Shown one piece after another: positions 1 to 64,000 of a stretch of DNA of 64,000 bases; position 1 is the stretch's first letter, and each line of letters starts with the position of its first letter. Below the pieces are notes generated by a model. The model made no database searches. It saw only the letters and a program-made list of their open reading frames with translations, and had not been told where the DNA came from. The DNA lies in NCBI GenBank assembly GCA_001793855.1, contig MGIR01000001.1, positions 93,891-157,890 of the forward strand, read 5' to 3'. Origin of the DNA: Candidatus Wolfebacteria bacterium RIFCSPLOWO2_01_FULL_45_19 (lineage in GTDB: Bacteria > Patescibacteriota > Minisyncoccia > UBA6257 > GWB1-45-9). A program made the position numbers and the translations under genes.

Positions 1-457
1 GCATCAGGATATCAGGTGGGATGAAACCGCTGTTGTCGCGGGAAAAAAATTCGCGAACAAACTTTGGAATGCCAGCAGGTTTGTTTTGGGACGTATTCCG
101 GAAGACGCGAAACTCAAAATACCTCCGCTGGCGAGTATGACTTTGGCAAAACGTGAAACGGATGAAGCCGGTAAAAAAATTCTGAGAGAAGCGCTTAAAA
201 CAAGAAAACAAGTTGAAAAACATATGGAAAAATATCAATTCGGACACGCCTTGCGTGAAATTTACGATTTTTTTTGGCACAAATACTGCGACGTTTATCT
301 GGAAGAATCAAAAAAGCTTGACGACAACCATATCGTCCTCGTCGGCGTTTTGGCGGAATCGCTTAAAATGCTGCATCCGTTTATGCCTTTCATAACCGAA
401 GAAATTTACCAAAAAATGCCTTTGCAAGAAAAAACTCTTTTGATGATTGAGAGATGA
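1..457 (+). CDS. valS: valyl-tRNA synthetase, C-terminal fragment (5' end outside window)
   Basis: The ORF is open to the window start. It has class-I aaRS anticodon-binding and C-terminal motifs (FWHKYCDVYLE, LHPFMPFITEEIY) typical of ValRS. Confidence 0.7.
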   Translation, partial: HQDIRWDETAVVAGKKFANKLWNASRFVLGRIPEDAKLKIPPLASMTLAKRETDEAGKKILREALKTRKQVEKHMEKYQFGHALREIYDFFWHKYCDVYLEESKKLDDNHIVLVGVLAESLKMLHPFMPFITEEIYQKMPLQEKTLLMIER

Positions 458-489
458 GAGATCCGGATGATATATGTTAAAATATATAT

Positions 490-1161
490 GTGATATTATT
501 TGCGATAATTTTGGGATTGTTTCCGAGTTTCGCCTGGCTGTTCTTCTTTTTGCGCGAAGACAGCAAAAATCCCGAACCGCGCAATCTTATTGTTTACGTT
601 TTTGTTGCCGGCGCCGCCGTTACTCTGATAGCGATTTATGCTGAGCTTTTTTTTCAAAACGCGATTACCAGTATTGGGTTTGCCGTTTACGGCGCGGCGT
701 CCATGCTTGGTCTGGCTTTTATTGAAGAATTTTTTAAATTCGGCGCCGTGTATTTGACGGTCAGAAAAAGAGCGGAGTTTGACGAACCGGTTGACGCTAT
801 GATTTACATGATTGTCGCCGCTCTGGGTTTCGCGGCGGTTGAAAACATCGCGGCTGTCTCGGGAGTGTTTAAAGGAACCGCCTCTCTTGCCGATATTTTC
901 CAAATTACCACCTTGCGTTTCATAGGCGCGACACTGCTTCACTCCCTGGCGTCAGCCGCTCTGGGTTACTATTGGGCGCTTGGCATAGCAAAAAATAAGG
1001 TCGTCAAATTTATCGCCATAGGGCTTATCGTGGCCACGCTTTTGCACGCGCTTTTTAACTATTTGATATTAAGTTTTGAGCCGGAGTTTTATCCAACTCT
1101 TTTTCTTGTGGCTTTGGCCTTGTTTATTTTTGTGGATTTTGAGAAACTTAAGAGAGTATGA
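490..1161 (+). CDS. PrsW-family intramembrane metalloprotease-like membrane protein
   Basis: The protein has multiple transmembrane segments. It carries EEFFK, TLLH and HALFN motifs that match the PrsW EExxK / FxxxH / HxxxN signature. Confidence 0.55.
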   Translation: MILFAIILGLFPSFAWLFFFLREDSKNPEPRNLIVYVFVAGAAVTLIAIYAELFFQNAITSIGFAVYGAASMLGLAFIEEFFKFGAVYLTVRKRAEFDEPVDAMIYMIVAALGFAAVENIAAVSGVFKGTASLADIFQITTLRFIGATLLHSLASAALGYYWALGIAKNKVVKFIAIGLIVATLLHALFNYLILSFEPEFYPTLFLVALALFIFVDFEKLKRV

Positions 1162-1174
1162 TATAATAAAACGT

Positions 1175-1756
1175 ATGGACGAGCAAAATAAAAAATTCTT
1201 TGAGGAATTGGCCGGAGCCAGCTCGAGCGAACATATTATTGACCAGGCGCCGCCTAATGATATTGCCGACAGTAGTGACGATGAGCCGGAAGAGCCGAAG
1301 GCAATGCTTGTAAAAATGGGTTCGTCAACTTCAACGCGTTCGCGAAAAATCGCCACAACGGTGTCGGGTAACGAAGCCGAATTGCCCGTTTCCCAGCCAA
1401 ACGTAAACGGCGAGTTTGAAGAAAACGAAGGCCAACTGACGGTTGACATATATCAGACGCTTGATGAGATAGTGATTCAGTCCACCGTCGCCGGAGTGCG
1501 CCCGGAGGATCTGGATATCCAGATTACTCCCGAAAGCGTAACCATTCGCGGAATGCGGCAAAGAGAAGAAGAAGTGCGAGACCAGGATTACTTTTATCAG
1601 GAATGTTACTGGGGCAGGTTTTCCCGCTCAGTCATACTGCCGCAGGAAATAGACGCGGAAAAAGCTGCGGCAAGTTTGAAAAACGGAGTTCTTATTATAC
1701 GCCTTCCGAAACTGAACCGTCAAAAAACAAAAAAACTGAAAGTAAAGTTTACGTAA
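1175..1756 (+). CDS. Hsp20/alpha-crystallin family small heat-shock protein
   Basis: The C-terminal alpha-crystallin domain (GVLIIRLPK) is present. The start was moved to the ATG at 1175 just after the upstream stop; the track's 1076 start overlaps the upstream gene. Confidence 0.75.
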   Translation: MDEQNKKFFEELAGASSSEHIIDQAPPNDIADSSDDEPEEPKAMLVKMGSSTSTRSRKIATTVSGNEAELPVSQPNVNGEFEENEGQLTVDIYQTLDEIVIQSTVAGVRPEDLDIQITPESVTIRGMRQREEEVRDQDYFYQECYWGRFSRSVILPQEIDAEKAAASLKNGVLIIRLPKLNRQKTKKLKVKFT

Positions 1757-1764
1757 AATGAAAA

Positions 1765-1790
1765 AGCCGAGCTAATCAGCTCGGCTTTTT
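1765..1790. terminator. rho-independent terminator, probably bidirectional (hsp20 on + and tRNA-Arg on -)
   Basis: A hairpin (agccgagc-taatca-gctcggct) is flanked by an A-run upstream and a T-run downstream. Confidence 0.6.
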
Positions 1791-1793
1791 GTT

Positions 1794-1868
1794 TGGTGCG
1801 CCTGGAGGGATTCGAACCCCCAATATCTGCTTCGAAGGCAGACGTGATATCCATTTCACTACAGGCGC
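1794..1868 (-). tRNA. tRNA-Arg (anticodon UCG), CCA encoded
   Basis: The reverse complement folds as a cloverleaf. The acceptor stem is GCGCCTG/CAGGCGC, the anticodon loop is CTTCGAA and the T-loop is TTCGAAT. The 3' end is ACCA. Confidence 0.85.
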
Positions 1869-1891
1869 GTATCTTTTATTATCAGTATAAC

Positions 1892-2158
1892 AGACCCTAT
1901 CTCAATAATAATCCTCAAACGCGTTGCGAGGATAAATTGAAAATTTCAAGGCCTGCCGACGAAGATGTATAAAATATACTTCAAGGAGGCGTAACGCAGA
2001 AATTTTCAATTTAGACCGCAACTCGAAGGGATATTGCAAATTTCATCCATAACTTCGTTGCTCCTCCTCGTAGTGCGCTTGCACAGCTTCGTCGTCGCGC
2101 CTTGTTCTGTATAAAATTTGCTAATATCGCGTTAGGAATTATCATTGGGATAGGGTCT
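1892..2158. repeat. long imperfect palindrome with 21-bp mirrored termini
   Basis: 1892-1912 (agaccctatctcaataataat) is the reverse complement of 2138-2158 with 2 mismatches. Arm complementarity continues inward. Confidence 0.5.
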
Positions 2159-2178
2159 AATATCATTAAACCATAAGA

Positions 2179-3681
2179 ATGGAAATTCCAAAAGAAGTAA
2201 AACTTATTCAGGATAAATTGACCAAAGCCGGATTTGAGGCCTATCTTGTCGGCGGGTGCGTCCGCGACCTTTTGCTTAAAACCGTTTATGGTGAGCCTGT
2301 CGAACCACAGGACTGGGATATTACGACAAATGCGAAACCAGAAGAGCTTATGAAACTTTTTCCGGACAGCGTTTACGAAAATCAGTTCGGCACGGTAGGA
2401 GCGAAAACGCGCTCGGAGGACCCGATCACCCGGCTGGTTGAAATAACTACGTTCAGAAAAGAAGGAAAATATACCGACAAGAGGCATCCGGACACAATTG
2501 CTTTTGCCGAGACATTGGAAGAGGACTTGTCGCGCCGCGATTTCATCGTAAACGCGCTTGCGATGGATATAAAAGGAAATATCACTGACCCTTTTGGCGG
2601 CCAAAAGGACCTAAAGGCTAAAGTTATCCGCGCCGTTGGAAATCCGGAAGAGCGATTTCAAGAAGATGCTCTGCGATTGATGCGCGCGGTGCGGTTTTCG
2701 GCGCAATTAAATTTTTCCATAGAAGTCAAAACTGCCGAAGCGGTTAAAAAACACGCCGGGCTTTTGGAATTTATCGCCAAAGAACGTATCGCCGATGAGG
2801 TTTTAAAATTGTTGATGACCGAGCGCGCTGCTGACGGTGTTGTGAAAATGTCGGAACTTGGTTTGCTTAAATACGTTTTGCCGGAATTGGCGGAGGGGAT
2901 TGATATGGAGCAGAACAAGCATCACAAATACACTGTATTTGAGCATAATCTTCGTTCGCTTGAGTACGCGGCTAAGCAAAATTTTCCTCTGGACATTCGT
3001 TTGTCAGCGCTTCTCCACGATGTCGGAAAGCCGCGCACTAGAGTATGGAAAAATGACCCGCGTGGCGAAAAAACTTTGAAAGGCAAAAAAGGCGATTGGA
3101 CTTTTTATCAGCACCAGTATGTTGGAGAAAAAATGGCGTTGCGAATGCTTGACCGTTTGCGTCTCCCTTGCAAACTTACCGAGAAAATCGCCTTGCTCGT
3201 GCGTGAGCATATGTTCGTTTACGACCCGGAACTGGTTACGGAAAGGGGGGTGCGTCGTCTTTTGAGACGCGTTGGTTCGGAAAATATGGACGACTTAATG
3301 CTTGTGCGCGAGGCAGACCGTATCGGTTCTGGGGTTGCCAAAGCGGTTCCGTATCGCTTGCGGCATCTTAAAGCGATGATAGAACGAGTAAAAAAAGATC
3401 CGGTGAGCGTGAAAATGCTTGCGGTGAAAGGAAATGACGTTATGGAAACGCTTAAAATTGAGCCGGGACCGAAAGTCGGCAAGATTCTCAATATTTTGCT
3501 TGAAGAAGTTCTTGATAGTCCGGTCTTGAACGATCGCGATAAGCTTGTTGTTCGCGTGCGAGAATTGGCAAAATTGCCGGAAAAAGAACTTGATAAAATG
3601 ACAGAATTAGCTAAACTTAAAGCTGTGGAAGAGCAAAAATGTACGGAGGAGGAAATAATGAAGAAATTTTTCGTGAAGTAA
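2179..3681 (+). CDS. cca: CCA-adding tRNA nucleotidyltransferase with HD domain
   Basis: The N-terminal PolBeta nucleotidyltransferase region (GGCVRDLLL, DWDITT) and the HD motif (LLHDVGKP) are present. The length is 500 aa. Confidence 0.85.
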   Translation: MEIPKEVKLIQDKLTKAGFEAYLVGGCVRDLLLKTVYGEPVEPQDWDITTNAKPEELMKLFPDSVYENQFGTVGAKTRSEDPITRLVEITTFRKEGKYTDKRHPDTIAFAETLEEDLSRRDFIVNALAMDIKGNITDPFGGQKDLKAKVIRAVGNPEERFQEDALRLMRAVRFSAQLNFSIEVKTAEAVKKHAGLLEFIAKERIADEVLKLLMTERAADGVVKMSELGLLKYVLPELAEGIDMEQNKHHKYTVFEHNLRSLEYAAKQNFPLDIRLSALLHDVGKPRTRVWKNDPRGEKTLKGKKGDWTFYQHQYVGEKMALRMLDRLRLPCKLTEKIALLVREHMFVYDPELVTERGVRRLLRRVGSENMDDLMLVREADRIGSGVAKAVPYRLRHLKAMIERVKKDPVSVKMLAVKGNDVMETLKIEPGPKVGKILNILLEEVLDSPVLNDRDKLVVRVRELAKLPEKELDKMTELAKLKAVEEQKCTEEEIMKKFFVK

Positions 3682-3684
3682 AAA

Positions 3685-3716
3685 TGGGTTGTAGTATACC
3701 GGTAGTACGCGCGTTC
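3685..3716 (+). other. tRNA-Pro-like 5' half fragment (diverged paralog of 3733-3768)
   Basis: It aligns position by position with the acceptor, D-arm and anticodon 5' stem of the adjacent tRNA-Pro. Its acceptor 5' strand TGGGTTG can pair with CAGCCCG at 3854-3860. Confidence 0.45.
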
Positions 3717-3821
3717 GCCCCCACACTCATAACGGGGCATAGTATATCGGCAGTACGCACGCTTCGGGTGCGTGAAGGTTGGGTTCAATTCCCAATGCCC
3801 CGAAAGAATGAGTGTGGGGGC
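3717..3821. repeat. perfect 14-bp inverted repeat flanking tRNA-Pro
   Basis: gcccccacactcat (3717-3730) and atgagtgtgggggc (3808-3821) are reverse complements of each other. Confidence 0.75.
3733..3803 (+). tRNA. tRNA-Pro (anticodon CGG), no encoded CCA
   Basis: The acceptor stem is CGGGGCA/TGCCCCG. The D-stem is GTAT/GTAC, the anticodon arm is cacgc-TTCGGGT-gcgtg, and the T-arm is ttggg-TTCAATT-cccaa. Confidence 0.85.
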
Positions 3822-3823
3822 AA

Positions 3824-3861
3824 GGGTGCGTGAAGACCGGGTTCGTTTCCCGGCAGCCCGA
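3824..3861 (+). other. tRNA-Pro-like 3' half fragment (diverged paralog)
   Basis: gggtgcgtgaag is identical to the tRNA-Pro 3' half. It then carries a T-arm (ccggg-TTCGTTT-cccgg, lacking A58) and the acceptor strand CAGCCCG plus A. Confidence 0.45.
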
Positions 3862-3868
3862 CAAACAA

Positions 3869-4579
3869 ATGGAATTACAAAAATCTACAAAACAAGAGCG
3901 CCGAGAATTACGCCATCAAGAGAAAATGATGGAGCAAAAGCAACGGGCAAGAAAAGAATTTATAAAACGAATTATTTTTTGGTTCTCAATCCTTATCGTT
4001 ATTGGCGCTTTAATCTTCGGAGTTGCAAAATTTACCAACGCTCCGAGTGGCAGTGACGTTAATAATGATTGGATCAAAGGAAATAGAGAGGCATCTGTTA
4101 CCATTGTTGAATATAGCGATTTTCAATGTCCCGCGTGTGGCGCGTATTATCCTGTGACAAAACAACTCGTAGAGGAATTCGGCGAAAACATTGCTTTTGT
4201 ATATCGCCATTTCCCCTTGAGTCAAATTCACAAGAATGCCGAATTAGCGGCGCAGGCAGCGGAAGCGGCCGGCAAACAAAATAAATTTTGGGAAATGCAT
4301 GATATGATATTTGAAAACCAGAAAGAATGGTCAGACGAGAGAAATGTGAAAGAATTTTTTGTGATGTACGCGGAAGCTCTTAATTTGAACAAAGAACAAT
4401 TTGTTGCTGATTTTGATTTAAAGGAAGTAATGGATAAGATAAATGCAGATTATAAAAGCGGACTTCGCTACAGCGTGAACGCTGTTCCTACTTTTTTTCT
4501 GAACGGAGAGAAATTGCAAAATCCAAGAAATTACGAAGATTTTAAATCCATTATCCAAGAGTATATTTCTCAACAATAA
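3869..4579 (+). CDS. DsbA-family thiol:disulfide oxidoreductase, membrane-anchored
   Basis: An N-terminal transmembrane segment is followed by a thioredoxin fold with a CPAC active site (DFQCPACG). The start was set at MELQK after the tRNA-like fragment; the track's 3812 start overlaps it. Confidence 0.7.
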   Translation: MELQKSTKQERRELRHQEKMMEQKQRARKEFIKRIIFWFSILIVIGALIFGVAKFTNAPSGSDVNNDWIKGNREASVTIVEYSDFQCPACGAYYPVTKQLVEEFGENIAFVYRHFPLSQIHKNAELAAQAAEAAGKQNKFWEMHDMIFENQKEWSDERNVKEFFVMYAEALNLNKEQFVADFDLKEVMDKINADYKSGLRYSVNAVPTFFLNGEKLQNPRNYEDFKSIIQEYISQQ

Positions 4580-4581
4580 TT

Positions 4582-5196
4582 ATGAACCCCGTACTAAAAA
4601 CTATTTTCATTTCTTCAATTGTCGGCGCCGTTGCCGGTAGCGGCATGACCTTTCTTTTTCAGAATAATCAAAAATCAACCGAACAAGAGCTCATAAAGGA
4701 ATTCTACGAGATAGAGAATGCCGTTTACGTCAGTCCTCATAGTTTGCGCCAAAAAATGTCCAAAGGGCAGACAGACGGTTATGTTTTAGTGGACTTGCGA
4801 AGTAATGAAGAATACGAAAAGGGACATATTATTACCGCAGTGAGTGTGCCTGCCTACAAAGACCCAAATACTTCTGCCTATGACGAGAGAGATCGCATAA
4901 TCGTACAATTCCGAGAATTATTAAAAAACAATCCAAACAAAGAAATTATTGTTTACTGTTATAGCATGCCCTGCATGACTGGGAGGAAAATCGGAAAAAT
5001 GCTCGTTGAAAACGGAATGTACGTTAAACATCTTGGAATTGGCTGGAATGAGTGGCGATATTTCTGGAGTTTATGGAATCACGATGGCGAGGCGCCGACA
5101 AAATGGGAGGACTTTGTGATAAGCGGTAAAGATCCGGGTGTTCCCAAAGCGCAGGAATTGCCTTCACCGTGCGGCGAAGGGGAGTTCGGCTGCTAA
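4582..5196 (+). CDS. rhodanese-domain sulfurtransferase-like protein with N-terminal TM
   Basis: A rhodanese fold is suggested by VLVDLRSNEEYEKGHI and the IIVYCYSMPC region. It sits next to the DsbA-like gene. Confidence 0.6.
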   Translation: MNPVLKTIFISSIVGAVAGSGMTFLFQNNQKSTEQELIKEFYEIENAVYVSPHSLRQKMSKGQTDGYVLVDLRSNEEYEKGHIITAVSVPAYKDPNTSAYDERDRIIVQFRELLKNNPNKEIIVYCYSMPCMTGRKIGKMLVENGMYVKHLGIGWNEWRYFWSLWNHDGEAPTKWEDFVISGKDPGVPKAQELPSPCGEGEFGC

Positions 5197-5280
5197 TTTC
5201 TCTTCTACCATTTTCAGTTCGTCCAAAGTTACCAACGCGTGTTCAACCAAGCCCTTATTTTTTTATATACTAAAAGAAAG

Positions 5281-5309
5281 TTGAGCGAAGGGTCAATGTA
5301 GGATATAAT
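5281..5309 (+). promoter_or_regulatory. sigma70-like promoter TTGAGC-N17-TATAAT
   Basis: The -35 element is at 5281-5286 and the -10 at 5304-5309. An AAGGAGG ribosome-binding site follows at 5342-5348, upstream of the ATG at 5354. Confidence 0.55.
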
Positions 5310-5353
5310 TACTTAGTTATAAGCACCTAAACAATTTTAAAAGGAGGTTGCGA

Positions 5354-6913
5354 ATGGGAAATCTGAAAGTAGCGTTTCTGACAATGGAAATGCTTATCGG
5401 TGAGCTTTCCGAACCGTTGCGCGGAGCCAATTTCAAAGGTGGGCTCGGCATTCTTGCCGGAGACATAGCGCGTAATTTTAAAGAAGTCGGTATAAATGCC
5501 ATGTGTTTCGTTCCGTTTTACGACAGGCCGTGGTTCGCTAAAGATACGCGCCTGGATTACAACAAGTTTGGTTCATTTCCGATTGAAATAGCAATTAATG
5601 GTCATAAGTTTGAAGTTAATGCACATAAAGCTTTTTGCGGCGCGCAAGACGTGTTCGGTTTGAGCCATCCGGAGATATTTGACGTTCTTTATACCGATGA
5701 CCGTCAAAAACGACTTTTGCAGGAAGTATTACTTGCCATTGTTGTTCCGCGAATGCTTAAAGCTGCGAATTTTGCTCCGGATGTCGTTTGGTTAAATGAA
5801 TCTCACACGGCTTTAATTATTCCGCATCTTAAAGAAGATCCGTTTTTCGCGCGGACTAAAATTCTTTTTACCACGCATACGCCTGTTCAAGCCGGAATGG
5901 AGAAATTTTATGATTATAATTTTGACAAGCTTGAACTTGCGCATCAACTGTATCGAGACGCGTTTATTAATAACGGCGTTCTTGACCTGACTCGCGGCGC
6001 GATGGTTTTAAGCGACGCGGTTAATGCGGTTTCCGAAGAGCATCGTGAGGTTACGAAAAGAATGTTTTCTGGTTTCGCCGATAAAATAACCGGTATTCGT
6101 AACGGAAGCGACGCGCGTTTTTGGACGCATAAAAGCACTTCTTATTTAGTGAACAGAAAAATAATTATTGAACTTGATGATTTGATGGAAATTCACGCTC
6201 AAGCGCGAGGCGAGGTCTTGGCCCTTGCAAATAAATTAAGCGGTTTGGCATTGAGTGAAAAAAAGCCCACGGCGTGGTTTGTCAGAAGGTTTGCGGGATA
6301 CAAAAATTTGTATCCGATGCTTGAGCCGATTCTTCCGGCGATTTGCGCGGAGCGGGGAAGTTATGTAAATACAAATCTTGGCGTGCTTGAAGGACTCGGA
6401 ATGCAGATTGTTGGCGCCGGCGTTGCTCCGGAAACCGACGGCTATTGTCTTGGCTGGATGTCTGAATTTACGCGTTTGGCTCGAGATGTTTTTCAAGGAC
6501 GATTTGCGTTTATTCCACAATACACTACCGAACTTTTGCAAGCCGGAGCTTGGGGTTCTGATGTTTGGCTTGCGACGCCGGAACCAGGCCTTGAGGCGTG
6601 CGGCACAAGCGACCAGCGCGCGATATTGAACGGCATTCCGGTTATTACTTCCAGGACCGGCGGTCCGATGGAATATCTGGAAGAATTTAATCCGGAAAGC
6701 GCCAATGGCTGCGGATTTTTCATTGACCCATACAATTCCAGAACGCTTTACGAGAAATTGCGAATTTTCAGCTCGCTTTGGTACGCGTGGAAAGAGCAGG
6801 GAGATGAGCGTTATCCAACGCTGAAATTAAACGCCTTTGGGAAGCGGCACGAACTTGATATAGTGACGTGTCTTGAAAAATACAAACAACTTATGTTTAG
6901 CACGGCGCGTTGA
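5354..6913 (+). CDS. GT35-family alpha-glucan phosphorylase homolog (short form)
   Basis: GT35 motifs are present: KGGLGILAGD, NESHTAL and FTTHTPV. The segment EACGTSDQRAILNG aligns to the phosphorylase [14 protein letters not shown]. The start was moved to the ATG at 5354, 6 nt after the track's TTG. Confidence 0.6.
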   Translation: MGNLKVAFLTMEMLIGELSEPLRGANFKGGLGILAGDIARNFKEVGINAMCFVPFYDRPWFAKDTRLDYNKFGSFPIEIAINGHKFEVNAHKAFCGAQDVFGLSHPEIFDVLYTDDRQKRLLQEVLLAIVVPRMLKAANFAPDVVWLNESHTALIIPHLKEDPFFARTKILFTTHTPVQAGMEKFYDYNFDKLELAHQLYRDAFINNGVLDLTRGAMVLSDAVNAVSEEHREVTKRMFSGFADKITGIRNGSDARFWTHKSTSYLVNRKIIIELDDLMEIHAQARGEVLALANKLSGLALSEKKPTAWFVRRFAGYKNLYPMLEPILPAICAERGSYVNTNLGVLEGLGMQIVGAGVAPETDGYCLGWMSEFTRLARDVFQGRFAFIPQYTTELLQAGAWGSDVWLATPEPGLEACGTSDQRAILNGIPVITSRTGGPMEYLEEFNPESANGCGFFIDPYNSRTLYEKLRIFSSLWYAWKEQGDERYPTLKLNAFGKRHELDIVTCLEKYKQLMFSTAR

Positions 6914-6931
6914 CTTCGCGCCGTTTTTTTG
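6902..6931 (+). terminator. rho-independent terminator
   Basis: A hairpin (acggcgcg ... cgcgccgt) is followed by T7. Confidence 0.6.
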
Positions 6932-6983
6932 TTAAAAGAACAATAAGCTTTTTGACAAATCTTTAAAACAGCGAGGTGACCTG

Positions 6984-8165
6984 ATGGCAAATAAGCTTTG
7001 GAAGTTGCGTCCTAAAACGCTTGAAATTCACGGCGGCGGAGAATTTTCTGATATAGGACTGAGACCGGTAGTGGACAGGGTTACGGCATATCCCTTGGGA
7101 AGTTTTGAGAGGGCCAAGCGGTTGTTTGAAGGTTCGGAGGATGGATTTATTTATACGCGTATCAATAACCGTACCGTTGATCGTTTGGAAAAACGAATTG
7201 CGGCGCTTGAGGGCGGGGAGGCGGGGCTTGCTACATCATCCGGCATGTCCGCTATAATGCTTTTGTCTCTTTATTTGGCTCATAGTGGCGGGCACATTGT
7301 TTCTTCCAATCGGCTCTACGGCGGCGTATTTCACTGGTTTCGTGAATTTTTGCCGAAACTCGGCATTGCGGTTACGTTTGTTGAAAATCCGCAAGATATC
7401 GAAGAGTGGAAGCGCGCGATACGTCCGGAAACTAAATTTTTAGCGCTCGAAAATCCGTCAAATCCGCTTATTGATGTTTTTGACCCGAGGCCGATCGCGA
7501 AGCTTGCGCATAGAGAGGGTAAAAAATTCATCGTGGACAGCACTCTCGCAACTCCCGCTCTGGCAAAGCCATTGAAGCAAGGCGCAGATATTGTCTGGCA
7601 TTCGCTCTCCAAATATTTCGGCGACGGCGAAGTCGTAGGTGGATGCATCGTCGGTAAAAAAGAGCTTATCTGCGACATTCGTGTTTCGTGGTTCAGAGAT
7701 CTCGGAGGATGTATGTCTCCGGATAACGCCGCTATTTTTCTTTCGCATGCGGAATCATTGTTTGGTCGTATGTCAGAGCATTCGAGGAATGCGTCAAAAG
7801 TGGCGCGGTTTCTTTCTCACCATCCGAAGGTTAAAAAGGTTTTTTACCCCGCATACGGTTCACATGCCGCGGCGGCGAGACGTTTTATGCCAAATGGATT
7901 TGGCGGGCTCATGGCATTTGAAATAAAGGGCGGAAGACGCGAGGCGAAAACGGTTCTCGAATCGTTGAAACTTTTCTGGCACGCGCCCAATATCGGAGAA
8001 TCCCGTTCGCTCGTCATTCATCCGGCAACAACGACACATGGCCAATTGACGCCGGAGGAACTCGAAAAGGCAAAAATCACGGAGGGCATTCTTCGCCTCT
8101 CTATCGGACGCGAAGATCCACGCGATCTGATTGAAGATTTGCGCCACGCACTTAGTCGTATTTAG
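6984..8165 (+). CDS. Cys/Met-metabolism PLP-dependent enzyme (O-acetylhomoserine sulfhydrylase / cystathionine gamma-synthase / gamma-lyase family)
   Basis: The fold-type I transsulfuration family shows a conserved lysine in SLSKYFGDG and the N-terminal SSGMSAI motif. Confidence 0.75.
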   Translation: MANKLWKLRPKTLEIHGGGEFSDIGLRPVVDRVTAYPLGSFERAKRLFEGSEDGFIYTRINNRTVDRLEKRIAALEGGEAGLATSSGMSAIMLLSLYLAHSGGHIVSSNRLYGGVFHWFREFLPKLGIAVTFVENPQDIEEWKRAIRPETKFLALENPSNPLIDVFDPRPIAKLAHREGKKFIVDSTLATPALAKPLKQGADIVWHSLSKYFGDGEVVGGCIVGKKELICDIRVSWFRDLGGCMSPDNAAIFLSHAESLFGRMSEHSRNASKVARFLSHHPKVKKVFYPAYGSHAAAARRFMPNGFGGLMAFEIKGGRREAKTVLESLKLFWHAPNIGESRSLVIHPATTTHGQLTPEELEKAKITEGILRLSIGREDPRDLIEDLRHALSRI

Positions 8166-8202
8166 AAAAACGTAACATCCACCACTTAAAACATGGGTGG
8201 CT

Positions 8203-8227
8203 ATACCGCTATTTGCGGTATTTTTTA
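8203..8227 (+). terminator. rho-independent terminator
   Basis: A hairpin (taccgc-tattt-gcggta) is followed by T6. Confidence 0.5.
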
Positions 8228-8279
8228 TTTTGAGATATATTTATTGCGCACTTTAAATGTTTAGTTTGGAGGTAGGGAT

Positions 8280-9149
8280 ATGCTTATTCTTACTCCTGAG
8301 CGTATCAAAAGCGACAGCAAACTTGTCGCGCAAGCGGCAAAATCAATCACGCCGAAAATTTTGGGAAAAATCATTGATTTAACGGTGCTCAATCCCGCGG
8401 CAACCGTTTTGGACATTGAAAAGCTTTGTATTGAGGCGAATGAAATAGAGTCGTTCGTGTGCGTATACGGTAGTCGTGTGTTGGACGTTTATAAATCAGC
8501 GTCTAGATTTAATCTTAAGCGAATCCGTGGCATTGTATCCGTCATCGGATTTCCTTCCGGAGCGCAGACGACATTGGCTAAAACAGCGGAAGTTCAAGAT
8601 GTTTTTGGCACCGGAGCTGATGAGATTGATATGGTTTTGAATGTTGGGAAGTTTTTGGATGGAAATGGTTTTTACGTTTATGACGATATCTATGCAGTCG
8701 CCAGTGTTCTAAAAGCAGCGCGCGCGAATGAATGCAGTGCGCCAGTTTTAAAAGTTATTCAGGAAAATTGTCTTTTGACTGATGAACAAAAGCGAATGGC
8801 AGCGCGTATAACGGCGGAAGTCGCCAAAGAAACCGAAGTTCGTATGTTCGCGAAGACTTCAACCGGATTCGGCAAGCCGAAAGACTGGAATACGCCAGTC
8901 GGCGCGACTGTGGAAGATGTTTGGCTGATGCACGAAGAAATAAAGCCACTTCAAGAACAAGGCGTTGTTATCGGCATCAAAGCCGCCGGTGGAATAAAAG
9001 ACGCGCGTTCCGTGATTCAGATGATGCTCGCGGCGGGATGCTTCAATGACGATTTAACGCTGAAAAAGATTTTTTTAGATCTTTTTAGAGTCGGAGCCAG
9101 CGCCGGAAAAGCCATTATTGAGGATTTTAGAAAAAATTTCATGTCTTAA
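8280..9149 (+). CDS. deoC: deoxyribose-phosphate aldolase
   Basis: The DERA fold is present with the active-site lysine in FAKTSTGF, plus GIKAAGGI and IDMVLNVG. Confidence 0.8.
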   Translation: MLILTPERIKSDSKLVAQAAKSITPKILGKIIDLTVLNPAATVLDIEKLCIEANEIESFVCVYGSRVLDVYKSASRFNLKRIRGIVSVIGFPSGAQTTLAKTAEVQDVFGTGADEIDMVLNVGKFLDGNGFYVYDDIYAVASVLKAARANECSAPVLKVIQENCLLTDEQKRMAARITAEVAKETEVRMFAKTSTGFGKPKDWNTPVGATVEDVWLMHEEIKPLQEQGVVIGIKAAGGIKDARSVIQMMLAAGCFNDDLTLKKIFLDLFRVGASAGKAIIEDFRKNFMS

Positions 9150-9153
9150 TTAA

Positions 9154-9178
9154 AAAGCCCCACTAGAGGGGCTTTTCA
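9154..9178 (+). terminator. rho-independent terminator
   Basis: A hairpin (agcccc-actaga-ggggct) is followed by TTTT. Confidence 0.6.
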
Positions 9179-9187
9179 TTGTACCTC

Positions 9188-9215
9188 TTGCAAAATTTTT
9201 TATATGTGGTAGAAT
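9188..9215 (+). promoter_or_regulatory. promoter TTGCAA-N16-TAGAAT with extended -10 TG
   Basis: The elements are in the sequence. An AAGGAGA ribosome-binding site lies before the ATG at 9256. Confidence 0.45.
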
Positions 9216-9255
9216 ATCGGTAGCAACTTTTATTTTTTTAACGAAAGGAGAAGTC

Positions 9256-9561
9256 ATGAAAGTCATAGACGGCCATGTGTGCGTAACGCACCATTTGATT
9301 TTGGCGGTGAATGAATACGATCGTGTTTTGGAAGAAATACTCACAACGTATTCTCAAGTCCATCTTGATGTCTCGCATGGCTTGAGTGACTGTGACGAAG
9401 CAGATCTTTTGGCGTTCGCGGTTACAACCGAAAAACGCCATGAGCTCAAGAAAGCGGAAGAAGAAATAAAAAAATGGCTTGAGCGCGCCATAATTGACGG
9501 GACGTGCCCCGAGCTCACAGGTCAAATCAAAGAAAGGTTTCGCCGTTTGATTCTGAAATAA
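9256..9561 (+). CDS. hypothetical protein (101 aa)
   Basis: The ORF has its own ribosome-binding site and terminator. No family was recognised. Confidence 0.45.
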   Translation: MKVIDGHVCVTHHLILAVNEYDRVLEEILTTYSQVHLDVSHGLSDCDEADLLAFAVTTEKRHELKKAEEEIKKWLERAIIDGTCPELTGQIKERFRRLILK

Positions 9562-9577
9562 TCGGCGCCGGAATTTT

Positions 9578-9609
9578 AGCCGCGGATTTAAAAATCACGC
9601 GGCTTTTTG
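9578..9609 (+). terminator. rho-independent terminator
   Basis: A 7-bp GC stem (agccgcg ... cgcggct) is followed by T5. Confidence 0.55.
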
Positions 9610-9622
9610 TTATAATCATATA

Positions 9623-10312
9623 ATGACTTTAACGCATTGCGTCATAATTCCTGATGGGAACCGCCGCTGGGCGCGGGCGCAAGGCCTTATGCCGTGGGAA
9701 GGGCACAGGAAAAGCGTTGAGCGTTTTAGAGAACTCATACCCCGTGCTTTTGAGCGTGGCATTTCCTATTTGACCATTTGGGTCGCCTCGGAAGATAATT
9801 TAACGGGTCGTTCCCGCGAAGAAGTCGCAGTTTTGGTTGAACTGATAACGGATGAGCTTGAACGGATGAACATCGACGATTCGTTGATAAAAAATGAAAC
9901 GCGCGTAAGAATAATCGGCCGCTGGGACGATATTTTAAGAAATGAAAAATTGCGCGGGTCAGTCGTGAAAATTGAGGGAAAAACGCGGCATTTTTCAAAA
10001 CGCAATTTTACCATTCTTTTCGGTTACGACGGGGTTAATGAGATGTTGGAGGCGATAAATAAACTGAAGAGTAGCAAACGGGAGATAACAAACGAGATTT
10101 TAAAAAACATTTTATGGACAGGCGAGCTTCCTAATGTTGATTTGGTAATTCGCACCGGTGGCGAACCGCATTGGAGCGCGGGATTTATGATGTGGCATAC
10201 CGCAAACAGCCAGTTTTATTTTACCGAAACCTTGTGTCCCGATTTTGGAGTTGACGAATTTGACAAAGCGTTGGAAGATTATTCAAGCCGAGAGAGAAGA
10301 TTCGGCAAATAA
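9623..10312 (+). CDS. uppS: undecaprenyl pyrophosphate synthase (cis-prenyltransferase)
   Basis: Motifs IIPDGNRRWA and DLVIRTGGE..SAGFMMW are present. A -10 TATAAT lies 5 nt upstream, so the mRNA is probably leaderless. Confidence 0.9.
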   Translation: MTLTHCVIIPDGNRRWARAQGLMPWEGHRKSVERFRELIPRAFERGISYLTIWVASEDNLTGRSREEVAVLVELITDELERMNIDDSLIKNETRVRIIGRWDDILRNEKLRGSVVKIEGKTRHFSKRNFTILFGYDGVNEMLEAINKLKSSKREITNEILKNILWTGELPNVDLVIRTGGEPHWSAGFMMWHTANSQFYFTETLCPDFGVDEFDKALEDYSSRERRFGK

Positions 10313-10313
10313 C

Positions 10314-10367
10314 TTGTCCCGCACCTATTGTGCTATACATTCATTCGGCACAATAGGTGCGGGACAA
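10314..10367. repeat. perfect 20-bp-stem hairpin
   Basis: ttgtcccgcacctattgtgc and gcacaataggtgcgggacaa are separated by a 14-nt loop. The hairpin lies between uppS and tRNA-Ala with no T-tract. Confidence 0.6.
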
Positions 10368-10368
10368 A

Positions 10369-10439
10369 GGGCCTATAGTAAAGTGGCATTACACCGCATT
10401 CGCATTGCGGGGGCGGGAGTTCGATTCTCCCTAGGTCCA
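10369..10439 (+). tRNA. tRNA-Ala (anticodon CGC), G3:U70 present, no encoded CCA
   Basis: The acceptor stem is GGGCCTA/TAGGTCC and carries the G3-U70 pair. The anticodon arm is ccgca-TTCGCAT-tgcgg, the T-loop is TTCGATT and the discriminator is A. Confidence 0.85.
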
Positions 10440-10443
10440 CATC

Positions 10444-10478
10444 AAAAAAACACGACACTCGAGTGTCGTGTTTTTTTT
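10444..10478. terminator. bidirectional rho-independent terminator
   Basis: A palindrome (cacgacactcgagtgtcgtg) is flanked by A7 and T8. It serves tRNA-Ala on the + strand and the peroxiredoxin gene on the - strand. Confidence 0.7.
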
Positions 10479-10481
10479 GGG

Positions 10482-11027
10482 TTAGTTTTTTGATTTGAGA
10501 TATTCAAGCATTGTTGTCGCGTCGCTTACCTCAAACGGGTCGTCGGGGCAATTATCCGAGAACCCTGGTTCAATGAACATTTTTTTAATATTGCCGTTTT
10601 CAACATACATACTGTATCGCCAACTGCGTTCACCGAAACCAAGATTATCTTTTTTAACGAGCATACCCATTCCTTTGGTAAATTCACCGGAACCATCCGG
10701 AAGAAGTTTTACTTTTTTGACTCCTTGCTGTTTTCTCCATTGAAACATGACAAACGCGTCGTTTACGCTCAAGCAAACTACCTCATCAATGCCAAGTCGT
10801 TTAAATGCGTCGTACGCGGCTTCATATCCCGGAAGATGCGTTGAAGAACATGTCGGCGTAAACGCGCCTGGAAGCGAAAAAAGAACAATTTTTCTCCCTT
10901 TAAAAATTTCATCAGATGTAACGTCTTGCCAGCGGTATGGGTTTGGTCCGCCGGCTTGCTCATCGCGAACGCGCGTTTTGAAGATTGTTTCCGGAACTCG
11001 CGTTGGAATTTTAATTTCTTTTTTCAT
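10482..11027 (-). CDS. peroxiredoxin, Prx5 subfamily
   Basis: The peroxidatic-cysteine motif PGAFTPTCS is present on an AhpC/TSA fold. Confidence 0.85.
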   Translation of the reverse strand: MKKEIKIPTRVPETIFKTRVRDEQAGGPNPYRWQDVTSDEIFKGRKIVLFSLPGAFTPTCSSTHLPGYEAAYDAFKRLGIDEVVCLSVNDAFVMFQWRKQQGVKKVKLLPDGSGEFTKGMGMLVKKDNLGFGERSWRYSMYVENGNIKKMFIEPGFSDNCPDDPFEVSDATTMLEYLKSKN

Positions 11028-11166
11028 AATTTAATTTTTACACAATTTCTCGTATTATGTCTATGCTGATACAGTAAGGCAAGCGCCGCGCCAAAAATAG
11101 AAACGGAAAGCCCGGCTATAGAAAGTGGCGTGGCAATAAAGTGAGTGAAACTGTTTAAGTTCATAT

Positions 11167-12306
11167 TTATCTAATTCCGATTTCGCGAAGAATCGCGCTG
11201 AATTTTTCGTCGTTAAGTTCGCTCTGTTCACCTGTCAAGATGCGCTCTTTTTCCAGCCGTTCGTATCTATCCCGCGCGGCAATGATGTTTTGGTCAAAAA
11301 AACGGTACTCGGCGTTTAGCGCCGCGATAATCTCTTTTCTTTTTCCACTTGCCGCGACGCGTTCGTTTTTTTTAATGCTTTCGTGAAAAAGTTCCCGCTG
11401 CCAAATCGCGAACGGTACTTGGAACTTAACCCAGCCAAGAATCGTTTTGATGATTTCATTGCGTCGTTCGGGCGAAATGCGTTCAATCCCGGCTTTTATT
11501 TCCGCGACGATTGCTTTTTGCTGTAGCTCCAGAAATTCATTGTTTCCATCTTCGCGAAATTCTTTAAAATCTTGTTTAGCGCCGACGGTCCCGCGAATAT
11601 CGGCGGTCGCAAGCGCCAGCGCCAAAAGTGAACTTTCTGGCGTAAGCTCCGGCTGAAAAAACTTTGGGCTGACGGTGTATTTTTGGTTAAGGGTTTCGCG
11701 TCTTCCGTCCGGATGCGTAACGCTCATCGCGCGTTTCGGAAGTACTGCCGCGAATTCCGCTTCGGTATAAGTCGCGCCGATTGCCGAACGCAGTGTAGTT
11801 TTTGTTTCATCGTCAAACACATCTCGGTATTTGTTTAATTCATTCGTAAGAATCCGCGCGCTCTCTTCTTCGTTTCCGAGAATTATCTTTCCGTAATTTT
11901 TTTCAAGCTCAGCAAGACGCTTTCGATTAAACATCTCATAGCCGCGATGGCGTTCCAACATTTTTCCCTCTTTAAGTTCCGCGTTTTGCATTATATCGTG
12001 CGCGTATCCAAGAATCGAAGCGTATTCAAGGTCTTCTTTGGAAACAAGATATAAATCAACGTTTCTGATGATTTCAAGAAATTTTCTGGTGTCCGTCGCG
12101 ACCCTCCGCGAATGTTCAATGTTGTGAAACGGAAACTTTTCCTTATCAGAAAAATCGCGTTCAAGCCGATCTTCAAGAGTTGCCGCGATTTTTTCAACCG
12201 CCTCGCATTTTTCAGGATTTTCATAACTTTGCAAAGGCGGTTTTTCAAATTTCTTTCCGTCGCGCATATACAGAGCATTATAAATCCCATACATTGACTT
12301 AATCAA
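11167..12306 (-). CDS. HD-domain protein of unknown function
   Basis: H..EHS and AHDI motifs indicate an HD domain. A long helical C-terminal region follows. Confidence 0.45.
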   Translation of the reverse strand: MIKSMYGIYNALYMRDGKKFEKPPLQSYENPEKCEAVEKIAATLEDRLERDFSDKEKFPFHNIEHSRRVATDTRKFLEIIRNVDLYLVSKEDLEYASILGYAHDIMQNAELKEGKMLERHRGYEMFNRKRLAELEKNYGKIILGNEEESARILTNELNKYRDVFDDETKTTLRSAIGATYTEAEFAAVLPKRAMSVTHPDGRRETLNQKYTVSPKFFQPELTPESSLLALALATADIRGTVGAKQDFKEFREDGNNEFLELQQKAIVAEIKAGIERISPERRNEIIKTILGWVKFQVPFAIWQRELFHESIKKNERVAASGKRKEIIAALNAEYRFFDQNIIAARDRYERLEKERILTGEQSELNDEKFSAILREIGIR

Positions 12307-12345
12307 GTGAATGTAAATAAAACACTCCGACCGTGGTCGAAGTGT

Positions 12346-12936
12346 TTATCGTCTTTTTAGCTGCCGCGCGGCTTTCAAAATAAGTTGCGGAACGTAAACG
12401 CTTATGATTGGGCCAGCAATAAGGCCGGGAAGCGCGGCATATATCATAATGTCGCCGATACTCGCGACGCTGGGCCCTTGGTCAATCATGGGAATAATGT
12501 CAGTCAAATACTTAAAAAAATGCGTATCATTTAAAATAACGTGTGTGGAATCATCTATTGACCACACTCCGATTGCATTTGCGGTTTCTGTTACAACTTC
12601 CATGGCTTCTTGTGAAACCGGCATCCTAAAGTTGTTAGCCAAAACCGTAAACGTGTTGGAATACGTTCCGAAACCAAAAACAAGAAAACCGGTATTTCGT
12701 GAATAGCCAAAAAGTATCATGCTTATCCCATATATAGTAAGGCGTTCGGCGGTCAGCATCGTGTTGGAATCTGCAAAAAATCGTGATAAAAAAAGGAAGG
12801 TCAACAGAATCGCAATCGCGAATAATTCGCGTCGTAGCGCTTTTTTGTGATATACGAAACGATATCTTGCTATTCCGGCAAGAATACCCAATGCCCATCC
12901 TCCGTAATACACAACGCTGAAGTCAAGAACATACAC
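12346..12936 (-). CDS. hypothetical integral membrane protein
   Basis: The protein has multiple transmembrane segments. No family was recognised. Confidence 0.4.
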   Translation of the reverse strand: MYVLDFSVVYYGGWALGILAGIARYRFVYHKKALRRELFAIAILLTFLFLSRFFADSNTMLTAERLTIYGISMILFGYSRNTGFLVFGFGTYSNTFTVLANNFRMPVSQEAMEVVTETANAIGVWSIDDSTHVILNDTHFFKYLTDIIPMIDQGPSVASIGDIMIYAALPGLIAGPIISVYVPQLILKAARQLKRR

Positions 12937-13032
12937 TCTCGGCTCCTTTTTTTAAAGAAAAGTTGTCGAACATCTGTTTGCATTATACGTCAATGCGTGA
13001 AATAAATCAACGGATTGCTTATACTGTAAATC

Positions 13033-13560
13033 ATGTCGGAATATTATACTGAAGCGTTGGTTTTGGACTGGGAAGAGGTCAATAACAGCGACGCCTTTGT
13101 TCATCTTTACACGCAAAAACTCGGTAAGGTTAGAGCGAAAGCAGTAGGAATAAGAAAAATAACGTCTAAACTGGCCGGTCATTTTCAACCGCTTAATTTT
13201 GTTAATGTACGACTAGTGGATGGTGGGAGCCTGCTGTTGGTTGACGGTCTTTCAATAAAAAAAATTAAACTCACCGGCGCGTTAATCGCGGCGCGGATAA
13301 TAAAAAATGCCGCCGCGGAATTTCAGCCGGACCCTGTGGCGTGGAATTTTATAAAGGCCATTTTTATGTCTGAAGATGAAGCTAAGTTGGGAAATTTTTT
13401 AATGCTTTTTAAGGCGATGGGGTTTGAGCCCGCGTCCGATAAATGTAGTTTCTGCCGCCGTGGATTTATCTCTGTCTTTTCTTACGCAGACGCTCAATTT
13501 ATTTGCGGCAATTGCGTTAAAGATTTAAAATTATCGGAAAATGAGATACAATTACTTTAA
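13033..13560 (+). CDS. recO: DNA repair protein RecO (compact form)
   Basis: The N-terminal OB fold (GKVRAKAVGIRK) and the C-terminal Cys4 zinc finger (CSFC...CGNC) are present. Confidence 0.7.
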   Translation: MSEYYTEALVLDWEEVNNSDAFVHLYTQKLGKVRAKAVGIRKITSKLAGHFQPLNFVNVRLVDGGSLLLVDGLSIKKIKLTGALIAARIIKNAAAEFQPDPVAWNFIKAIFMSEDEAKLGNFLMLFKAMGFEPASDKCSFCRRGFISVFSYADAQFICGNCVKDLKLSENEIQLL

Positions 13561-15488
13561 TGGCTTTAGAGGAATTGGAAAAAGAACTTTATAGGCGGGA
13601 TTTCGACATATCGGAAAAAAGACGGGCTAAACGATCGTCTACGTCTGGCCGGCCCGCAGGCCATGCCGGCGAGCAGGCAAGCAAACCGCCCGAGACTTGG
13701 GGAGAAAAATCAGAAAATGAACGAGGCGTGATAGAAGGCGCGTTTGAGGAGGCGTTTGAAAAAACCACTAGCGTGGGCCGTCGTTTATTTTTTGTAATAA
13801 TTGGAGTGTCTGTTTTGGTTATCGCGGTCAGCGGGTTTTATCTTTATCAAGTTTTTTCCGCGCGCGGCATAGCAGTTGCGATAGAAGCGCCGGACCAAAC
13901 GTTTATTGGCAGTCCGTTTATGCTTTCGGTGGTAACAAAAAACGATTCGAGAAGCGTTCTTAGCGAGGCCTCCATCACGCTCAATCTTCCTCCCGGAACG
14001 GTGATTGTGGGAGAAGCGTCCGATAAGACAGTTGAAATAAAAGAATTGGGCAGTATTGGTCTTGGCGGTATAAACCGGCAAGATTTTGAAGTTATAGTGC
14101 TTGACGGCGAGAACACGATTAAAAATTTTGAAGTGGCGCTAGTTTACAAACCTTCGACTTTGACAACGCCTTTTGAAAAGAAGATTGTAAAAAACGTAGC
14201 GGTGGGTAAACCGGCTTTGACTCTTGAGGTTTTCGCGCCAAACAGAGTTTTTTCCGGAGAAAATTTTGAGCTTTCGTTAAATTACGCGAACAATGCCGAT
14301 TTCGATTTTGAAAATTTGAATTTGAAGATTGAATATCCACCCAGCTTTACTTTTAAATCCGCTACTTTGAATCCGGACGCTGGGAATAATTTTTGGAATT
14401 TAGGGGATTTAAAAAGCGGTTCAGAAGGCATTCTAGTTATTGATGGCAATATAGTCGGTCCAGACCAGTCGTTTTTTGACTTGCGCTCAACGATTTCGGT
14501 GTCTTTGGCCGGTAAAAGATATGACATAGTTGGCAGAAACACAAGTCTTTCAATATCTCCATCGCCATTGGCTTTGTCAATTTTTGTTAATGACAGCGTG
14601 GACTATATCGCCAAACCGGGAGATTTTCTGAATTATATGATAACCTATCAAAATAATACCGGAACCGGTTTACGCGACGTTATTTTGACTCTGCGGCTTG
14701 TGGGAGAAATGTTTGATTTTACCAACGTAAATACAGACGGCTTTGTAAGTTCGTTAAATAGAGTCGTAAGCTGGAACGCGGCAAACGTTCCGGAATTACG
14801 GCTTCTGCCCGCCGGAGCGCGTGGCAACGTGAATGTATCAATAAAAGCTACTTCGGCTTATCCTATTTCGCGTCTAAACGATAAGGACTTTATTTTATCC
14901 GCAAGCGCTCAAATTGAATCTCCGACTGTTCCAGCTCTTGTTGGCGCGGAAAGGACAATAGGCGTCGCGGCGCTTGAAACAAAAGTTGGTGGAAGAATAG
15001 ATATTAACGCCAAGGCATTTTTCCGAGACGCCGCTTCGGGAATTTTGAATTCCGGTCCGTGGCCGCCCATGGTTGACGCGCCGACGCAATATACGGTTCA
15101 TTGGGAATTGAAAAATTTTAGTACGGACGTAAGTAGCGTCGAAGTCCGGGCTTTTCTGCTCGGCGGAATAAGATGGACAGGAAAAGTACAATCCAATATT
15201 GAAAATATTCCCGAATATAACGAGCGCACGCAGGAAATTATCTGGAAAATACCGAGAATTCAGGCGACACGCGGTATCATCGGCGAACCAATTAAATCCA
15301 TTTTTCAAATAGAAGCAACGCCGTCTGTCGGCTTCATCGGTCGATATCTTCCTCTTGTCAGCGAAACGCGCGTTCGCGGCATTGATGAATTTACCGGCCT
15401 TGAAATTACGAATTTGGATTTCGGTTTATCAACTGTCTTGACGGACGATATGACGGTTGGAGCTGGACAAGGAGCCGTAAGGCAATAA
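13560..15488 (+). CDS. large hypothetical membrane-anchored protein with repeated beta-sandwich-like segments
   Basis: An N-terminal transmembrane segment follows a basic, charged N-terminus. The start overlaps the recO stop (TAATG). No family was recognised. Confidence 0.5.
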   Translation: MALEELEKELYRRDFDISEKRRAKRSSTSGRPAGHAGEQASKPPETWGEKSENERGVIEGAFEEAFEKTTSVGRRLFFVIIGVSVLVIAVSGFYLYQVFSARGIAVAIEAPDQTFIGSPFMLSVVTKNDSRSVLSEASITLNLPPGTVIVGEASDKTVEIKELGSIGLGGINRQDFEVIVLDGENTIKNFEVALVYKPSTLTTPFEKKIVKNVAVGKPALTLEVFAPNRVFSGENFELSLNYANNADFDFENLNLKIEYPPSFTFKSATLNPDAGNNFWNLGDLKSGSEGILVIDGNIVGPDQSFFDLRSTISVSLAGKRYDIVGRNTSLSISPSPLALSIFVNDSVDYIAKPGDFLNYMITYQNNTGTGLRDVILTLRLVGEMFDFTNVNTDGFVSSLNRVVSWNAANVPELRLLPAGARGNVNVSIKATSAYPISRLNDKDFILSASAQIESPTVPALVGAERTIGVAALETKVGGRIDINAKAFFRDAASGILNSGPWPPMVDAPTQYTVHWELKNFSTDVSSVEVRAFLLGGIRWTGKVQSNIENIPEYNERTQEIIWKIPRIQATRGIIGEPIKSIFQIEATPSVGFIGRYLPLVSETRVRGIDEFTGLEITNLDFGLSTVLTDDMTVGAGQGAVRQ

Positions 15489-15491
15489 CCA

Positions 15492-16862
15492 ATGACCAAT
15501 AACAATTTGCTGGAAAAAATAGTATCGCTATGCAAGCGCCGCGGGTTTATATATCCGGGTTCGGAAATTTATGGCGGATTCGCCGGGGTATATGATTATG
15601 GTCCTTATGGTGTTTTGCTTCGCAACAATGTTGCGGAAACCTGGACACGCGCGATGGCCGCGCACGACAATATAAACTTCATTGATTCCGGCATATTTAC
15701 TTCGCCGAAGGTTTGGGAGGCCAGCGGTCATGTATCCGGCTTCAATGACCCGCTGATTGCGTGTTTATCTTGTCACAGTAAATTGCGCGCCGATCACTTG
15801 CTGGAAAGCGTCGGTGTTTCTGCTGACGAAAAAATGTCGGAAAAAGAGCTTAACAAAGTTTTTGACGCGCATCGCAAGAAAATAAAATGTCCCGTATGCG
15901 ACAAAAAAAGTTTTGGAAAAGTGGTTAAAAAAACTCTTATGGCCACCTCAACACTCGGCAATCTTGACGAAAAAGATAAAGACGTATATCTGCGAGCCGA
16001 GACAGCTCAGGGCATATTTATTAATTTCAAAAATTTTCTGGATTTCGGCTGTTCAGTTCCATTTGGCATCGCGCAGGTGGGTAAGGTGTTCCGCAACGAA
16101 ATAAGCCCCCGTCAATTTATGTTTCGTAAACGCGAATTTGAACAAATGGAGATGCAATATTTCACGTATCCGCGCGATGTCGATGTCGCGTATAGCGCGT
16201 GGAAAAAAGAGCGCATGGCGTACTATGAAACAATCGGGATTTCTGCCGAACATTTGCGCTGGAAGAAACATGAACGTCTGGTATTTTACGCCAAAGACGC
16301 TTGGGATATTGAATACAGCTTTCCCTTTGGATGGGGCGAGATAGAAGGAGTGCATCACCGCGGCGATTATGACCTTAAACAGCACCAAAAATATTCCGGA
16401 GTTGATTTTTCGGTATTGGATGAAGGCGTGGGAGAAAAATATATTCCTTATGTCGTGGAAACGTCGGCTGGTTTGGATCGTGTAATTTTCGCGCTTCTCG
16501 CGGAGGCGTACGACGAAGACAAGGTTGGCGGCGAAACGCGGACGGTATTAAGATTTTTACCGCGAATCGCGCCGATAAAAGTAGCCGTTTTCCCACTCCT
16601 TAAGAATAAACCCAAGCTGGTTTCAAAAGCGCGTGATATATACAAAACGCTCAAAAAGGACTTACTCTTTGTGGCATTTGACGACAATGGCAATATAGGA
16701 AAGCGCTATCGCAGGCAAGATGAAATCGGTACGCCGTATTGTGTCACAGTTGATTTCCAAACATTGGAAGACGATACTGTTACGGTGCGGGATAGAGATA
16801 CAGTCAAACAAGCAAGAGTCAAGGTCGGAGAATTAATTGATTATATAACGAAAGAGCTATGA
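15492..16862 (+). CDS. glyQS: glycine--tRNA ligase, dimeric (alpha2) type
   Basis: Class II aaRS motifs are present, and the overall similarity is to archaeal/eukaryote-type GlyRS (FRNEISPR, GLDRV). Confidence 0.85.
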   Translation: MTNNNLLEKIVSLCKRRGFIYPGSEIYGGFAGVYDYGPYGVLLRNNVAETWTRAMAAHDNINFIDSGIFTSPKVWEASGHVSGFNDPLIACLSCHSKLRADHLLESVGVSADEKMSEKELNKVFDAHRKKIKCPVCDKKSFGKVVKKTLMATSTLGNLDEKDKDVYLRAETAQGIFINFKNFLDFGCSVPFGIAQVGKVFRNEISPRQFMFRKREFEQMEMQYFTYPRDVDVAYSAWKKERMAYYETIGISAEHLRWKKHERLVFYAKDAWDIEYSFPFGWGEIEGVHHRGDYDLKQHQKYSGVDFSVLDEGVGEKYIPYVVETSAGLDRVIFALLAEAYDEDKVGGETRTVLRFLPRIAPIKVAVFPLLKNKPKLVSKARDIYKTLKKDLLFVAFDDNGNIGKRYRRQDEIGTPYCVTVDFQTLEDDTVTVRDRDTVKQARVKVGELIDYITKEL

Positions 16863-18127
16863 ATTTTAAAAAAATAACATTAGAAAACGGACTTAGAATA
16901 ATAACGGTTCCAAAAAAAGACAGCACTGCGACAACGGTGCTCGTTCTGGTTGAGGCTGGTTCAAAATACGAGACAAAAGATATCAATGGACTCTCTCACT
17001 TTTTGGAACACATGTGCTTTAAAGGCACGAAAAAAAGACCGAAGCCCGGATTAATCGCGAAAGAGCTTGACACACTCGGTGCGGAATACAACGCTTTTAC
17101 TGGACAAGAATCAACCGGTTATCACGCCAAGGTGCAAAATAAAGACGTTGATGAAGCGCTTGATATCGTTTCGGATTTATATCTCAATCCGGTTTTCAAT
17201 CCGGACGAAATAAACAAAGAGCGCGGCGTTATTATTGAAGAAATAAATATGTACGAAGACACGCCGATGCGGAGAGTTCAGGAGTTTTTTACCTCTCTTC
17301 TTTACGGCGACCAACCCGCTGGATGGGATATTGCTGGCAGAAAGGAAGTTATTGATCGGCTTACGCGGGAAGATTTTGTTAAATATCGCGGCGAACATTA
17401 CTTGGCCAAATCAACGTTGGTGGTTGTCGCCGGCAATTTTGACGAAAAAAAGGTTACAGAAAAGATAATGACGCATTTCTCGGAAATTCCGGATACGCGT
17501 AAAGTCGGAAAGGTTAAGACTACGGAATTACAGTTAAAGCCGGGGATATTTGTTAAGCATAAAGAATCCGACCAGACGCACCTTGTTTTAGGCGTGCGCG
17601 CTTTTGATATGTTTGACCAGAGGAGGTTCGCGCTGGAAATGCTCTCCGTAATTTTGGGAGGTGGAATGAGTTCTCGTCTTTTTCAGCGCGTGCGCGAAGA
17701 ACTTGGCGCGGCTTATTACGTAAACGCATCCGCGGATTTATACAGCGACCACGGCTATCTTGCCACGGCTGCCGGAGTTGACCATCGTAAAATTGACGAG
17801 GTAATAAACGCGATTCTTGAAGAATTTACGCGTTTTACAAAAGAAAAAGTTTCTGACGAAGAGCTTGGGCGCGCGAAAAGCCATTTCAGCGGCCGGCTTT
17901 TGCTCGGACTTGAGGGCTCAGATGATTTGGCCGGATTTTACGGCGGGCAGGAGATTATAAAGCGTGAAATAATTACGCCGGAAGAACTTGTTTCAAAACT
18001 TCAGGCGATTACCGCGGATGAAATAATGGCTGTAGCGCGCGATATTATGAAAAACGACGGCTTGAATCTTGCTTTGATAGGCCCGTTTAAGGAAGCTGAA
18101 AAAATTGAAAAACTGTTGAGTTTATGA
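16859..18127 (+). CDS. M16 family zinc peptidase (insulinase-like)
   Basis: The HFLEHM inverted zinc-binding motif (HxxEH) is present. Confidence 0.8.
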   Translation: MNFKKITLENGLRIITVPKKDSTATTVLVLVEAGSKYETKDINGLSHFLEHMCFKGTKKRPKPGLIAKELDTLGAEYNAFTGQESTGYHAKVQNKDVDEALDIVSDLYLNPVFNPDEINKERGVIIEEINMYEDTPMRRVQEFFTSLLYGDQPAGWDIAGRKEVIDRLTREDFVKYRGEHYLAKSTLVVVAGNFDEKKVTEKIMTHFSEIPDTRKVGKVKTTELQLKPGIFVKHKESDQTHLVLGVRAFDMFDQRRFALEMLSVILGGGMSSRLFQRVREELGAAYYVNASADLYSDHGYLATAAGVDHRKIDEVINAILEEFTRFTKEKVSDEELGRAKSHFSGRLLLGLEGSDDLAGFYGGQEIIKREIITPEELVSKLQAITADEIMAVARDIMKNDGLNLALIGPFKEAEKIEKLLSL

Positions 18128-19593
18128 GCAAATTTTACGTTACTACCGCGATTGACTATGTCAACGCGGCTCCGCATATCGGACATGCGCTTGAAAAAAT
18201 ACAGGCTGACGCGATCGCGCGTCATCGCCGTCTTAAAGGAGATGAAGTATATTTTTTGACCGGAACGGATGAGCATGGCGCGAAAATTGCGCGCGCGGCA
18301 GAAGTCGCCGGGAAAGAGCCTTTGGAATTCACGAATGAGAACGCAGCTCACTTTCAGAATTTAAAAACCATTTTGAATCTTTCATGGGACGATTTTATAA
18401 GAACTTCCGACCGGAAACGTCATTGGTCCGGAGCGCAGAAATTATGGCTTAAACTTGAAGAGGCGGGGGATTTGTATAAAAAGAAATATCGAGGACTTTA
18501 TTGTGTTGGACACGAAGCATTTGTTACTGAAAAGGACCTGGTAAACGGAAAATGCAAAGACCATCAAAAAGAGCCGGAAATTATAGAAGAAGAAAATTAT
18601 TTTTTCCGTCTTTCAAAATACGCCAAAGAAATAGAATCAAAAATTAAAAATAATGAATTAAGAATAATTCCCGAATCGCGCAAAAATGAGATTTTATCTT
18701 TTATTTCACAGGGACTTGAAGACGTGAGCTTTTCGCGTCCGCGAAAAGATTTATCGTGGGGCATTCCGGTTCCGAACGACTCTGAACACACGATGTATGT
18801 TTGGGCGGACGCTTTGGCGAATTACATTACCGCCATCGGCTATGCCGATGAAGATTCCAGATTCTTGCATTGGTGGCCGGTTGATTTGCACGTTATAGGC
18901 AAAGATATTCTTCGTTTTCACGCGGCTATTTGGCCCGGAATGCTCCTGTCTGCAAAATTGCCTTTGCCGAAAGAAATTTTTGTCCACGGTTTTATAACGG
19001 TTGAGAATGAAAAAATGTCAAAAACCGTTGGCAATATCATAAGTCCGGTTGAATTGATTAAAAAATATGGAACTGATCCGGTGCGTTATTATCTTTTGCG
19101 CGAAATTCCGACTGCGGATGACGGTGATTTTTCATATAGAAAATTTGAGCAAAGATACAACGGCGAACTTGCGAATGGGCTTGGAAATCTTGTGGCGCGT
19201 TCTGCGGCTCTGGGTGAAAAAATCAGCCCGATAGAGTTTGATTTCAAAAAAGACATTGAAACGGCGATTAAAAAAGAATCCGAGAGGGTTTTTGCCGGAT
19301 ATGAGAAAGCGATAGAGGAAATCCGTTTGAACGAGGCGCTCGGCTTGATTTGGGAGCTTATTTCTTTTTCGGACAGATATATAAACAACAAGAAACCGTG
19401 GGAATTGAAAGGCGACGCGTTGAAACAAATCGTCGTAAACGCGTGTTATTTGATTGGAGCGGTCACGAATTTACTTGAACCGTTTTTGCCTGAAACCGCC
19501 GGAAAAATCCGCGAACAAATTTCATTTTCGGACTCAAAAATTGAAATAAAAAAAAGCGCGGCTCTTTTTCCGCGCTTTGAGAAACAGTTATGA
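18124..19593 (+). CDS. metG: methionine--tRNA ligase
   Basis: The HIGH motif (PHIGHA) and KMSKT motif are present, with MetRS-wide similarity. Confidence 0.9.
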   Translation: MSKFYVTTAIDYVNAAPHIGHALEKIQADAIARHRRLKGDEVYFLTGTDEHGAKIARAAEVAGKEPLEFTNENAAHFQNLKTILNLSWDDFIRTSDRKRHWSGAQKLWLKLEEAGDLYKKKYRGLYCVGHEAFVTEKDLVNGKCKDHQKEPEIIEEENYFFRLSKYAKEIESKIKNNELRIIPESRKNEILSFISQGLEDVSFSRPRKDLSWGIPVPNDSEHTMYVWADALANYITAIGYADEDSRFLHWWPVDLHVIGKDILRFHAAIWPGMLLSAKLPLPKEIFVHGFITVENEKMSKTVGNIISPVELIKKYGTDPVRYYLLREIPTADDGDFSYRKFEQRYNGELANGLGNLVARSAALGEKISPIEFDFKKDIETAIKKESERVFAGYEKAIEEIRLNEALGLIWELISFSDRYINNKKPWELKGDALKQIVVNACYLIGAVTNLLEPFLPETAGKIREQISFSDSKIEIKKSAALFPRFEKQL

Positions 19594-19603
19594 GATTGTG
19601 AAA

Positions 19604-20377
19604 ATGCCGCCAAAATTGTTTGACGTCCATACCCATATCCAATTTGCCGCGTTTAACGGTGAAACCGACGCGGTTATTCGGCGCGCTTTAGATGCTGGAA
19701 TTTGGCTAATAAGTGTCGGTACGGATAAGACAACTTCCGCGCAAGCTATTGAAGCGACGCAGAAATATCCAGAGGGCGTGTACGCTACGGTGGGGCTCCA
19801 TCCGAACGAAAATGAAAAATTTGAATATGAATACTACAAAGGACTCGCGCAAGACCAAAAAGTTGTCGCGATAGGGGAGTGCGGGCTGGATTACTACAGA
19901 ATCTTGAATCTAGAATCTAGAATCTTGCAAAAGCAAGTTTTTGATAATCAAATATTGTTGGCGCATGAGATAAAGAAACCATTAATGATTCATTGCCGTA
20001 ACGCTTTCGGTGATTTAATAAAAATCCTAGATTCCAAATTCCAAATTTCAAATTCTTCGCCCGGAATTATTCACTTCTTCTCCGGAACAAAAGATGACGC
20101 TAAGCAATTGCTTGATCTCGGTTTTTCTTTTTCGTTCGGCGGAGTTATAACCTTCGCTCGCGATTACGACGAAATTATAAGATATATTCCACTTGATAGG
20201 ATTATTTTAGAAACAGACGCGCCATATGTCGCGCCGATTCCGTATCGCGGCAAAAGAAACGAGCCAGCGTATATTGTTGAAACCGCCAAAAAACTGGCGG
20301 AATTGAAAAACGTTTCATTTGAAGAAATATCCGCAACAACAACTTTAAACGCGAAAAGAATATTCGCCATAAATTAA
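19604..20377 (+). CDS. tatD: TatD-family metal-dependent hydrolase (DNase)
   Basis: Motifs FDVHTH, GECGLDYYR and MIHCR are present. The start was set at MPPKLFD because the track's 19577 start overlaps the metG stop. Confidence 0.85.
   Translation: MPPKLFDVHTHIQFAAFNGETDAVIRRALDAGIWLISVGTDKTTSAQAIEATQKYPEGVYATVGLHPNENEKFEYEYYKGLAQDQKVVAIGECGLDYYRILNLESRILQKQVFDNQILLAHEIKKPLMIHCRNAFGDLIKILDSKFQISNSSPGIIHFFSGTKDDAKQLLDLGFSFSFGGVITFARDYDEIIRYIPLDRIILETDAPYVAPIPYRGKRNEPAYIVETAKKLAELKNVSFEEISATTTLNAKRIFAIN
19898..19925. repeat. 4 x 7-nt tandem repeat (a/t)GAATCT inside tatD
   Basis: agaatct tgaatct agaatct agaatct. A second array, (agattcc aaattcc aaatttc aaattct), lies at 20029-20056. Confidence 0.7.
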
Positions 20378-20409
20378 AAACCCCAGTTATAAAACTGAGG
20401 GTCGTGCGT

Positions 20410-20928
20410 TTACGCAGGTTTGCCATCCGGAATTTTTTCTTTTTGTTTTTCTTCTCCAGGTTTGAGCGGATCGCAAGATATGAAATAAAAAAACAGACAG
20501 ATGACCAGAAAGTCGAATGCTTCTAAATAAATCTGCAATTCTGACAATTCCGGTGACGGCGCTGGAATTGAGATTAACAGAATTAATGACGATATGAACA
20601 AAAGAACTAACAAAAATACATTGATTCTCCTAAAAAAACCGAGAAGATTGCTGGCTTTTATTGGATTAGAGCCGCCTTTTTTCTGCGCATCGTAACATTG
20701 TTTTTCCATTATTGGGATGTATAGAAAATAGACTAAACTCCACCCTGCAATAAGGAGAATGTTCCAAAAAGATACGCCTTCTTCGTTGATCTTCCAAAGG
20801 CCAAACATCACTACGTATGCCGAGCATATGCGCGCCAACCAGAAACAGCTCCAGCCGGTGATTCGTTCCGTTTTCTGGGCAAATTTTTCAATCTTTTCCA
20901 GTAAAAAGGAATCTAATTTTGAAACCAT
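20410..20928 (-). CDS. hypothetical membrane protein
   Basis: Transmembrane segments are present. No family was recognised. Confidence 0.4.
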   Translation of the reverse strand: MVSKLDSFLLEKIEKFAQKTERITGWSCFWLARICSAYVVMFGLWKINEEGVSFWNILLIAGWSLVYFLYIPIMEKQCYDAQKKGGSNPIKASNLLGFFRRINVFLLVLLFISSLILLISIPAPSPELSELQIYLEAFDFLVICLFFYFISCDPLKPGEEKQKEKIPDGKPA

Positions 20929-20970
20929 ATTTTATTCCTTTTCAGATTGTTAAAGAGCACTTTATTCTAT

Positions 20971-20998
20971 TTGACAGATTTAAAAATGTCAATATAAT
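20971..20998 (+). promoter_or_regulatory. promoter TTGACA-N16-TATAAT with embedded palindrome ttgaca..tgtcaa
   Basis: The elements are in the sequence, upstream of the aldehyde dehydrogenase gene. Confidence 0.55.
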
Positions 20999-21031
20999 GG
21001 CAAGCAGGTCTTTTTCAAAAAGGGATTTGAA

Positions 21032-22747
21032 ATGAACTCTGTTCGCGAACGAATTGAAACTCAGTTTTCCAATAAAGTCTATCCGAATCCGGTTGACCCC
21101 AAAATTGCGCGACAGTTTGTCGCCGGAATTGAAAGGTTTAGAAAAGAATATATCTTCCACCATTATTTTTGGATATTGGGAGATAATAGCGAATTCAGCG
21201 GCTCTTGGTATGAAACGCGCGATCCCAATTCGACCGAAACTATCGTAGGGCGCTTTCCTCAATTTTCCGCGAGTCGTCTTGCCTCAATTGCTGAATTTCG
21301 TCTTCCGCATATCCGCGCGGCTGGCAGAAGATTTTTTCTTGAGAATCCATGGCAAAAACGGGTTCGCTTGCTTGAAATAATTTCCGATGTAGTGAAAGAA
21401 CGTTTTTGGCTCCTTTGCGCCGCGAAAATGTATGAAACCGGACAATCTGCTTCCGAGGCCATTGGCGAAACCGATGAGGAAATTGATTTCCCGCTTGTAA
21501 ACGCGATGTATCTTGAAGAACTTAATCGCGAGCTTCGTTTTCCAAGTCCGTCATGGGCAGGTGATTTAAATGGAGAACGTTTTGTTCCTCACGGCGTATT
21601 TCTTGACGTAGAGCCGTTTAATTTTCCTGGCGCGATACCGATGGATATGGCGACTAAGGCTCTCGCGATGGGAAATGCCGTTATTCTGAAACCGTCGCCT
21701 AAAGCGTCGCTTTGCGGTTATCTCGTGTGGGAAAGTATTAAAATCGCTTTTGAACGCGTAGGCATTAATTGGCACGGAGTGGTGAATTACGCTCCCGGTG
21801 ACGCCGAAGTTGTTGACGCGTTCCTTTCTAGCCCAGAAATCGCTGGAATGTCATTTACCGGCTCCAGCGCGGTTTTTCACGATATCAAAGAGCGGCATGG
21901 ACAAATTTTACGCCATGGCTGGCGGGGAAAAGCGAAGCTTGTCACCGGCTCTGCCGAAACAAGCGGCGTAAACACTTTTATCGTATGCGCGGACACCGAC
22001 CCGGTTTATGCGGCTAATGAATATGTAAAATCATTCGTAGGACGTTCTGGGCAAAAATGTTCATCAGCGCGCATCGCTTTCGTGGACATGAAATTGTATT
22101 CATTGTTTATGGCCGCGGTAGTAGAGCGGCTTGAACAAATCCATTACGGAGACGTTAGAAAAGGCGCGGATTTGGGCGCTATGATTACTGCGGCTGACAG
22201 CAAAAAGCTGTCACGGCAAATAGAAGAGCTTAAAAACGCCGGGCTTGTTCGTGTATATCGCGAAAAGCCGATTACTCGCGTTTCCAACAATGATTTTCCG
22301 CCAACCGTTCTTGAGTATACAGATTCTGCTTACAACGAGAGAGCTGTTCGAACTCTTATGAACACGGAATTTTTCGGTCCGGTCAGCACTGTTGTTCCGT
22401 TCCGTAATCTTGATAAGGTTGAACGCATGTGTAATGTAACGAATTTCGCGTTAACTGGTTCGGTGTTTTGCCGCGATATCGGTACGCTTGAACGAGTGCT
22501 CAATTTCATTCCGGCAGGCAATTTGTACTGGAATCGAAAATGCACAGGCGCTTTGGTTGAAATGGAATGTTTTGGCGGCCTCCGTTCAGCCTCGTCTCCA
22601 AACGGAGTAAAAGGCAAACACGCATTAACGCTTTTCGGTTCGGATGTTACTTTTTCCGGATTTTATCCTGAGAAAGTAGACAATGAATACAAAGAAGCCG
22701 CGCGTGAAATGTTTACGCGAAACGGTTTCAATCTTTCCAAGTGGTAA
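21032..22747 (+). CDS. aldehyde dehydrogenase superfamily protein (1-pyrroline-5-carboxylate dehydrogenase-like)
   Basis: The catalytic-cysteine motif GQKCSSARIA is present, with FTGSSAVF and an ALDH fold. Confidence 0.7.
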   Translation: MNSVRERIETQFSNKVYPNPVDPKIARQFVAGIERFRKEYIFHHYFWILGDNSEFSGSWYETRDPNSTETIVGRFPQFSASRLASIAEFRLPHIRAAGRRFFLENPWQKRVRLLEIISDVVKERFWLLCAAKMYETGQSASEAIGETDEEIDFPLVNAMYLEELNRELRFPSPSWAGDLNGERFVPHGVFLDVEPFNFPGAIPMDMATKALAMGNAVILKPSPKASLCGYLVWESIKIAFERVGINWHGVVNYAPGDAEVVDAFLSSPEIAGMSFTGSSAVFHDIKERHGQILRHGWRGKAKLVTGSAETSGVNTFIVCADTDPVYAANEYVKSFVGRSGQKCSSARIAFVDMKLYSLFMAAVVERLEQIHYGDVRKGADLGAMITAADSKKLSRQIEELKNAGLVRVYREKPITRVSNNDFPPTVLEYTDSAYNERAVRTLMNTEFFGPVSTVVPFRNLDKVERMCNVTNFALTGSVFCRDIGTLERVLNFIPAGNLYWNRKCTGALVEMECFGGLRSASSPNGVKGKHALTLFGSDVTFSGFYPEKVDNEYKEAAREMFTRNGFNLSKW

Positions 22748-22754
22748 ATTTTTC

Positions 22755-22785
22755 AGCCGCCCTACAGCAATTTGGGCGGCTTTTG
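22755..22785 (+). terminator. rho-independent terminator
   Basis: A hairpin (gccgccc ... gggcggc) is followed by TTTT. Confidence 0.6.
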
Positions 22786-22804
22786 AATATCTGATAATTC
22801 ACAT

Positions 22805-22832
22805 TTGACAATACACACACATATGATATACT
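22805..22832 (+). promoter_or_regulatory. promoter TTGACA-N16-TATACT
   Basis: The elements are in the sequence, upstream of nusA. Confidence 0.45.
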
Positions 22833-22876
22833 CAATTTGATAGTGAACAGTCCGCCTTCGCGGGCTATTTTAAAAA

Positions 22877-24070
22877 ATGGATTTAAAAGACCTTAAAAAA
22901 GCCGTTGACCAAATTGCCAGAGAAAAAGGGCTTGACTCGGAAAAAGTGCTGGAGGCTATAGAGTCGTCAATCGCCGCGGCTTATAAAAAAGAATACGGTA
23001 AAAAAAACGAGATGATCCGGAGCAAATTTGATTTAAACACCGGAGAGTTGAAATTTTGGCAGATTAAAACCGTTGTTGACGAAAATACCGTCAGAATAGT
23101 CGAGGAAAGCGAAGAAACTCAGGAAGTCGCGTCTCCGAAAGAAACAGCAAGGTCGGACGAGCCGGTTCTGCCGCGCTACAATCCGGACAGGCATATTTTT
23201 TTAGAAGAAGCAAAAAAGCTTAAAGCTGATGCCGTTATAGACGAGGAATTTTCTTTTCCGCTTGAAACACGTGAAGATTTTGGGCGCATAGCCGCGCAGA
23301 CCGCGAAACAAGTTATCTTGCAGCGCCTTCGCGAAGCTGAACGAAGCTCGGTTCTCAAAGAATTTAAAAACAAGGAGGGCGAGGTTGTCAGTGGCATTGT
23401 CCAGCGTTTTGAGCGCGGCAATGTTTATATTGACTTGGGACGCACCACTGGAGTTATGTTTTCTAACGAATCAATTCCCGGCGAGCATTATCGCGTCGGT
23501 GAACGTTTAAGATTTTATGTTTTGGCGGTCCAAGAGGATGCGCGTCTCCCGGGCATAATTTTGTCCCGCGCTCATCCGCAATTCGTGGCGGCGCTTTTCA
23601 AAATGGAAGTCCCGGAAATTGCCGAAGGCACGGTTGAAATAAAAGCGCTTGCTCGCGAACCCGGCAGCAGAACAAAACTTGCCGTAGCTTCAAATGCCGA
23701 GGGTATTGATCCTGTCGGTTCGTGCGTAGGCCAGCGCGGAACGCGGGTTATGACCGTAAACAACGAGCTCGGGCAGGAAAAACTTGATATAATAGAATGG
23801 TCGGCAGATTCCGAAAAGTTTATCGCCAATTCTCTTTCTCCGGCTAAAGTAAAATCTGTTGAAATATTGCCGCGTCGCGAAGTGCGCGTTTACGTTCCCG
23901 ATGATCAGCTTAGTTTGGCCATAGGCAAGGGAGGCCAAAACGTCCGTTTAGCCGCAAAGCTTACTGGATGGAAAATAGACGTCCGTTCGCAATCAAAACC
24001 TGAAGAGATGCAGGCAGAAGGAATAGCGGAAGGAGAAGCGGAGGAACCGAAAAACGAAGAGACAGAATAA
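22877..24070 (+). CDS. nusA: transcription termination/antitermination factor NusA
   Basis: The N-terminal domain, the S1 domain and two KH domains are present ([21 protein letters not shown]). Confidence 0.9.
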
Positions 24071-24074
24071 AACA

Positions 24075-26057
24075 ATGCTTATTTATCTTTTAATATTCGT
24101 TCCGATCGCGGTGGCTTTGGTTTATAGCGCCGCGATCATACTATGGCTTCGCCGCCAGCCAATGGGTAGCGAAAAAATGCTCAAAATTTCCGAAGCCATA
24201 CGCTCCGGCTCGCATGCTTTTCTTAACCGTCAATATAAAACTATCGGCATTGTCGCCGTTGTTTTGTTCGTTATAATTTCCTATTTTCTTGGCTTGCAAG
24301 TCGGCCTCGGTTTTCTTGTCGGGGCGATTGCCTCCGGTTTGGCAGGGTATATCGGAATGAATGTGTCCGTTAATTCCAATGCGACTACTGCCGCGGCCGC
24401 GAGTGTTGGATTGGAAAAAGCATTGGCAGTGGCGTTCAGGGCCGGTTCTGTTACCGGAATGCTCGTTGCGGCTCTCGCGCTTCTTGCGGTCGCCGGTTTT
24501 TATTTTTTGACCGAAAATATAATGAGCTTAATCGGATTGGCATTCGGCGCGAGTTTAATTTCGATGTTCGCTCGTTTGGGCGGAGGAATTTATACGAAAG
24601 CCGCCGATGTTGGCGCTGACTTGGTGGGCAAAATTGAAGCCGGCATACCGGAAGACGACCCGCGAAATCCCGCTGTCATAGCGGATAATGTCGGCGACAA
24701 CGTCGGAGACTGCGCCGGAATGGCCGCGGACCTTTTTGAGACATACGCCGTAACCGTGGTTGCCGCGATTCTTTTAGGCACTCTCGCGCTTTCCGGATTA
24801 AACGAAACCGAAGGTATTTTCCTGCCGTTTGCCGTAGGCGGAGCGGCGCTTGTTGCGTCGGTAATCGGCATTTTCTTCGTAAAACTCGGGAAAAAACAAT
24901 CTATAATGGGAGCGCTTTACAAGGCGCTGGCAGCCTCAATGATTATCGCCGCGGTGTTGTTTTTAATCCCTTTTATGCTTTATGGCGGAGACAATTATTT
25001 GAAATTATACTTCTCGGCATTAGTGGGTCTGGCTGTCGCAGCGCTGATGGTAGTTGTTACCGATTATTATACCGCCAAAAATTTCCGTCCAGTTCGCTCC
25101 ATTGCCGACGCGTCAAAATCCGGACACGGCACGAATATTATTATCGGACTCGCGGTCGGAATGGAGTCAACTTTTATACCTATACTTATTATTGTTGCCG
25201 GAATTTTGACGAGTTTTTGGCTCGGCGGACTTTACGGTATTGCTTTGGCGGCGCTCGGAATGTTGTCCGTTGCCGGAGTTATTCTGACCATTGATGCTTT
25301 TGGCCCGGTTACGGACAACGCCGGGGGCATAGCCGAAATGAGCAACGCGCCGGAAGAAGTAAGAAAGATTACAGACGCCTTGGACGCGGTCGGCAACACT
25401 ACCAAAGCAGTGACAAAGGGCTACGCTATAGCATCCGCGGGTTTGGCGGCCGCTGTGCTGTTTTCTGATTACGTGGAAAAACTTTCCGTCGCGCGCGAGA
25501 ACGTTATTTTTGAATTGAGCAATCCGTATGTTATCGTCGGATTGTTTTTAGGAGCGGCTGTGCCGTATCTTTTTGCTTCATTCGCAATGCGTTCGGTTGG
25601 AAAAGCCGCGGGCGCCGTAGTTGAAGAAGTTCGCCGTCAGTTCCGCGAAATTCCCGGCATCATGCAATATCAAGCTGAGCCGGAATATGGAACAGCCGTT
25701 GATATAGTCACGAAAGCCGCGCTTAAGGAAATGGTTGTTCCTTCGCTTATACCGATAGCAAGCGTTCTTTTGGTGGGTTTTTTTCTCGGCGCGCAGACTC
25801 TCGGCGGATTTCTTATCGGTTCAATCATATCCGGATTGTTCCTTGCGCTTTCAATGACCGCTGGCGGAGGCGCGTGGGATAATGCGAAAAAATACATAGA
25901 AGAAGGAAATTACGGAGGCAAGGGCAGTGAGGCGCACAAAGCCGCGGTAACCGGGGATACGGTAGGAGATCCATACAAAGACACCGCTGGCCCCGCAATT
26001 AATCCGCTTATTAAAGTAATAAATATCGTTGCTCTGCTTTTAGTGCCGTTTTTGTAA
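24075..26057 (+). CDS. hppA: membrane-bound proton/sodium-translocating pyrophosphatase
   Basis: The [17 protein letters not shown] and [19 protein letters not shown] signatures are present, with 15-16 transmembrane segments. Confidence 0.9.
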
Positions 26058-26061
26058 GGGG

Positions 26062-26090
26062 TTGACAGATTTCAAAAATCAGCTATAATA
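26062..26090 (+). promoter_or_regulatory. near-consensus promoter TTGACA-N17-TATAAT
   Basis: The elements are in the sequence. A GGAGG ribosome-binding site lies 8 nt before the ATG at 26138. Confidence 0.6.
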
Positions 26091-26137
26091 CAAAGCGTAA
26101 GATGTAGTTCCCTAAAAACCTTTGATTTGGAGGATTT

Positions 26138-26548
26138 ATGAGTCATAGCCATAGGCACGAAACTCTGTATGAACGGCTGAGGTTTCCAACACCGCCAATC
26201 GGTGAACCGAACTCGGACGAGGACGGGTATCTCACAGAGCCGTGGCGGTCTAATACGGCGCATAGGCAACCCCCGAACCCCGCCGACTTCATGGTTGGCG
26301 AGGGCACGTTAATGGACGCCGGCCGGCTCACGGAAAAAGAACTCGCGGATCGCAAGAAGCGCATTCTCTATGACGAGGACGAGTTTCGCCTTGACGACCA
26401 AGAAGACGAAAGCGAAGACTCGGAAAAAAACCTCGCCATCGCGAATGAAGATCACGACGAGCACGAAGAAAAAGACGACTTCGGCGGCCATCCGCACCGG
26501 CACACAAAAAAATGCTATCCCGGCTGCACGCTCGTTTGGGAAGCGTAA
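26138..26548 (+). CDS. hypothetical acidic, His-rich small protein (136 aa) in a GC-rich segment
   Basis: The gene has a strong promoter, a Shine-Dalgarno sequence and a terminator. Its composition (GC-rich codons) differs from the flanking genes. The protein begins MSHSHRHE and ends HPHRHTKKCYPGC. Confidence 0.55.
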   Translation: MSHSHRHETLYERLRFPTPPIGEPNSDEDGYLTEPWRSNTAHRQPPNPADFMVGEGTLMDAGRLTEKELADRKKRILYDEDEFRLDDQEDESEDSEKNLAIANEDHDEHEEKDDFGGHPHRHTKKCYPGCTLVWEA

Positions 26549-26563
26549 CCGCTTTCCCGCCAA

Positions 26564-26595
26564 TCCCCGCGTTAACGTGAACGCGGGGATTTTTT
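26564..26595 (+). terminator. rho-independent terminator
   Basis: A perfect 10-bp stem (tccccgcgtt ... aacgcgggga) is followed by T6. Confidence 0.7.
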
Positions 26596-26643
26596 GCGCT
26601 CTAGCCTTTGACGTTAATTTGTAACGATGTATAATTTCTGTAA

Positions 26644-27951
26644 GTGGCAAACGGTAATTCAAATTTAAAATTGAAATTTCTTTTCGTTTCGGTTGAACCG
26701 TTAAGCGGCGATTTGGCTTGGACTTTAAAAAGGGAAGGGCACGAAATTAAAATATTCATAAAAGATAAGGACTCTCCTGACGTTTACGACGGTTTTTTAG
26801 ATAAAGTTGAAAGATGGGAAGATTTCACGGATTGGTGCGACGTTCTAATTTTTGACGATGTCGGTTTCGGGGCAACGGCGGAGAAACTTCGCAAAAAAGG
26901 CAAATTCGTCATCGGTGGCTCGGTTTATACCGACCGGTTGGAAATGGATCGCGAATTCGGTCAACAAGAATTAAAAAATCGCGGCATTAACATTCTGCCG
27001 CATTGGCATTTCACGAATTACGACGAGGCCGTGAACTTTTTGAGACAAAACCCGGCACGTTACGTCTTTAAACCCATCGGAGCCATTCTATCTGAATATA
27101 AAGATCTCCTTTTTATCGGCGAAGAAGAAGATGGTAGAGACCTTTTGGAACTTTTGGACCAAAACAAAAAGATATGGCAAAAAAAAACGCCCATTTTTCA
27201 GTTACAGAAGTTCGTTTCCGGTGTGGAGGTCGCGATAGGAACATTTTTTAACGGCAAGGATTTTATATATCCCATAAATGTAAACTTTGAGCATAAGCGC
27301 GTGTTTCCCGGGGACATAGGGCCTTTAACCGGCGATATGGGAGCTCTTATGTTCTGGAGCGAACCGAATTATCTTTTTAAGGCCACGCTGGAAAAAATGC
27401 TTCCTGCCCTTCGGGAGTCCGGTTACGTCGGATATATTGATATTAACTGCATAGTAAACGGCCGAGGGATCTATCCATTGGAATTCACGACGCGTTTCGG
27501 TTACCCAACCATAAGTGTTCAACTTGAGGGTATAATTATGCCGACGAGCGAGTGGTTGTATCGCCTAGCGCGCGGAGAAAATTTTGAATTAAAAACCAAA
27601 AGAGGATTCCAGGTCGGAGTGATGATTATGCTTCCGAGCATGTTCGCTTCGCATAAAGACAAAGAAACGCTTGAGGTTTATCATGATTTACCTATACTGT
27701 TTAAAAAGCCGAACGTGTTGGAAGGAATTCATATAGACGACATTAAGCTTGAGGATGGCGTATGGAGGATAGCCGGCAATTCCGGGGCGGTGATGATTGT
27801 AACCGGTTCCGGCACTACGGTTGAAGAAACCAGAAAACAGACCTACTTGCGCATTCAAAATATTATGGTGCAAAATATGTTTTACCGCACCGACGTTGGC
27901 GTAAAGTGGGCGGAAGACGGTGATAAATTAAGAACATGGGGCTACATTTAA
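26644..27951 (+). CDS. ATP-grasp enzyme, phosphoribosylamine--glycine ligase (PurD)-like
   Basis: ATP-grasp motifs are present (YVFKPIG, EFTTRFGYP). The GTG start is uncertain, and an alternative TTG lies at 26671. Confidence 0.5.
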   Translation: MANGNSNLKLKFLFVSVEPLSGDLAWTLKREGHEIKIFIKDKDSPDVYDGFLDKVERWEDFTDWCDVLIFDDVGFGATAEKLRKKGKFVIGGSVYTDRLEMDREFGQQELKNRGINILPHWHFTNYDEAVNFLRQNPARYVFKPIGAILSEYKDLLFIGEEEDGRDLLELLDQNKKIWQKKTPIFQLQKFVSGVEVAIGTFFNGKDFIYPINVNFEHKRVFPGDIGPLTGDMGALMFWSEPNYLFKATLEKMLPALRESGYVGYIDINCIVNGRGIYPLEFTTRFGYPTISVQLEGIIMPTSEWLYRLARGENFELKTKRGFQVGVMIMLPSMFASHKDKETLEVYHDLPILFKKPNVLEGIHIDDIKLEDGVWRIAGNSGAVMIVTGSGTTVEETRKQTYLRIQNIMVQNMFYRTDVGVKWAEDGDKLRTWGYI

Positions 27952-27954
27952 ATA

Positions 27955-28049
27955 AATAGATCGTCTGAGCAGTCGCGAATAGAGCACTCACTTAGCATTA
28001 TTGCAAAATCGGAGGTCACCATTCGCGGCTGCTTAGGCGATCTATTTAA
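27955..28049. repeat. long hairpin: ~26-bp imperfect stem with ~40-nt loop, followed by T-tract
   Basis: aatagatcgtctgagcagtcgcgaat pairs with attcgcggctgcttaggcgatctatt (3 mismatches). It likely terminates the ATP-grasp gene. Confidence 0.5.
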
Positions 28050-28064
28050 TTTTTTGCGATCGTA

Positions 28065-28988
28065 ATGTTTAAACAAAATATTTCTCTTTCACTTCACAGT
28101 AATTATAAAATCGGCGGCAAAGCTAAATATTTTTTTGAACCGAAAAACGAAGAAGAGCTGGTTACCGCGATTTCACATATTCGCAAACTAAAAACGGATT
28201 TATTTGTTTTAGGCGGAGGAACAAATGTATTATTCAGCGACGCAGATTTCCCAGGAGCCGTCGTAAAAATTCAAAATTCAAAATTCCAGATTCTAGATTC
28301 TAACTTGATGATCGGCGCGGGCGTTTCCATGGCTGAACTTCTCAATGTTGTCGCGGAAAAAGGATTGTCCGGTTTAGAGTGGGCGGGCGGTCTGCCGGGA
28401 ACGCTCGGCGGAGCCGTTCGCGGAAATGCCGGCGCTTTCGGCGGAGAAATAAAAGACGCGATTGAATACGTCAAAAGTTTCAACGCCAAAACCGGAAAAT
28501 TTATGACTCGCGTCAATAAAGAGTGCCGATTCTGTTATCGCGACAGTATATTTAAAAATGCGGCCAAAGACGAAATAATCTGGGAAATCGGGTTGCGGCT
28601 TAAACCCGGAAATAAAAAAGAGATACAAAGCGCCATAGAAGATAAAATTAAATACCGTTTGGAGCGGCATCCGATGGATTATCCTAACGTCGGAAGTATA
28701 TTTAAAAATGTGGATGTCGAAATTGTTCCGAAAACACTCAGAGAAAAGTTTAAGGCCAAAATTAAAATAGACCCCATTCCGGTTTTGCCAACCGCGATTT
28801 TGTTGGCGGAAGCCGGACTAAAGGGCGTCAGCCGCGGAGGAGCAATGATATCGCCAAAGCATCCAAATTTCATCGTAAATACTCTGAACGCAAGTTCCAA
28901 AGATGTGAAAATTCTTATATATCTGGTAAAATATACTATAAAGGAGAAATTCGGAATAAAACTTGAAGAGGAAATAATGATTGTATGA
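28065..28988 (+). CDS. murB: UDP-N-acetylenolpyruvoylglucosamine reductase
   Basis: The FAD-binding domain (GGGTNVLF) and the MurB C-terminal domain are present. Confidence 0.85.
   Translation: MFKQNISLSLHSNYKIGGKAKYFFEPKNEEELVTAISHIRKLKTDLFVLGGGTNVLFSDADFPGAVVKIQNSKFQILDSNLMIGAGVSMAELLNVVAEKGLSGLEWAGGLPGTLGGAVRGNAGAFGGEIKDAIEYVKSFNAKTGKFMTRVNKECRFCYRDSIFKNAAKDEIIWEIGLRLKPGNKKEIQSAIEDKIKYRLERHPMDYPNVGSIFKNVDVEIVPKTLREKFKAKIKIDPIPVLPTAILLAEAGLKGVSRGGAMISPKHPNFIVNTLNASSKDVKILIYLVKYTIKEKFGIKLEEEIMIV
28266..28300. repeat. 5 x 7-nt tandem repeat AAAATTC/AGATTCT inside murB
   Basis: aaaattc aaaattc aaaattc cagattc tagattc. Confidence 0.7.
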
Positions 28989-29305
28989 GAATCACCATCA
29001 AAGCTACGAAATTAGAGTTGACCCCGGCAGTCAGCGCGTATATTGAACAAAAAATAGGTCTCCTTGTTAAATTTATCCAGGATCTGGACAAAGAGGGGGC
29101 AGTAGAATGCAGAATTGAAATAGCGCGCATTACCAAACATCACAATAAAGGGCCGGTTTATAAAGCCGAAGCCAATTTGCGTTTGCCCGGAAAACTTTTG
29201 CGCGCCGAACATATCGACTGGAACATTCGCAGGTGTGTGGACGAAATAAAAGACGAGCTTCAGTGCCAAATTAAAAAATACAAAGCGTTGACAAACCGAC
29301 GCTAG
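28985..29305 (+). CDS. hpf: ribosome hibernation promoting factor
   Basis: The N-terminal ITIKATKLELTPAV sequence is typical of HPF/RaiA. Confidence 0.85.
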   Translation: MRITIKATKLELTPAVSAYIEQKIGLLVKFIQDLDKEGAVECRIEIARITKHHNKGPVYKAEANLRLPGKLLRAEHIDWNIRRCVDEIKDELQCQIKKYKALTNRR

Positions 29306-29351
29306 AAGATTATATATACCGTAGCCCCTTTATGTTTTAGAAGGAAACGGA

Positions 29352-30167
29352 ATGAACGTTCTGAATGTCATTTCAATGCCCTACAGTTCCAGCGGTCTCA
29401 ATAACATTAGCGTTACCGAAGATTCTCGTTCGGTTCCAGACAAGATTAAGGCGATATATGAAAATCACCGCAAAGCGGGTGTGTGTTTTCTTAAAGAAAA
29501 TAGCTTTGAAGCCGAATTGGATTTCGAAAACTTTGACGAAAACGGGAATCGAACGTGTTTTTTGGGAGGAGACAATTCAATCAGTTATCACGCGGCCAAA
29601 AGCTTTTGCACGCGTTACAAGAATCTCAAACGAGGTTTGATAGCGCTTGATGCCCATCCCGACCTTTGTAAAAAAGGGAAACCGAAACACCCATATCATT
29701 CCGATTGGCTGAGATATCTGATAGAAGAAGAAATTTTCGCGTCTTCGGATGTTTTGTGCGTGGGATGGCGAGATGTGGAAGCCGAAGAACGTGATTTTGC
29801 CCGAAAAATTGGCATGAGGCAAATTTGTCTTATGTCGGCTCTTAGGCAGGGTTTTTATAGCCCGTACCGACATAATCCGAAAAACCGGCGTGTTGACGAT
29901 TTTCAACGTTTGATGGCGATTTTTTGCGAAAACTTTGACGCGATTTATCTTTCAATTGATTTTGACGTTATAGACCCGGCGTTCGCACCCGGTGTAAATA
30001 CATTAAGTCCCGGAGGAATGACAAGCGGATACTTTATAGAGCTTATAAAAATTTTGTCCGCTGTGCCGCAAATAAAAATGTTTGACATTACGGAAGTCAA
30101 TCCTGTTCGAGACGTGAATCAAATGACCCAGCTTCTCGCGCTTAAAACAATGATTGAAATGGCATGA
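29352..30167 (+). CDS. arginase/agmatinase/formiminoglutamase-family ureohydrolase
   Basis: Manganese-binding motifs are present: GGDNSISY, ALDAHPD, SIDFDVIDPAFAPG and SPGGMT. Confidence 0.8.
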   Translation: MNVLNVISMPYSSSGLNNISVTEDSRSVPDKIKAIYENHRKAGVCFLKENSFEAELDFENFDENGNRTCFLGGDNSISYHAAKSFCTRYKNLKRGLIALDAHPDLCKKGKPKHPYHSDWLRYLIEEEIFASSDVLCVGWRDVEAEERDFARKIGMRQICLMSALRQGFYSPYRHNPKNRRVDDFQRLMAIFCENFDAIYLSIDFDVIDPAFAPGVNTLSPGGMTSGYFIELIKILSAVPQIKMFDITEVNPVRDVNQMTQLLALKTMIEMA

Positions 30168-30224
30168 TTTATGTAACCCCGCGTCTTTTCAGATGCGGGA
30201 TTTTAATTTATAATGTATTTCATA

Positions 30225-32858
30225 ATGTCTTTATTTCAAAATTTGAAGTCGTTTTTTGGAGGAGGCATAAGCTTATCAGAATTAAAATATAAGGTTGAAG
30301 AAATAAATGTTCTTGAGCCGGAAATTAAAAATTTCAGCAATGAAGAGCTTAGAACTGAAAGCTTAAAACTCAGAAAACAGCCATTGGATGAAATTTTACC
30401 GCGGGCGTTTGCCTTGGCTCGCGAAGCCGCCTGGCGCACTCTTAAACAGCGCCATTTTGACGTTCAGTTTATGGGCGGCATTGTTTTGCATAAGGGCGCC
30501 ATAGCAGAAATGTTGACCGGTGAAGGAAAAACCCTTGCCGCGACGGCACCCGCGTATTTGAATGCGCTCTCCGGCGAAGGTTCGCATGTCGTTACCGTCA
30601 ACGATTATCTGGCAATGCGTGATACCGTATGGATGGGACAAATTTACCACGCGCTTGGAATTTCAACGGCGTGCATTGTCCACGATTCGGCTTATATGTA
30701 CGATTCGGAGTGGAAAGTGAGGGAGAGTACTTTGGCCGACCAAGAACGCGACACCACAGGAGCTTTTTTGGTTCAACGCGATTATTTGCGGCCGATAAGT
30801 CGCCGCGAAGCGTACCTCGCCGACATAACATACGGCACCAACCATGAATTCGGTTTTGACTATCTTCGTGACAACCTTATTTACTCTTTAGAACAGCGTG
30901 TTCAACGCGGGCACAATTTCGCTATCATAGACGAAGTTGACAGCATACTTATTGATGAAGCGAGAACGCCTCTTATAATTTCTGCGCCGGACACCGGCTC
31001 AAGCGACTATTATAAAATTTTCGCGAGAGTGGTTGACGGCCTCAAAAAAGACGAGGATTACGCCGTTGATGAAAAATTGAAAGCGGTTAACATTACGGAC
31101 AGTGGCATAGACAAGGTTGAAAAAAATCTGAAGCTTAAAAACATTTACGCTCCCGAAAATATACGTCTGGTACATTATCTTCAGGAAAGCCTGAAAGCCA
31201 AAGCGCTTTTTCACCGCGACAAGGATTATGTTGTTAAAAACGATGGCGTGATAATAGTCGACGAATTCACTGGCAGAATGCTTCACGGCAGGCGGTATTC
31301 CGGCGGACTGCATCAGGCAATTGAAGCGAAAGAAGGCGTTAAAATTGAGGCGGAAAGCCGCACTTACGCTCAGATAACAATCCAAAATTATTTTCGGATG
31401 TATAAAAAACTCGCGGGAATGACCGGCACCGCGCAGACGTCAGCGGAAGAATTCCACAAGGTTTACAAACTTGAAGTCGCAAGTATTCCGCCAAACCGGC
31501 AAATGATCCGTAGGAATTTGTCCGATATAGTATATAAGACATTTGACGCCAAAGTAAGGGCCATCGTTGAAGATATAAGGACGCGCAGCGGAAAAGGACA
31601 GCCAGTTCTCCTCGGCACCGTTTCAATAGAAAAAAACGAGATTATTTCGGAAGCGCTCAAACGAGCCGGTATTCCGCACGAACTTTTGAACGCGAAAAGC
31701 CACGAACGTGAAGGAACAATAATAGCTCAAGCCGGAAAACTTGGCGCGGTTACCGTGGCAACAAATATGGCCGGACGTGGCGTTGACATAATTCTCGGCG
31801 GCAATCCGCCGAATCCCGTTGAAGCGGAAAAAGTTAAAAATTTGGGCGGACTTCACGTCATAGGCACGGAACGGCATGAAGCGCGGCGCATAGACAACCA
31901 ATTGCGCGGCCGCACCGGCCGGCAAGGCGATCCGGGCTCCTCGCAATTCTTTTTGTCGCTGGAAGATGACCTTATGCGAATTTTCGGAGGAGAGCGGTTA
32001 AAAAATATGATGTCCAGCATGAATGTGCCGGAAGACATTCCGATTCAATCCCAAATGGTCGGCAAAGCAATAGTGCAAGCGCAAAGCAAGGTGGAAGGAT
32101 TTAATTTTGACGCGAGAAAACACTTGCTTGATTATGACGACGTCCTGAATCAGCAAAGAACAACCGTTTACAAAAAACGCGAAAATATTTTGGGAGCGGT
32201 GTCAAAAGAAGCTATTAAAGAAATCGTTCGGGAAGCGTTTGACGGACATAAAAAAAGAATTATTGAAGGATTCACCATGTCGCCGGCTGTTTCGGAGTGG
32301 CAATTTGACGCGCTTAAGAATATGCTGACACATATCAAAATTGTTGACGAACCGAAAGGATTTGATGATTTGGCGCAAAGATTAAAAGGGCTTAGCGCCG
32401 AAATGGCAAAAGAAAAACTTGAAGAATTTTTGAATAAGGCAATTGACAAAAAACTGGACGAATTTTTCAAAAAAGAAGAAATCAACCCCGCTCCTGAAGC
32501 GAACTTCAGGGGCGGGGTTGATATTTCCGGACGTTTGCTTTCAGCCGTAGATATTATGTGGATGAATCATCTTGAGAATATGGAAGCATTGCGCGAATCT
32601 GTGCGACTTCGCGCCTACGGTCAGCGCGACCCGTTGGTTGAATACCGCTCCGAAGGTCGCCACTTGTTCAAAGAAATGCAGGCAATGACGGATGAGTGGA
32701 TATTTATGAATACGCTTAATTTTGTTCAGGCGCAAAGCGGAACGTCAAATGTTCAAAAAATTACCGTCAACGCTCGGACAGACGAAAAGAAAATAGGCAG
32801 AAACGACCCCTGCTACTGCGGTTCAGGAAAAAAGTTTAAAAAATGTCACGGAGCGTAG
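30225..32858 (+). CDS. secA: preprotein translocase ATPase SecA
   Basis: The DEAD motor domains are present (MLTGEGKTL). The C-terminal zinc finger is CYCGSGKKFKKCHG. An alternative start lies at 30213. Confidence 0.9.
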   Translation: MSLFQNLKSFFGGGISLSELKYKVEEINVLEPEIKNFSNEELRTESLKLRKQPLDEILPRAFALAREAAWRTLKQRHFDVQFMGGIVLHKGAIAEMLTGEGKTLAATAPAYLNALSGEGSHVVTVNDYLAMRDTVWMGQIYHALGISTACIVHDSAYMYDSEWKVRESTLADQERDTTGAFLVQRDYLRPISRREAYLADITYGTNHEFGFDYLRDNLIYSLEQRVQRGHNFAIIDEVDSILIDEARTPLIISAPDTGSSDYYKIFARVVDGLKKDEDYAVDEKLKAVNITDSGIDKVEKNLKLKNIYAPENIRLVHYLQESLKAKALFHRDKDYVVKNDGVIIVDEFTGRMLHGRRYSGGLHQAIEAKEGVKIEAESRTYAQITIQNYFRMYKKLAGMTGTAQTSAEEFHKVYKLEVASIPPNRQMIRRNLSDIVYKTFDAKVRAIVEDIRTRSGKGQPVLLGTVSIEKNEIISEALKRAGIPHELLNAKSHEREGTIIAQAGKLGAVTVATNMAGRGVDIILGGNPPNPVEAEKVKNLGGLHVIGTERHEARRIDNQLRGRTGRQGDPGSSQFFLSLEDDLMRIFGGERLKNMMSSMNVPEDIPIQSQMVGKAIVQAQSKVEGFNFDARKHLLDYDDVLNQQRTTVYKKRENILGAVSKEAIKEIVREAFDGHKKRIIEGFTMSPAVSEWQFDALKNMLTHIKIVDEPKGFDDLAQRLKGLSAEMAKEKLEEFLNKAIDKKLDEFFKKEEINPAPEANFRGGVDISGRLLSAVDIMWMNHLENMEALRESVRLRAYGQRDPLVEYRSEGRHLFKEMQAMTDEWIFMNTLNFVQAQSGTSNVQKITVNARTDEKKIGRNDPCYCGSGKKFKKCHGA

Positions 32859-32915
32859 GAAAATAAAAAAAGCCCAGCACAATGGCTAGGATTGGATCAT
32901 AGAATCGTTCTCTGG

Positions 32916-33416
32916 TCATCCTGCTCTCCTTCGAACATAATTTACAATATTCGCTATGGAAAAGAAAATATTCAGCAAAAGAAACACAATGGCAGACACG
33001 GCAACGGAATAAATTGTCAATAATACGCCGCCAATTGCCATCAATATAAATCCCCAACGCGCCGGGAGAACAACCAACCCGAAAGCAATGCCAATCAGTC
33101 CGAAAGAACCGAGCAATGACCAGATATCGGTAATCGAGTTGCTCAGAATTAATAAAATATACGCGATAACCGTCAATGCGATCAGTATCGTAGCTGTCCG
33201 AATTTTCGAAACTTTCTCTATAGCTAAAATTGCGGAAACAATAATCAATGCCTGCAATATCGCGAATAGCGTGTTGTTAAGAAAAAACCAGGCGTAAGCC
33301 GCCAAAATCACGCTCCCTGCCGCGAACAAAAAATTTCTGCCTCTTTCCCAAAAAACGCCTACTATGATTAACGTCAAAGCCAGATAAGCGACTGCGTCCC
33401 AGAGTTCAAAAGCCAT
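32916..33416 (-). CDS. hypothetical integral membrane protein (downstream of GT4 in a minus-strand operon)
   Basis: Four to five transmembrane segments are present. Confidence 0.4.
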   Translation of the reverse strand: MAFELWDAVAYLALTLIIVGVFWERGRNFLFAAGSVILAAYAWFFLNNTLFAILQALIIVSAILAIEKVSKIRTATILIALTVIAYILLILSNSITDIWSLLGSFGLIGIAFGLVVLPARWGFILMAIGGVLLTIYSVAVSAIVFLLLNIFFSIANIVNYVRRRAG

Positions 33417-33440
33417 ACAGTACGTACCGTATCAAATAAA

Positions 33441-34526
33441 CTATAATTTTACAAGCGTTTTAATTTTTCTTATAAATTCTTCTTTTGAGAATTTTTTCGC
33501 GGAGGCAGCCACTTTTACCGGATCAAATTTATATTTTGAAAATTCTTGCACCGCGTTTTTTAACGAATTTTCGGTTTGCTCGTTGAAAAGAATTCCGTTT
33601 TCGCCGTGAGCCACGATTTCTTTTGCGCCGCCGGCGTTATAGGCAATTACCGGTGTTCCGCAGGCAATGGCTTCCGCGGCAACAAGCCCGAAATCCTCCA
33701 CTTGCGGAAATATAAATGCCTTCGCTCCGCAATACAATTCTCTCAACTCGTTTGTGTTTTTTATAAAAGGAATAATTTCAATATTTCTAGATTTTAAATT
33801 CTTGATTCTAGATTCTAATCTTTCAAATTCCGGCCCGCTCCCAACGATTTTTAGCGGCAACCGCAACGCGTTAAAACTTTTTACGATAAGGTCAAAACGT
33901 TTGTAATGCATCAAACGTCCGGCGGCCATAAAGTAGCTTTTAGGGTTTGTGAGTTCCGGATTAAAAACTTTTAGGTCCACTGGCGGATAAATTACGGTAG
34001 AATCGCGGCCGTAATATTTTTTTATTTTGTCGGCTATAAAACGCGAATTGGCAATGAGAATGTCCGGTTTCTGTCCTGCTCGGAAATCCCAATTACGCAA
34101 ATAATTTAAAATAGATTTGAAAATTGATAACTGAAAATTTGAAATTACACCCGTTAGATATTCTTCTTCCCACGCGTAACGCAGGGGAGTGTGGCAATAG
34201 GAGATGTGTTTAACATTTGATTTAAGTGATATTCCCTTTGCGTATCCCGCGCTGCTGGAAATAATCAGGTCATAGCCGTCGTCAACAAGCATCATTTGTG
34301 CCGCAAGCGGCATCAGCGGTATGAACAGGCGATGATTTTTACGTACAAAATCAAGATCAAGAAAACTGGTTTTTTTCACGCGACCGTCAAAACGGCCGAA
34401 TGTCTTTTGTCTATCGTATAATAGAGTATACACCGGCGCGTCCGGAAAAATTTCCATCAACGTCTCCAAAACGCGTTCCGCTCCGCCGTATTGATTTAAA
34501 TAATCATGAGTTAGGGCGACTTTCAT
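33441..34526 (-). CDS. GT4 family glycosyltransferase
   Basis: The GT-B fold is indicated by the E-x7-E region (FPQVEDFGLVAAEAIACGTPVIA). Confidence 0.85.
   Translation of the reverse strand: MKVALTHDYLNQYGGAERVLETLMEIFPDAPVYTLLYDRQKTFGRFDGRVKKTSFLDLDFVRKNHRLFIPLMPLAAQMMLVDDGYDLIISSSAGYAKGISLKSNVKHISYCHTPLRYAWEEEYLTGVISNFQLSIFKSILNYLRNWDFRAGQKPDILIANSRFIADKIKKYYGRDSTVIYPPVDLKVFNPELTNPKSYFMAAGRLMHYKRFDLIVKSFNALRLPLKIVGSGPEFERLESRIKNLKSRNIEIIPFIKNTNELRELYCGAKAFIFPQVEDFGLVAAEAIACGTPVIAYNAGGAKEIVAHGENGILFNEQTENSLKNAVQEFSKYKFDPVKVAASAKKFSKEEFIRKIKTLVKL
33774..33832. repeat. about 8 x 7-nt tandem repeat (ATTCTAG/AATTTCA variants) inside GT4 gene
   Basis: taatttc aatatttc tagatttt aaattct tgattct agattct aatcttt caaattcc. 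Confidence 0.6.
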
Positions 34527-34578
34527 AGCTTTAAGTTTATAGCTTTAAGCTTTTAGCGTATAGAGGTAAACTATAAAC

Positions 34579-35166
34579 ATGAAGAGAATTTTGGATATTG
34601 TCGGGGCGGTTCTTGGTTTGTTGGTCATCGCGCCGCTTGTGCCATTCATTGCTCTAGCTATTAAATTGGAAAGCAGGGGCCCTGTTTTGGTAAAACTTGC
34701 CCGTGTGAGCGGGGGAAAAATAATTTACGTTTACAAATTCCGTTCAATGATAGAAGGAGCGCATGGACTTAAAATCCAACTTGCGAGTCTCAACGAAAGA
34801 ACCGATGGCCCATTTTTTAAACTAAAAAAAGACCCGCGAATTACCAAAATCGGCAGAATTTTAAGAAAATTCAGAATAGACGAATTTCCTCAGCTCATTA
34901 ACGTTTTAGAAGGCGAGTTGGCTTTGGTTGGGCCGCGCCCTCACGAGCCGGTGGAAGTTATCCATTATCCGGGACCATATAAGTGCTTACTTCTCGCGAA
35001 AGCCGGGGTTACGGGACTTTCTCAAGTCAGCGGCGCTTCCGGCTTGCCGTTTTTAAAAGAATTGGAACTGGATAGTTATTATGTTAAAAATCAATCGCTG
35101 TGGCTGGATTTAAAAATTATCGCTAAAACTCTCGCTATAATTTTCACGGACCCCACTGCAGTATAA
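34579..35166 (+). CDS. bacterial sugar transferase (polyprenyl-phosphate hexose-1-phosphate transferase, small PglC/WbaP C-terminal-domain type)
   Basis: The KFRSM motif and the DEFPQLINVLEGELALVGPRP motif are present. Confidence 0.85.
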   Translation: MKRILDIVGAVLGLLVIAPLVPFIALAIKLESRGPVLVKLARVSGGKIIYVYKFRSMIEGAHGLKIQLASLNERTDGPFFKLKKDPRITKIGRILRKFRIDEFPQLINVLEGELALVGPRPHEPVEVIHYPGPYKCLLLAKAGVTGLSQVSGASGLPFLKELELDSYYVKNQSLWLDLKIIAKTLAIIFTDPTAV

Positions 35167-35271
35167 AATAATGCAAAGTTAAAAAATCAAAGTATAAAAT
35201 GACAATGTAAAGTTTAAAATGATTTTAAATTTTGATTTGTAATTTTGATTTTTGCATTTTGAATTTTAACC
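35167..35271. repeat. AT-rich intergenic repeat cluster
   Basis: The left half carries caaagtWaaaa repeats. The right half carries aattttgattt direct repeats, which are partial reverse complements of the left half. Confidence 0.4.
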
Positions 35272-36378
35272 ATGCACATACTTATTGACCTTCGTCTTCT
35301 TACTAAGGGCGGCGCTACCGGTATTGAAGAATATACGACACAGCTGGTTGGACACCTTTTAACGCTGGACCAAAAAAACAAATACACCCTTTTTTATAAC
35401 GGCCTTCGCAAGGCGCCTTTGCCACGAGAATGGCTGGAGCGCTCAAATACCTCACTGGTTGACCGGCATATTCCCAACAAACTGTTTGATTTGCTGAATC
35501 GTTTTAATTTGCCGAAACTGGACGCCATAGCTAAAAGTGACGCCATATTCAGTCCGCATTTTAACATCATCTCACGCGATTCCGAAATACCACATGTTAT
35601 GACCTTTCACGATTTGTCTTTTATTCATCATCCGGAATTTTTTCCTATGCGAAAAAAGTTTTGGCACTGGCTCCAAAAGTATCAAGATCGCGCGAAGCGA
35701 GCCAGCCGCATTATCGCCGTTTCTGAATTCACCAAATGGGATTTAGTTGAATGCCTCAGTATAAAGCCGGAAAAAATTGTAACGATTTATTCTGGAATAC
35801 AAAACGAGCTTAAGCCAATGCCGCGAAAGTCGCAAGGCCGGCCGTTTATGCTCTATCTCGGCGCGATTGAACCGAGAAAAAACGTAAGCGCCGCCATACG
35901 TGCTTTCAATATACTTAAAACGTCGTCAAAATTTCGCGACTGGCAATTCGTGATAGCCGGAAATTTCGGATGGCTTTATCAAGACGTTTTAAAAGAATCG
36001 GAACAATCGCCGTACCGCGATGACATAAGATTTATCGGTAAAATTCATCCATCAGACAGGGTTTTTATATACAATCTCGCGGAATTATTCATTTATCCCT
36101 CATTTTTTGAAGGATTCGGTTTTCCACCACTTGAAGCTCAAGCTTGCGGCATACCGGTTGTGGCCTCGGACAGAACTTCTTTACCGGAAATTCTCGGCGA
36201 TTCGGCCCTGCTGGTTAATCCGTGGAAAATTGATGATATTGTTTCCGCGGCGCAAAGTATTGTTTTTAATCCCGGCGAACGCGAACGCTTAATCAGCGCT
36301 GGTTTTGAAAATGTGAAGAGATTTAATTGGGTAAAAACCGCAAGTAAAACGCTGGAAGTTTTGACTGCTACGAGATAG
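35272..36378 (+). CDS. GT4 family glycosyltransferase
   Basis: The E-x7-E region (EGFGFPPLEAQACGIPVVAS) is present. Confidence 0.85.
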   Translation: MHILIDLRLLTKGGATGIEEYTTQLVGHLLTLDQKNKYTLFYNGLRKAPLPREWLERSNTSLVDRHIPNKLFDLLNRFNLPKLDAIAKSDAIFSPHFNIISRDSEIPHVMTFHDLSFIHHPEFFPMRKKFWHWLQKYQDRAKRASRIIAVSEFTKWDLVECLSIKPEKIVTIYSGIQNELKPMPRKSQGRPFMLYLGAIEPRKNVSAAIRAFNILKTSSKFRDWQFVIAGNFGWLYQDVLKESEQSPYRDDIRFIGKIHPSDRVFIYNLAELFIYPSFFEGFGFPPLEAQACGIPVVASDRTSLPEILGDSALLVNPWKIDDIVSAAQSIVFNPGERERLISAGFENVKRFNWVKTASKTLEVLTATR

Positions 36379-36387
36379 GATAAGCTT

Positions 36388-38460
36388 ATGCCACGAGCGC
36401 CGAAGAAGAACGTTTCCGGTTTCCTGCAGGATATTAAACATTCTTCCGTATCGCTTCCTAGAGCGTCCGAGCGTCCGTTCGGAGTAGCTCCAACCAAGCG
36501 AGTTTTTAGCGCGCCTAAGAAAATTGTTTTTGTCAAAGAAAGAACAGTCGGACATAAAGCTCCGTTCAAAACAACTCGGGTTTTTACGATTTCCGCTTTA
36601 GCCGGACTTTTTATCGCGGGATTTTTTATTTTCAATATTTTCAATCTTAAAGACGATTTCACCGCTTCTGCGAAAAACATAAGCGCATATTTCGCCGACG
36701 CTAAAGTTGCGTTTTTAAATTTTAATCCCAGCGGAGCCAAGGCGTCTTTTTTGGAAGCCGGGCGCGAGCTTGAATCGGTAAGAAACAAAGCAAACCGGTA
36801 TAAATTATTTGAATTTTCAAAATTGCTTGGCTCTTTTGCCCCTGCATTCAAAGAAATACCGGCTTTTTTCGGCAATTTAGGCCAATTTAGCGAACTTGCT
36901 TTCAAAATTTCAAATATTTCCGAACGGTTGTTACGCGACGGCGCGCGCAGCGTTTTTAACGGCCGCGGCGAATATTTAATAAAAGACATTGAAATGTTGC
37001 GAACCGACATAAAAACATTAAGAGAGCTTTCGGTCACGCTAAGAAATCAAACACGTATGCTTGCCGATATGAATGGAGAAGATTATCTGGCGATGGACAT
37101 TGAACTTATGAGAATAGACGAACTACTTGGCGGAATTCTTTCAATTTTGAATGGGCCTGGCGAAAGGCATATAGCTATTTTTTTTCAAAATCCATCGGAA
37201 ATGAGGCCGTCCGGCGGATTTATTGGCAGTTACGCCGACGTTGTTTTCCAAAACGGAAATATTGTTAAATTTGACACACGCGACATTTACGACCCCGACG
37301 GCCAACTTGATTTAAAAGTCATTCCGCCGCGGCAAATGCAATCGCTTACCGCAACTTGGGGCGCGCGCGACGCCAATTGGTTCTTTAACTTTCCGACTTC
37401 AGCGCAAAAAGTTCTCTATTTTCTTGAAAAATCGAAAATGTACAGCGAGCGCATTATTACGTTTGACGGCGCGATAGCCGTTAACGCGAATGTCGTAAAA
37501 GACATTCTTGAAGTGGTGGGGCCGATAGATGTGCCGGAATACGATCTTGTAATAGACGCGGAAAATTTCCTGCTGGAAATACAAGAGGAAGTTAGAACCG
37601 GAAGAGACAGACAAATACAGCAACCAAAGAAAATTTTAAAAACAATAGCGCCGATTTTGATTAAACGCTTGGTGGCCATGAACGAGACGGGACAAAAAGA
37701 ATTGATTTTAAAAATAAGGGAACGCGTCGCCAAAAAAGACATTCAAGCATATTTTCGCGACAAACGCGTCCAAAATTTCGTTTTGAGAAGCGACGCCGCG
37801 GGCGAAGTATTTCAACTGCCTAGCGGATTTTTTGGAGATTATCTCGCGGTTGTTAACGCCAACATTGCCGGCGGCAAGACCGATATTTTTATGAGCCAGT
37901 CCATTGATTTGACATCCTCAATTGACGCGTCTGGACGAATACGAAACAACCTTCAAATTACAAGAACCCACGACGGCCATACGCAAAAACAAAGCTGGTA
38001 TCGCGCTTTGAACCAGAATTTTATAAAAATATTCACCGTTCCAGGTTTCAAAATAATTTCCGCGCAAGGCAATCACGCGAAAACCGTCAAACCGCAGATA
38101 GATTACGATTCAGCCGGTTATGTTAAAGACCCCGATTTGGAAAAAATTGAAGGTGAAAAAGGAAAAATTGAAATTTCAAACGAGGCCGGAAAAACAACGT
38201 TCGGGACGTGGTTTAGCGTGGAGGCCGGAAAAACAAAAACTCTGGAAATTGATTATGAACGGGAGGGTTTTTTGCCCTCTGACGGCAAGATTTATCAATT
38301 TGTATTTGAAAAGCAATCCGGCGTAAACAGTTCTTTTAAACTCTCGTTTGAAGCGCCGCCGGGTTTTCGTTGGCATGAATCCAACAGCGCGTTTTTCACT
38401 TACAAAACCGATAACCCAAACGGCAGAATCATTATCCATCTGACATTGATAAAATCATAG
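36388..38460 (+). CDS. DUF4012-like membrane-anchored protein
   Basis: An N-terminal transmembrane segment is followed by RPSGGFIGSY, recalled as characteristic of DUF4012 proteins from glycan/cell-envelope clusters. Confidence 0.5.
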   Translation: MPRAPKKNVSGFLQDIKHSSVSLPRASERPFGVAPTKRVFSAPKKIVFVKERTVGHKAPFKTTRVFTISALAGLFIAGFFIFNIFNLKDDFTASAKNISAYFADAKVAFLNFNPSGAKASFLEAGRELESVRNKANRYKLFEFSKLLGSFAPAFKEIPAFFGNLGQFSELAFKISNISERLLRDGARSVFNGRGEYLIKDIEMLRTDIKTLRELSVTLRNQTRMLADMNGEDYLAMDIELMRIDELLGGILSILNGPGERHIAIFFQNPSEMRPSGGFIGSYADVVFQNGNIVKFDTRDIYDPDGQLDLKVIPPRQMQSLTATWGARDANWFFNFPTSAQKVLYFLEKSKMYSERIITFDGAIAVNANVVKDILEVVGPIDVPEYDLVIDAENFLLEIQEEVRTGRDRQIQQPKKILKTIAPILIKRLVAMNETGQKELILKIRERVAKKDIQAYFRDKRVQNFVLRSDAAGEVFQLPSGFFGDYLAVVNANIAGGKTDIFMSQSIDLTSSIDASGRIRNNLQITRTHDGHTQKQSWYRALNQNFIKIFTVPGFKIISAQGNHAKTVKPQIDYDSAGYVKDPDLEKIEGEKGKIEISNEAGKTTFGTWFSVEAGKTKTLEIDYEREGFLPSDGKIYQFVFEKQSGVNSSFKLSFEAPPGFRWHESNSAFFTYKTDNPNGRIIIHLTLIKS

Positions 38461-38462
38461 TT

Positions 38463-40229
38463 ATGAATAACATCAGAAACTTTTGCATCATTGCGCACAT
38501 AGATCATGGAAAAAGCACATTAGCCGATCGTTTTCTTGAAGTAACCGGCACGGTAGAGAAAAGAAAAATGCGGGCGCAGTATCTTGACCAGTTGGAACTT
38601 GAAAGAGAGCGGGGGATTACCATAAAAATGGCCCCAGTTCGCATGTCATATCTCTTAAATCATAAATCTTATATCTTAAATCTGATAGACACTCCCGGTC
38701 ATAGCGATTTTTCCTATGAAGTATCCCGCGGCTTGGCTGCGGTTGAGGGTGCGATTCTTTTGGTTGACGCGACGCAAGGACTTCAAGCGCAGACGCTTAG
38801 CAATTTTAACGCCGCGAGAAAAATCGGCTTGAAAATAATAGGCGCCGTAAACAAAGTTGACCTTGAACCGCCACAGCTTGAAGAAACTGTGCGGAACTTA
38901 GCCGCGTTGCTGGAAGTGCCGCTTTCGGATATTTTCCGAGTTTCCGCCAAAACCGGTTACGGCGTTGAACGTTTATTAAACGCGGTCATAGATCGTGTTC
39001 CGTCGCCGCTTGAAGAGCCGAGTGATGTTTTTAAAGCATTGGTATTTAACTCGCTCTACGACGACCATAAAGGAGTCGTGTCTTTTGTCAGAGTTTTTTC
39101 GGGGAAAATAGCTTCCGGAAATGAAATTTTTTTGATGGCCAGCAACACGCGCTCAAAGCTTAAAGAAGTGGGCTATTTCGCTCCGGAATTAAAAAAAGGC
39201 GAAATGCTAAATGAGGGCGAAATCGGTTATTTGGCTACCGGAATTAAAGACCCGGACACTCTAAAAATCGGGGACACCATAGCCAGTGACCAAGTTAAGC
39301 CGTTGCCGGGCTATAAAGAACCGAAACCGGTACTTTTCGTTTCTTTTTATCCCGAAGACAATAACGAATACGAGAATTTAAAACAGGCATTGCGCCGCTT
39401 GCGCCTTAACGACCCGGCTTTGACGTTTGAGCCGGATTCAAATGAACTTCTTGGCAGGGGATTCAAATGCGGTTTTCTCGGCCGTTTGCATTTTGAAATT
39501 ACGGCAGAACGGCTTGAGCGTGAATTCAACTTAAAAACCATAAATAGTTTCCCGTCCGTAACATACGAAGTTGTTGAAAAAAATAAAACCAGCATCATTA
39601 CCAGCCCTGAAGATTTTCCGAACAAGCCGGACGCGATAAAAGAGCCTGTTGCTGAAGTTGAAATTCTCGCGCCGTCAAAATATCTCAGCGCGATTCTCGG
39701 TTTGAAAGAAAAGTTCAGGTTTCAAGACATAAAAACAGAAATCGTCGGCAGCTTAAACGTAATAAAAGTTATAATGCCGCTCGCGGATTTAATGCTTGAT
39801 TTTGACGACAATATAAAAACACTCAGCGCGGGTTTCGCGTCTTTCAGTTACGAACTTAAAGAAATGCAGCCAGCCGACGTTGTAAAGCTTGAGATTATCG
39901 TTGCCGGACAGCGTGTTCCCGGCTTGTCGCGGATCGTGCCCAAAAAAGATATCATACGAGAAGGCCGCGTTATGACTGAAAAACTTAAAAAGATTCTCCC
40001 CCGTCAGCAAATTTCGCAAACAGTGCAAGCAATTGCCGGAGGGCAGATAATAGCACGCGAAGACATCCCGGCTTTAAGAAAAGACGTTGCCGGCTATCTT
40101 TACGGCGGAGACAGAACGCGAAAAATGAAACTTTGGCAAAAACAAAAAAGGGGTAAGAAAAAAATGGCGGCAATGACCAAGATAGTCATACCGCCAAAGG
40201 CGTATTTGGAATTGCTTAAAAAACAGTGA
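38463..40229 (+). CDS. lepA: elongation factor 4 (LepA)
   Basis: The G1-G4 GTPase motifs are present (AHIDHGKST, DTPGH, NKVD) together with the LepA C-terminal domain. Confidence 0.95.
   Translation: MNNIRNFCIIAHIDHGKSTLADRFLEVTGTVEKRKMRAQYLDQLELERERGITIKMAPVRMSYLLNHKSYILNLIDTPGHSDFSYEVSRGLAAVEGAILLVDATQGLQAQTLSNFNAARKIGLKIIGAVNKVDLEPPQLEETVRNLAALLEVPLSDIFRVSAKTGYGVERLLNAVIDRVPSPLEEPSDVFKALVFNSLYDDHKGVVSFVRVFSGKIASGNEIFLMASNTRSKLKEVGYFAPELKKGEMLNEGEIGYLATGIKDPDTLKIGDTIASDQVKPLPGYKEPKPVLFVSFYPEDNNEYENLKQALRRLRLNDPALTFEPDSNELLGRGFKCGFLGRLHFEITAERLEREFNLKTINSFPSVTYEVVEKNKTSIITSPEDFPNKPDAIKEPVAEVEILAPSKYLSAILGLKEKFRFQDIKTEIVGSLNVIKVIMPLADLMLDFDDNIKTLSAGFASFSYELKEMQPADVVKLEIIVAGQRVPGLSRIVPKKDIIREGRVMTEKLKKILPRQQISQTVQAIAGGQIIAREDIPALRKDVAGYLYGGDRTRKMKLWQKQKRGKKKMAAMTKIVIPPKAYLELLKKQ
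38647..38685. repeat. 5 x 7-nt tandem repeat (TMAATCT) inside lepA
   Basis: tatctct taaatca taaatct tatatct taaatct. The gene length is normal relative to E. coli LepA. Confidence 0.6.
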
Positions 40230-40231
40230 AA

Positions 40232-41539
40232 TTACCATGAGTGTTTGAATTTCAGCTGTTCGTAAAGAATATTTAACGCTCTCACGTAAGCGCTTTGGGT
40301 CAAGGTTAGGTTTCGTTCTTGGCTTATTCTATATATTCCATCAATAACCGTAGTCATTATTTTTCTTAATTCTCCGTGCACCCAAAGCAAATCGTCGTAA
40401 TAATCAACCGCGTGCCTGCGCTCTCCGCGATTACGACGCCATTCGCAATACGAACCGGTAACTCCGCCGACGCCAGCGGCAATGCTTGTTACCACGTGTA
40501 TATTTCTGCGATCAAGGTCATCTTGCGCGGTTGGAATAATACATTCATTTCCTGGTTCCAAAACTAATTCCGCTTTTATTCGGTCAACGTTGTCGTTGGT
40601 TATCTGGTTTTCCATTGACGCAAGAACAAGTATATCAGTACGAAGTTCAAGCAATTCTTCTCCGCTGATCTGGTCCGCGAGATTTGCATCATAACTAGCG
40701 AAAGTCCCGTAAGTTTCATAATGTTGCTTCACATTTTTCACATCCAATCCCGAACGATTGTATATTCCGCCATTAACATCACACACGGCTCCAACGTAAT
40801 AACGGCTGAATTCTTCATCAAGCGTAAGGGCTGCGCAATTCATTCCAACATTGCCGTATCCATGGATAGTAAGCATTATTTTGTTCTTGCTCTCAAATAA
40901 ATTTGAAAGTTTCAAATAGCGATTAAGCAAGAAAAGCAATCCGCGAGATGTTGCGTCTTCGCGCCCGGGACAACCGTCATGTTCAATCGGTTTTCCAGTT
41001 ACAATCGCGGCAATGTTTGGAAGCTGAGTCAATGAATTTAACTCTGCGGCTTTGTTGTAAATCCAAAACATTGTTTCCGAGTTGCTTCCGACATCAGGCC
41101 CGGGAACATAATAATCAGGATTGAGTATCTTTTTAAACAGCAATCGTTCAGTTGCTTTTTCTATAATCGCGCGAATGAATCTTTTTTCGTAAGAAGTTGG
41201 ATTAATTGAGATTCCAAACTTCGCACCACCAAAAGGCAAATTAGCCTCGGCGTTTTTTAAAGTCATATCAAAACCAAAAGTGCGCAATCTGTCCAAGTCA
41301 ACGTCTTTATGCATTCTGAATCCGCCCTTAAATGGCCTGGCGCCGGATGAATGCGGATTGCAGTGTAAAACGCCCAACAACTTAAAAGTTTCTTGATGAT
41401 TACCGATATCAACCCGTATTTTTGTGTCACAAATATCTTTTGGCTCGCTAAGCTCATACATAAGCTTATCCGGAAGACCGGCAAGCTCGGCGTAACGCGC
41501 GACTTGAATTAGTTTTTCACTAAACATACCAACCTCCAC
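40232..41539 (-). CDS. gdhA: NAD(P)-dependent glutamate dehydrogenase (Glu/Leu/Phe/Val DH family)
   Basis: The lysine-containing GGAKFGI region is present, with GYGNVG Rossmann and PGPDVGSNSETMFW motifs. Confidence 0.85.
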   Translation of the reverse strand: MEVGMFSEKLIQVARYAELAGLPDKLMYELSEPKDICDTKIRVDIGNHQETFKLLGVLHCNPHSSGARPFKGGFRMHKDVDLDRLRTFGFDMTLKNAEANLPFGGAKFGISINPTSYEKRFIRAIIEKATERLLFKKILNPDYYVPGPDVGSNSETMFWIYNKAAELNSLTQLPNIAAIVTGKPIEHDGCPGREDATSRGLLFLLNRYLKLSNLFESKNKIMLTIHGYGNVGMNCAALTLDEEFSRYYVGAVCDVNGGIYNRSGLDVKNVKQHYETYGTFASYDANLADQISGEELLELRTDILVLASMENQITNDNVDRIKAELVLEPGNECIIPTAQDDLDRRNIHVVTSIAAGVGGVTGSYCEWRRNRGERRHAVDYYDDLLWVHGELRKIMTTVIDGIYRISQERNLTLTQSAYVRALNILYEQLKFKHSW

Positions 41540-41617
41540 ACCCAGAAATCAAAGAACATTACAATTATAAGCGTAGTTTGCGAAAAAGCAACCGAGGCGT
41601 TAGTATAAAGGGAATCT

Positions 41618-41881
41618 ATGCGTTTTTTCTTGATTTTTGCGTTCTTAATCGGCATAGGCGTATTGCTCGGTGCGCAAAGCGTCAACCTTTTCAAACAACA
41701 GCGCGAATTGCGCGCGGAATTTGCCGAAGTGTCGTCACGGTTGGAACGACTTATTCTGGAAAACAACGAATTGGAAAAAAGGATTGAATATCTGTTCTTT
41801 CCGGAAAATCTTGAAAAAGAACTGCGGGCTTTAAATTACAAAGCTACGGAAGAAAACTTGCTAATTTTAATCAATGAATAA
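41618..41881 (+). CDS. septum formation initiator family protein (FtsB/DivIC-like)
   Basis: An N-terminal transmembrane segment is followed by a coiled coil. The protein is 87 aa. Confidence 0.6.
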   Translation: MRFFLIFAFLIGIGVLLGAQSVNLFKQQRELRAEFAEVSSRLERLILENNELEKRIEYLFFPENLEKELRALNYKATEENLLILINE

Positions 41882-42452
41882 TCGGGGAATAATGGTGGTT
41901 TTCGGCGCAATGATTTCGATCGGGCTTATTTTTAGTTACGCGCTCCACGGCGGTCTGTTTCCGGTTGTTTTTGTAGGCGTTTCACCGATAACGTTAAAAG
42001 TCCTTGACGAGATGCATTTTGCGGCGATGCGCTATTACGGAAACATGGTTAAGACTTACGGCAGTGACCCGAACGAACTCAATGACTCGGAAACAAAACA
42101 AGAAGTGCGTCGCGCGTCGCTCAGTAAACTGATTGACGAAGTTTTGATAAAAAACGAATTAAAAAAACGTTTGGGCAAGAACTTGAATCTTGTGGTACGA
42201 AACAAGCTCGGAGAAATATCCAAAAACGAAGAATTCCGTAACGCCACTACGCTTTTTTACGGTCTTAACTTAAATGAACTTGAACGCGTTTTTCTTATAC
42301 CGCAAGCAGAATACGAAATTCTTGAAGGTCGCTTGATTATTGAACAGAAAGAAATAAAAGATTGGCTGAACAACGCGCGTCACGCGGCAAATGTAACGAT
42401 CTTGTCTTCGGAGTTCAAATGGAACGGTGCAAGTGTTGAATTGCGGGATTAG
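41874..42452 (+). CDS. hypothetical protein with N-terminal TM (SurA N-domain-like)
   Basis: The 3' end overlaps tRNA-Gly by 10 nt. Confidence 0.4.
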   Translation: MNNRGIMVVFGAMISIGLIFSYALHGGLFPVVFVGVSPITLKVLDEMHFAAMRYYGNMVKTYGSDPNELNDSETKQEVRRASLSKLIDEVLIKNELKKRLGKNLNLVVRNKLGEISKNEEFRNATTLFYGLNLNELERVFLIPQAEYEILEGRLIIEQKEIKDWLNNARHAANVTILSSEFKWNGASVELRD

Positions 42453-42513
42453 TTTAGTGGTAAAACGCCTGCTTCCCAAGCAGAAGATACCAGTTCGATT
42501 CTGGTATCCCGCA
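42443..42513 (+). tRNA. tRNA-Gly (anticodon CCC), no encoded CCA
   Basis: The acceptor stem is GCGGGAT/ATCCCGC. The anticodon loop is TTCCCAA and the T-loop is TTCGATT. The body is close to E. coli tRNA-Gly(CCC). Confidence 0.85.
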
Positions 42514-42553
42514 TAAAATTAAAAATGCCAGGATGCAACGCATGGGTCTAACC

Positions 42554-42583
42554 TTGACTTTTTTTGCATATTTGCTATACAAT
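42554..42583 (+). promoter_or_regulatory. promoter TTGACT-N16/18-TATACA/TACAAT
   Basis: The elements are in the sequence, upstream of the alanine-dehydrogenase-like gene. Confidence 0.5.
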
Positions 42584-42616
42584 AAATGCGTTTGAAAACT
42601 GAAAATGGAGAGTAGC

Positions 42617-43549
42617 ATGATAATAGGAGTTCCAAAAGAACTGAAAGCGTTTGAAGGAAGGGCCGGCCTTGATCCTTTGGGTGTTTTGGCGTTAATCCGG
42701 GAAAACCGTATCGTTTTGGTTGAGAATAGCGCGGGTGCGCTGGCAGGTTTTTCAGACGAAGAATATATTAAAGCCGGCGCTAATATATGTTCACGGAAAA
42801 AATTGTGGGAGTCGGCTGAACTCATAGTCAAAGTAAAAGAGCCGTTGCCCGAAGAATATCCGTTTTTCAGAAACGGACTTACGATAATGGCTTTTTTTCA
42901 CTTTTCCGCGAATTCCGAGCTAAAAGAAAAATGCGCGAGCGCCGGAATCAATGCGATTCCTTATGAAGAAATACAAACATCGAACGGGGAAAAGCCGATT
43001 TTGAAAGCGATGAGCGTAATAGCCGGAGAAGTTGCCGTTGATATGGCCGTCCAATATTTGCGGACAGAATACGGCCGTAGAGGAATTTTAATGTCCGATG
43101 CGGTTGTTACGATTATCGGAGCGTTAGGAAATGTTGGTTCCAGAGCGCATTCATTGTTAAAAAACCGCGCAAAAAGAATTTATATTTTGGATAATCGCGG
43201 CGCGCGTCCCGCAACTCCCGAAAATATCGTAGAAGCAATTTCTAAAAGCGATATCGTAATCGGCGCGGCTGTAAACAAAGCAGGCGGCGCCCCGCATTTG
43301 ATTACTCGCGATATGGTTAAAAGAATGCGTCCGGGCTCGGTTCTTATTGATGTAGCCATAGATGAAGGGGGGATTTCAGAGACATCTCGCCCGACAACAT
43401 ACGCTAATCCGTATTACTTTGATGAAGGCGTGATTCATGTTTGCGTAGCCAATTTGCCTGGAGGAGTTCCGCGTTCCGCGACTCCACGCCTTGTTAATGA
43501 ATCTCTGCCCTATATTATGGGAGTGGCGTCTGGAATAAATATTTTATAA
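42617..43549 (+). CDS. alanine dehydrogenase / PNT-family NAD-binding protein (short)
   Basis: The N-terminal MIIGVPKE is present. The Rossmann sequence is IIGALGNVG. The second ATG was chosen; an alternative ATG lies at 42605. Confidence 0.65.
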   Translation: MIIGVPKELKAFEGRAGLDPLGVLALIRENRIVLVENSAGALAGFSDEEYIKAGANICSRKKLWESAELIVKVKEPLPEEYPFFRNGLTIMAFFHFSANSELKEKCASAGINAIPYEEIQTSNGEKPILKAMSVIAGEVAVDMAVQYLRTEYGRRGILMSDAVVTIIGALGNVGSRAHSLLKNRAKRIYILDNRGARPATPENIVEAISKSDIVIGAAVNKAGGAPHLITRDMVKRMRPGSVLIDVAIDEGGISETSRPTTYANPYYFDEGVIHVCVANLPGGVPRSATPRLVNESLPYIMGVASGINIL

Positions 43550-43554
43550 AAATA

Positions 43555-43584
43555 AAAGAGCCGATTTAAAATCGGCTCTTTTTA
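43555..43584. terminator. bidirectional rho-independent terminator
   Basis: A hairpin (agagccgat-ttaaa-atcggctct) lies between convergent genes. Confidence 0.65.
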
Positions 43585-43595
43585 TCTTTTTTTGC

Positions 43596-46157
43596 CTAAA
43601 GTTTTTCGCGCTCAGCCCACGCGATGTTTATTTTGATTTTTTCCACAATCTTATCCATTGTTCGTTCAAGGCCTTCCAGACGATTCTTTTTGAAAAATTC
43701 TTCCACATCGGCGAGCATTTCTTTTGTCGCGAATCCACCCATTGGTTCAAGTATATCGACCAACATGAAGTAGACGCCGTGATAACGGCTTCTAACCTCG
43801 TCCCAATTACTTTTAATGAACTGCCAAACCATTTTTCTCGCACAATGGTTCGTACCCATGGCGGAAAATAGAATTGGAAAATCTTGTTTCCTTAATTCAT
43901 CACTGAGTGAAAAGTCAAGTATTGTTTTTACCGCATCCACGTCGCGAAAGTTACCCATAGCTATCAGAACTCGCGTTTTTTCTTCGTGAGAGTCGCTTTT
44001 TCTGTGAATTTCGCGCAATGCCGACAAGGTATCGCTGTCGCCGTTTAAGGCAACTATGCTATAAACTGCCTGTCTCAAATCGGGGTCAAGTTTCTCGCCG
44101 TTGATAAATTTTTGAAAACGGCGACTTGCGTTTTTAATTGTATCGGAATCGCCATATTTTCCGGCCATACTCAAAATAAATCCTCGCAAAAGAACGTCAG
44201 TATGCGTATCGGAACGCGATTTTTTCCATCCAAGCAACTTCACCCGCGAATCTATAAGCAGCTGAGCCGTAACGTACAAGCGCTTTAAAATGTCTTCTTG
44301 ATTTCTTTCCTTTAATAAATTGTCAAGAGTTCCTAAAACGTTTCCTATAATCAACCATACGTTATAATTCGTTTCTTGGCGATAAACCAAAAGCATTTCG
44401 AGAACCGAAGAAGTTTCAATTTCTCCAGCTTGAACCAAAGCAAACGCGTCGTCCAAAATGCACATTCTGTCAATCGCGGAAAACTTCTTTTGTTTAACGC
44501 ATTCCGAAAGTTTTTTTAACATACTCTCTGGATACGCAACCCTGTAAAAACCGGCATGTCCGGGATTTAGTTTAATCCAATCATCGCCTTCGGCTTCTAC
44601 ATTTATTTCGTGGCTCTCTTTATCAAGATAATGCCTGGAGGTCCCTCTTGGAGTTAATATTTCAAAAGGAATATTCCAACGCGCATCTTGTTCACTTGTG
44701 TTTTCGGGAAGATACATAAACTGCTTTTGCGAAATCCTAAGCCGGGTTTTTCCGTTTTCGTTGCCAAGGTTTTCCACCATGATTACCGGGTATCCTGATC
44801 GGCGAGTAAACCCCGACATCACATCCTTTACCGGTTTTCCGGAACAGTCCTCCAGCGCCTGCCACAAATCATCGGACACGGCGTTTCCATAAGCGTGCCG
44901 TCTGAGATAAAGGGCGACTCCTTTGTCAAAATACTTACCAAGATAGTGATGAAGCATGCGATTTACCGATGCTCCTTTGTTATACGATATGGAATCGAAT
45001 ATTTCGTTTATTTCTTTTGGATTTTTAACTTCAACTTCAATCGGATGCGTATTTTTCAAACCGTCTTCTCTCAACGCGTCTAAATGAACCTCCGCGACAT
45101 ACCTTTCCAACGCTTGCCATTTTGGAAACTGATTGGAAACAGCTCTGTCCCCGACATATGAGGCGAAGCCTTCATTCAGCCAAAGATGCGTCCACCAAAC
45201 CATGGTCACGTAGTTTCCGAACCATTGATGCGCCAATTCGTGATCCACTACCGACGCAACTCCTTCTTTGGACGAAGCCGATGGATTCTGCGGATCAACC
45301 AAAAGAGCTGTTTCTCTGTAAGTTATCAGCCCCCAGTTTTCCATGGCGCCAGCGGCTAAATCCGGCAGAGAAACCATATCCAATTTTTGCAGAGGATACG
45401 GAATACCGTAAATATTCGCGAAGTATGGCAGTGTATGTAAAGCGCATTCAAGCGCGAATTGTCCATGCGATTGTTTTCCGGGTCTTGTCCAGACGCGAAT
45501 AAGAACTCCGTTGCAATCCCTATTCGCTATACAATCAAGTTCGGCAACAACAAAAGCTACTAGATACGTGGACATTTTTGGCGTGATTTCGAAAAGCACT
45601 TTTTTCAATCCGTAACCCGCGTTCGTTATGGAACGGGGCTCCATGTTTGAAAACGCCGTAAAATTTTCAGGCATCGTCAAGGCAATTCTGAAAGTAGCTT
45701 TGAAATCCGGTTCATCGAAACAGGGGAATGCCCGTCGCGCGTCGCAAGACTCAAGCTGAGTCACGGCTCCCCAACGTTTCTGCCCGTCAATTTTATAGGA
45801 CGTTCGGTAAAATCCGCGCATATTGTCGTTTAGTTCGCCGTTAAAACTCAAATAAAGCATCGGGGTCATTCCGGGTTTAAGTTCAAGTTCCGAATCCTCG
45901 CCCTCAAAGCTCGCAGTTTCCATATCTTTATCATATGAAACTCTAAGCAATTCTTTTGAATTGCCGCAGTCAAGCATCGCGTAATTTATCTTTAAATCCG
46001 CGGCATTCAGAACTATTTTTGACGTGGCCTCAAGTACGTTGAGTTGTATGGATTCTTCGCCTTCAAAAACAAAATTGGCAAGATCCGGCTTTATGTGAAT
46101 GTTGTAATGCAGCGGTTTAACATTTCTTGGCAAACGATGCGGATTTAATTGCTCCAC
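43596..46157 (-). CDS. pepN: aminopeptidase N (M1 family)
   Basis: The HEXXH motif (HELAHQWFGN) is followed by LWLNEGFA and a GAMEN-like region. Confidence 0.9.
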   Translation of the reverse strand: MEQLNPHRLPRNVKPLHYNIHIKPDLANFVFEGEESIQLNVLEATSKIVLNAADLKINYAMLDCGNSKELLRVSYDKDMETASFEGEDSELELKPGMTPMLYLSFNGELNDNMRGFYRTSYKIDGQKRWGAVTQLESCDARRAFPCFDEPDFKATFRIALTMPENFTAFSNMEPRSITNAGYGLKKVLFEITPKMSTYLVAFVVAELDCIANRDCNGVLIRVWTRPGKQSHGQFALECALHTLPYFANIYGIPYPLQKLDMVSLPDLAAGAMENWGLITYRETALLVDPQNPSASSKEGVASVVDHELAHQWFGNYVTMVWWTHLWLNEGFASYVGDRAVSNQFPKWQALERYVAEVHLDALREDGLKNTHPIEVEVKNPKEINEIFDSISYNKGASVNRMLHHYLGKYFDKGVALYLRRHAYGNAVSDDLWQALEDCSGKPVKDVMSGFTRRSGYPVIMVENLGNENGKTRLRISQKQFMYLPENTSEQDARWNIPFEILTPRGTSRHYLDKESHEINVEAEGDDWIKLNPGHAGFYRVAYPESMLKKLSECVKQKKFSAIDRMCILDDAFALVQAGEIETSSVLEMLLVYRQETNYNVWLIIGNVLGTLDNLLKERNQEDILKRLYVTAQLLIDSRVKLLGWKKSRSDTHTDVLLRGFILSMAGKYGDSDTIKNASRRFQKFINGEKLDPDLRQAVYSIVALNGDSDTLSALREIHRKSDSHEEKTRVLIAMGNFRDVDAVKTILDFSLSDELRKQDFPILFSAMGTNHCARKMVWQFIKSNWDEVRSRYHGVYFMLVDILEPMGGFATKEMLADVEEFFKKNRLEGLERTMDKIVEKIKINIAWAEREKL

Positions 46158-46213
46158 TCACAACCTCCGTATTAAGTTTTTATGGTACAGCGGAATACAT
46201 AGTATTAAATTAT

Positions 46214-46244
46214 TTGACGATTGTCAATTAAGCTGTGTTATAAT
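46214..46244 (+). promoter_or_regulatory. promoter with extended -10 (TGtTATAAT)
   Basis: -35 TTGACG at 46214; TGtTATAAT at 46236-46244. Confidence 0.4.
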
Positions 46245-46258
46245 TAAGATTCTATCCT

Positions 46259-46786
46259 ATGAAAGAAAAAACACACGGCAAATTTTTAAGCAGACATATA
46301 AAAGACATAATATACGGCGCGAACGACGGCATTATAACAACATTCGCGATAGTGGCCGGCGTTGCCGGAGCCGCGCTTTCGGTGCGAATTATTTTAATAC
46401 TTGGATTCGCGAATCTTATCGCCGACGGCATTTCAATGGCGGCGAGCAATTATCTCGGCGGCCGTTCCGAAGCCGAAATGATGCGATACGAACTAAAATT
46501 AACACCGGAGAAAAATAACGTGATTGTTTCTGGAGCACTGACAACATTTTTTGCTTTTGTGTTTGCCGGCGCGATTCCACTTCTGCCGTTTATATTACTA
46601 ACTGACGGAGGAACGCTTTTTATCTCAAGCATCGCGACAGCTTTTGCCCTTTTTGCTGTCGGAGCGGCTCGCTCGCTTATCACTGCCGCAAATTGGTTTG
46701 TTTCAGGATTGGAAATGCTCGTCATAGGAGGAATTGCAGCGTCCGCGGCGTATTTCATAGGATTTGCTGTAAGTTTTGTAGTATAA
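46259..46786 (+). CDS. VIT1/CCC1 family iron/manganese transporter
   Basis: The motif DGIITTFAIVAGV is present with five transmembrane segments. Confidence 0.8.
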   Translation: MKEKTHGKFLSRHIKDIIYGANDGIITTFAIVAGVAGAALSVRIILILGFANLIADGISMAASNYLGGRSEAEMMRYELKLTPEKNNVIVSGALTTFFAFVFAGAIPLLPFILLTDGGTLFISSIATAFALFAVGAARSLITAANWFVSGLEMLVIGGIAASAAYFIGFAVSFVV

Positions 46787-46817
46787 TTGTGGTATGATTT
46801 TTGCCGGCTCTCAATAC

Positions 46818-47351
46818 GCCGATGTAGCCATACCCTTCAATCTGCGACCATTTCTTAATTTGATATTGGTCTATAATCTTAGTATACTAGGATTATGCCA
46901 AATCCTAAGAAGCCCAGGAGCAATTGTCTTATTTGCAGTAAAGAAACGAACCGCGCGGAATATAAATATTGCAGTAACGCATGTCAGCAAGAATATCAAT
47001 ACGATGTGTATATTCATAGATGGAAAAAAGGTGAAGAGAAAGGTTTAAGCTCAATCGGATTAGTTTCACCGTACATAAAACGATATTTACGCAGAAAGTT
47101 TAAAAATAAATGTTGTTTGTGCGAATGGGCAGAAATTAATCCGAAAACTGGATTAGTTCCATTAGTTGCTGATCATATTGATGGAAATTGGAAAAATAAT
47201 ATCGAGAAAAATCTGCGTTTAATTTGTCCGAATTGTGATTCGTTAAGTCCTACGTTTGCTGCGTTAAATAAAGGAAATGGACGAACAAATAGAACTCGAA
47301 GTAAACGGGCACAAGAAGGTCGTTTGTTGGCAATGAATATGCCGATGTAGC
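46818..47351 (+). mobile_element. candidate insertion: free-standing HNH endonuclease gene bounded by 11-bp direct repeats derived from the 5' end of tRNA-Thr
   Basis: gccgatgtagc occurs at 46818-46828 and again at 47341-47351 (the tRNA-Thr 5' end). The enclosed segment is AT-rich. Confidence 0.45.
46895..47350 (+). CDS. HNH endonuclease with zinc-finger
   Basis: The HNH motif (VADHIDGNWKNN...NLRLICPNC) is present with paired CxxC motifs. The CDS 3' end overlaps the tRNA-Thr 5' end. Confidence 0.7.
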   Translation: MPNPKKPRSNCLICSKETNRAEYKYCSNACQQEYQYDVYIHRWKKGEEKGLSSIGLVSPYIKRYLRRKFKNKCCLCEWAEINPKTGLVPLVADHIDGNWKNNIEKNLRLICPNCDSLSPTFAALNKGNGRTNRTRSKRAQEGRLLAMNMPM

Positions 47352-47414
47352 TTAGTGGCAAAGCAATGGTTTCGTAAACCATGGACGGCAGTTCAATTCT
47401 GCCCATCGGCTCCA
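47341..47414 (+). tRNA. tRNA-Thr (anticodon CGU), CCA encoded
   Basis: The acceptor stem is GCCGATG/CATCGGC. The anticodon arm is atggt-TTCGTAA-accat and the T-loop is TTCAATT. The 3' end is TCCA. Confidence 0.85.
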
Positions 47415-47435
47415 AGATTTATTCAAATATCAAAA

Positions 47436-48401
47436 ATGAAAAAACTTGACAGAGCAACGCTAATTGAGCTTCAGTGGCGCGATTTAATTTTTTGGCCGGT
47501 AACTCGTCCGCTTGGCATTTTATATGAATACGTTATTACGGCGATTGTAAAACTTATACGCCTCGTGATTCCGCGCCGTGACGCAACCGCACAAATTGAG
47601 GACCCACTAGACACGGCAGTAAGAAAAGAAATTTTCACTCTCGCAAACCTTGCTTCGTTTTACGGCTTGTTTCTTATCGGAGAGCTATTTTATGTAATCT
47701 GGGCGTTCACGACGAATCAACCTTCCGTTGAATTATGGTCAATTTCCGCATGGCTCCTTGACCTTAAAACGCCGGGAATCTGGACCATTGCCTGGCTCGT
47801 TACTGAAATCGTGCTGACGGACACCATTGACGGGCCGCTCGCCAGAACCAACGCGCGAGTAAGCGCCCTGGGCACTCTCTTGGACCACACAAGAGATTAT
47901 CTCGTTACTTTTGTCGCGCTTTTTTTCCTTATTGCCATCACGGCAATTCACCGCGACTGGGCGTTTTTGGCGCTTGCCGTCGCCAACGCCGCGGGGCTAG
48001 CTCTTTTTATAAGCTACCACGTGATATTTTTTAAAAAAATTGTCGTACGGGACGCGCGGATGCTTAGAGATGCCGCGTTATCCAACGGCAAACGTTGGAG
48101 CGCCTTTTTTAAACACGCGCTTCTTGAAGAATATCAGACCAATTTAACCGGAAGAATTCATTTCACAGCACTGGCTTTCACGGTCGGTTCAGGACTTTTT
48201 TATTACGCAACCGGAGCGGAATGGATTTATATCACGTTCACAATAGCCCTTACAGCGACCATCGTAGTCACTTCGTATTATTTGTACGAGCTTTGGGGAG
48301 AATACTACGCTCGTTGGCAAGTAAAAGCGCACGCGCGTTCTCAATCTTTTAAAGAAAGGGTTGCTCGGCGCATTGAACGCAAAAAAACACAAAACAAATA
48401 A
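47436..48401 (+). CDS. CDP-alcohol phosphatidyltransferase family protein
   Basis: The signature D-G-x2-A-R-x8-G-x3-D-x3-D is present as DGPLARTNARVSALGTLLDHTRD. The start was set at MKKLDR after the tRNA. Confidence 0.7.
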   Translation: MKKLDRATLIELQWRDLIFWPVTRPLGILYEYVITAIVKLIRLVIPRRDATAQIEDPLDTAVRKEIFTLANLASFYGLFLIGELFYVIWAFTTNQPSVELWSISAWLLDLKTPGIWTIAWLVTEIVLTDTIDGPLARTNARVSALGTLLDHTRDYLVTFVALFFLIAITAIHRDWAFLALAVANAAGLALFISYHVIFFKKIVVRDARMLRDAALSNGKRWSAFFKHALLEEYQTNLTGRIHFTALAFTVGSGLFYYATGAEWIYITFTIALTATIVVTSYYLYELWGEYYARWQVKAHARSQSFKERVARRIERKKTQNK

Positions 48402-48464
48402 TTCGCTCACGAATTTATTGCTTTCACTTCGCTAATAGGTTTCGTAAAGGATGGTTTGAGCTTA

Positions 48465-48494
48465 TTGGCCGTGCCGTTCCGGCCGTGGTATAAT
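48465..48494 (+). promoter_or_regulatory. promoter TTGGCC-N18-TATAAT
   Basis: The elements are in the sequence, upstream of prfB. Confidence 0.45.
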
Positions 48495-48509
48495 CAAAGC
48501 TCAAGAACG

Positions 48510-49566
48510 ATGAAAAAATTTGAAGACAGAAAACAAACGCTGAAAGAGCGCGCCCGACTTCTATCGGGCCGTCTTTGACGTATCGGGAAAAAAGAAAAAG
48601 ATAGAAGAGATTGACGGCGAAGTAAGCAATCCCGAAATATGGAAAGACCGCAGACGCGCGGAGGAATTGCTTAAAGAACGCGGCCAGCTTCACGAATTGG
48701 TCGCGCAGTTTGAGGAACTTGAAAAAGAAATTGAAGTTGCGGACGAGGGGAATATTGATGAGACAGAAAAAAAATTCAACAAACTTGAACTTCAACGGCT
48801 TCTTTCCGGAAAATATGATGCTTCCAACGCCGTGGTTTCAATTTTTTCCGGAGCCGGCGGACAAGACGCCGAGGATTGGACCGCGATGCTTTATGAAATG
48901 TACGCAAAGTACGCTGCAGAGCGCAAATGGCAAATAGTGATTCTGGACGAACGCTTCGGCGAAGTCGGCGCGAAAACCGGGCGTATGCCGTTAAAACACA
49001 TCTCTTTTGAAATAAAAGGGGGGCATGCTTTCGGCTATCTTAAGGGCGAGCAGGGAGTGCACCGCTTGGTGAGAACTTCCCCGTTTTCGGCGAAACAATC
49101 GCGCCACACCTCTTTCGCTCTGGTTGAGGTTTTGCCGGAACTTCCGGAAATAGAAGAAAAAAATATGGTTCTTCCGTCTGAGGACTTGGAAGTGGATTTT
49201 TCGCGCGCAGGCGGTCCCGGCGGCCAGAACGTAAACAAGGTTGAAACGGCTGTACGGATAACCCATAAACCAACCGGAATAACCGCGGCTTCGCGCTCAG
49301 AACGTTCCCAATCGCAAAATCGCGAGAAAGCGCTAAAATTGCTTAAAGCAAAATTATTTCGCTTTATGGAAACGGCTCAAATTAAAGAACTCGGCGCCCT
49401 GCGCACGAAAGTCAAGCCGGAATGGGGCAGTCAGATCCGTTCTTATGTTTTAAACCCGTATAAAATGGTAAAAGACCACCGAACCGGCGCGGAAACGGCG
49501 CAAGTGGAAAATGTGTTAAACGGCGAAATTGATATATTTATTGAAGCCGAGTTACAATTAGGATAA
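48510..49566 (+). CDS. prfB: peptide chain release factor 2, requires programmed +1 frameshift (join 48510..48575, 48577..49566)
   Basis: Frame 0 encodes [22 protein letters not shown] and then TGA. The +1 frame continues as DVSGKKK and runs into the 299-aa RF2 body, which carries SPF and GGQ motifs. Confidence 0.9.
48573..48579 (+). other. canonical RF2 autoregulatory +1 frameshift site CTT TGA C
   Basis: CTTTGAC sits exactly at the junction of the two frames. A weak GGG Shine-Dalgarno-like element lies upstream. Confidence 0.85.
49437..49558 (+). repeat. direct repeat, left copy (prfB 3' end)
   Basis: About 88% identical to 55497-55618. Confidence 0.8.
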
Positions 49567-49568
49567 TC

Positions 49569-52500
49569 ATGAATATTGAAAAATTGCTCCTGTTTTCGTT
49601 AATTGTTGTAATTTTTTGGACAGGGATTTGGGAGATAAATATAGCATTTGCCAATTTTAGCGACGATTTTGAAGCATATGAGGTTGATTCCTTGTTGAGT
49701 GATACCGCCGATTGGGAATGCAGCGGTTCTTCCGTTTGGAGGATAACAGATCAAGATTTTAATACAGGCACTCGTTCGGTGGGTCGCATAGAAAACACTG
49801 GTCACTCCCGTCATTGTTGGAGAAATTTTGAAGTTACGAAATCCGGGGTTTTTAAACTTTCCATAAAAAGACCCTCTACTTTTGGATTCGAAGGCCCAGC
49901 TTTTGAATTAAGAACAGGACCGGGTACTTCCGGCGATTTTGTTGCCAACTTTGCTTATAGTAATGATAGAACCATTTCGTGTAATGCCCCAGGTTTTAGT
50001 TTTACTTGTGGAACTTGGACTCCAAATGAATGGCAAGAACATGGCATAGCTTGGAATTCTGTCAATAATAAAATTCGGTGGTTTATGAATGGTGAATGGA
50101 CTGAATTTAAAAGCAGCGATATTCCTGCTCCCGCGAGCGCTACTATTAGTTGTTGCACCTCCGGCCATGAAGGTGTTTTTCTAGATGATATTAAGTTTAC
50201 TCCAGGAATTAAAAATTTAGAAATCACAGAACCTCCATCAACAGAAATTTCTGAGTCACCTTCAAATTTCGTTATTCAATTTGATACTGATGCAACAAAT
50301 TGGAACGGCAAGGTGGACGTTCAGGTTCGCGAGCTTACAGACCCTTTCCGTGATACCGGTATGCTTTCTGGCTACCAATCTTTCACTTTTTCAAGCGCGG
50401 GCACCAAAACGGTTGCTTTTACTAATCCTCTGAATTTTTTGCCAAGCGGAAGATACAAACTAACCGTTAGAGTATTTGCCTCTGTGCCTGGAGGAGATTT
50501 TCTGGAACTCGATAATATTTCCCGCATATTCCGCCTCCCTTCCGGATTTTTTACCGATCTTGATGAAGATTTTGAAGCATACGAGGTTGGTCAACAATTA
50601 GGCAAACAAGATAATTGGGAATGCAATGAGTCCATAGAAACGCACAGGTGGTTTGTTAATGATGAAAATGTTTTTTCAGGAGCCAGGGCTATACGTAAAA
50701 TGGGCGCTCATGATGCAATTTGTCGTAGAAATTTTGACAACGTTAGCAATGGGCAAATCTTTTTTGCCGCAAATCACGCGCAAGCAGACCCATTTAGCAG
50801 ATTAGCTTTTTCAGTTAGGAATGCGGCAGGCAATATAAATGATCAGTTCGGCGGCTCAGAAGATAGAATCGGACTTATTAATTTAAGAGGAGACGGAACG
50901 GTTGAATGTCACACTATTGAAAGCTCTTCTGTTTGCGGCACTCACAATATAGGCGAATGGGCTCAATATGGTATTGAGTGGGATGGTATATTAGGGCGCG
51001 TTCGTTTTAATGTTAATGGGGAGTGGACGGATTGGTTTGATAGTAATAACGCTCGCGATGGCGCGGAATTTTACTTTTTAGCCGCTGGCGCCGGCTCTGG
51101 CAATACTCAGGTTATGTTTATAGACGATATTCGTTTTGCTTTTGTTACTCCGGAACCAGAACAATTAAATCCTGTTATTATAGTGCCGGGGCTTTTGGGG
51201 TCGTGGCAGAAAGATGGTGAATGGATTATTGATCCGATTTTTCGTAAATATGATGAATTAATTCGTCTTCTTGACGTAAGTGGATACACGCCGGATGTTG
51301 ATTTGTTTACTTTTCCTTATGACTGGCAGCAAGGTGTAAGTTTGAGCAGCGATCAGCTTGCAGCAAAAATTGTCGAAATACGGAGCATTTGCCAGTGTCA
51401 AAAAGTGGATATAATCGCGCACAGCATGGGCGGTTTGGTGGCGCGTTCATATGCCCAAAGTGGTGATTATCAAAACGATATTGACCAAATTATCTTTTTG
51501 GGAACATCGCACGAAGGATTATCTTGGGCATACTTGTTATGGGAAGGAGGAGAAATAACGCCACAAATATTTTCTTTGGGCTTTGATAAAATAATGGAGC
51601 TTTATTTGAATTGGAAATCTATTATTTCTTTCGCTGGAAGTAAATTTGCTTATATCCAAAACGCCATTCTTTCAATTAAAGATTTGTTGCCGACTTATGA
51701 TTACTTGAAGGATGCGGATACTGAAATTTTGCGTAATTATCCTGATAATTATCCCGTCAATTTCTTTTTGGAACTATTGAATTCTTCTTTATCAGAAAAT
51801 AGATTGTCAGAACGCGGTATCAGAATTACTAATATTGTCGGCAACATAGAGCCAAACTTTATAGATGGCAAACTGGTAGATGAAACTTTGGGCACGATAA
51901 GGGTTGTGGATAGGCCTAATCTTTTACCGAAATGGGAGCATGGTTTTCCAGAAAATTTCGACGTACCATTTACCGACCACGGCTTGGAGTTCGATGAGGG
52001 AGATCGCAGAGTTACTCTTGAAAGTGCTTCTCACAACTTTTCTTCAACCGTTATCTCACGTGCCGATCGCAATCTTCACGCAAACTTGCCTGTGGTCGCC
52101 TGGCAGCAAATTCACGAAGCGTTATTCGGCATCCCATCGCCTGAGCGGGGAGTCCCTATTGTTATTGAAGAATCGTTGATTATACCGATTTTTTCGCCTG
52201 CTGATATCCAAATTATCGATCCGCTAGGCAGGAGAATTGGCAAGGATTTTTCAATTGGTCAGGAAATTAATGAAATACCCTTCGCATTCTACAGCGGCTT
52301 TAATAGCGATTTGGAATTTATTTTTATTCCCAATCCTCTTGATGGAGAATATCAAATCAAAGTTCAGGGAACCGATGAGGGCAGTTATGAAGTTCAATCT
52401 GCTTTTGTCAACGATGCAACTTCAACAGTTGCGACTTTTATGGCCAATATTCAAGAGAGCCTTGTTCAGAATCTGAGCTTTGTCTTTAATGTTTCCTCGC

Positions 52501-53129
52501 CGGAGTTAACAACTATACAACCGGAAGATACAACTCCACCTATCATAACCAGCACTCAAATTCCATCCGAAGTTTTGTTGAACTCACCGCCCTTAACGTT
52601 TAATTTCTCAGCTCAAGACGATTTAACGGGTGTATTCAGCATATCAGCAACGCTAAATGATCAATCTATCACTAATGGTTCTGCCATAAACTTTGATATT
52701 CCCGGAACTTACTTTATAGAGATCGTTGCGGAAGATTTTGTGGGCAACGTTGCTACGGAAACAATAATATTTGATGTAATTTATGAGTTTGGCGGTTTTC
52801 TTCCGCCGGTTAAAGCCGATGGCTCTGGCATTTATAAACTCGGCAGAACTTTGCCCGTGAAGTTCCAGTTGGCCGATGTTTCTGGTCAGTTTATTTCTAC
52901 AGCTACAGCGACACTTACCCTTGCTAAAGTTCAAGACGAAAGCATCGGCAACGAGGAAACTCCTCTTTCTACATCGGCGGCTGACACAGATAATATTTTT
53001 AGATATGATAGTGAGAATAACCAATATATTTATAATTTATCTACTGATATGATGTCAGTAGGAACGTGGCAATTAAGAATTAATTTGGATGACGACCGAC
53101 ATTACACAGTGTTTATATCAATAAAATAA
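49569..53129 (+). CDS. large secreted/surface protein: signal/TM + 2 LamG-like domains + class-2-lipase-like alpha/beta hydrolase + Ig-like (HYR/PKD-like) domains + C-terminal ~105-aa variable module
   Basis: The N-terminal hydrophobic segment is followed by a duplicated ~190-aa domain that starts DDFEAYEV and ends DDI(K/R)F. The lipase core (PVIIVPGLLGS, VDIIAHSMGG) resembles B. subtilis LipA (VDIVAHSMGG). A VGN-containing beta-domain follows. The C-terminal module is FRYDSENNQYIYNL...GTWQLRINLDDD. Confidence 0.7.
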   Translation: MNIEKLLLFSLIVVIFWTGIWEINIAFANFSDDFEAYEVDSLLSDTADWECSGSSVWRITDQDFNTGTRSVGRIENTGHSRHCWRNFEVTKSGVFKLSIKRPSTFGFEGPAFELRTGPGTSGDFVANFAYSNDRTISCNAPGFSFTCGTWTPNEWQEHGIAWNSVNNKIRWFMNGEWTEFKSSDIPAPASATISCCTSGHEGVFLDDIKFTPGIKNLEITEPPSTEISESPSNFVIQFDTDATNWNGKVDVQVRELTDPFRDTGMLSGYQSFTFSSAGTKTVAFTNPLNFLPSGRYKLTVRVFASVPGGDFLELDNISRIFRLPSGFFTDLDEDFEAYEVGQQLGKQDNWECNESIETHRWFVNDENVFSGARAIRKMGAHDAICRRNFDNVSNGQIFFAANHAQADPFSRLAFSVRNAAGNINDQFGGSEDRIGLINLRGDGTVECHTIESSSVCGTHNIGEWAQYGIEWDGILGRVRFNVNGEWTDWFDSNNARDGAEFYFLAAGAGSGNTQVMFIDDIRFAFVTPEPEQLNPVIIVPGLLGSWQKDGEWIIDPIFRKYDELIRLLDVSGYTPDVDLFTFPYDWQQGVSLSSDQLAAKIVEIRSICQCQKVDIIAHSMGGLVARSYAQSGDYQNDIDQIIFLGTSHEGLSWAYLLWEGGEITPQIFSLGFDKIMELYLNWKSIISFAGSKFAYIQNAILSIKDLLPTYDYLKDADTEILRNYPDNYPVNFFLELLNSSLSENRLSERGIRITNIVGNIEPNFIDGKLVDETLGTIRVVDRPNLLPKWEHGFPENFDVPFTDHGLEFDEGDRRVTLESASHNFSSTVISRADRNLHANLPVVAWQQIHEALFGIPSPERGVPIVIEESLIIPIFSPADIQIIDPLGRRIGKDFSIGQEINEIPFAFYSGFNSDLEFIFIPNPLDGEYQIKVQGTDEGSYEVQSAFVNDATSTVATFMANIQESLVQNLSFVFNVSSPELTTIQPEDTTPPIITSTQIPSEVLLNSPPLTFNFSAQDDLTGVFSISATLNDQSITNGSAINFDIPGTYFIEIVAEDFVGNVATETIIFDVIYEFGGFLPPVKADGSGIYKLGRTLPVKFQLADVSGQFISTATATLTLAKVQDESIGNEETPLSTSAADTDNIFRYDSENNQYIYNLSTDMMSVGTWQLRINLDDDRHYTVFISIK

Positions 53130-53132
53130 AGC

Positions 53133-53747
53133 ATGAAGAATTTGCCTCAAATGCAAAAATTGGCACTTATATTGTTATTAACGCTCATACTTACCTTTTT
53201 CACGGCGGAATTTATTGGTCGTCTCCTATTTGACTTTATTCTTGACAAATTCCCTCCGATCTTTGGAGTTTCATTTGGATATCAGGAGATGTGGTACTAT
53301 ATTTTCGGCCTCTTTGCGGCACCAATTATTTTGTTCTCTCTTTCTCTCTATATTATCGTTGATAAAACAGAAATACGATTAAAAGAAGTTCTTACGCAGT
53401 TCCTTAAGAGCAGCACGGTTCTATTAGTAACCGCATTGTTGAGTTATTTTATGGGTGGTTATTTTGGATGGATAGCAGAAAGATTTTCCCCAGATTTAGC
53501 CTCTGGTTGGATACCCACGAAATCAGCAAGGATTCTAGTCGGCACACTCCACGCCCCTTCTTTCTTTCTTTCTTTCTTTTACTTTTTTCTCGTGAGAATG
53601 AAAGAGAATATCTTTAGAAATATTATGATTGCTTTTCTAATCCTATCAGTTCTTCCCAACCTTATTTTCGCGCCAATTTATATCGCCGTTGGATACGTAT
53701 TGGCAAAATCTATTCTTTATTTAAAATCACAAATAGTAAAAAAATGA
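53133..53747 (+). CDS. hypothetical membrane protein (204 aa), contains in-frame (TTTC)5
   Basis: Multiple transmembrane segments are present. The protein is a weak paralog of the small ORFs at 54062 and 54878 (FILDKFPPIFGVSFG versus FLENFGIFLTSSFPSL). Confidence 0.5.
   Translation: MKNLPQMQKLALILLLTLILTFFTAEFIGRLLFDFILDKFPPIFGVSFGYQEMWYYIFGLFAAPIILFSLSLYIIVDKTEIRLKEVLTQFLKSSTVLLVTALLSYFMGGYFGWIAERFSPDLASGWIPTKSARILVGTLHAPSFFLSFFYFFLVRMKENIFRNIMIAFLILSVLPNLIFAPIYIAVGYVLAKSILYLKSQIVKK
53557..53580. repeat. (TTTC)5-6 tetranucleotide microsatellite inside CDS
   Basis: cttctttctttctttctttctttt. Confidence 0.8.
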
Positions 53748-54044
53748 CCGCTTTTCAACCGCACACTTCCCGTTAAATTTCAATTAACGGATTTAAATAA
53801 TACCTTCATTGATTCCGCAACAGCCCATCTTTTCCTTGCCAAATTAACAGATGACATACTGGGAACGGAAGAAATAGCCATATCAACATCAAATGCAGAT
53901 ACCGGCAATCAATTTAGATATGACGACGAAAACAACCAATATATATTTAATCTTGATACAGGAACGTTATCCGTAGGAACTTGGCGACTGAGAGTAGAAC
54001 TTGATGATGGAAAAAGCTATATTGTGAATGTATCAATGAGGTGA
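53748..54044 (+). pseudogene. start-less paralogous copy (fragment 1) of the C-terminal module of the 1186-aa protein
   Basis: The fragment encodes LFNRTLPVKFQLTD...FRYDDENNQYIFNLDTGTLSVGTWRLRVELDDGKSYIVNVSMR and then a stop. It begins directly after the stop of ORF 53133. It is about 90% identical in nucleotides to fragment 2. Confidence 0.7.
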
Positions 54045-54061
54045 GGAAATAAAAGAAAAAC

Positions 54062-54262
54062 ATGAAATTTCACATGAAGAAATCATATTGGATAAATCTA
54101 GGGCTTGGGTTGGGAGTTGGGTTGATGTGGGGTTTTGGTATATTTACATACGGGTTTTTAGCAAGAGCGAATGTTTTAATTGCGGAATTTTTAATTAGTG
54201 TTTTTCCTTTCCTGAATTTTAAATTATTTGAACCTGAATATATATATATATATATATTCTAG
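54062..54262 (+). CDS. small membrane ORF (66 aa), truncated paralog of 54878 ORF; ends in (TA)n
   Basis: MKFHMKKSYWINLGLGLGVG matches MKLQIKKSYLISLGLGILGA in the 54878 ORF. Confidence 0.4.
   Translation: MKFHMKKSYWINLGLGLGVGLMWGFGIFTYGFLARANVLIAEFLISVFPFLNFKLFEPEYIYIYIF
54238..54257. repeat. (TA)10 dinucleotide microsatellite at 3' end of ORF 54062
   Basis: tatatatatatatatatata. Confidence 0.85.
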
Positions 54263-54344
54263 CTATTTTATTATTTTACCTCTCTTGTTTTTGAATTTTG
54301 CCTTTCCTATTTTTAGACAAGAATTTCGCGAATCCGTTAACAAG

Positions 54345-54378
54345 CTTTCTTTTCTTTTCTTTTCTTTTCTTTTCTTTC
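54345..54378. repeat. (TTTTC)6 pentanucleotide microsatellite
   Basis: ctttc followed by five copies of ttttc. Confidence 0.85.
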
Positions 54379-54448
54379 GGCGCTATACTTGCTTGTAGAT
54401 TTTGGATTTGGGGTATACATCAAGCCTTCTCCAACGCTTCGTTTCTGT

Positions 54449-54861
54449 AAATAGTAGAATCCAAAGACAATGCTGGTAATCCAAGAGTTTCAGAGTTTCG
54501 TTTTAACGCCATTTATCAATTTAACGGCTTTCTTCCACCTATCAAATCTGATGGCTCCGGCATTTACAAACTCAATCGCACACTTCCTGTTAAATTCCAA
54601 TTAACAGACGCGAACGGCAATTTTATTGATTCCGCAATCGCGTATCTTTTCCTTGCCAAACTAACAAATGACATACTGGGAACAGAAGAAATAGCCATAT
54701 CAACATCAAATGCAGATACAAGCAATCAATTTAGATATGACGATGAAACCAACCAATACATATTCAATCTTGATACCGGAACATTATCCGCAGGAACATG
54801 GAGGTTGAGAACAGAACTTGATGATGGAAAAAGCTATACTGTAGATATATCAATGAGGTGA
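54449..54861 (+). pseudogene. start-less paralogous copy (fragment 2) of the C-terminal region of the 1186-aa protein
   Basis: The fragment encodes VESKDNAGNPRVSEFRFNAIYQFNGFLPPIKSDGSGIYKLNRTLPVKFQLTD...GTWRLRTELDDGKSYTVDISMR and then a stop. It is preceded by an in-frame TAA. Confidence 0.7.
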
Positions 54862-54877
54862 AAAAATAAAGAAAGCT

Positions 54878-55174
54878 ATGAAATTACAAATCAAGAAATC
54901 GTATTTGATTAGTTTGGGGTTGGGGATTTTGGGAGCAGCGGTTGTAATGTTTAGTGCTTTGAAATTTCAATTTTTTGGATTATTTTTGGAAAATTTCGGT
55001 ATTTTTTTAACATCCTCGTTCCCATCTCTTGATATATACTCATTTGAAATTCCGGGCTTTGTAGTTTATTTAATATGTCTTCCTTTTATATTATTAAACA
55101 ACGCGTTCTCCATATTCATTCAAGAACTAAAAGCATCTGCTCATAAGCCTTCTTTTTCTTTTCTTTGGGAGTAG
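54878..55174 (+). CDS. small membrane ORF (98 aa), paralog of 54062 ORF
   Basis: Transmembrane segments are present. Its 3' end contains a TTTTC-type repeat (55150-55168). Confidence 0.45.
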   Translation: MKLQIKKSYLISLGLGILGAAVVMFSALKFQFFGLFLENFGIFLTSSFPSLDIYSFEIPGFVVYLICLPFILLNNAFSIFIQELKASAHKPSFSFLWE

Positions 55175-55196
55175 CATTGTCTTATAGTTTTTTTGT

Positions 55197-55498
55197 TTGG
55201 CTCGCATTGAATACTCTTTCTTTTTAAATTTCAGCAATAAAATCTTTTCTGCCACAGATGATCTATCCGGAGTAGAAATTATTAAGGCAACCCTCAATGA
55301 CGCGTCCATTAATCAAAATGATGTAATAGTAATAGACACAGCAGGGGAATACATTTTACGCATAGAATCCAAAGATAAAGCAGGCAATCCAGCTGTTTTC
55401 GAATCGGAATTCAGCATAATATTATGATTTCGTAAGCATCCTTCCGCCTATCAAGTTAAATGGTTCGGGTATATATAAACGTGGCCGCACTCTTCCTC
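55197..55498 (+). pseudogene. paralogous fragment 3 (frameshifted) of the Ig-like plus C-terminal module
   Basis: The fragment encodes DDLSGVEIIKATLNDASINQ...ESKDKAGNPAVFESEF. After a frameshift near 55425 it encodes YYDFVSILPPIKLNGSGIYKRGRTLP. It abuts the prfB 3' end copy. Confidence 0.6.
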
Positions 55499-55618
55499 GC
55501 TCTTATGTTCTAAACCCGTATAAAATGATAAAAGACCACCGAACCGGCGCGGAAACGGCGCAAGTTGACGAAACGCTGAACGGCGATATTGATATGTTCA
55601 TAGAAGCCGAGTTACAAT
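55497..55618 (+). repeat. direct repeat, right copy: 122-bp duplicate of prfB 3' end (about 88% identical)
   Basis: This copy encodes [41 protein letters not shown]. The prfB 3' end encodes [42 protein letters not shown]. Confidence 0.8.
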
Positions 55619-55690
55619 ATAGTAAGTAGAACTTAGCGAGTAGCAAGTAGAAATCCTACTGCCTACTGTCTAAGTTCTAAATTCTAAACA

Positions 55691-56371
55691 ATGATTGCTT
55701 TTCAAAACGTAACAAAAGCCTACAACGGCACCGCGGCGCTTGAAGACGTTACCTTCAAAATTATGCCGCAGGAATTCGTGTCCGTCGTGGGACGTTCCGG
55801 CGCAGGAAAATCAACAATAATCAAACTTCTCATAGGCGAAGAAAGGCCGAACAAAGGCCGCGTGATTTTTGGCTCTTACGAAGTCAATCGCTTGAATCAT
55901 AAAGAACTGCCGTATCTCCGCCGCCATATCGGCGTAGTGTTTCAGGACTTCCGCCTTCTACCGATGAAAAATGTTTACGAAAACACGGCTTTCGCGCTTG
56001 AAGTCGCGGGCCGACAGCAGATAGAAATAGAAGAATTGGTTCCGGAGATTTTGGATATGGTCGGCTTGCGCGACAAAGCGAAAAATTTCCCGCACGAGCT
56101 TTCCGGCGGCGAGAAACAGCGCGTTGCCATCGCGCGCGCGATGATAAATCGCCCAGAAGTTATCGTAGCGGACGAACCAACCGGCAACCTTGACCCGATT
56201 AATACTTGGGAAATAATAAAGCTTCTGCACAAAATAAACGAGCTCGGAACCACCATAGTTCTCGCGACGCATGCCAAAGACATAGTCAATCATATCGGAA
56301 AACGGGTTATTACTCTTGAAAACGGCCGCGTGATTCGCGACGAAGAAAAAGGAAAGTATCTGCTTGTATGA
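55691..56371 (+). CDS. ftsE: cell division ATP-binding protein FtsE
   Basis: The ABC Walker A motif (GRSGAGKST), the LSGGEKQR signature and Walker B (VIVADEPTGNLD) are present. Confidence 0.9.
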   Translation: MIAFQNVTKAYNGTAALEDVTFKIMPQEFVSVVGRSGAGKSTIIKLLIGEERPNKGRVIFGSYEVNRLNHKELPYLRRHIGVVFQDFRLLPMKNVYENTAFALEVAGRQQIEIEELVPEILDMVGLRDKAKNFPHELSGGEKQRVAIARAMINRPEVIVADEPTGNLDPINTWEIIKLLHKINELGTTIVLATHAKDIVNHIGKRVITLENGRVIRDEEKGKYLLV

Positions 56372-56378
56372 TTTATGC

Positions 56379-56399
56379 TTTAAGATTTAAGATTTAAGA
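56379..56399. repeat. 3 x 7-nt tandem repeat (C/A)TTTAAG between ftsE and ftsX
   Basis: ctttaag atttaag atttaag. Confidence 0.6.
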
Positions 56400-56401
56400 A
56401 G

Positions 56402-57310
56402 ATGGTAACTTCTCTATATCGCATAGTAAAAAGGGGATTGATAAACTTCTGGCGAAACGGATGGCTCTCCGCCGCGACTATCGCGGTTATGATTTTGGCG
56501 CTTCTGGTTTTTGAAGGCCTTATTATCTTCAAAGTAATGACGGAGGCCGCCCTCGGCGCGATACAGGAAAAAATAGACATAAGCGTTTACTTTAAAACCA
56601 CTGCTCCGGAAGATGAAATATTACGAGTCAAAACCTCTCTGGAGAGCTTGGTTGAGGTCAGAAAAGTTGAATACGTTTCACGGGATAAAGCGCTTGAGCT
56701 GTTCAGCGAGCGCCACAAAGACGACCCGACCATAAGCGAAGCCATTGGAGAACTTGAAGAAAATCCTTTATCCGCGTCTTTGAACGTGAAGGCCTATGAC
56801 CCGAAACAATACGCCATTATAGCGTCATATCTTAATAATGAGTCGCTGACGGTCATCGTGGATAAAGTGACGTATTTTCAAAATCAAATTGTCATAGACC
56901 GTCTCACGGCTATGATAGACGCCGCCGAACGCGGAGGATTCTTCTTGACCGTATTCTTGTCGATTATAGCCGGACTCGTCGTTTTTAATACGGTGCGCCT
57001 TGCCATTTACACCAACCGCGAAGAAATAAACATAATGCGTCTTGTCGGCGCTTCAAATAAATTCATCCGCGGCCCGTATGTCGTGGAGGGCATACTGTAT
57101 GGCCTCATAGCCGCGTTCTTTGCCGTTACGATATCTTTCCCGCTTGTTTACGCGGCATCTCCATACGTGGAAGTATTGATTCCGGGGATGAACCTTTACG
57201 GCTACTTTTTATCAAATCTTCCGTCACTTCTGGTCTATTTGATAATTTTCGGCATACTTTTAGCCGTCATATCCAGCGCGATTTCAATACGTAAATATTT
57301 AAGAGCGTAA
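56402..57310 (+). CDS. ftsX: cell division permease FtsX
   Basis: Four transmembrane segments surround a large extracellular loop. The gene follows ftsE. Confidence 0.85.
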   Translation: MVTSLYRIVKRGLINFWRNGWLSAATIAVMILALLVFEGLIIFKVMTEAALGAIQEKIDISVYFKTTAPEDEILRVKTSLESLVEVRKVEYVSRDKALELFSERHKDDPTISEAIGELEENPLSASLNVKAYDPKQYAIIASYLNNESLTVIVDKVTYFQNQIVIDRLTAMIDAAERGGFFLTVFLSIIAGLVVFNTVRLAIYTNREEINIMRLVGASNKFIRGPYVVEGILYGLIAAFFAVTISFPLVYAASPYVEVLIPGMNLYGYFLSNLPSLLVYLIIFGILLAVISSAISIRKYLRA

Positions 57311-58042
57311 ATGAATAAACCATTCTTGTCCGTCATTGTTCCGGCATACAATGAGGCGAGTCGTCTGCCTTTAACGCTTATTGACATTGACCGTCATCTT
57401 TCGCGCGGAGCGTATTCTTATGAAATTATCGTCGTAAATGACGGCTCAAACGATTACACGGCGGACATAGTAAAAAGATTTATGCCGCTGATTAAAAATC
57501 TTCGTTTGATTGACAACCAAATTAATCGCGGCAAGGGCGCCGCGGTGAAGCAGGGGATGCTTGAAGCAAGGGGCAATATCCGTTTGTTTACGGACGCGGA
57601 TAATTCAACGTCCGTTGACCAGTTCGATAAAATGCTCCCACACTTCAAGGAAGGATACGACATAGTAATCGGCTCGCGCTCCGTAAGAGGAGCTATTTTA
57701 GACCCGCCACAATCAATATACAGGCGAATTCTTGAAAAAAAGGTAAATCTTTCCATACAATTGCTTCTTCTTCGCGAAATAAAAGACCCGAGATGCGGAT
57801 TTAAGGCGTTCAGCGAAGAAGCGACGAATGTAATCTTCAGCCGCGCGCGCTTAGAGCGTTGGGGCTTTGACATGGAAGCGCTTACACTCGCGAAATCGCT
57901 CGGCTTTAAAATAAAAGAAGTTCCGGTTCGCTGGGTTAATGACCCGTTTTCGCACGTTCACATCGCTGATTTCTTGCAAATCTTGTGGGAAACGGTTAAA
58001 ATTCGTTGGTGGATTTCACGGCGCAAATACAATGATGGTTAA
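57311..58042 (+). CDS. GT2 family glycosyltransferase (polyprenyl-phosphate glycosyltransferase-like)
   Basis: The GT-A fold is indicated by VIVPAYNE and the DxD region (FTDADNS). Confidence 0.8.
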   Translation: MNKPFLSVIVPAYNEASRLPLTLIDIDRHLSRGAYSYEIIVVNDGSNDYTADIVKRFMPLIKNLRLIDNQINRGKGAAVKQGMLEARGNIRLFTDADNSTSVDQFDKMLPHFKEGYDIVIGSRSVRGAILDPPQSIYRRILEKKVNLSIQLLLLREIKDPRCGFKAFSEEATNVIFSRARLERWGFDMEALTLAKSLGFKIKEVPVRWVNDPFSHVHIADFLQILWETVKIRWWISRRKYNDG

Positions 58043-58493
58043 ACAATATTTCACTTCCGAACGTTTAGAGGAATTAAAAAAGGAACTGCACGAGCTCAAA
58101 ACCAAGCGGCGCAAGGAAGTAGCCGACCGTCTTAAACGCGCTAAAGAATACGGTGACCTTTCCGAGAATTCGGAATACAGCGAAGCCAAAGACGAACAAT
58201 CCCAGCTTGAAAGCCGTATTTTTGAATTGGAGGAAACGATTAAAAACGCCCAGCTTATTCAAATGACCAGCGGCCGCGCCGTAGTGCAAATCGGTTCAAC
58301 CGTAATAGTTCAAAAAGATGATAAGTCCTCGCGATATACCATAGTCGGTTCTAACGAAGCCAAGCCGGAAGATGGCAAAATTTCAAACGAATCGCCGCTC
58401 GGTAAAGCATTTCTCGGTAAAAAACCGGGAGAAACCGCAATTGTCACCGCTCCTTCCGGTAAAATAGAATATAAAATAATCGCGATAGAATAA
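58032..58493 (+). CDS. greA: transcription elongation factor GreA
   Basis: The N-terminal coiled coil carries the acidic tip (DLSENSEYSEAKDEQ). An FKBP-like C-terminal domain follows. The start was set at the internal MMVKQ. Confidence 0.85.
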   Translation: MMVKQYFTSERLEELKKELHELKTKRRKEVADRLKRAKEYGDLSENSEYSEAKDEQSQLESRIFELEETIKNAQLIQMTSGRAVVQIGSTVIVQKDDKSSRYTIVGSNEAKPEDGKISNESPLGKAFLGKKPGETAIVTAPSGKIEYKIIAIE

Positions 58494-59851
58494 TGCTTGA
58501 CGATATACTCCGCGAGCGCAGTAAAAAACTTGAGAATATATCTGCGTCCGGCCAGAATCCCTATCCGGCGCGGGTAAAGCGAACTCACGGCATTGCCGAG
58601 TGTTTAAGCCATTTTTGGCTACTTTCTTTATTCAGGCGGCCGGTCGCGATTGCGGGCCGCGTAACGGCTTTGCGAAAGCAAGGCGGTTTGATTTTTGCGG
58701 ATGTCCGAGACCGGGGTGGCTCCATTCAGGTCTTGCTAAAAAAAGACGAACTCAATAATTTTTCTTTTTTTGAAGATAATCTGGACATCGGCGATTTTCT
58801 AGAAGCCGGTGGCATTCTCATAAAAACCCGGCGCGGAGAAAAAAGCGTTAAGGCGAGAGAAGCGCGAATAATCGTGAAAAGCTTACAACCCCTCCCGTCT
58901 TCCTGGTATGGCATAAAAGACGTTGAAGAACGTTTCCGCAAACGCTATTTGGACATGCTTCTCAATAAAGAAGTTGATGAAAAACTACGCGAGCGTTCGG
59001 AAATAATAAAGGCGCTAAGAGATTTTTTGGCAGGCGAGGGCTTTATGGAAGTTGAAACGCCGGTATTTCAGCCCATACCCGGCGGAGCCAAGGCGCGGCC
59101 ATTCGTAACGCATCACAACGCGCTTGACGAAGATTTCTACCTGCGCATCGCGCCCGAATTATATTTGAAGCGCCTGCTTGTTGCTGGCTGGGAAAAAATA
59201 TACGAACTCGGCAAAGTGTTCCGTAATGAAGGCATAGACCGCGACCACAATCCGGAATTTACAATGCTGGAATTATACTGGGCGTATCAGGACTACAACG
59301 GCTTGATGGATTTTACCGAGAAGATGTTAAAAAGCTTTAAGCTTGAAGCTTTAAGCTTTGAGGATAAATTGCCGCGTATTACATACGCCGAAGCTTTTAA
59401 AAAATACGCGAAGAAAGATTCAAGCAAGCTAAACAATGACGAACTGGACGAAGTGTTTAAAAAAGAAGTTCGACCGAAAATAAAAGAACCGACTTTTGTC
59501 ATTGATCATCCAAAAGTAATTTCTCCGCTTGCTAAATCAAAAGAAGATAACCATGAATTAGCCGAGCGTTTTCAGCTCATAGTGAACGGGATGGAGATAG
59601 TGAATGGTTTTTCGGAACTTAACGACCCGATTGACCAGAGAAAAAGAATGGAAGAACAGGAAAAGCGTTTCCGCGCCGGAGACGAAGAAGAGTCGCGCTT
59701 TGACGCTGAGTTTATTGAAGCGCTTGGGTATGGAATGCCTCCCGCCGCCGGCTTGGGCATCGGCATAGACCGTCTTGTAGCCATCGCCACCGGCACGCAC
59801 GCCATCAAAGAAATCATTATCTTCCCGACATTGCACGCTAAAAAAAAATAA
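58493..59851 (+). CDS. lysS: lysine--tRNA ligase (class II)
   Basis: The OB anticodon-binding domain and class II motifs are present (FRNEGIDRDHNPEFTMLE, GLGIGIDRLV). Confidence 0.9.
   Translation: MLDDILRERSKKLENISASGQNPYPARVKRTHGIAECLSHFWLLSLFRRPVAIAGRVTALRKQGGLIFADVRDRGGSIQVLLKKDELNNFSFFEDNLDIGDFLEAGGILIKTRRGEKSVKAREARIIVKSLQPLPSSWYGIKDVEERFRKRYLDMLLNKEVDEKLRERSEIIKALRDFLAGEGFMEVETPVFQPIPGGAKARPFVTHHNALDEDFYLRIAPELYLKRLLVAGWEKIYELGKVFRNEGIDRDHNPEFTMLELYWAYQDYNGLMDFTEKMLKSFKLEALSFEDKLPRITYAEAFKKYAKKDSSKLNNDELDEVFKKEVRPKIKEPTFVIDHPKVISPLAKSKEDNHELAERFQLIVNGMEIVNGFSELNDPIDQRKRMEEQEKRFRAGDEEESRFDAEFIEALGYGMPPAAGLGIGIDRLVAIATGTHAIKEIIIFPTLHAKKK
59334..59361. repeat. 4 x 7-nt tandem repeat GCTTTAA/GCTTGAA inside lysS
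   Basis: gctttaa gcttgaa gctttaa gctttga. A related array, agctttaag x2, lies at 34525-34556. Confidence 0.6.
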
Positions 59852-59865
59852 AGTAAAATAAGAAT

Positions 59866-60240
59866 ATGAAAAGAGTAATGGTTTTCGGCGTTTTTGACGG
59901 AATTCACGATGGGCATCGCGATTTTTTTAAACAAGCGAGGGAATTAGGCGATGAACTTATTGCCGTTGTGGCTCACGACCACATAGCGAAACACTTGAAA
60001 GGGCGTCTACCGCAACGCGACCTTGCCGAACGTTTTGAACATCTAAAACAAGAGGATGGCGTTAACAATGTGGTAGAAGGGGACAGAGAACTTTCAAGCT
60101 GGAAAGTCATAGAAAAATACAAGCCGGACATCATTGCGCTCGGTTACGACCAAGCAATCTTGAAAAAAGACCTTGAGGGAAGCTTGAAGAAGTTAAACGT
60201 CCATCCGGAAATCAAAGTCCTGAAGTCCTACGAAATATGA
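59866..60240 (+). CDS. cytidylyltransferase-like nucleotidyltransferase (HxGH family)
   Basis: The motif GVFDGIHDGHR is a HIGH-type motif. Confidence 0.6.
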   Translation: MKRVMVFGVFDGIHDGHRDFFKQARELGDELIAVVAHDHIAKHLKGRLPQRDLAERFEHLKQEDGVNNVVEGDRELSSWKVIEKYKPDIIALGYDQAILKKDLEGSLKKLNVHPEIKVLKSYEI

Positions 60241-60428
60241 AGCACAATACCTATTTAACAACCGTTTCGGTTGTGTTCACGATAGTCGCTTCGGGCCATC
60301 TTTTGCGGGTCATTTTTGACTGGTCCGCGCGCATCGGAACCTGGGATGTTCCGATGTGGATGAGCTGGCCGGCAATTATAGTCGCCGGTATTCTTGCCTA
60401 CCACGGCTTTCGCTTGAACAAAAAATGA
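60237..60428 (+). CDS. small membrane protein (63 aa)
   Basis: Two transmembrane segments are present. The start overlaps the upstream stop. Confidence 0.35.
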   Translation: MKHNTYLTTVSVVFTIVASGHLLRVIFDWSARIGTWDVPMWMSWPAIIVAGILAYHGFRLNKK

Positions 60429-60619
60429 AAACAAATAGAAGGTTGGTGTTAGCGGAAGTTGTTTTACTTCTGGCTTCCGTATTTATATTCAGGAGCGTAT
60501 GGCTTTTGCTTGATACATTGTCGGTCATGCACGATGCTCAAATGCTCTGGTTTTCTTTAACCATCGGCGTAGCGATAACCATTCCATCCTTGCGCTACAT
60601 AATCAGACACAGTAAATAA
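60425..60619 (+). CDS. small membrane protein (64 aa)
   Basis: Two transmembrane segments are present. ATGA overlaps the upstream ORF. The track's 60356 start was trimmed to MKTNRR. Confidence 0.35.
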   Translation: MKTNRRLVLAEVVLLLASVFIFRSVWLLLDTLSVMHDAQMLWFSLTIGVAITIPSLRYIIRHSK

Positions 60620-61189
60620 CTAGGCCTTCTCTACTCGTTCCACATATTCGCCGGTTTCGGTGTTTACTTTGACAACGTCTCCTTCGTTTATGAACAGGGG
60701 AACGTTTACTTTCGCGCCGGTTTCCAAAGTAACCGTTTTTGTGCCGCCCTGCGCGGTGTCGCCGCGCAAAGCCGGTGGCGCCTCCGTAACTTTCAAATCC
60801 ATTTTTATTGGCAGACGTATGTTTATTACATTGCCGTTAAAAAGCAGAGTGGTCATAGAAGTATTTGCTTTAAGAAATTGAGCCGCGTCTCCGAGCGTTT
60901 CAGCCGATAATTTGAAACGACTTTTAGGATTCTCGGCTTCATGAAACCAATATTCCCCCCTGCTATTATAAATAAAAACAGATTCTTTCTTTTCAATATC
61001 CGCTTCTTCAATTTCGTCGCTCGGCTGAAAATTGCGGTCCACCACTTTGCCGTTAATCAAATTTTTGAGCTTGGTCTGCACAACGGCTTTTCTCTGCTGC
61101 ATGCGCAAAAAACTCATCTCCAAGACCTCGTACGGCTGACCTTCAAAGACAATAAATAAGCCCTTTTTTAATTCGGTATACGAAAGCAT
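60620..61189 (-). CDS. efp: elongation factor P
   Basis: A KOW domain is followed by two OB domains. The protein is 189 aa. Confidence 0.9.
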   Translation of the reverse strand: MLSYTELKKGLFIVFEGQPYEVLEMSFLRMQQRKAVVQTKLKNLINGKVVDRNFQPSDEIEEADIEKKESVFIYNSRGEYWFHEAENPKSRFKLSAETLGDAAQFLKANTSMTTLLFNGNVINIRLPIKMDLKVTEAPPALRGDTAQGGTKTVTLETGAKVNVPLFINEGDVVKVNTETGEYVERVEKA

Positions 61190-62440
61190 CTAAATTATTT
61201 TATTCTTTATCTCACGTAACAGTTTTTCCGTCAATTGCTCTAAAGAAATTTCACCCTCTTGCTTGCCCTCCGAAGCTTTAGCGAAGGAGGGCTTTCTGCG
61301 GTAATGCCGCGCATTTACGGTTTTATTCGTGAGTTCTTTGTCGCCGACAACCAAAATATAAGGAATTTTCCGCATTTCGCCTTCGCGTATTTTCTTGCCG
61401 ACGGTTTCGTTTTGTAAAGCCGCTTTTGCGCGTATGCCTTTGTTCTTAAGTTCTTTTGTTATCTCGGCCGCATATATTTCATGCGCTCCGCCAACGGGTA
61501 TAATTAGCGCCTGAACAGGGGACAGCCAAAGCGGCAGAGCGCCGTCAAAATGTTCAAGAATTATTCCTATAAAACGCTCGAATGTTCCGAGAATGGCGCG
61601 GTGTATGACAACGGGCTTTTCTTTTTCTCCTTTTTCGTTTGTGTATGAAAGGTTAAAATTTTCAGCAAGCTGAAAATCCAGCTGAATGGTTGCTATGGTC
61701 CATTCGCGGTCCAGCGAATCCTTCGTGTTAAGGTCTATTTTTGGTCCGTAAAAAGCGCCATCTTTTGGCTTAATTTGATACGGCATGCCGAATTTTTTCA
61801 AAACGTTTTCAAGCGCCGCCTCCGCTCTTTTCCAAAGTTTGGGATCGCCCATTGCTTTATCCGGCCTGGTGGCGAGATTGAAATTAAGCGGCAAATCAAA
61901 ATGCTTGTAAACGCTTTTTACAAGCTCAAGCAATTTGTTTATTTCTTCTTCCATCTGTTCAGGCCGACAATAGATATGCGCGTCATCCTGAGACATCTGC
62001 CGCACGCGAAAAAGCCCGCCCACAACGCCAGACAATTCATTGCGATGCAATCTGTCGGTAATTTCCGAAAGGCGCAGGGGCAAATCGCGATAAGAACGCG
62101 GCTTAAAATTGTAAATGTAAGTACTCTCCGGACAGTTCATCGGCTTTAAAACGTAAATCTGTTTTTTTTCTCCGGGAATCGTGAAATAAAACATATTTTC
62201 TTTGTAGTGCTGAAAATGCCCGGATTTTTCAAATACTTCTTTTTTAACCATCACCGGCGTTGATACTTCTTCGTATCCGTCGCTGTCAAGTTTCTCGCGC
62301 ATATATTTTTCAAGTTCGCGCCAAATTATCATTCCGTTGCCGTGCCAAAACACCGCCCCGGGCGCTATATCTTCAAAATGAAACAAGTCAAAACTTTCAC
62401 CGAATTTACGATGGTCTCGTTTTTTTATTTCATCGTCCAT
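61190..62440 (-). CDS. thrS: threonine--tRNA ligase, catalytic + anticodon-binding domains only (no N-terminal TGS/editing domains)
   Basis: The protein starts at RDHRKFGESFDLFHF, which is the start of the class II catalytic core. It is 416 aa against about 640 for typical ThrRS. The upstream neighbour, 30 bp away, is dnaE. Confidence 0.8.
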   Translation of the reverse strand: MDDEIKKRDHRKFGESFDLFHFEDIAPGAVFWHGNGMIIWRELEKYMREKLDSDGYEEVSTPVMVKKEVFEKSGHFQHYKENMFYFTIPGEKKQIYVLKPMNCPESTYIYNFKPRSYRDLPLRLSEITDRLHRNELSGVVGGLFRVRQMSQDDAHIYCRPEQMEEEINKLLELVKSVYKHFDLPLNFNLATRPDKAMGDPKLWKRAEAALENVLKKFGMPYQIKPKDGAFYGPKIDLNTKDSLDREWTIATIQLDFQLAENFNLSYTNEKGEKEKPVVIHRAILGTFERFIGIILEHFDGALPLWLSPVQALIIPVGGAHEIYAAEITKELKNKGIRAKAALQNETVGKKIREGEMRKIPYILVVGDKELTNKTVNARHYRRKPSFAKASEGKQEGEISLEQLTEKLLREIKNKII

Positions 62441-62470
62441 AAAGTTTATTATGCCGAAAATTTCTTTAAT

Positions 62471-64000
62471 TTACAACGGCTGAACGGTATCGCAGATGAA
62501 CTTGGGTTCGTTGTTGCGCCAGGACAAGCGTCCGCTTATGAGCACCGGCGTGTTTGCCTGCCATATGGCGGGATTTTTTTCTATCGCGTCCGAAAATACC
62601 AGAACTTCCATCGCATCGTTAAAATCCTCTACGGTCGCGAAAAGCATCGGCTGTCCGAGTTTTGTCATTGTTTTTTTAACCTGAGAAATTATTCCGGCTA
62701 TGCGCGTTCTGATTTCTGTTTTATCTCCATTGATCAATTGATTAATTGAGGATATATTGGCCTGTTTAAGTTTGGTCTCAAATTGCGTGAGTGGATGCTC
62801 CGAAACATAAAGACCAAGAAGCTCGCGCTCCCACGCCAGCTGTTCTTGCCTGCTTATCGCGGCGGCGGTTTTTAAACGAAGAACTCCAGCGGGAGCGCCG
62901 CCAAACAAATCTGACTGTGAATTCTGCCGCGTTTTTTTTATTCTGCTTATAAATTCAAGGACATCATCTATGTTGGCAAGAATCTGATTTCTTTCAATGC
63001 CCAAAGAATCAAGCGCGCCGCATTTAATCAAGCTCTCAAGCGACTTCTTGTTCAGGTCTTTGTGCTGAACTCGCGTAAGCATGTCCTCAAAATTTTTAAA
63101 CGGCCCGCTTCTTTGACGCTCTTCTATTATTGAAGCGACAACGTTACTGCCGACATTTTTAATCGCCGACAGGCCGAAGCGGACGTTTTTATCCTCCGGC
63201 TGGAAATTGACATAGCTTTTGTTTATGTCCGGAGGCAGAACCGCGACACCGCTTTTCTTCGCTTCAACGACAAGAAAAGCCATCCGGTCAACATCGCCGG
63301 AATCGGCATTCAATAAACTGCTCATAAACTCAACCGGATAATGGGCCTTGAGATACGCTGTCTGATAGCCGATTGAGGCGTAGCAGGCGGCATGGCTTCT
63401 GTTGAAGCCGTAGCGGGCGAATGGAGGGAAAAGCTCCCAAATCACCTGGGCGATTTCAGGAGCAATGCCGTTTTTAATCATTCCGGATATGAGCTTTTCT
63501 TTTTGTTCGTCAAGAAGCGATTTTATTTTCTTGCCGATGGCTTTGCGCAGGGTATCGGCTTCGGCAAGGGTATAACCGGCAAGGTCACGCGCGATTTGCA
63601 TCATTTGTTCCTGATAAACACCGATGCCGTAAGTCGTTTTAAGTATCGGCTCAAGCTTAGGGTGAAGATAAGTTATTTTTTCCTGGCCGTGTTTACGCCG
63701 TATGTACGAAGGTATAAGATCCATCGGTCCCGGACGGTACAGGGAGACAAGCGCGATCAAATCTTCAAGTTCCGTTGGTTTAATTTCTTTCATATAACGC
63801 CGCATCCCACTTGATTCAAATTGGAACACGCCAGTGTTGTCAGTACGCTGAAGAAGTTCAAATGTTTTTTTATCATCAATCGGAATTTCATCAATGTTGA
63901 GCCGCTCACCGGTTTTCTCATACACAAGCCGCAATGCGTCTTCAATTGTCGTCAGGTTCGCAAGGCCCAACAGATCAATTTTAAGCAACCCCAAGTCCTC
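62471..64000 (-). CDS. dnaE: DNA polymerase III alpha subunit, C-terminal part (5' end beyond window)
   Basis: The fingers and HhH region is present (FNRSHAACYASIGYQTAYLKAHYP), followed by an OB domain. The ORF is open at the window end. Confidence 0.85.
   Translation of the reverse strand, partial: EDLGLLKIDLLGLANLTTIEDALRLVYEKTGERLNIDEIPIDDKKTFELLQRTDNTGVFQFESSGMRRYMKEIKPTELEDLIALVSLYRPGPMDLIPSYIRRKHGQEKITYLHPKLEPILKTTYGIGVYQEQMMQIARDLAGYTLAEADTLRKAIGKKIKSLLDEQKEKLISGMIKNGIAPEIAQVIWELFPPFARYGFNRSHAACYASIGYQTAYLKAHYPVEFMSSLLNADSGDVDRMAFLVVEAKKSGVAVLPPDINKSYVNFQPEDKNVRFGLSAIKNVGSNVVASIIEERQRSGPFKNFEDMLTRVQHKDLNKKSLESLIKCGALDSLGIERNQILANIDDVLEFISRIKKTRQNSQSDLFGGAPAGVLRLKTAAAISRQEQLAWERELLGLYVSEHPLTQFETKLKQANISSINQLINGDKTEIRTRIAGIISQVKKTMTKLGQPMLFATVEDFNDAMEVLVFSDAIEKNPAIWQANTPVLISGRLSWRNNEPKFICDTVQPL

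Follow-up and report, generated by a model that had tools for sequence, protein, structure and literature searches.

The short tandem repeats clustered within this 64-kb stretch of DNA (the window, meaning the whole stretch that was analyzed) represent, with a probability that we put at about 0.55, genuine slipped-strand frameshift sites within an evolutionarily maintained hypermutable tract, and reversible phase variation at this locus is plausible. A preliminary description of the sequence had called the repeats phase-variation switches. That view is supported by the frame breaks that fall at the repeats, by a deficit of exactly one repeat unit in one gene copy and by the purity of the tract at the DNA level, while the invariance of the perfect repeats, their 3′-proximal position and the lack of a detectable relationship between ORF204 and the other repeat-bearing genes speak against it. 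We propose that the slippage sites would lie inside small membrane-protein genes, each of them co-encoded with the PxKF C-terminal domain of an LCAT-like surface protein.

The repeats are found in an array in which a large gene is followed by partial copies of its 3′ end and by small membrane ORFs:

49569-53129, forward strand: gene for a 1186-aa secreted multidomain protein (Pfam, NCBIfam NF038114, hydropathy)
53133-53747, forward strand: ORF204, an intact, species-specific ORFan with multiple transmembrane segments, starting 4 nt past the stop of the 1186-aa ORF
53748-54044, forward strand: orphan PxKF cassette 2, 98 codons without a start codon (NCBIfam match)
54062-54450, forward strand: membrane-ORF copy 2, SFLFF family, split over three frames (HMM hits 2-59, 46-99 and 85-123)
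54451-54861, forward strand: orphan PxKF cassette 3, 136 codons without a start codon (NCBIfam match)
54878-55227, forward strand: membrane-ORF copy 3, SFLFF family, consisting of a 98-aa ORF (54878-55174) and a conserved tail in another frame
55197-55497, forward strand: degenerate cassette 4, with the penultimate domain and the start of PxKF (PxKF HMM positions 22-52)
55498-55629, forward strand: remnant of the 3′ end of prfB with its own stop codon, 88% identical to 49438-49558

The gene for the 1186-aa protein appears to be the expressed head of this array of ~6 kb, and the prfB remnant marks its right border. The protein carries an N-terminal hydrophobic signal or anchor, as judged by hydropathy, an LCAT/PGAP1-like alpha/beta-hydrolase domain at residues 535-657 and an OmpL47-type domain (both from Pfam), and it terminates in a PxKF 'rightmost' domain (residues 1076-1185 of 1186, nt 52794-53126). 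The scores against NCBIfam NF038114 were 68.7 bits for this protein, 57.1 bits for cassette 2 and 70.1 bits for cassette 3, all of them above the curated cutoff of 35, and the domain in the large protein lies at its extreme C-terminus. Cassette 2 opens at ...RTLPVKFQL, in frame right behind the TGA stop of ORF204, cassette 3 begins directly 3′ of the stop of copy 2, and cassette 4 ends abruptly at ...GRTLP. The PxKF copies are 56-85% identical to one another at the amino-acid level and retain nested extents of upstream homology. Each of the three membrane ORFs in the window is preceded by one copy of the PxKF domain, and a stop codon that closes a PxKF domain or cassette lies 4-17 nt ahead of the ORF of each small hydrophobic protein. 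The same arrangement, a full-length gene followed by PxKF copies and small membrane ORFs, recurs in L035, L037, L026, L056 and L088. A search within the array for internal promoters or terminators that would isolate the orphan copies gave only consensus-level matches near the shuffled background, none of which was convincing. The AlphaFold2 model of cassette 3 is an Ig-like beta-sandwich (pLDDT 93.8); confident as this model is, its PDB matches were just generic Ig-like folds (TM 0.3-0.55), and an attempt to assign a specific function from the fold was abandoned. Four literature hits on the PxKF domain were all unrelated.

Repeats were detected with Tandem Repeats Finder together with a regular-expression scan, which yielded the following tracts:

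53558-53579, forward strand: (TTCT)5.5 microsatellite, 22 nt, 100% perfect, encoding SFFLSFF
54238-54257, forward strand: (AT)10 microsatellite, 20 nt, 100% perfect, encoding YIYIYIY, an expansion specific to copy 2
54346-54377, forward strand: (TTTCT)6.4 microsatellite, 32 nt, 100% perfect, encoding SFLFFSFLFF
55150-55166, forward strand: imperfect run TTCTTTTTCTTTTCTTT, 17 nt, a collapsed remnant of the SFLFF-family tract in copy 3

All three perfect repeats of the preliminary description were recovered, at coordinates that differed by no more than 1-2 nt, and most of what it had said about their setting also held. The TTTC run does lie in frame within the 204-aa ORF, and the TA run does form the 3′ end of a 66-aa ORF (54062-54262). 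This ORF had been called a truncated paralogue of the 98-aa ORF, and the two are 41% identical after frame restoration. The 98-aa ORF, said to lack the TA run, has just GATATATAC at the corresponding position, and the shorter TTTTC-type run that had been placed at its 3′ end is the imperfect TTCTTTTTCTTTTCTTT.

The three perfect repeats are the only ones of at least 12 nt in the window (2-6 nt units, at least 3 copies), and they are packed within 820 bases. Their lengths exceed what base composition would lead one to expect, since first-order Markov simulations predicted 0.025 repeats of at least 18 nt per 64-kb window, compared with the three that were observed. In 517 kb from 106 related loci, a scan for pentamers of at least 15 nt and homopolymers of at least 10 nt found, besides the SFLFF tract, just one AATTT repeat (15 nt) and one G10 run. 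All four tracts in the window lie within ORFs and have units that are not a multiple of three, and changes of unit number in silico toggle between full-length and truncated products. An assembly artefact as the source of the repeats was ruled out, because the tracts have equal lengths across many assemblies from several pipelines.

We also considered that the tracts might be nothing other than a low-complexity, S/F/L-rich transmembrane helix written in T/C-rich codons, the apparent frameshifts being miscalled tiny ORFs in spacer DNA. The region is indeed T-rich (35% T, ~37% GC), and neither Pfam nor NCBIfam gave a match to ORF204 or to the 66-aa and 98-aa ORFs. However, simulations that used the local composition predicted 0.002 repeats of at least 18 nt in the local 2.4 kb, where three were observed, the frame-restored ORFs align end to end with intact homologues, and saturated lineages agree in the synonymous codons that they use within the tract. 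This explanation is thus effectively refuted and is, in our estimation, extremely improbable.

Both copies 2 and 3 are members of the SFLFF family (unnamed; P0004, P0005 and P0007-P0012), whose profile is covered by copy 2 from position 2 to 123 over three frames and by copy 3 from position 2 to 119 over two. The first frame break in copy 2 falls exactly at (AT)10 and the second exactly at (TTTCT)6.4, while the break in copy 3 is its 17-nt tract, and all three frame breaks of these copies in the window therefore coincide with repeats. In copy 2 the pentamer tract, at 32 nt, is exactly one unit below the in-frame length of 37-38 nt. The preliminary description had suggested that alternative repeat numbers might restore longer ORFs, and in silico they did so for both copies: (TA)11 together with one added pentamer (37 nt) gave copy 2 a stop-free ORF of 131 aa that includes the conserved tail, and altering the tract of copy 3 by +1, -2 or -5 nt gave an ORF of 114-116 aa. 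The probability that the restored frames are stop-free by chance is 2e-4 for copy 2 and 6e-4 for copy 3, the other frames containing 6-11 stops. Apart from their frame breaks the two copies are undamaged. It should be noted that the restoration of copy 2 requires two simultaneous corrections, and that the (YI)n insertion is not a feature of the family. An orphan copy in L037 also has both of its breaks at repeats, one at a C8 run and one at an SFLFF tract. Switching between alternative C-termini was considered and rejected; downstream of the tract, the other frames are unconserved and either short or not hydrophobic, and a slip would therefore lose the last helix without supplying an alternative functional tail.

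These lesions can also be read as one-way decay, in which copies 2 and 3 are redundant, displaced orphans that are dying, frameshifts strike the slippage-prone sites first, and a switching function is absent. The (TA)10 run would then have expanded after selection was lost, and the perfect tracts elsewhere would reflect peptide selection combined with a bias toward T/C-rich proto-repeats. We regard such decay as a possibility to be taken seriously, although not as the probable course of events. Two lesions in copy 2 and likewise two in the L037 orphan, the degradation of the copy 3 tract to an imperfect 17 nt and the lack of start codons in the cassettes are all as it would predict, but there are 0 lesions outside repeats in the three broken genes even though the paralogues are just ~40% identical, which implies that the genes had been maintained for a long time beforehand. 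Decay is also at odds with the adjoining cassettes, which are under purifying selection (dN/dS = 0.14 for cassette 2 versus cassette 3).

The evidence from ORF204 is of a different kind. As the preliminary description had claimed, the gain or loss of a single unit in its repeat shifts the frame: in silico, changes of +/-1 or 2 units truncate the product to 152-162 aa, and changes of +/-3 units keep the frame. A homology search with ORF204 recovered just its own cluster, and a comparison with the SFLFF-family HMM gave nothing at E<1. We also examined whether ORF204 is a diverged paralogue of this family, as an uncorrected BLASTP E-value of 2e-4 might suggest, but the hhalign probability was 1% and the candidate was dropped. 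The resemblance that ORF204 shares with the family is only local, an H-x-P-S-F motif ahead of the tract. Since ORF204 is not a detectable SFLFF paralogue, comparative support is lacking for its (TTCT)n repeat.

We compared the repeat lengths among assemblies. In these contigs, which are consensus sequences, some of them picked because their proteins were exactly identical, and which may include re-assemblies of samples that overlap, (TTCT)5.5 was 22 nt in 11/11 distinct contigs examined, (TA)10 was 20 nt in 9 contigs, and (TTTCT)6.4 was 32 nt in 7 contigs, with the 37-nt in-frame length occurring in L124. The preliminary description had looked to differences in repeat length between related genomes; among the 7-11 consensus contigs, the three perfect repeats showed no variation in unit number, the ambiguous L124 excepted. 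This contig matches the window exactly as far as the tract, but past it, in the last 53 nt of the contig, the sequence differs, and its 37-nt allele may therefore be an assembly chimera. The sole indel polymorphism among the assemblies falls inside one of the tracts, that of copy 3, where L014 carries a 16-nt variant (T5 to T4) that gives a 102-aa protein, P0006. This 1-nt variant shifts copy 3 to the other OFF frame and not to ON, which is what decay would predict, as are repeat lengths that are identical in all consensus contigs. Several assemblies end at or near the repeats (54262, 54409, 54424), but effects of coverage or of the assembly graph could equally account for this, and these ends were not counted as evidence of repeat heterogeneity.

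A further explanation bears on these contigs, namely that the repeats are non-B DNA recombination hot spots that shuffle the PxKF cassettes and their membrane partners, with the frameshifts as a by-product. Triplex DNA could arise at (TTCT)n and (TTTCT)n, which are homopurine-homopyrimidine mirror repeats, and a cruciform at (TA)10. The divergence of L124 from the window after the tract, the assembly breaks just mentioned, and a 6-SNP patch in L007 that turns cassette 3 into the sequence of cassette 2 would be expected at such sites, although L124 and L007 are both explicable as short-read assembly chimeras. The repeats are confined to the tandem cassette array, an arrangement with counterparts in other genomes; however, in L015, L016 and L036 the gene with the tract comes right behind one ORF that ends in PxKF, and the DNA retrieved for these loci contains no second PxKF copy (the contigs of L015 and L036 are short, and the upstream context of L040 is unresolved). 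Moreover, the unit boundaries in the window lie off the tracts, as the cassettes start past the stops of the membrane ORFs. We consider this explanation quite unlikely.

The reading of the tracts as maintained slippage sites draws on the conservation of the pentamer run in other lineages. An exhaustive HMM search of 1.84 billion proteins found 8 representatives of the small, Patescibacteria-specific SFLFF family (E-values of 8e-23 for P0004 and 6e-40 for P0005), and the SFLFFSFLFFSLG-type motif was present in 8/8 of them; in the family profile, this segment is followed by a hydrophobic tail. A profile that was built from the frame-restored copies found the intact 135-aa homologue P0007 (94% coverage). 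A metagenome scan with the membrane-family pattern [FS][LF]F[FL]SFL[FS]F returned 600 low-complexity matches, 0 of which were confirmed, and a scan with the PxKF domain was substituted for it. The family tract, (TTTTC)7TTT, is 37-38 nt long, and the peptide that it specifies, SFLFFSFLFFS, makes up the first half of the last helix, which is also the most hydrophobic one. The same 13-codon segment was found in 6/7 intact homologues that were aligned, the exception being the shorter tract of L038 (27 nt). The perfect 37-38 nt tracts of L015, L016 and L040 are identical at 33/33 nt and 11/11 codons, while outside the tract these proteins share 17-28% amino-acid identity and just 25-57% of the codons for the same amino acid are identical. 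Given the peptide and the codon usage, the probability of a perfect tract is ~6e-6 to 3e-5 per lineage. Between lineages, the tract lengths are 32, 37 and 38 nt; 3/4 of the perfect tracts of at least 32 nt are in the ON frame and 1/4 are OFF, and the primary copies in other lineages are all in frame (ON).

That the primary copies elsewhere are intact and of fixed length is again consistent with decay of the orphans, as is the retention of the SFLFF motif as a peptide in L035-L037, where the DNA repeat is interrupted. The latter indicates that selection on the protein explains part of the conservation. Nevertheless, peptide selection alone would produce a perfect tract with a probability of ~1e-5 in each of the three lineages with saturated codons, and irreversible slips that kill the gene could not allow slippage to re-homogenize the tract. 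The best explanation for a DNA-perfect tract in such distant lineages would be that ongoing slippage re-homogenizes the pentamer run while selection holds it at the in-frame length.

On the reading of maintained slippage sites, copy 2 would have lost one pentamer and, in addition, acquired the out-of-frame (TA)10 expansion, and in copy 3 the run would have collapsed to 17 nt. Since each of these changes would remove the last helix (a tail of ~20-25 residues past the tract), both copies are predicted to be OFF at present, with ORF204, which has its own (TTCT)5.5 repeat, predicted to be ON. Because the tract is DNA-pure across lineages whose flanking codons are saturated, we infer that flipping would be reversible. 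It may still occur both ways, and often enough to be of use, and it may in turn alter a property of the cell surface: the PxKF domain ends a secreted protein with lipase-like and Ig-like domains, and its small partners are hydrophobic. More tentatively, and with considerable doubt, the tract switch and recombination among silent PxKF cassettes might together form a combinatorial surface-variation system, and the candidate phyla radiation would then have its first described contingency locus. In such a system, slippage would set the membrane partner on or off, and recombination would choose the C-terminus of the giant lipase-like protein.

The prevailing view of Patescibacteria (CPR) is that they live attached to other cells. 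Their genomes are tiny and leave little room for regulation, which is the setting that gave rise to stochastic switches in host-adapted pathogens. A full-text literature search found no report of repeat-mediated phase variation within CPR bacteria. The candidate described here is a rare gene family marked by a perfect pentanucleotide repeat, which has one in-frame length across deeply diverged lineages, and in this genome one gene copy is a single slip away from that length. The locus furthermore connects the repeat with the PxKF 'rightmost' domain as well as with giant LCAT-like surface proteins, which could be relevant to the contact of lipid-auxotrophic CPR cells with host membranes. If the proposal is correct, slippage and cassette recombination would produce combinatorial surface variation in ultra-small, host-dependent bacteria. 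Even without switching, a coding repeat that is prone to frameshifts and yet so deeply conserved at the DNA level would represent an unusual case of microsatellite evolution.

The locus shares features with several known systems. In CDI/Rhs orphan toxin-immunity pairs and in silent pilS-type cassettes, orphan C-terminal modules lie downstream of a full-length gene, and the array described here likewise consists of a full-length gene and, behind it, copies of its 3′ end that lack a start codon and are each paired with a small membrane ORF. The repeated module, however, is a conserved Ig-like beta-sandwich, the PxKF domain, and not a polymorphic toxin. An assignment to toxin-immunity or defence systems was also rejected, as there were zero matches to such families in Pfam, NCBIfam or PADLOC.

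In the opa genes of Neisseria, a CTCTT coding pentanucleotide repeat is located in the signal-peptide region at the 5′ end. The number of its units varies widely, both among strains and inside a single strain, and switching has been measured. The SFLFF tract is similarly a pyrimidine-rich pentamer that codes for a hydrophobic segment in a multi-copy family of membrane proteins, where the gain or loss of a unit shifts the frame and copies within one genome are independently ON or OFF. In contrast to opa, the SFLFF tract lies 70-75% along the ORF, and a slip would therefore remove only the last helix. The intact SFLFF genes, moreover, share one length (except for the shorter L038), with no within-population variation in unit number seen in the consensus contigs, and the proteins are unrelated to those of opa and come from uncultivated groundwater Patescibacteria. 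With 5.5-7.6 units, the repeats here are at the low end for known phase-variation switches.

The tetranucleotide contingency loci of Haemophilus influenzae and the homopolymer phasomes of Campylobacter and Neisseria have been reviewed (PMC11868660). Like those loci, the tracts described here are coding repeats whose unit length is not divisible by three, they are strongly over-represented relative to composition, and they occur in putatively envelope-related genes of a small genome that otherwise avoids repeats. Known loci differ in that they have more units, show length polymorphism between strains and are typically 5′-proximal, a position that is not strictly defining; phase-variable repeats in coding sequence tend to concentrate toward N-termini, and selection on C-terminal frameshifts is weaker (PMC3315296). 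Here, the tracts occupy residues ~100-111 in family proteins of 114-137 residues, and residues 142-148 of 204 in ORF204. The evidence for the SFLFF tract is also comparative (DNA purity, a one-unit deletion) and not population-level. In Helicobacter canadensis, repeats are reported to drive switching of C-terminal sequence (PMC2823697). In that case as in the SFLFF tract, the repeat lies near the 3′ end of the gene, and a slip alters or removes the C-terminus and not the whole product; the SFLFF tract differs in that a slip would lose the last helix, the alternative frames being short or non-hydrophobic and unconserved.

Three microsatellites in the window, and no more, are perfect repeats of a 2-6 nt unit; a fourth tract is an imperfect relative, and the 64 kb contains no further repeats of at least 12 nt. 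In first-order Markov simulations, the expected number of repeats of at least 18 nt was 0.025 for a whole window and 0.002 for the surrounding T-rich 2.4 kb. The microsatellite cluster reported in the preliminary description is confirmed as an observation, and its coordinates and ORF relationships were right to within 1-2 nt. The repeats lie in an array of PxKF cassettes (start-less copies of the PxKF domain) and small membrane ORFs.

Features of the array and its neighbours (contig counts: distinct consensus contigs, from several assemblies and samples, agreeing with the window in tract length)
to 49566: prfB, upstream neighbour of the array
49569-53129: 1186-aa secreted protein with LCAT/PGAP1-like hydrolase domain and C-terminal PxKF 'rightmost' domain (NF038114, 68.7 bits)
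53133-53747: ORF204, multi-TM ORF
53558-53579: (TTCT)5.5, perfect microsatellite, 22 nt, 11 contigs
53748-54044: PxKF cassette 2, without start codon
54062-54450: membrane ORF copy 2, spread over three frames
54238-54257: (AT)10, perfect microsatellite, 20 nt, 9 contigs
54346-54377: (TTTCT)6.4, perfect microsatellite, 32 nt, 7 contigs
54451-54861: PxKF cassette 3, without start codon
54878-55227: membrane ORF copy 3, spread over two frames
55150-55166: TTCTTTTTCTTTTCTTT, imperfect relative (copy 3 tract), 17 nt, 9 contigs
to 55497: cassette 4, degenerate
55498-55629: prfB 3' remnant, sharing 88% identity with the 3' end of prfB proper
downstream: ftsE and ftsX

The last ~43 prfB codons occur in two copies (49438-49558 and 55498-55629, 88% identical) flanking the ~6.06 kb array, the right-hand one being a remnant with its own stop codon that abuts a PxKF cassette truncated at ...GRTLP. 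This arrangement suggests that all of the array was inserted between prfB and ftsE, along with a substitute 3' end for prfB; no integrase was seen for the bracketed array. The prfB gene itself has a canonical programmed +1 frameshift site, CTT TGA C (48574-48580), separating a short first ORF (48456-48578) from the main ORF. Further upstream, a 151-aa Cys-rich ORF (46895-47414) without a Pfam match shows an HNH-like motif (…HIDGNWKNN…CPNCD…) and ends at a tRNA-Thr(CGT) gene (47341-47414). The 1186-aa protein carries an internal duplication of ~300 aa upstream of its lipase-like domain, with the motif F-x-D-D-F-E-A-Y-E-V at 49647-49686 and 50550-50589, 903 nt apart. Cassette 2 follows the TGA stop of ORF204 in the same frame (…IVKK*PLFNRTLPVKFQL…, 53745-53760), so that reading through the stop would yield a fusion protein; the genome has RF2, and the shared frame may be chance (1 in 3).

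ORF204 is intact, with SFFLSFF encoded in frame by (TTCT)5.5. The reading frame of copy 2 changes twice, at (AT)10 and again at (TTTCT)6.4, which leaves the tail in a third frame; copy 3 has one frame change, located in the 17-nt tract. Variation of repeat number in silico restored longer ORFs in both copies, with two corrections needed in copy 2: a 131-aa ORF with the conserved tail requires (TA)11 or (TA)8 together with one more or two fewer pentamers, and one extra pentamer gives exactly the 37-nt family length. Copy 3 was restored (~116 aa) by +1, -2 or -5 nt, and the two frame-restored proteins are 41% identical. The restored frames contain no stops (P = 2e-4 for copy 2 and 6e-4 for copy 3), the non-restored frames contain 6-11, and dN/dS between cassettes 2 and 3 is 0.14 (dS = 0.53); these sequences therefore evolved as coding DNA, and the only damage in copies 2 and 3 and the cassettes sits at slippage-prone runs. 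After a frameshift at the tract, the protein lacks its C-terminus and the distal half of its most hydrophobic helix, and no conserved product was found in the alternative frames after it. A comparable case is found in locus L037 (3850-4170; GCA_964650215.1, CAZYSC010000035.1), where an orphan PxKF fragment precedes a second copy of the same SFLFF small membrane-protein family that breaks only at a C8 homopolymer and a 33-nt imperfect pyrimidine tract.

A profile of the restored copies retrieved the intact 135-aa homologue P0007 at 94% coverage, and in an exhaustive HMMER search, 1.84 billion representatives yielded just 8 family members, in each of which a hydrophobic tail comes after a SFLFFSFLFFSLG-type segment. 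The family gene starts at most about 35 nt from the PxKF-domain stop in loci L015, L016, L036 and L040, and comparable multi-cassette arrays occur in L035, L037, L026, L056 and L088. The L035 array (965-7184; Logan SRR22388033), in which PxKF copies and small membrane ORFs number three each, runs from a 1345-aa LCAT-domain giant protein through a 138-aa membrane ORF, an orphan PxKF, P0008 (SFLFF family, interrupted tract) and another orphan PxKF, predicted as a 142-aa ORF, to a 133-aa membrane ORF; its membrane partners come from two or three unrelated families at the least. Of the 69 PxKF copies for which sufficient sequence lies downstream, 11 have a small hydrophobic ORF 3' of the domain and about twenty have instead a soluble ORF of ~340-365 aa. 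This second, commoner, non-hydrophobic partner type begins 2-13 nt past the stop (L048, L051, L053, L055, L056, L063, L065, L066, L068, L025, L027, L028, L080 and others).

At the DNA level, a perfect 37-38 nt tract, (TTTTC)7TTT or (TTTCT)7TT, is present in L015, L016 (identical in sequence to L041) and L040, which have in common the 13-codon segment xTT TCT TTT CTT TTC TTT TCT TTT CTT TTC TTT TCT TTx and are identical to one another at 33/33 nt of the tract. Beyond it, amino-acid identity is 17-28% and only 25-57% of same-residue codons match, so that synonymous sites are saturated; given the peptide and local codon usage, the probability of a perfect tract in each lineage lies between 6e-6 and 3e-5. 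Perfect runs remain in L036 (25 nt), L037 (17 nt) and L038 (24 nt), the first two broken by T-to-C transitions and the third tract being shorter; L035, L017, L020, L046 and L049 have intact genes even though their tract has interruptions or has degenerated. Compared across the family, these states form a microsatellite life cycle, with a perfect tract persisting at one fixed in-frame length in several deep lineages. The unusual feature is that a repeat so prone to frameshifts has been conserved, as DNA and over deep divergence, at a single in-frame length.

Tract lengths in related contigs were mostly fixed, the exceptions being contigs L014 and L124. Some look-ups were biased, as contigs were chosen by exact protein match; L006 and L007, 10-12 SNPs from the window elsewhere, are unbiased for three tracts. 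A T5 to T4 change in the copy 3 tract of L014 yields the 102-aa variant P0006 and puts copy 3 into the other OFF frame, not ON. L124 (ERZ28564304 scaffold_47750) corresponds to window 52562-54377 plus 53 nt, with 1816 nt identical up to a pentamer tract of 37 nt, the in-frame length; past it, a different family-like tail (SFGSYSVYILFMWAALA) follows in frame, this divergent part being the final 53 nt of the contig. Either L124 is a genuine haplotype that recombined within the repeat, or it is an assembly chimera in which the shared repeat bridged two sequences. Six SNPs in 30 nt of L007 (JGI 3300025030) turn cassette 3 into cassette 2 sequence (window 54638-54667); silent cassettes may have undergone gene conversion, or short reads may have been mis-assembled, and two similar changes stand at the contig edge of L011. 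Several independent assemblies share end points (L002 and L003 at 54262, L004 at 54409) or start points (L009, L010 and L014 at 54424) beside the repeats, and L122 shows an N-gap at 55134-55144; heterogeneity of the repeats or a drop in coverage could be the cause.

The best-supported reading, a switch to which we assign a probability of roughly 55%, is that the repeats are slipped-strand frameshift sites in a tract that stays mutationally active across the family. Since synonymous-site purity over saturating divergence would otherwise be hard to obtain, tract units would have been repeatedly lost and regained; it would follow that out-of-frame states were tolerated for a while and then reverted, which would be phase variation in practice. 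Against an adaptive fast switch stand the invariant consensus tract lengths, the two corrections required by copy 2, the 3'-proximal position of the tract, and primary copies that are all ON in other lineages; phase-variable species show N-terminal enrichment, and C-terminal frameshifts are under weaker selection (Lin and Kussell, PMC3315296). The main rival, that redundant orphan copies are undergoing one-way decay, is a serious possibility that we rank below the switch reading. The phase-variation switches proposed in the preliminary description are partly supported, as slippage-prone frame breaks; apart from L124, no unit-number variation was seen in the three perfect repeats. ORF204, which has no detectable relation to the SFLFF family and is an ORFan, is judged apart: (TTCT)5.5 is real and in frame, no length variation was seen among 11 distinct contigs, and a slip would truncate the protein (152-162 aa with one or two units more or fewer; three keep the frame).

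No report of repeat-mediated phase variation in CPR bacteria was found by full-text literature search, and nothing relevant was found for the PxKF domain. The cassette is confidently predicted to form an Ig-like beta-sandwich (pLDDT 93.8) with generic structural neighbours only; because the module is Ig-like and no toxin, immunity or defence family was matched, we rejected a toxin-immunity array. The array resembles orphan C-terminal module arrays. Mechanistically, the locus is a candidate for a known kind of system, the coding-repeat contingency locus. Neisserial opa genes carry a CTCTT pentamer repeat, which is probably the nearest analogue.
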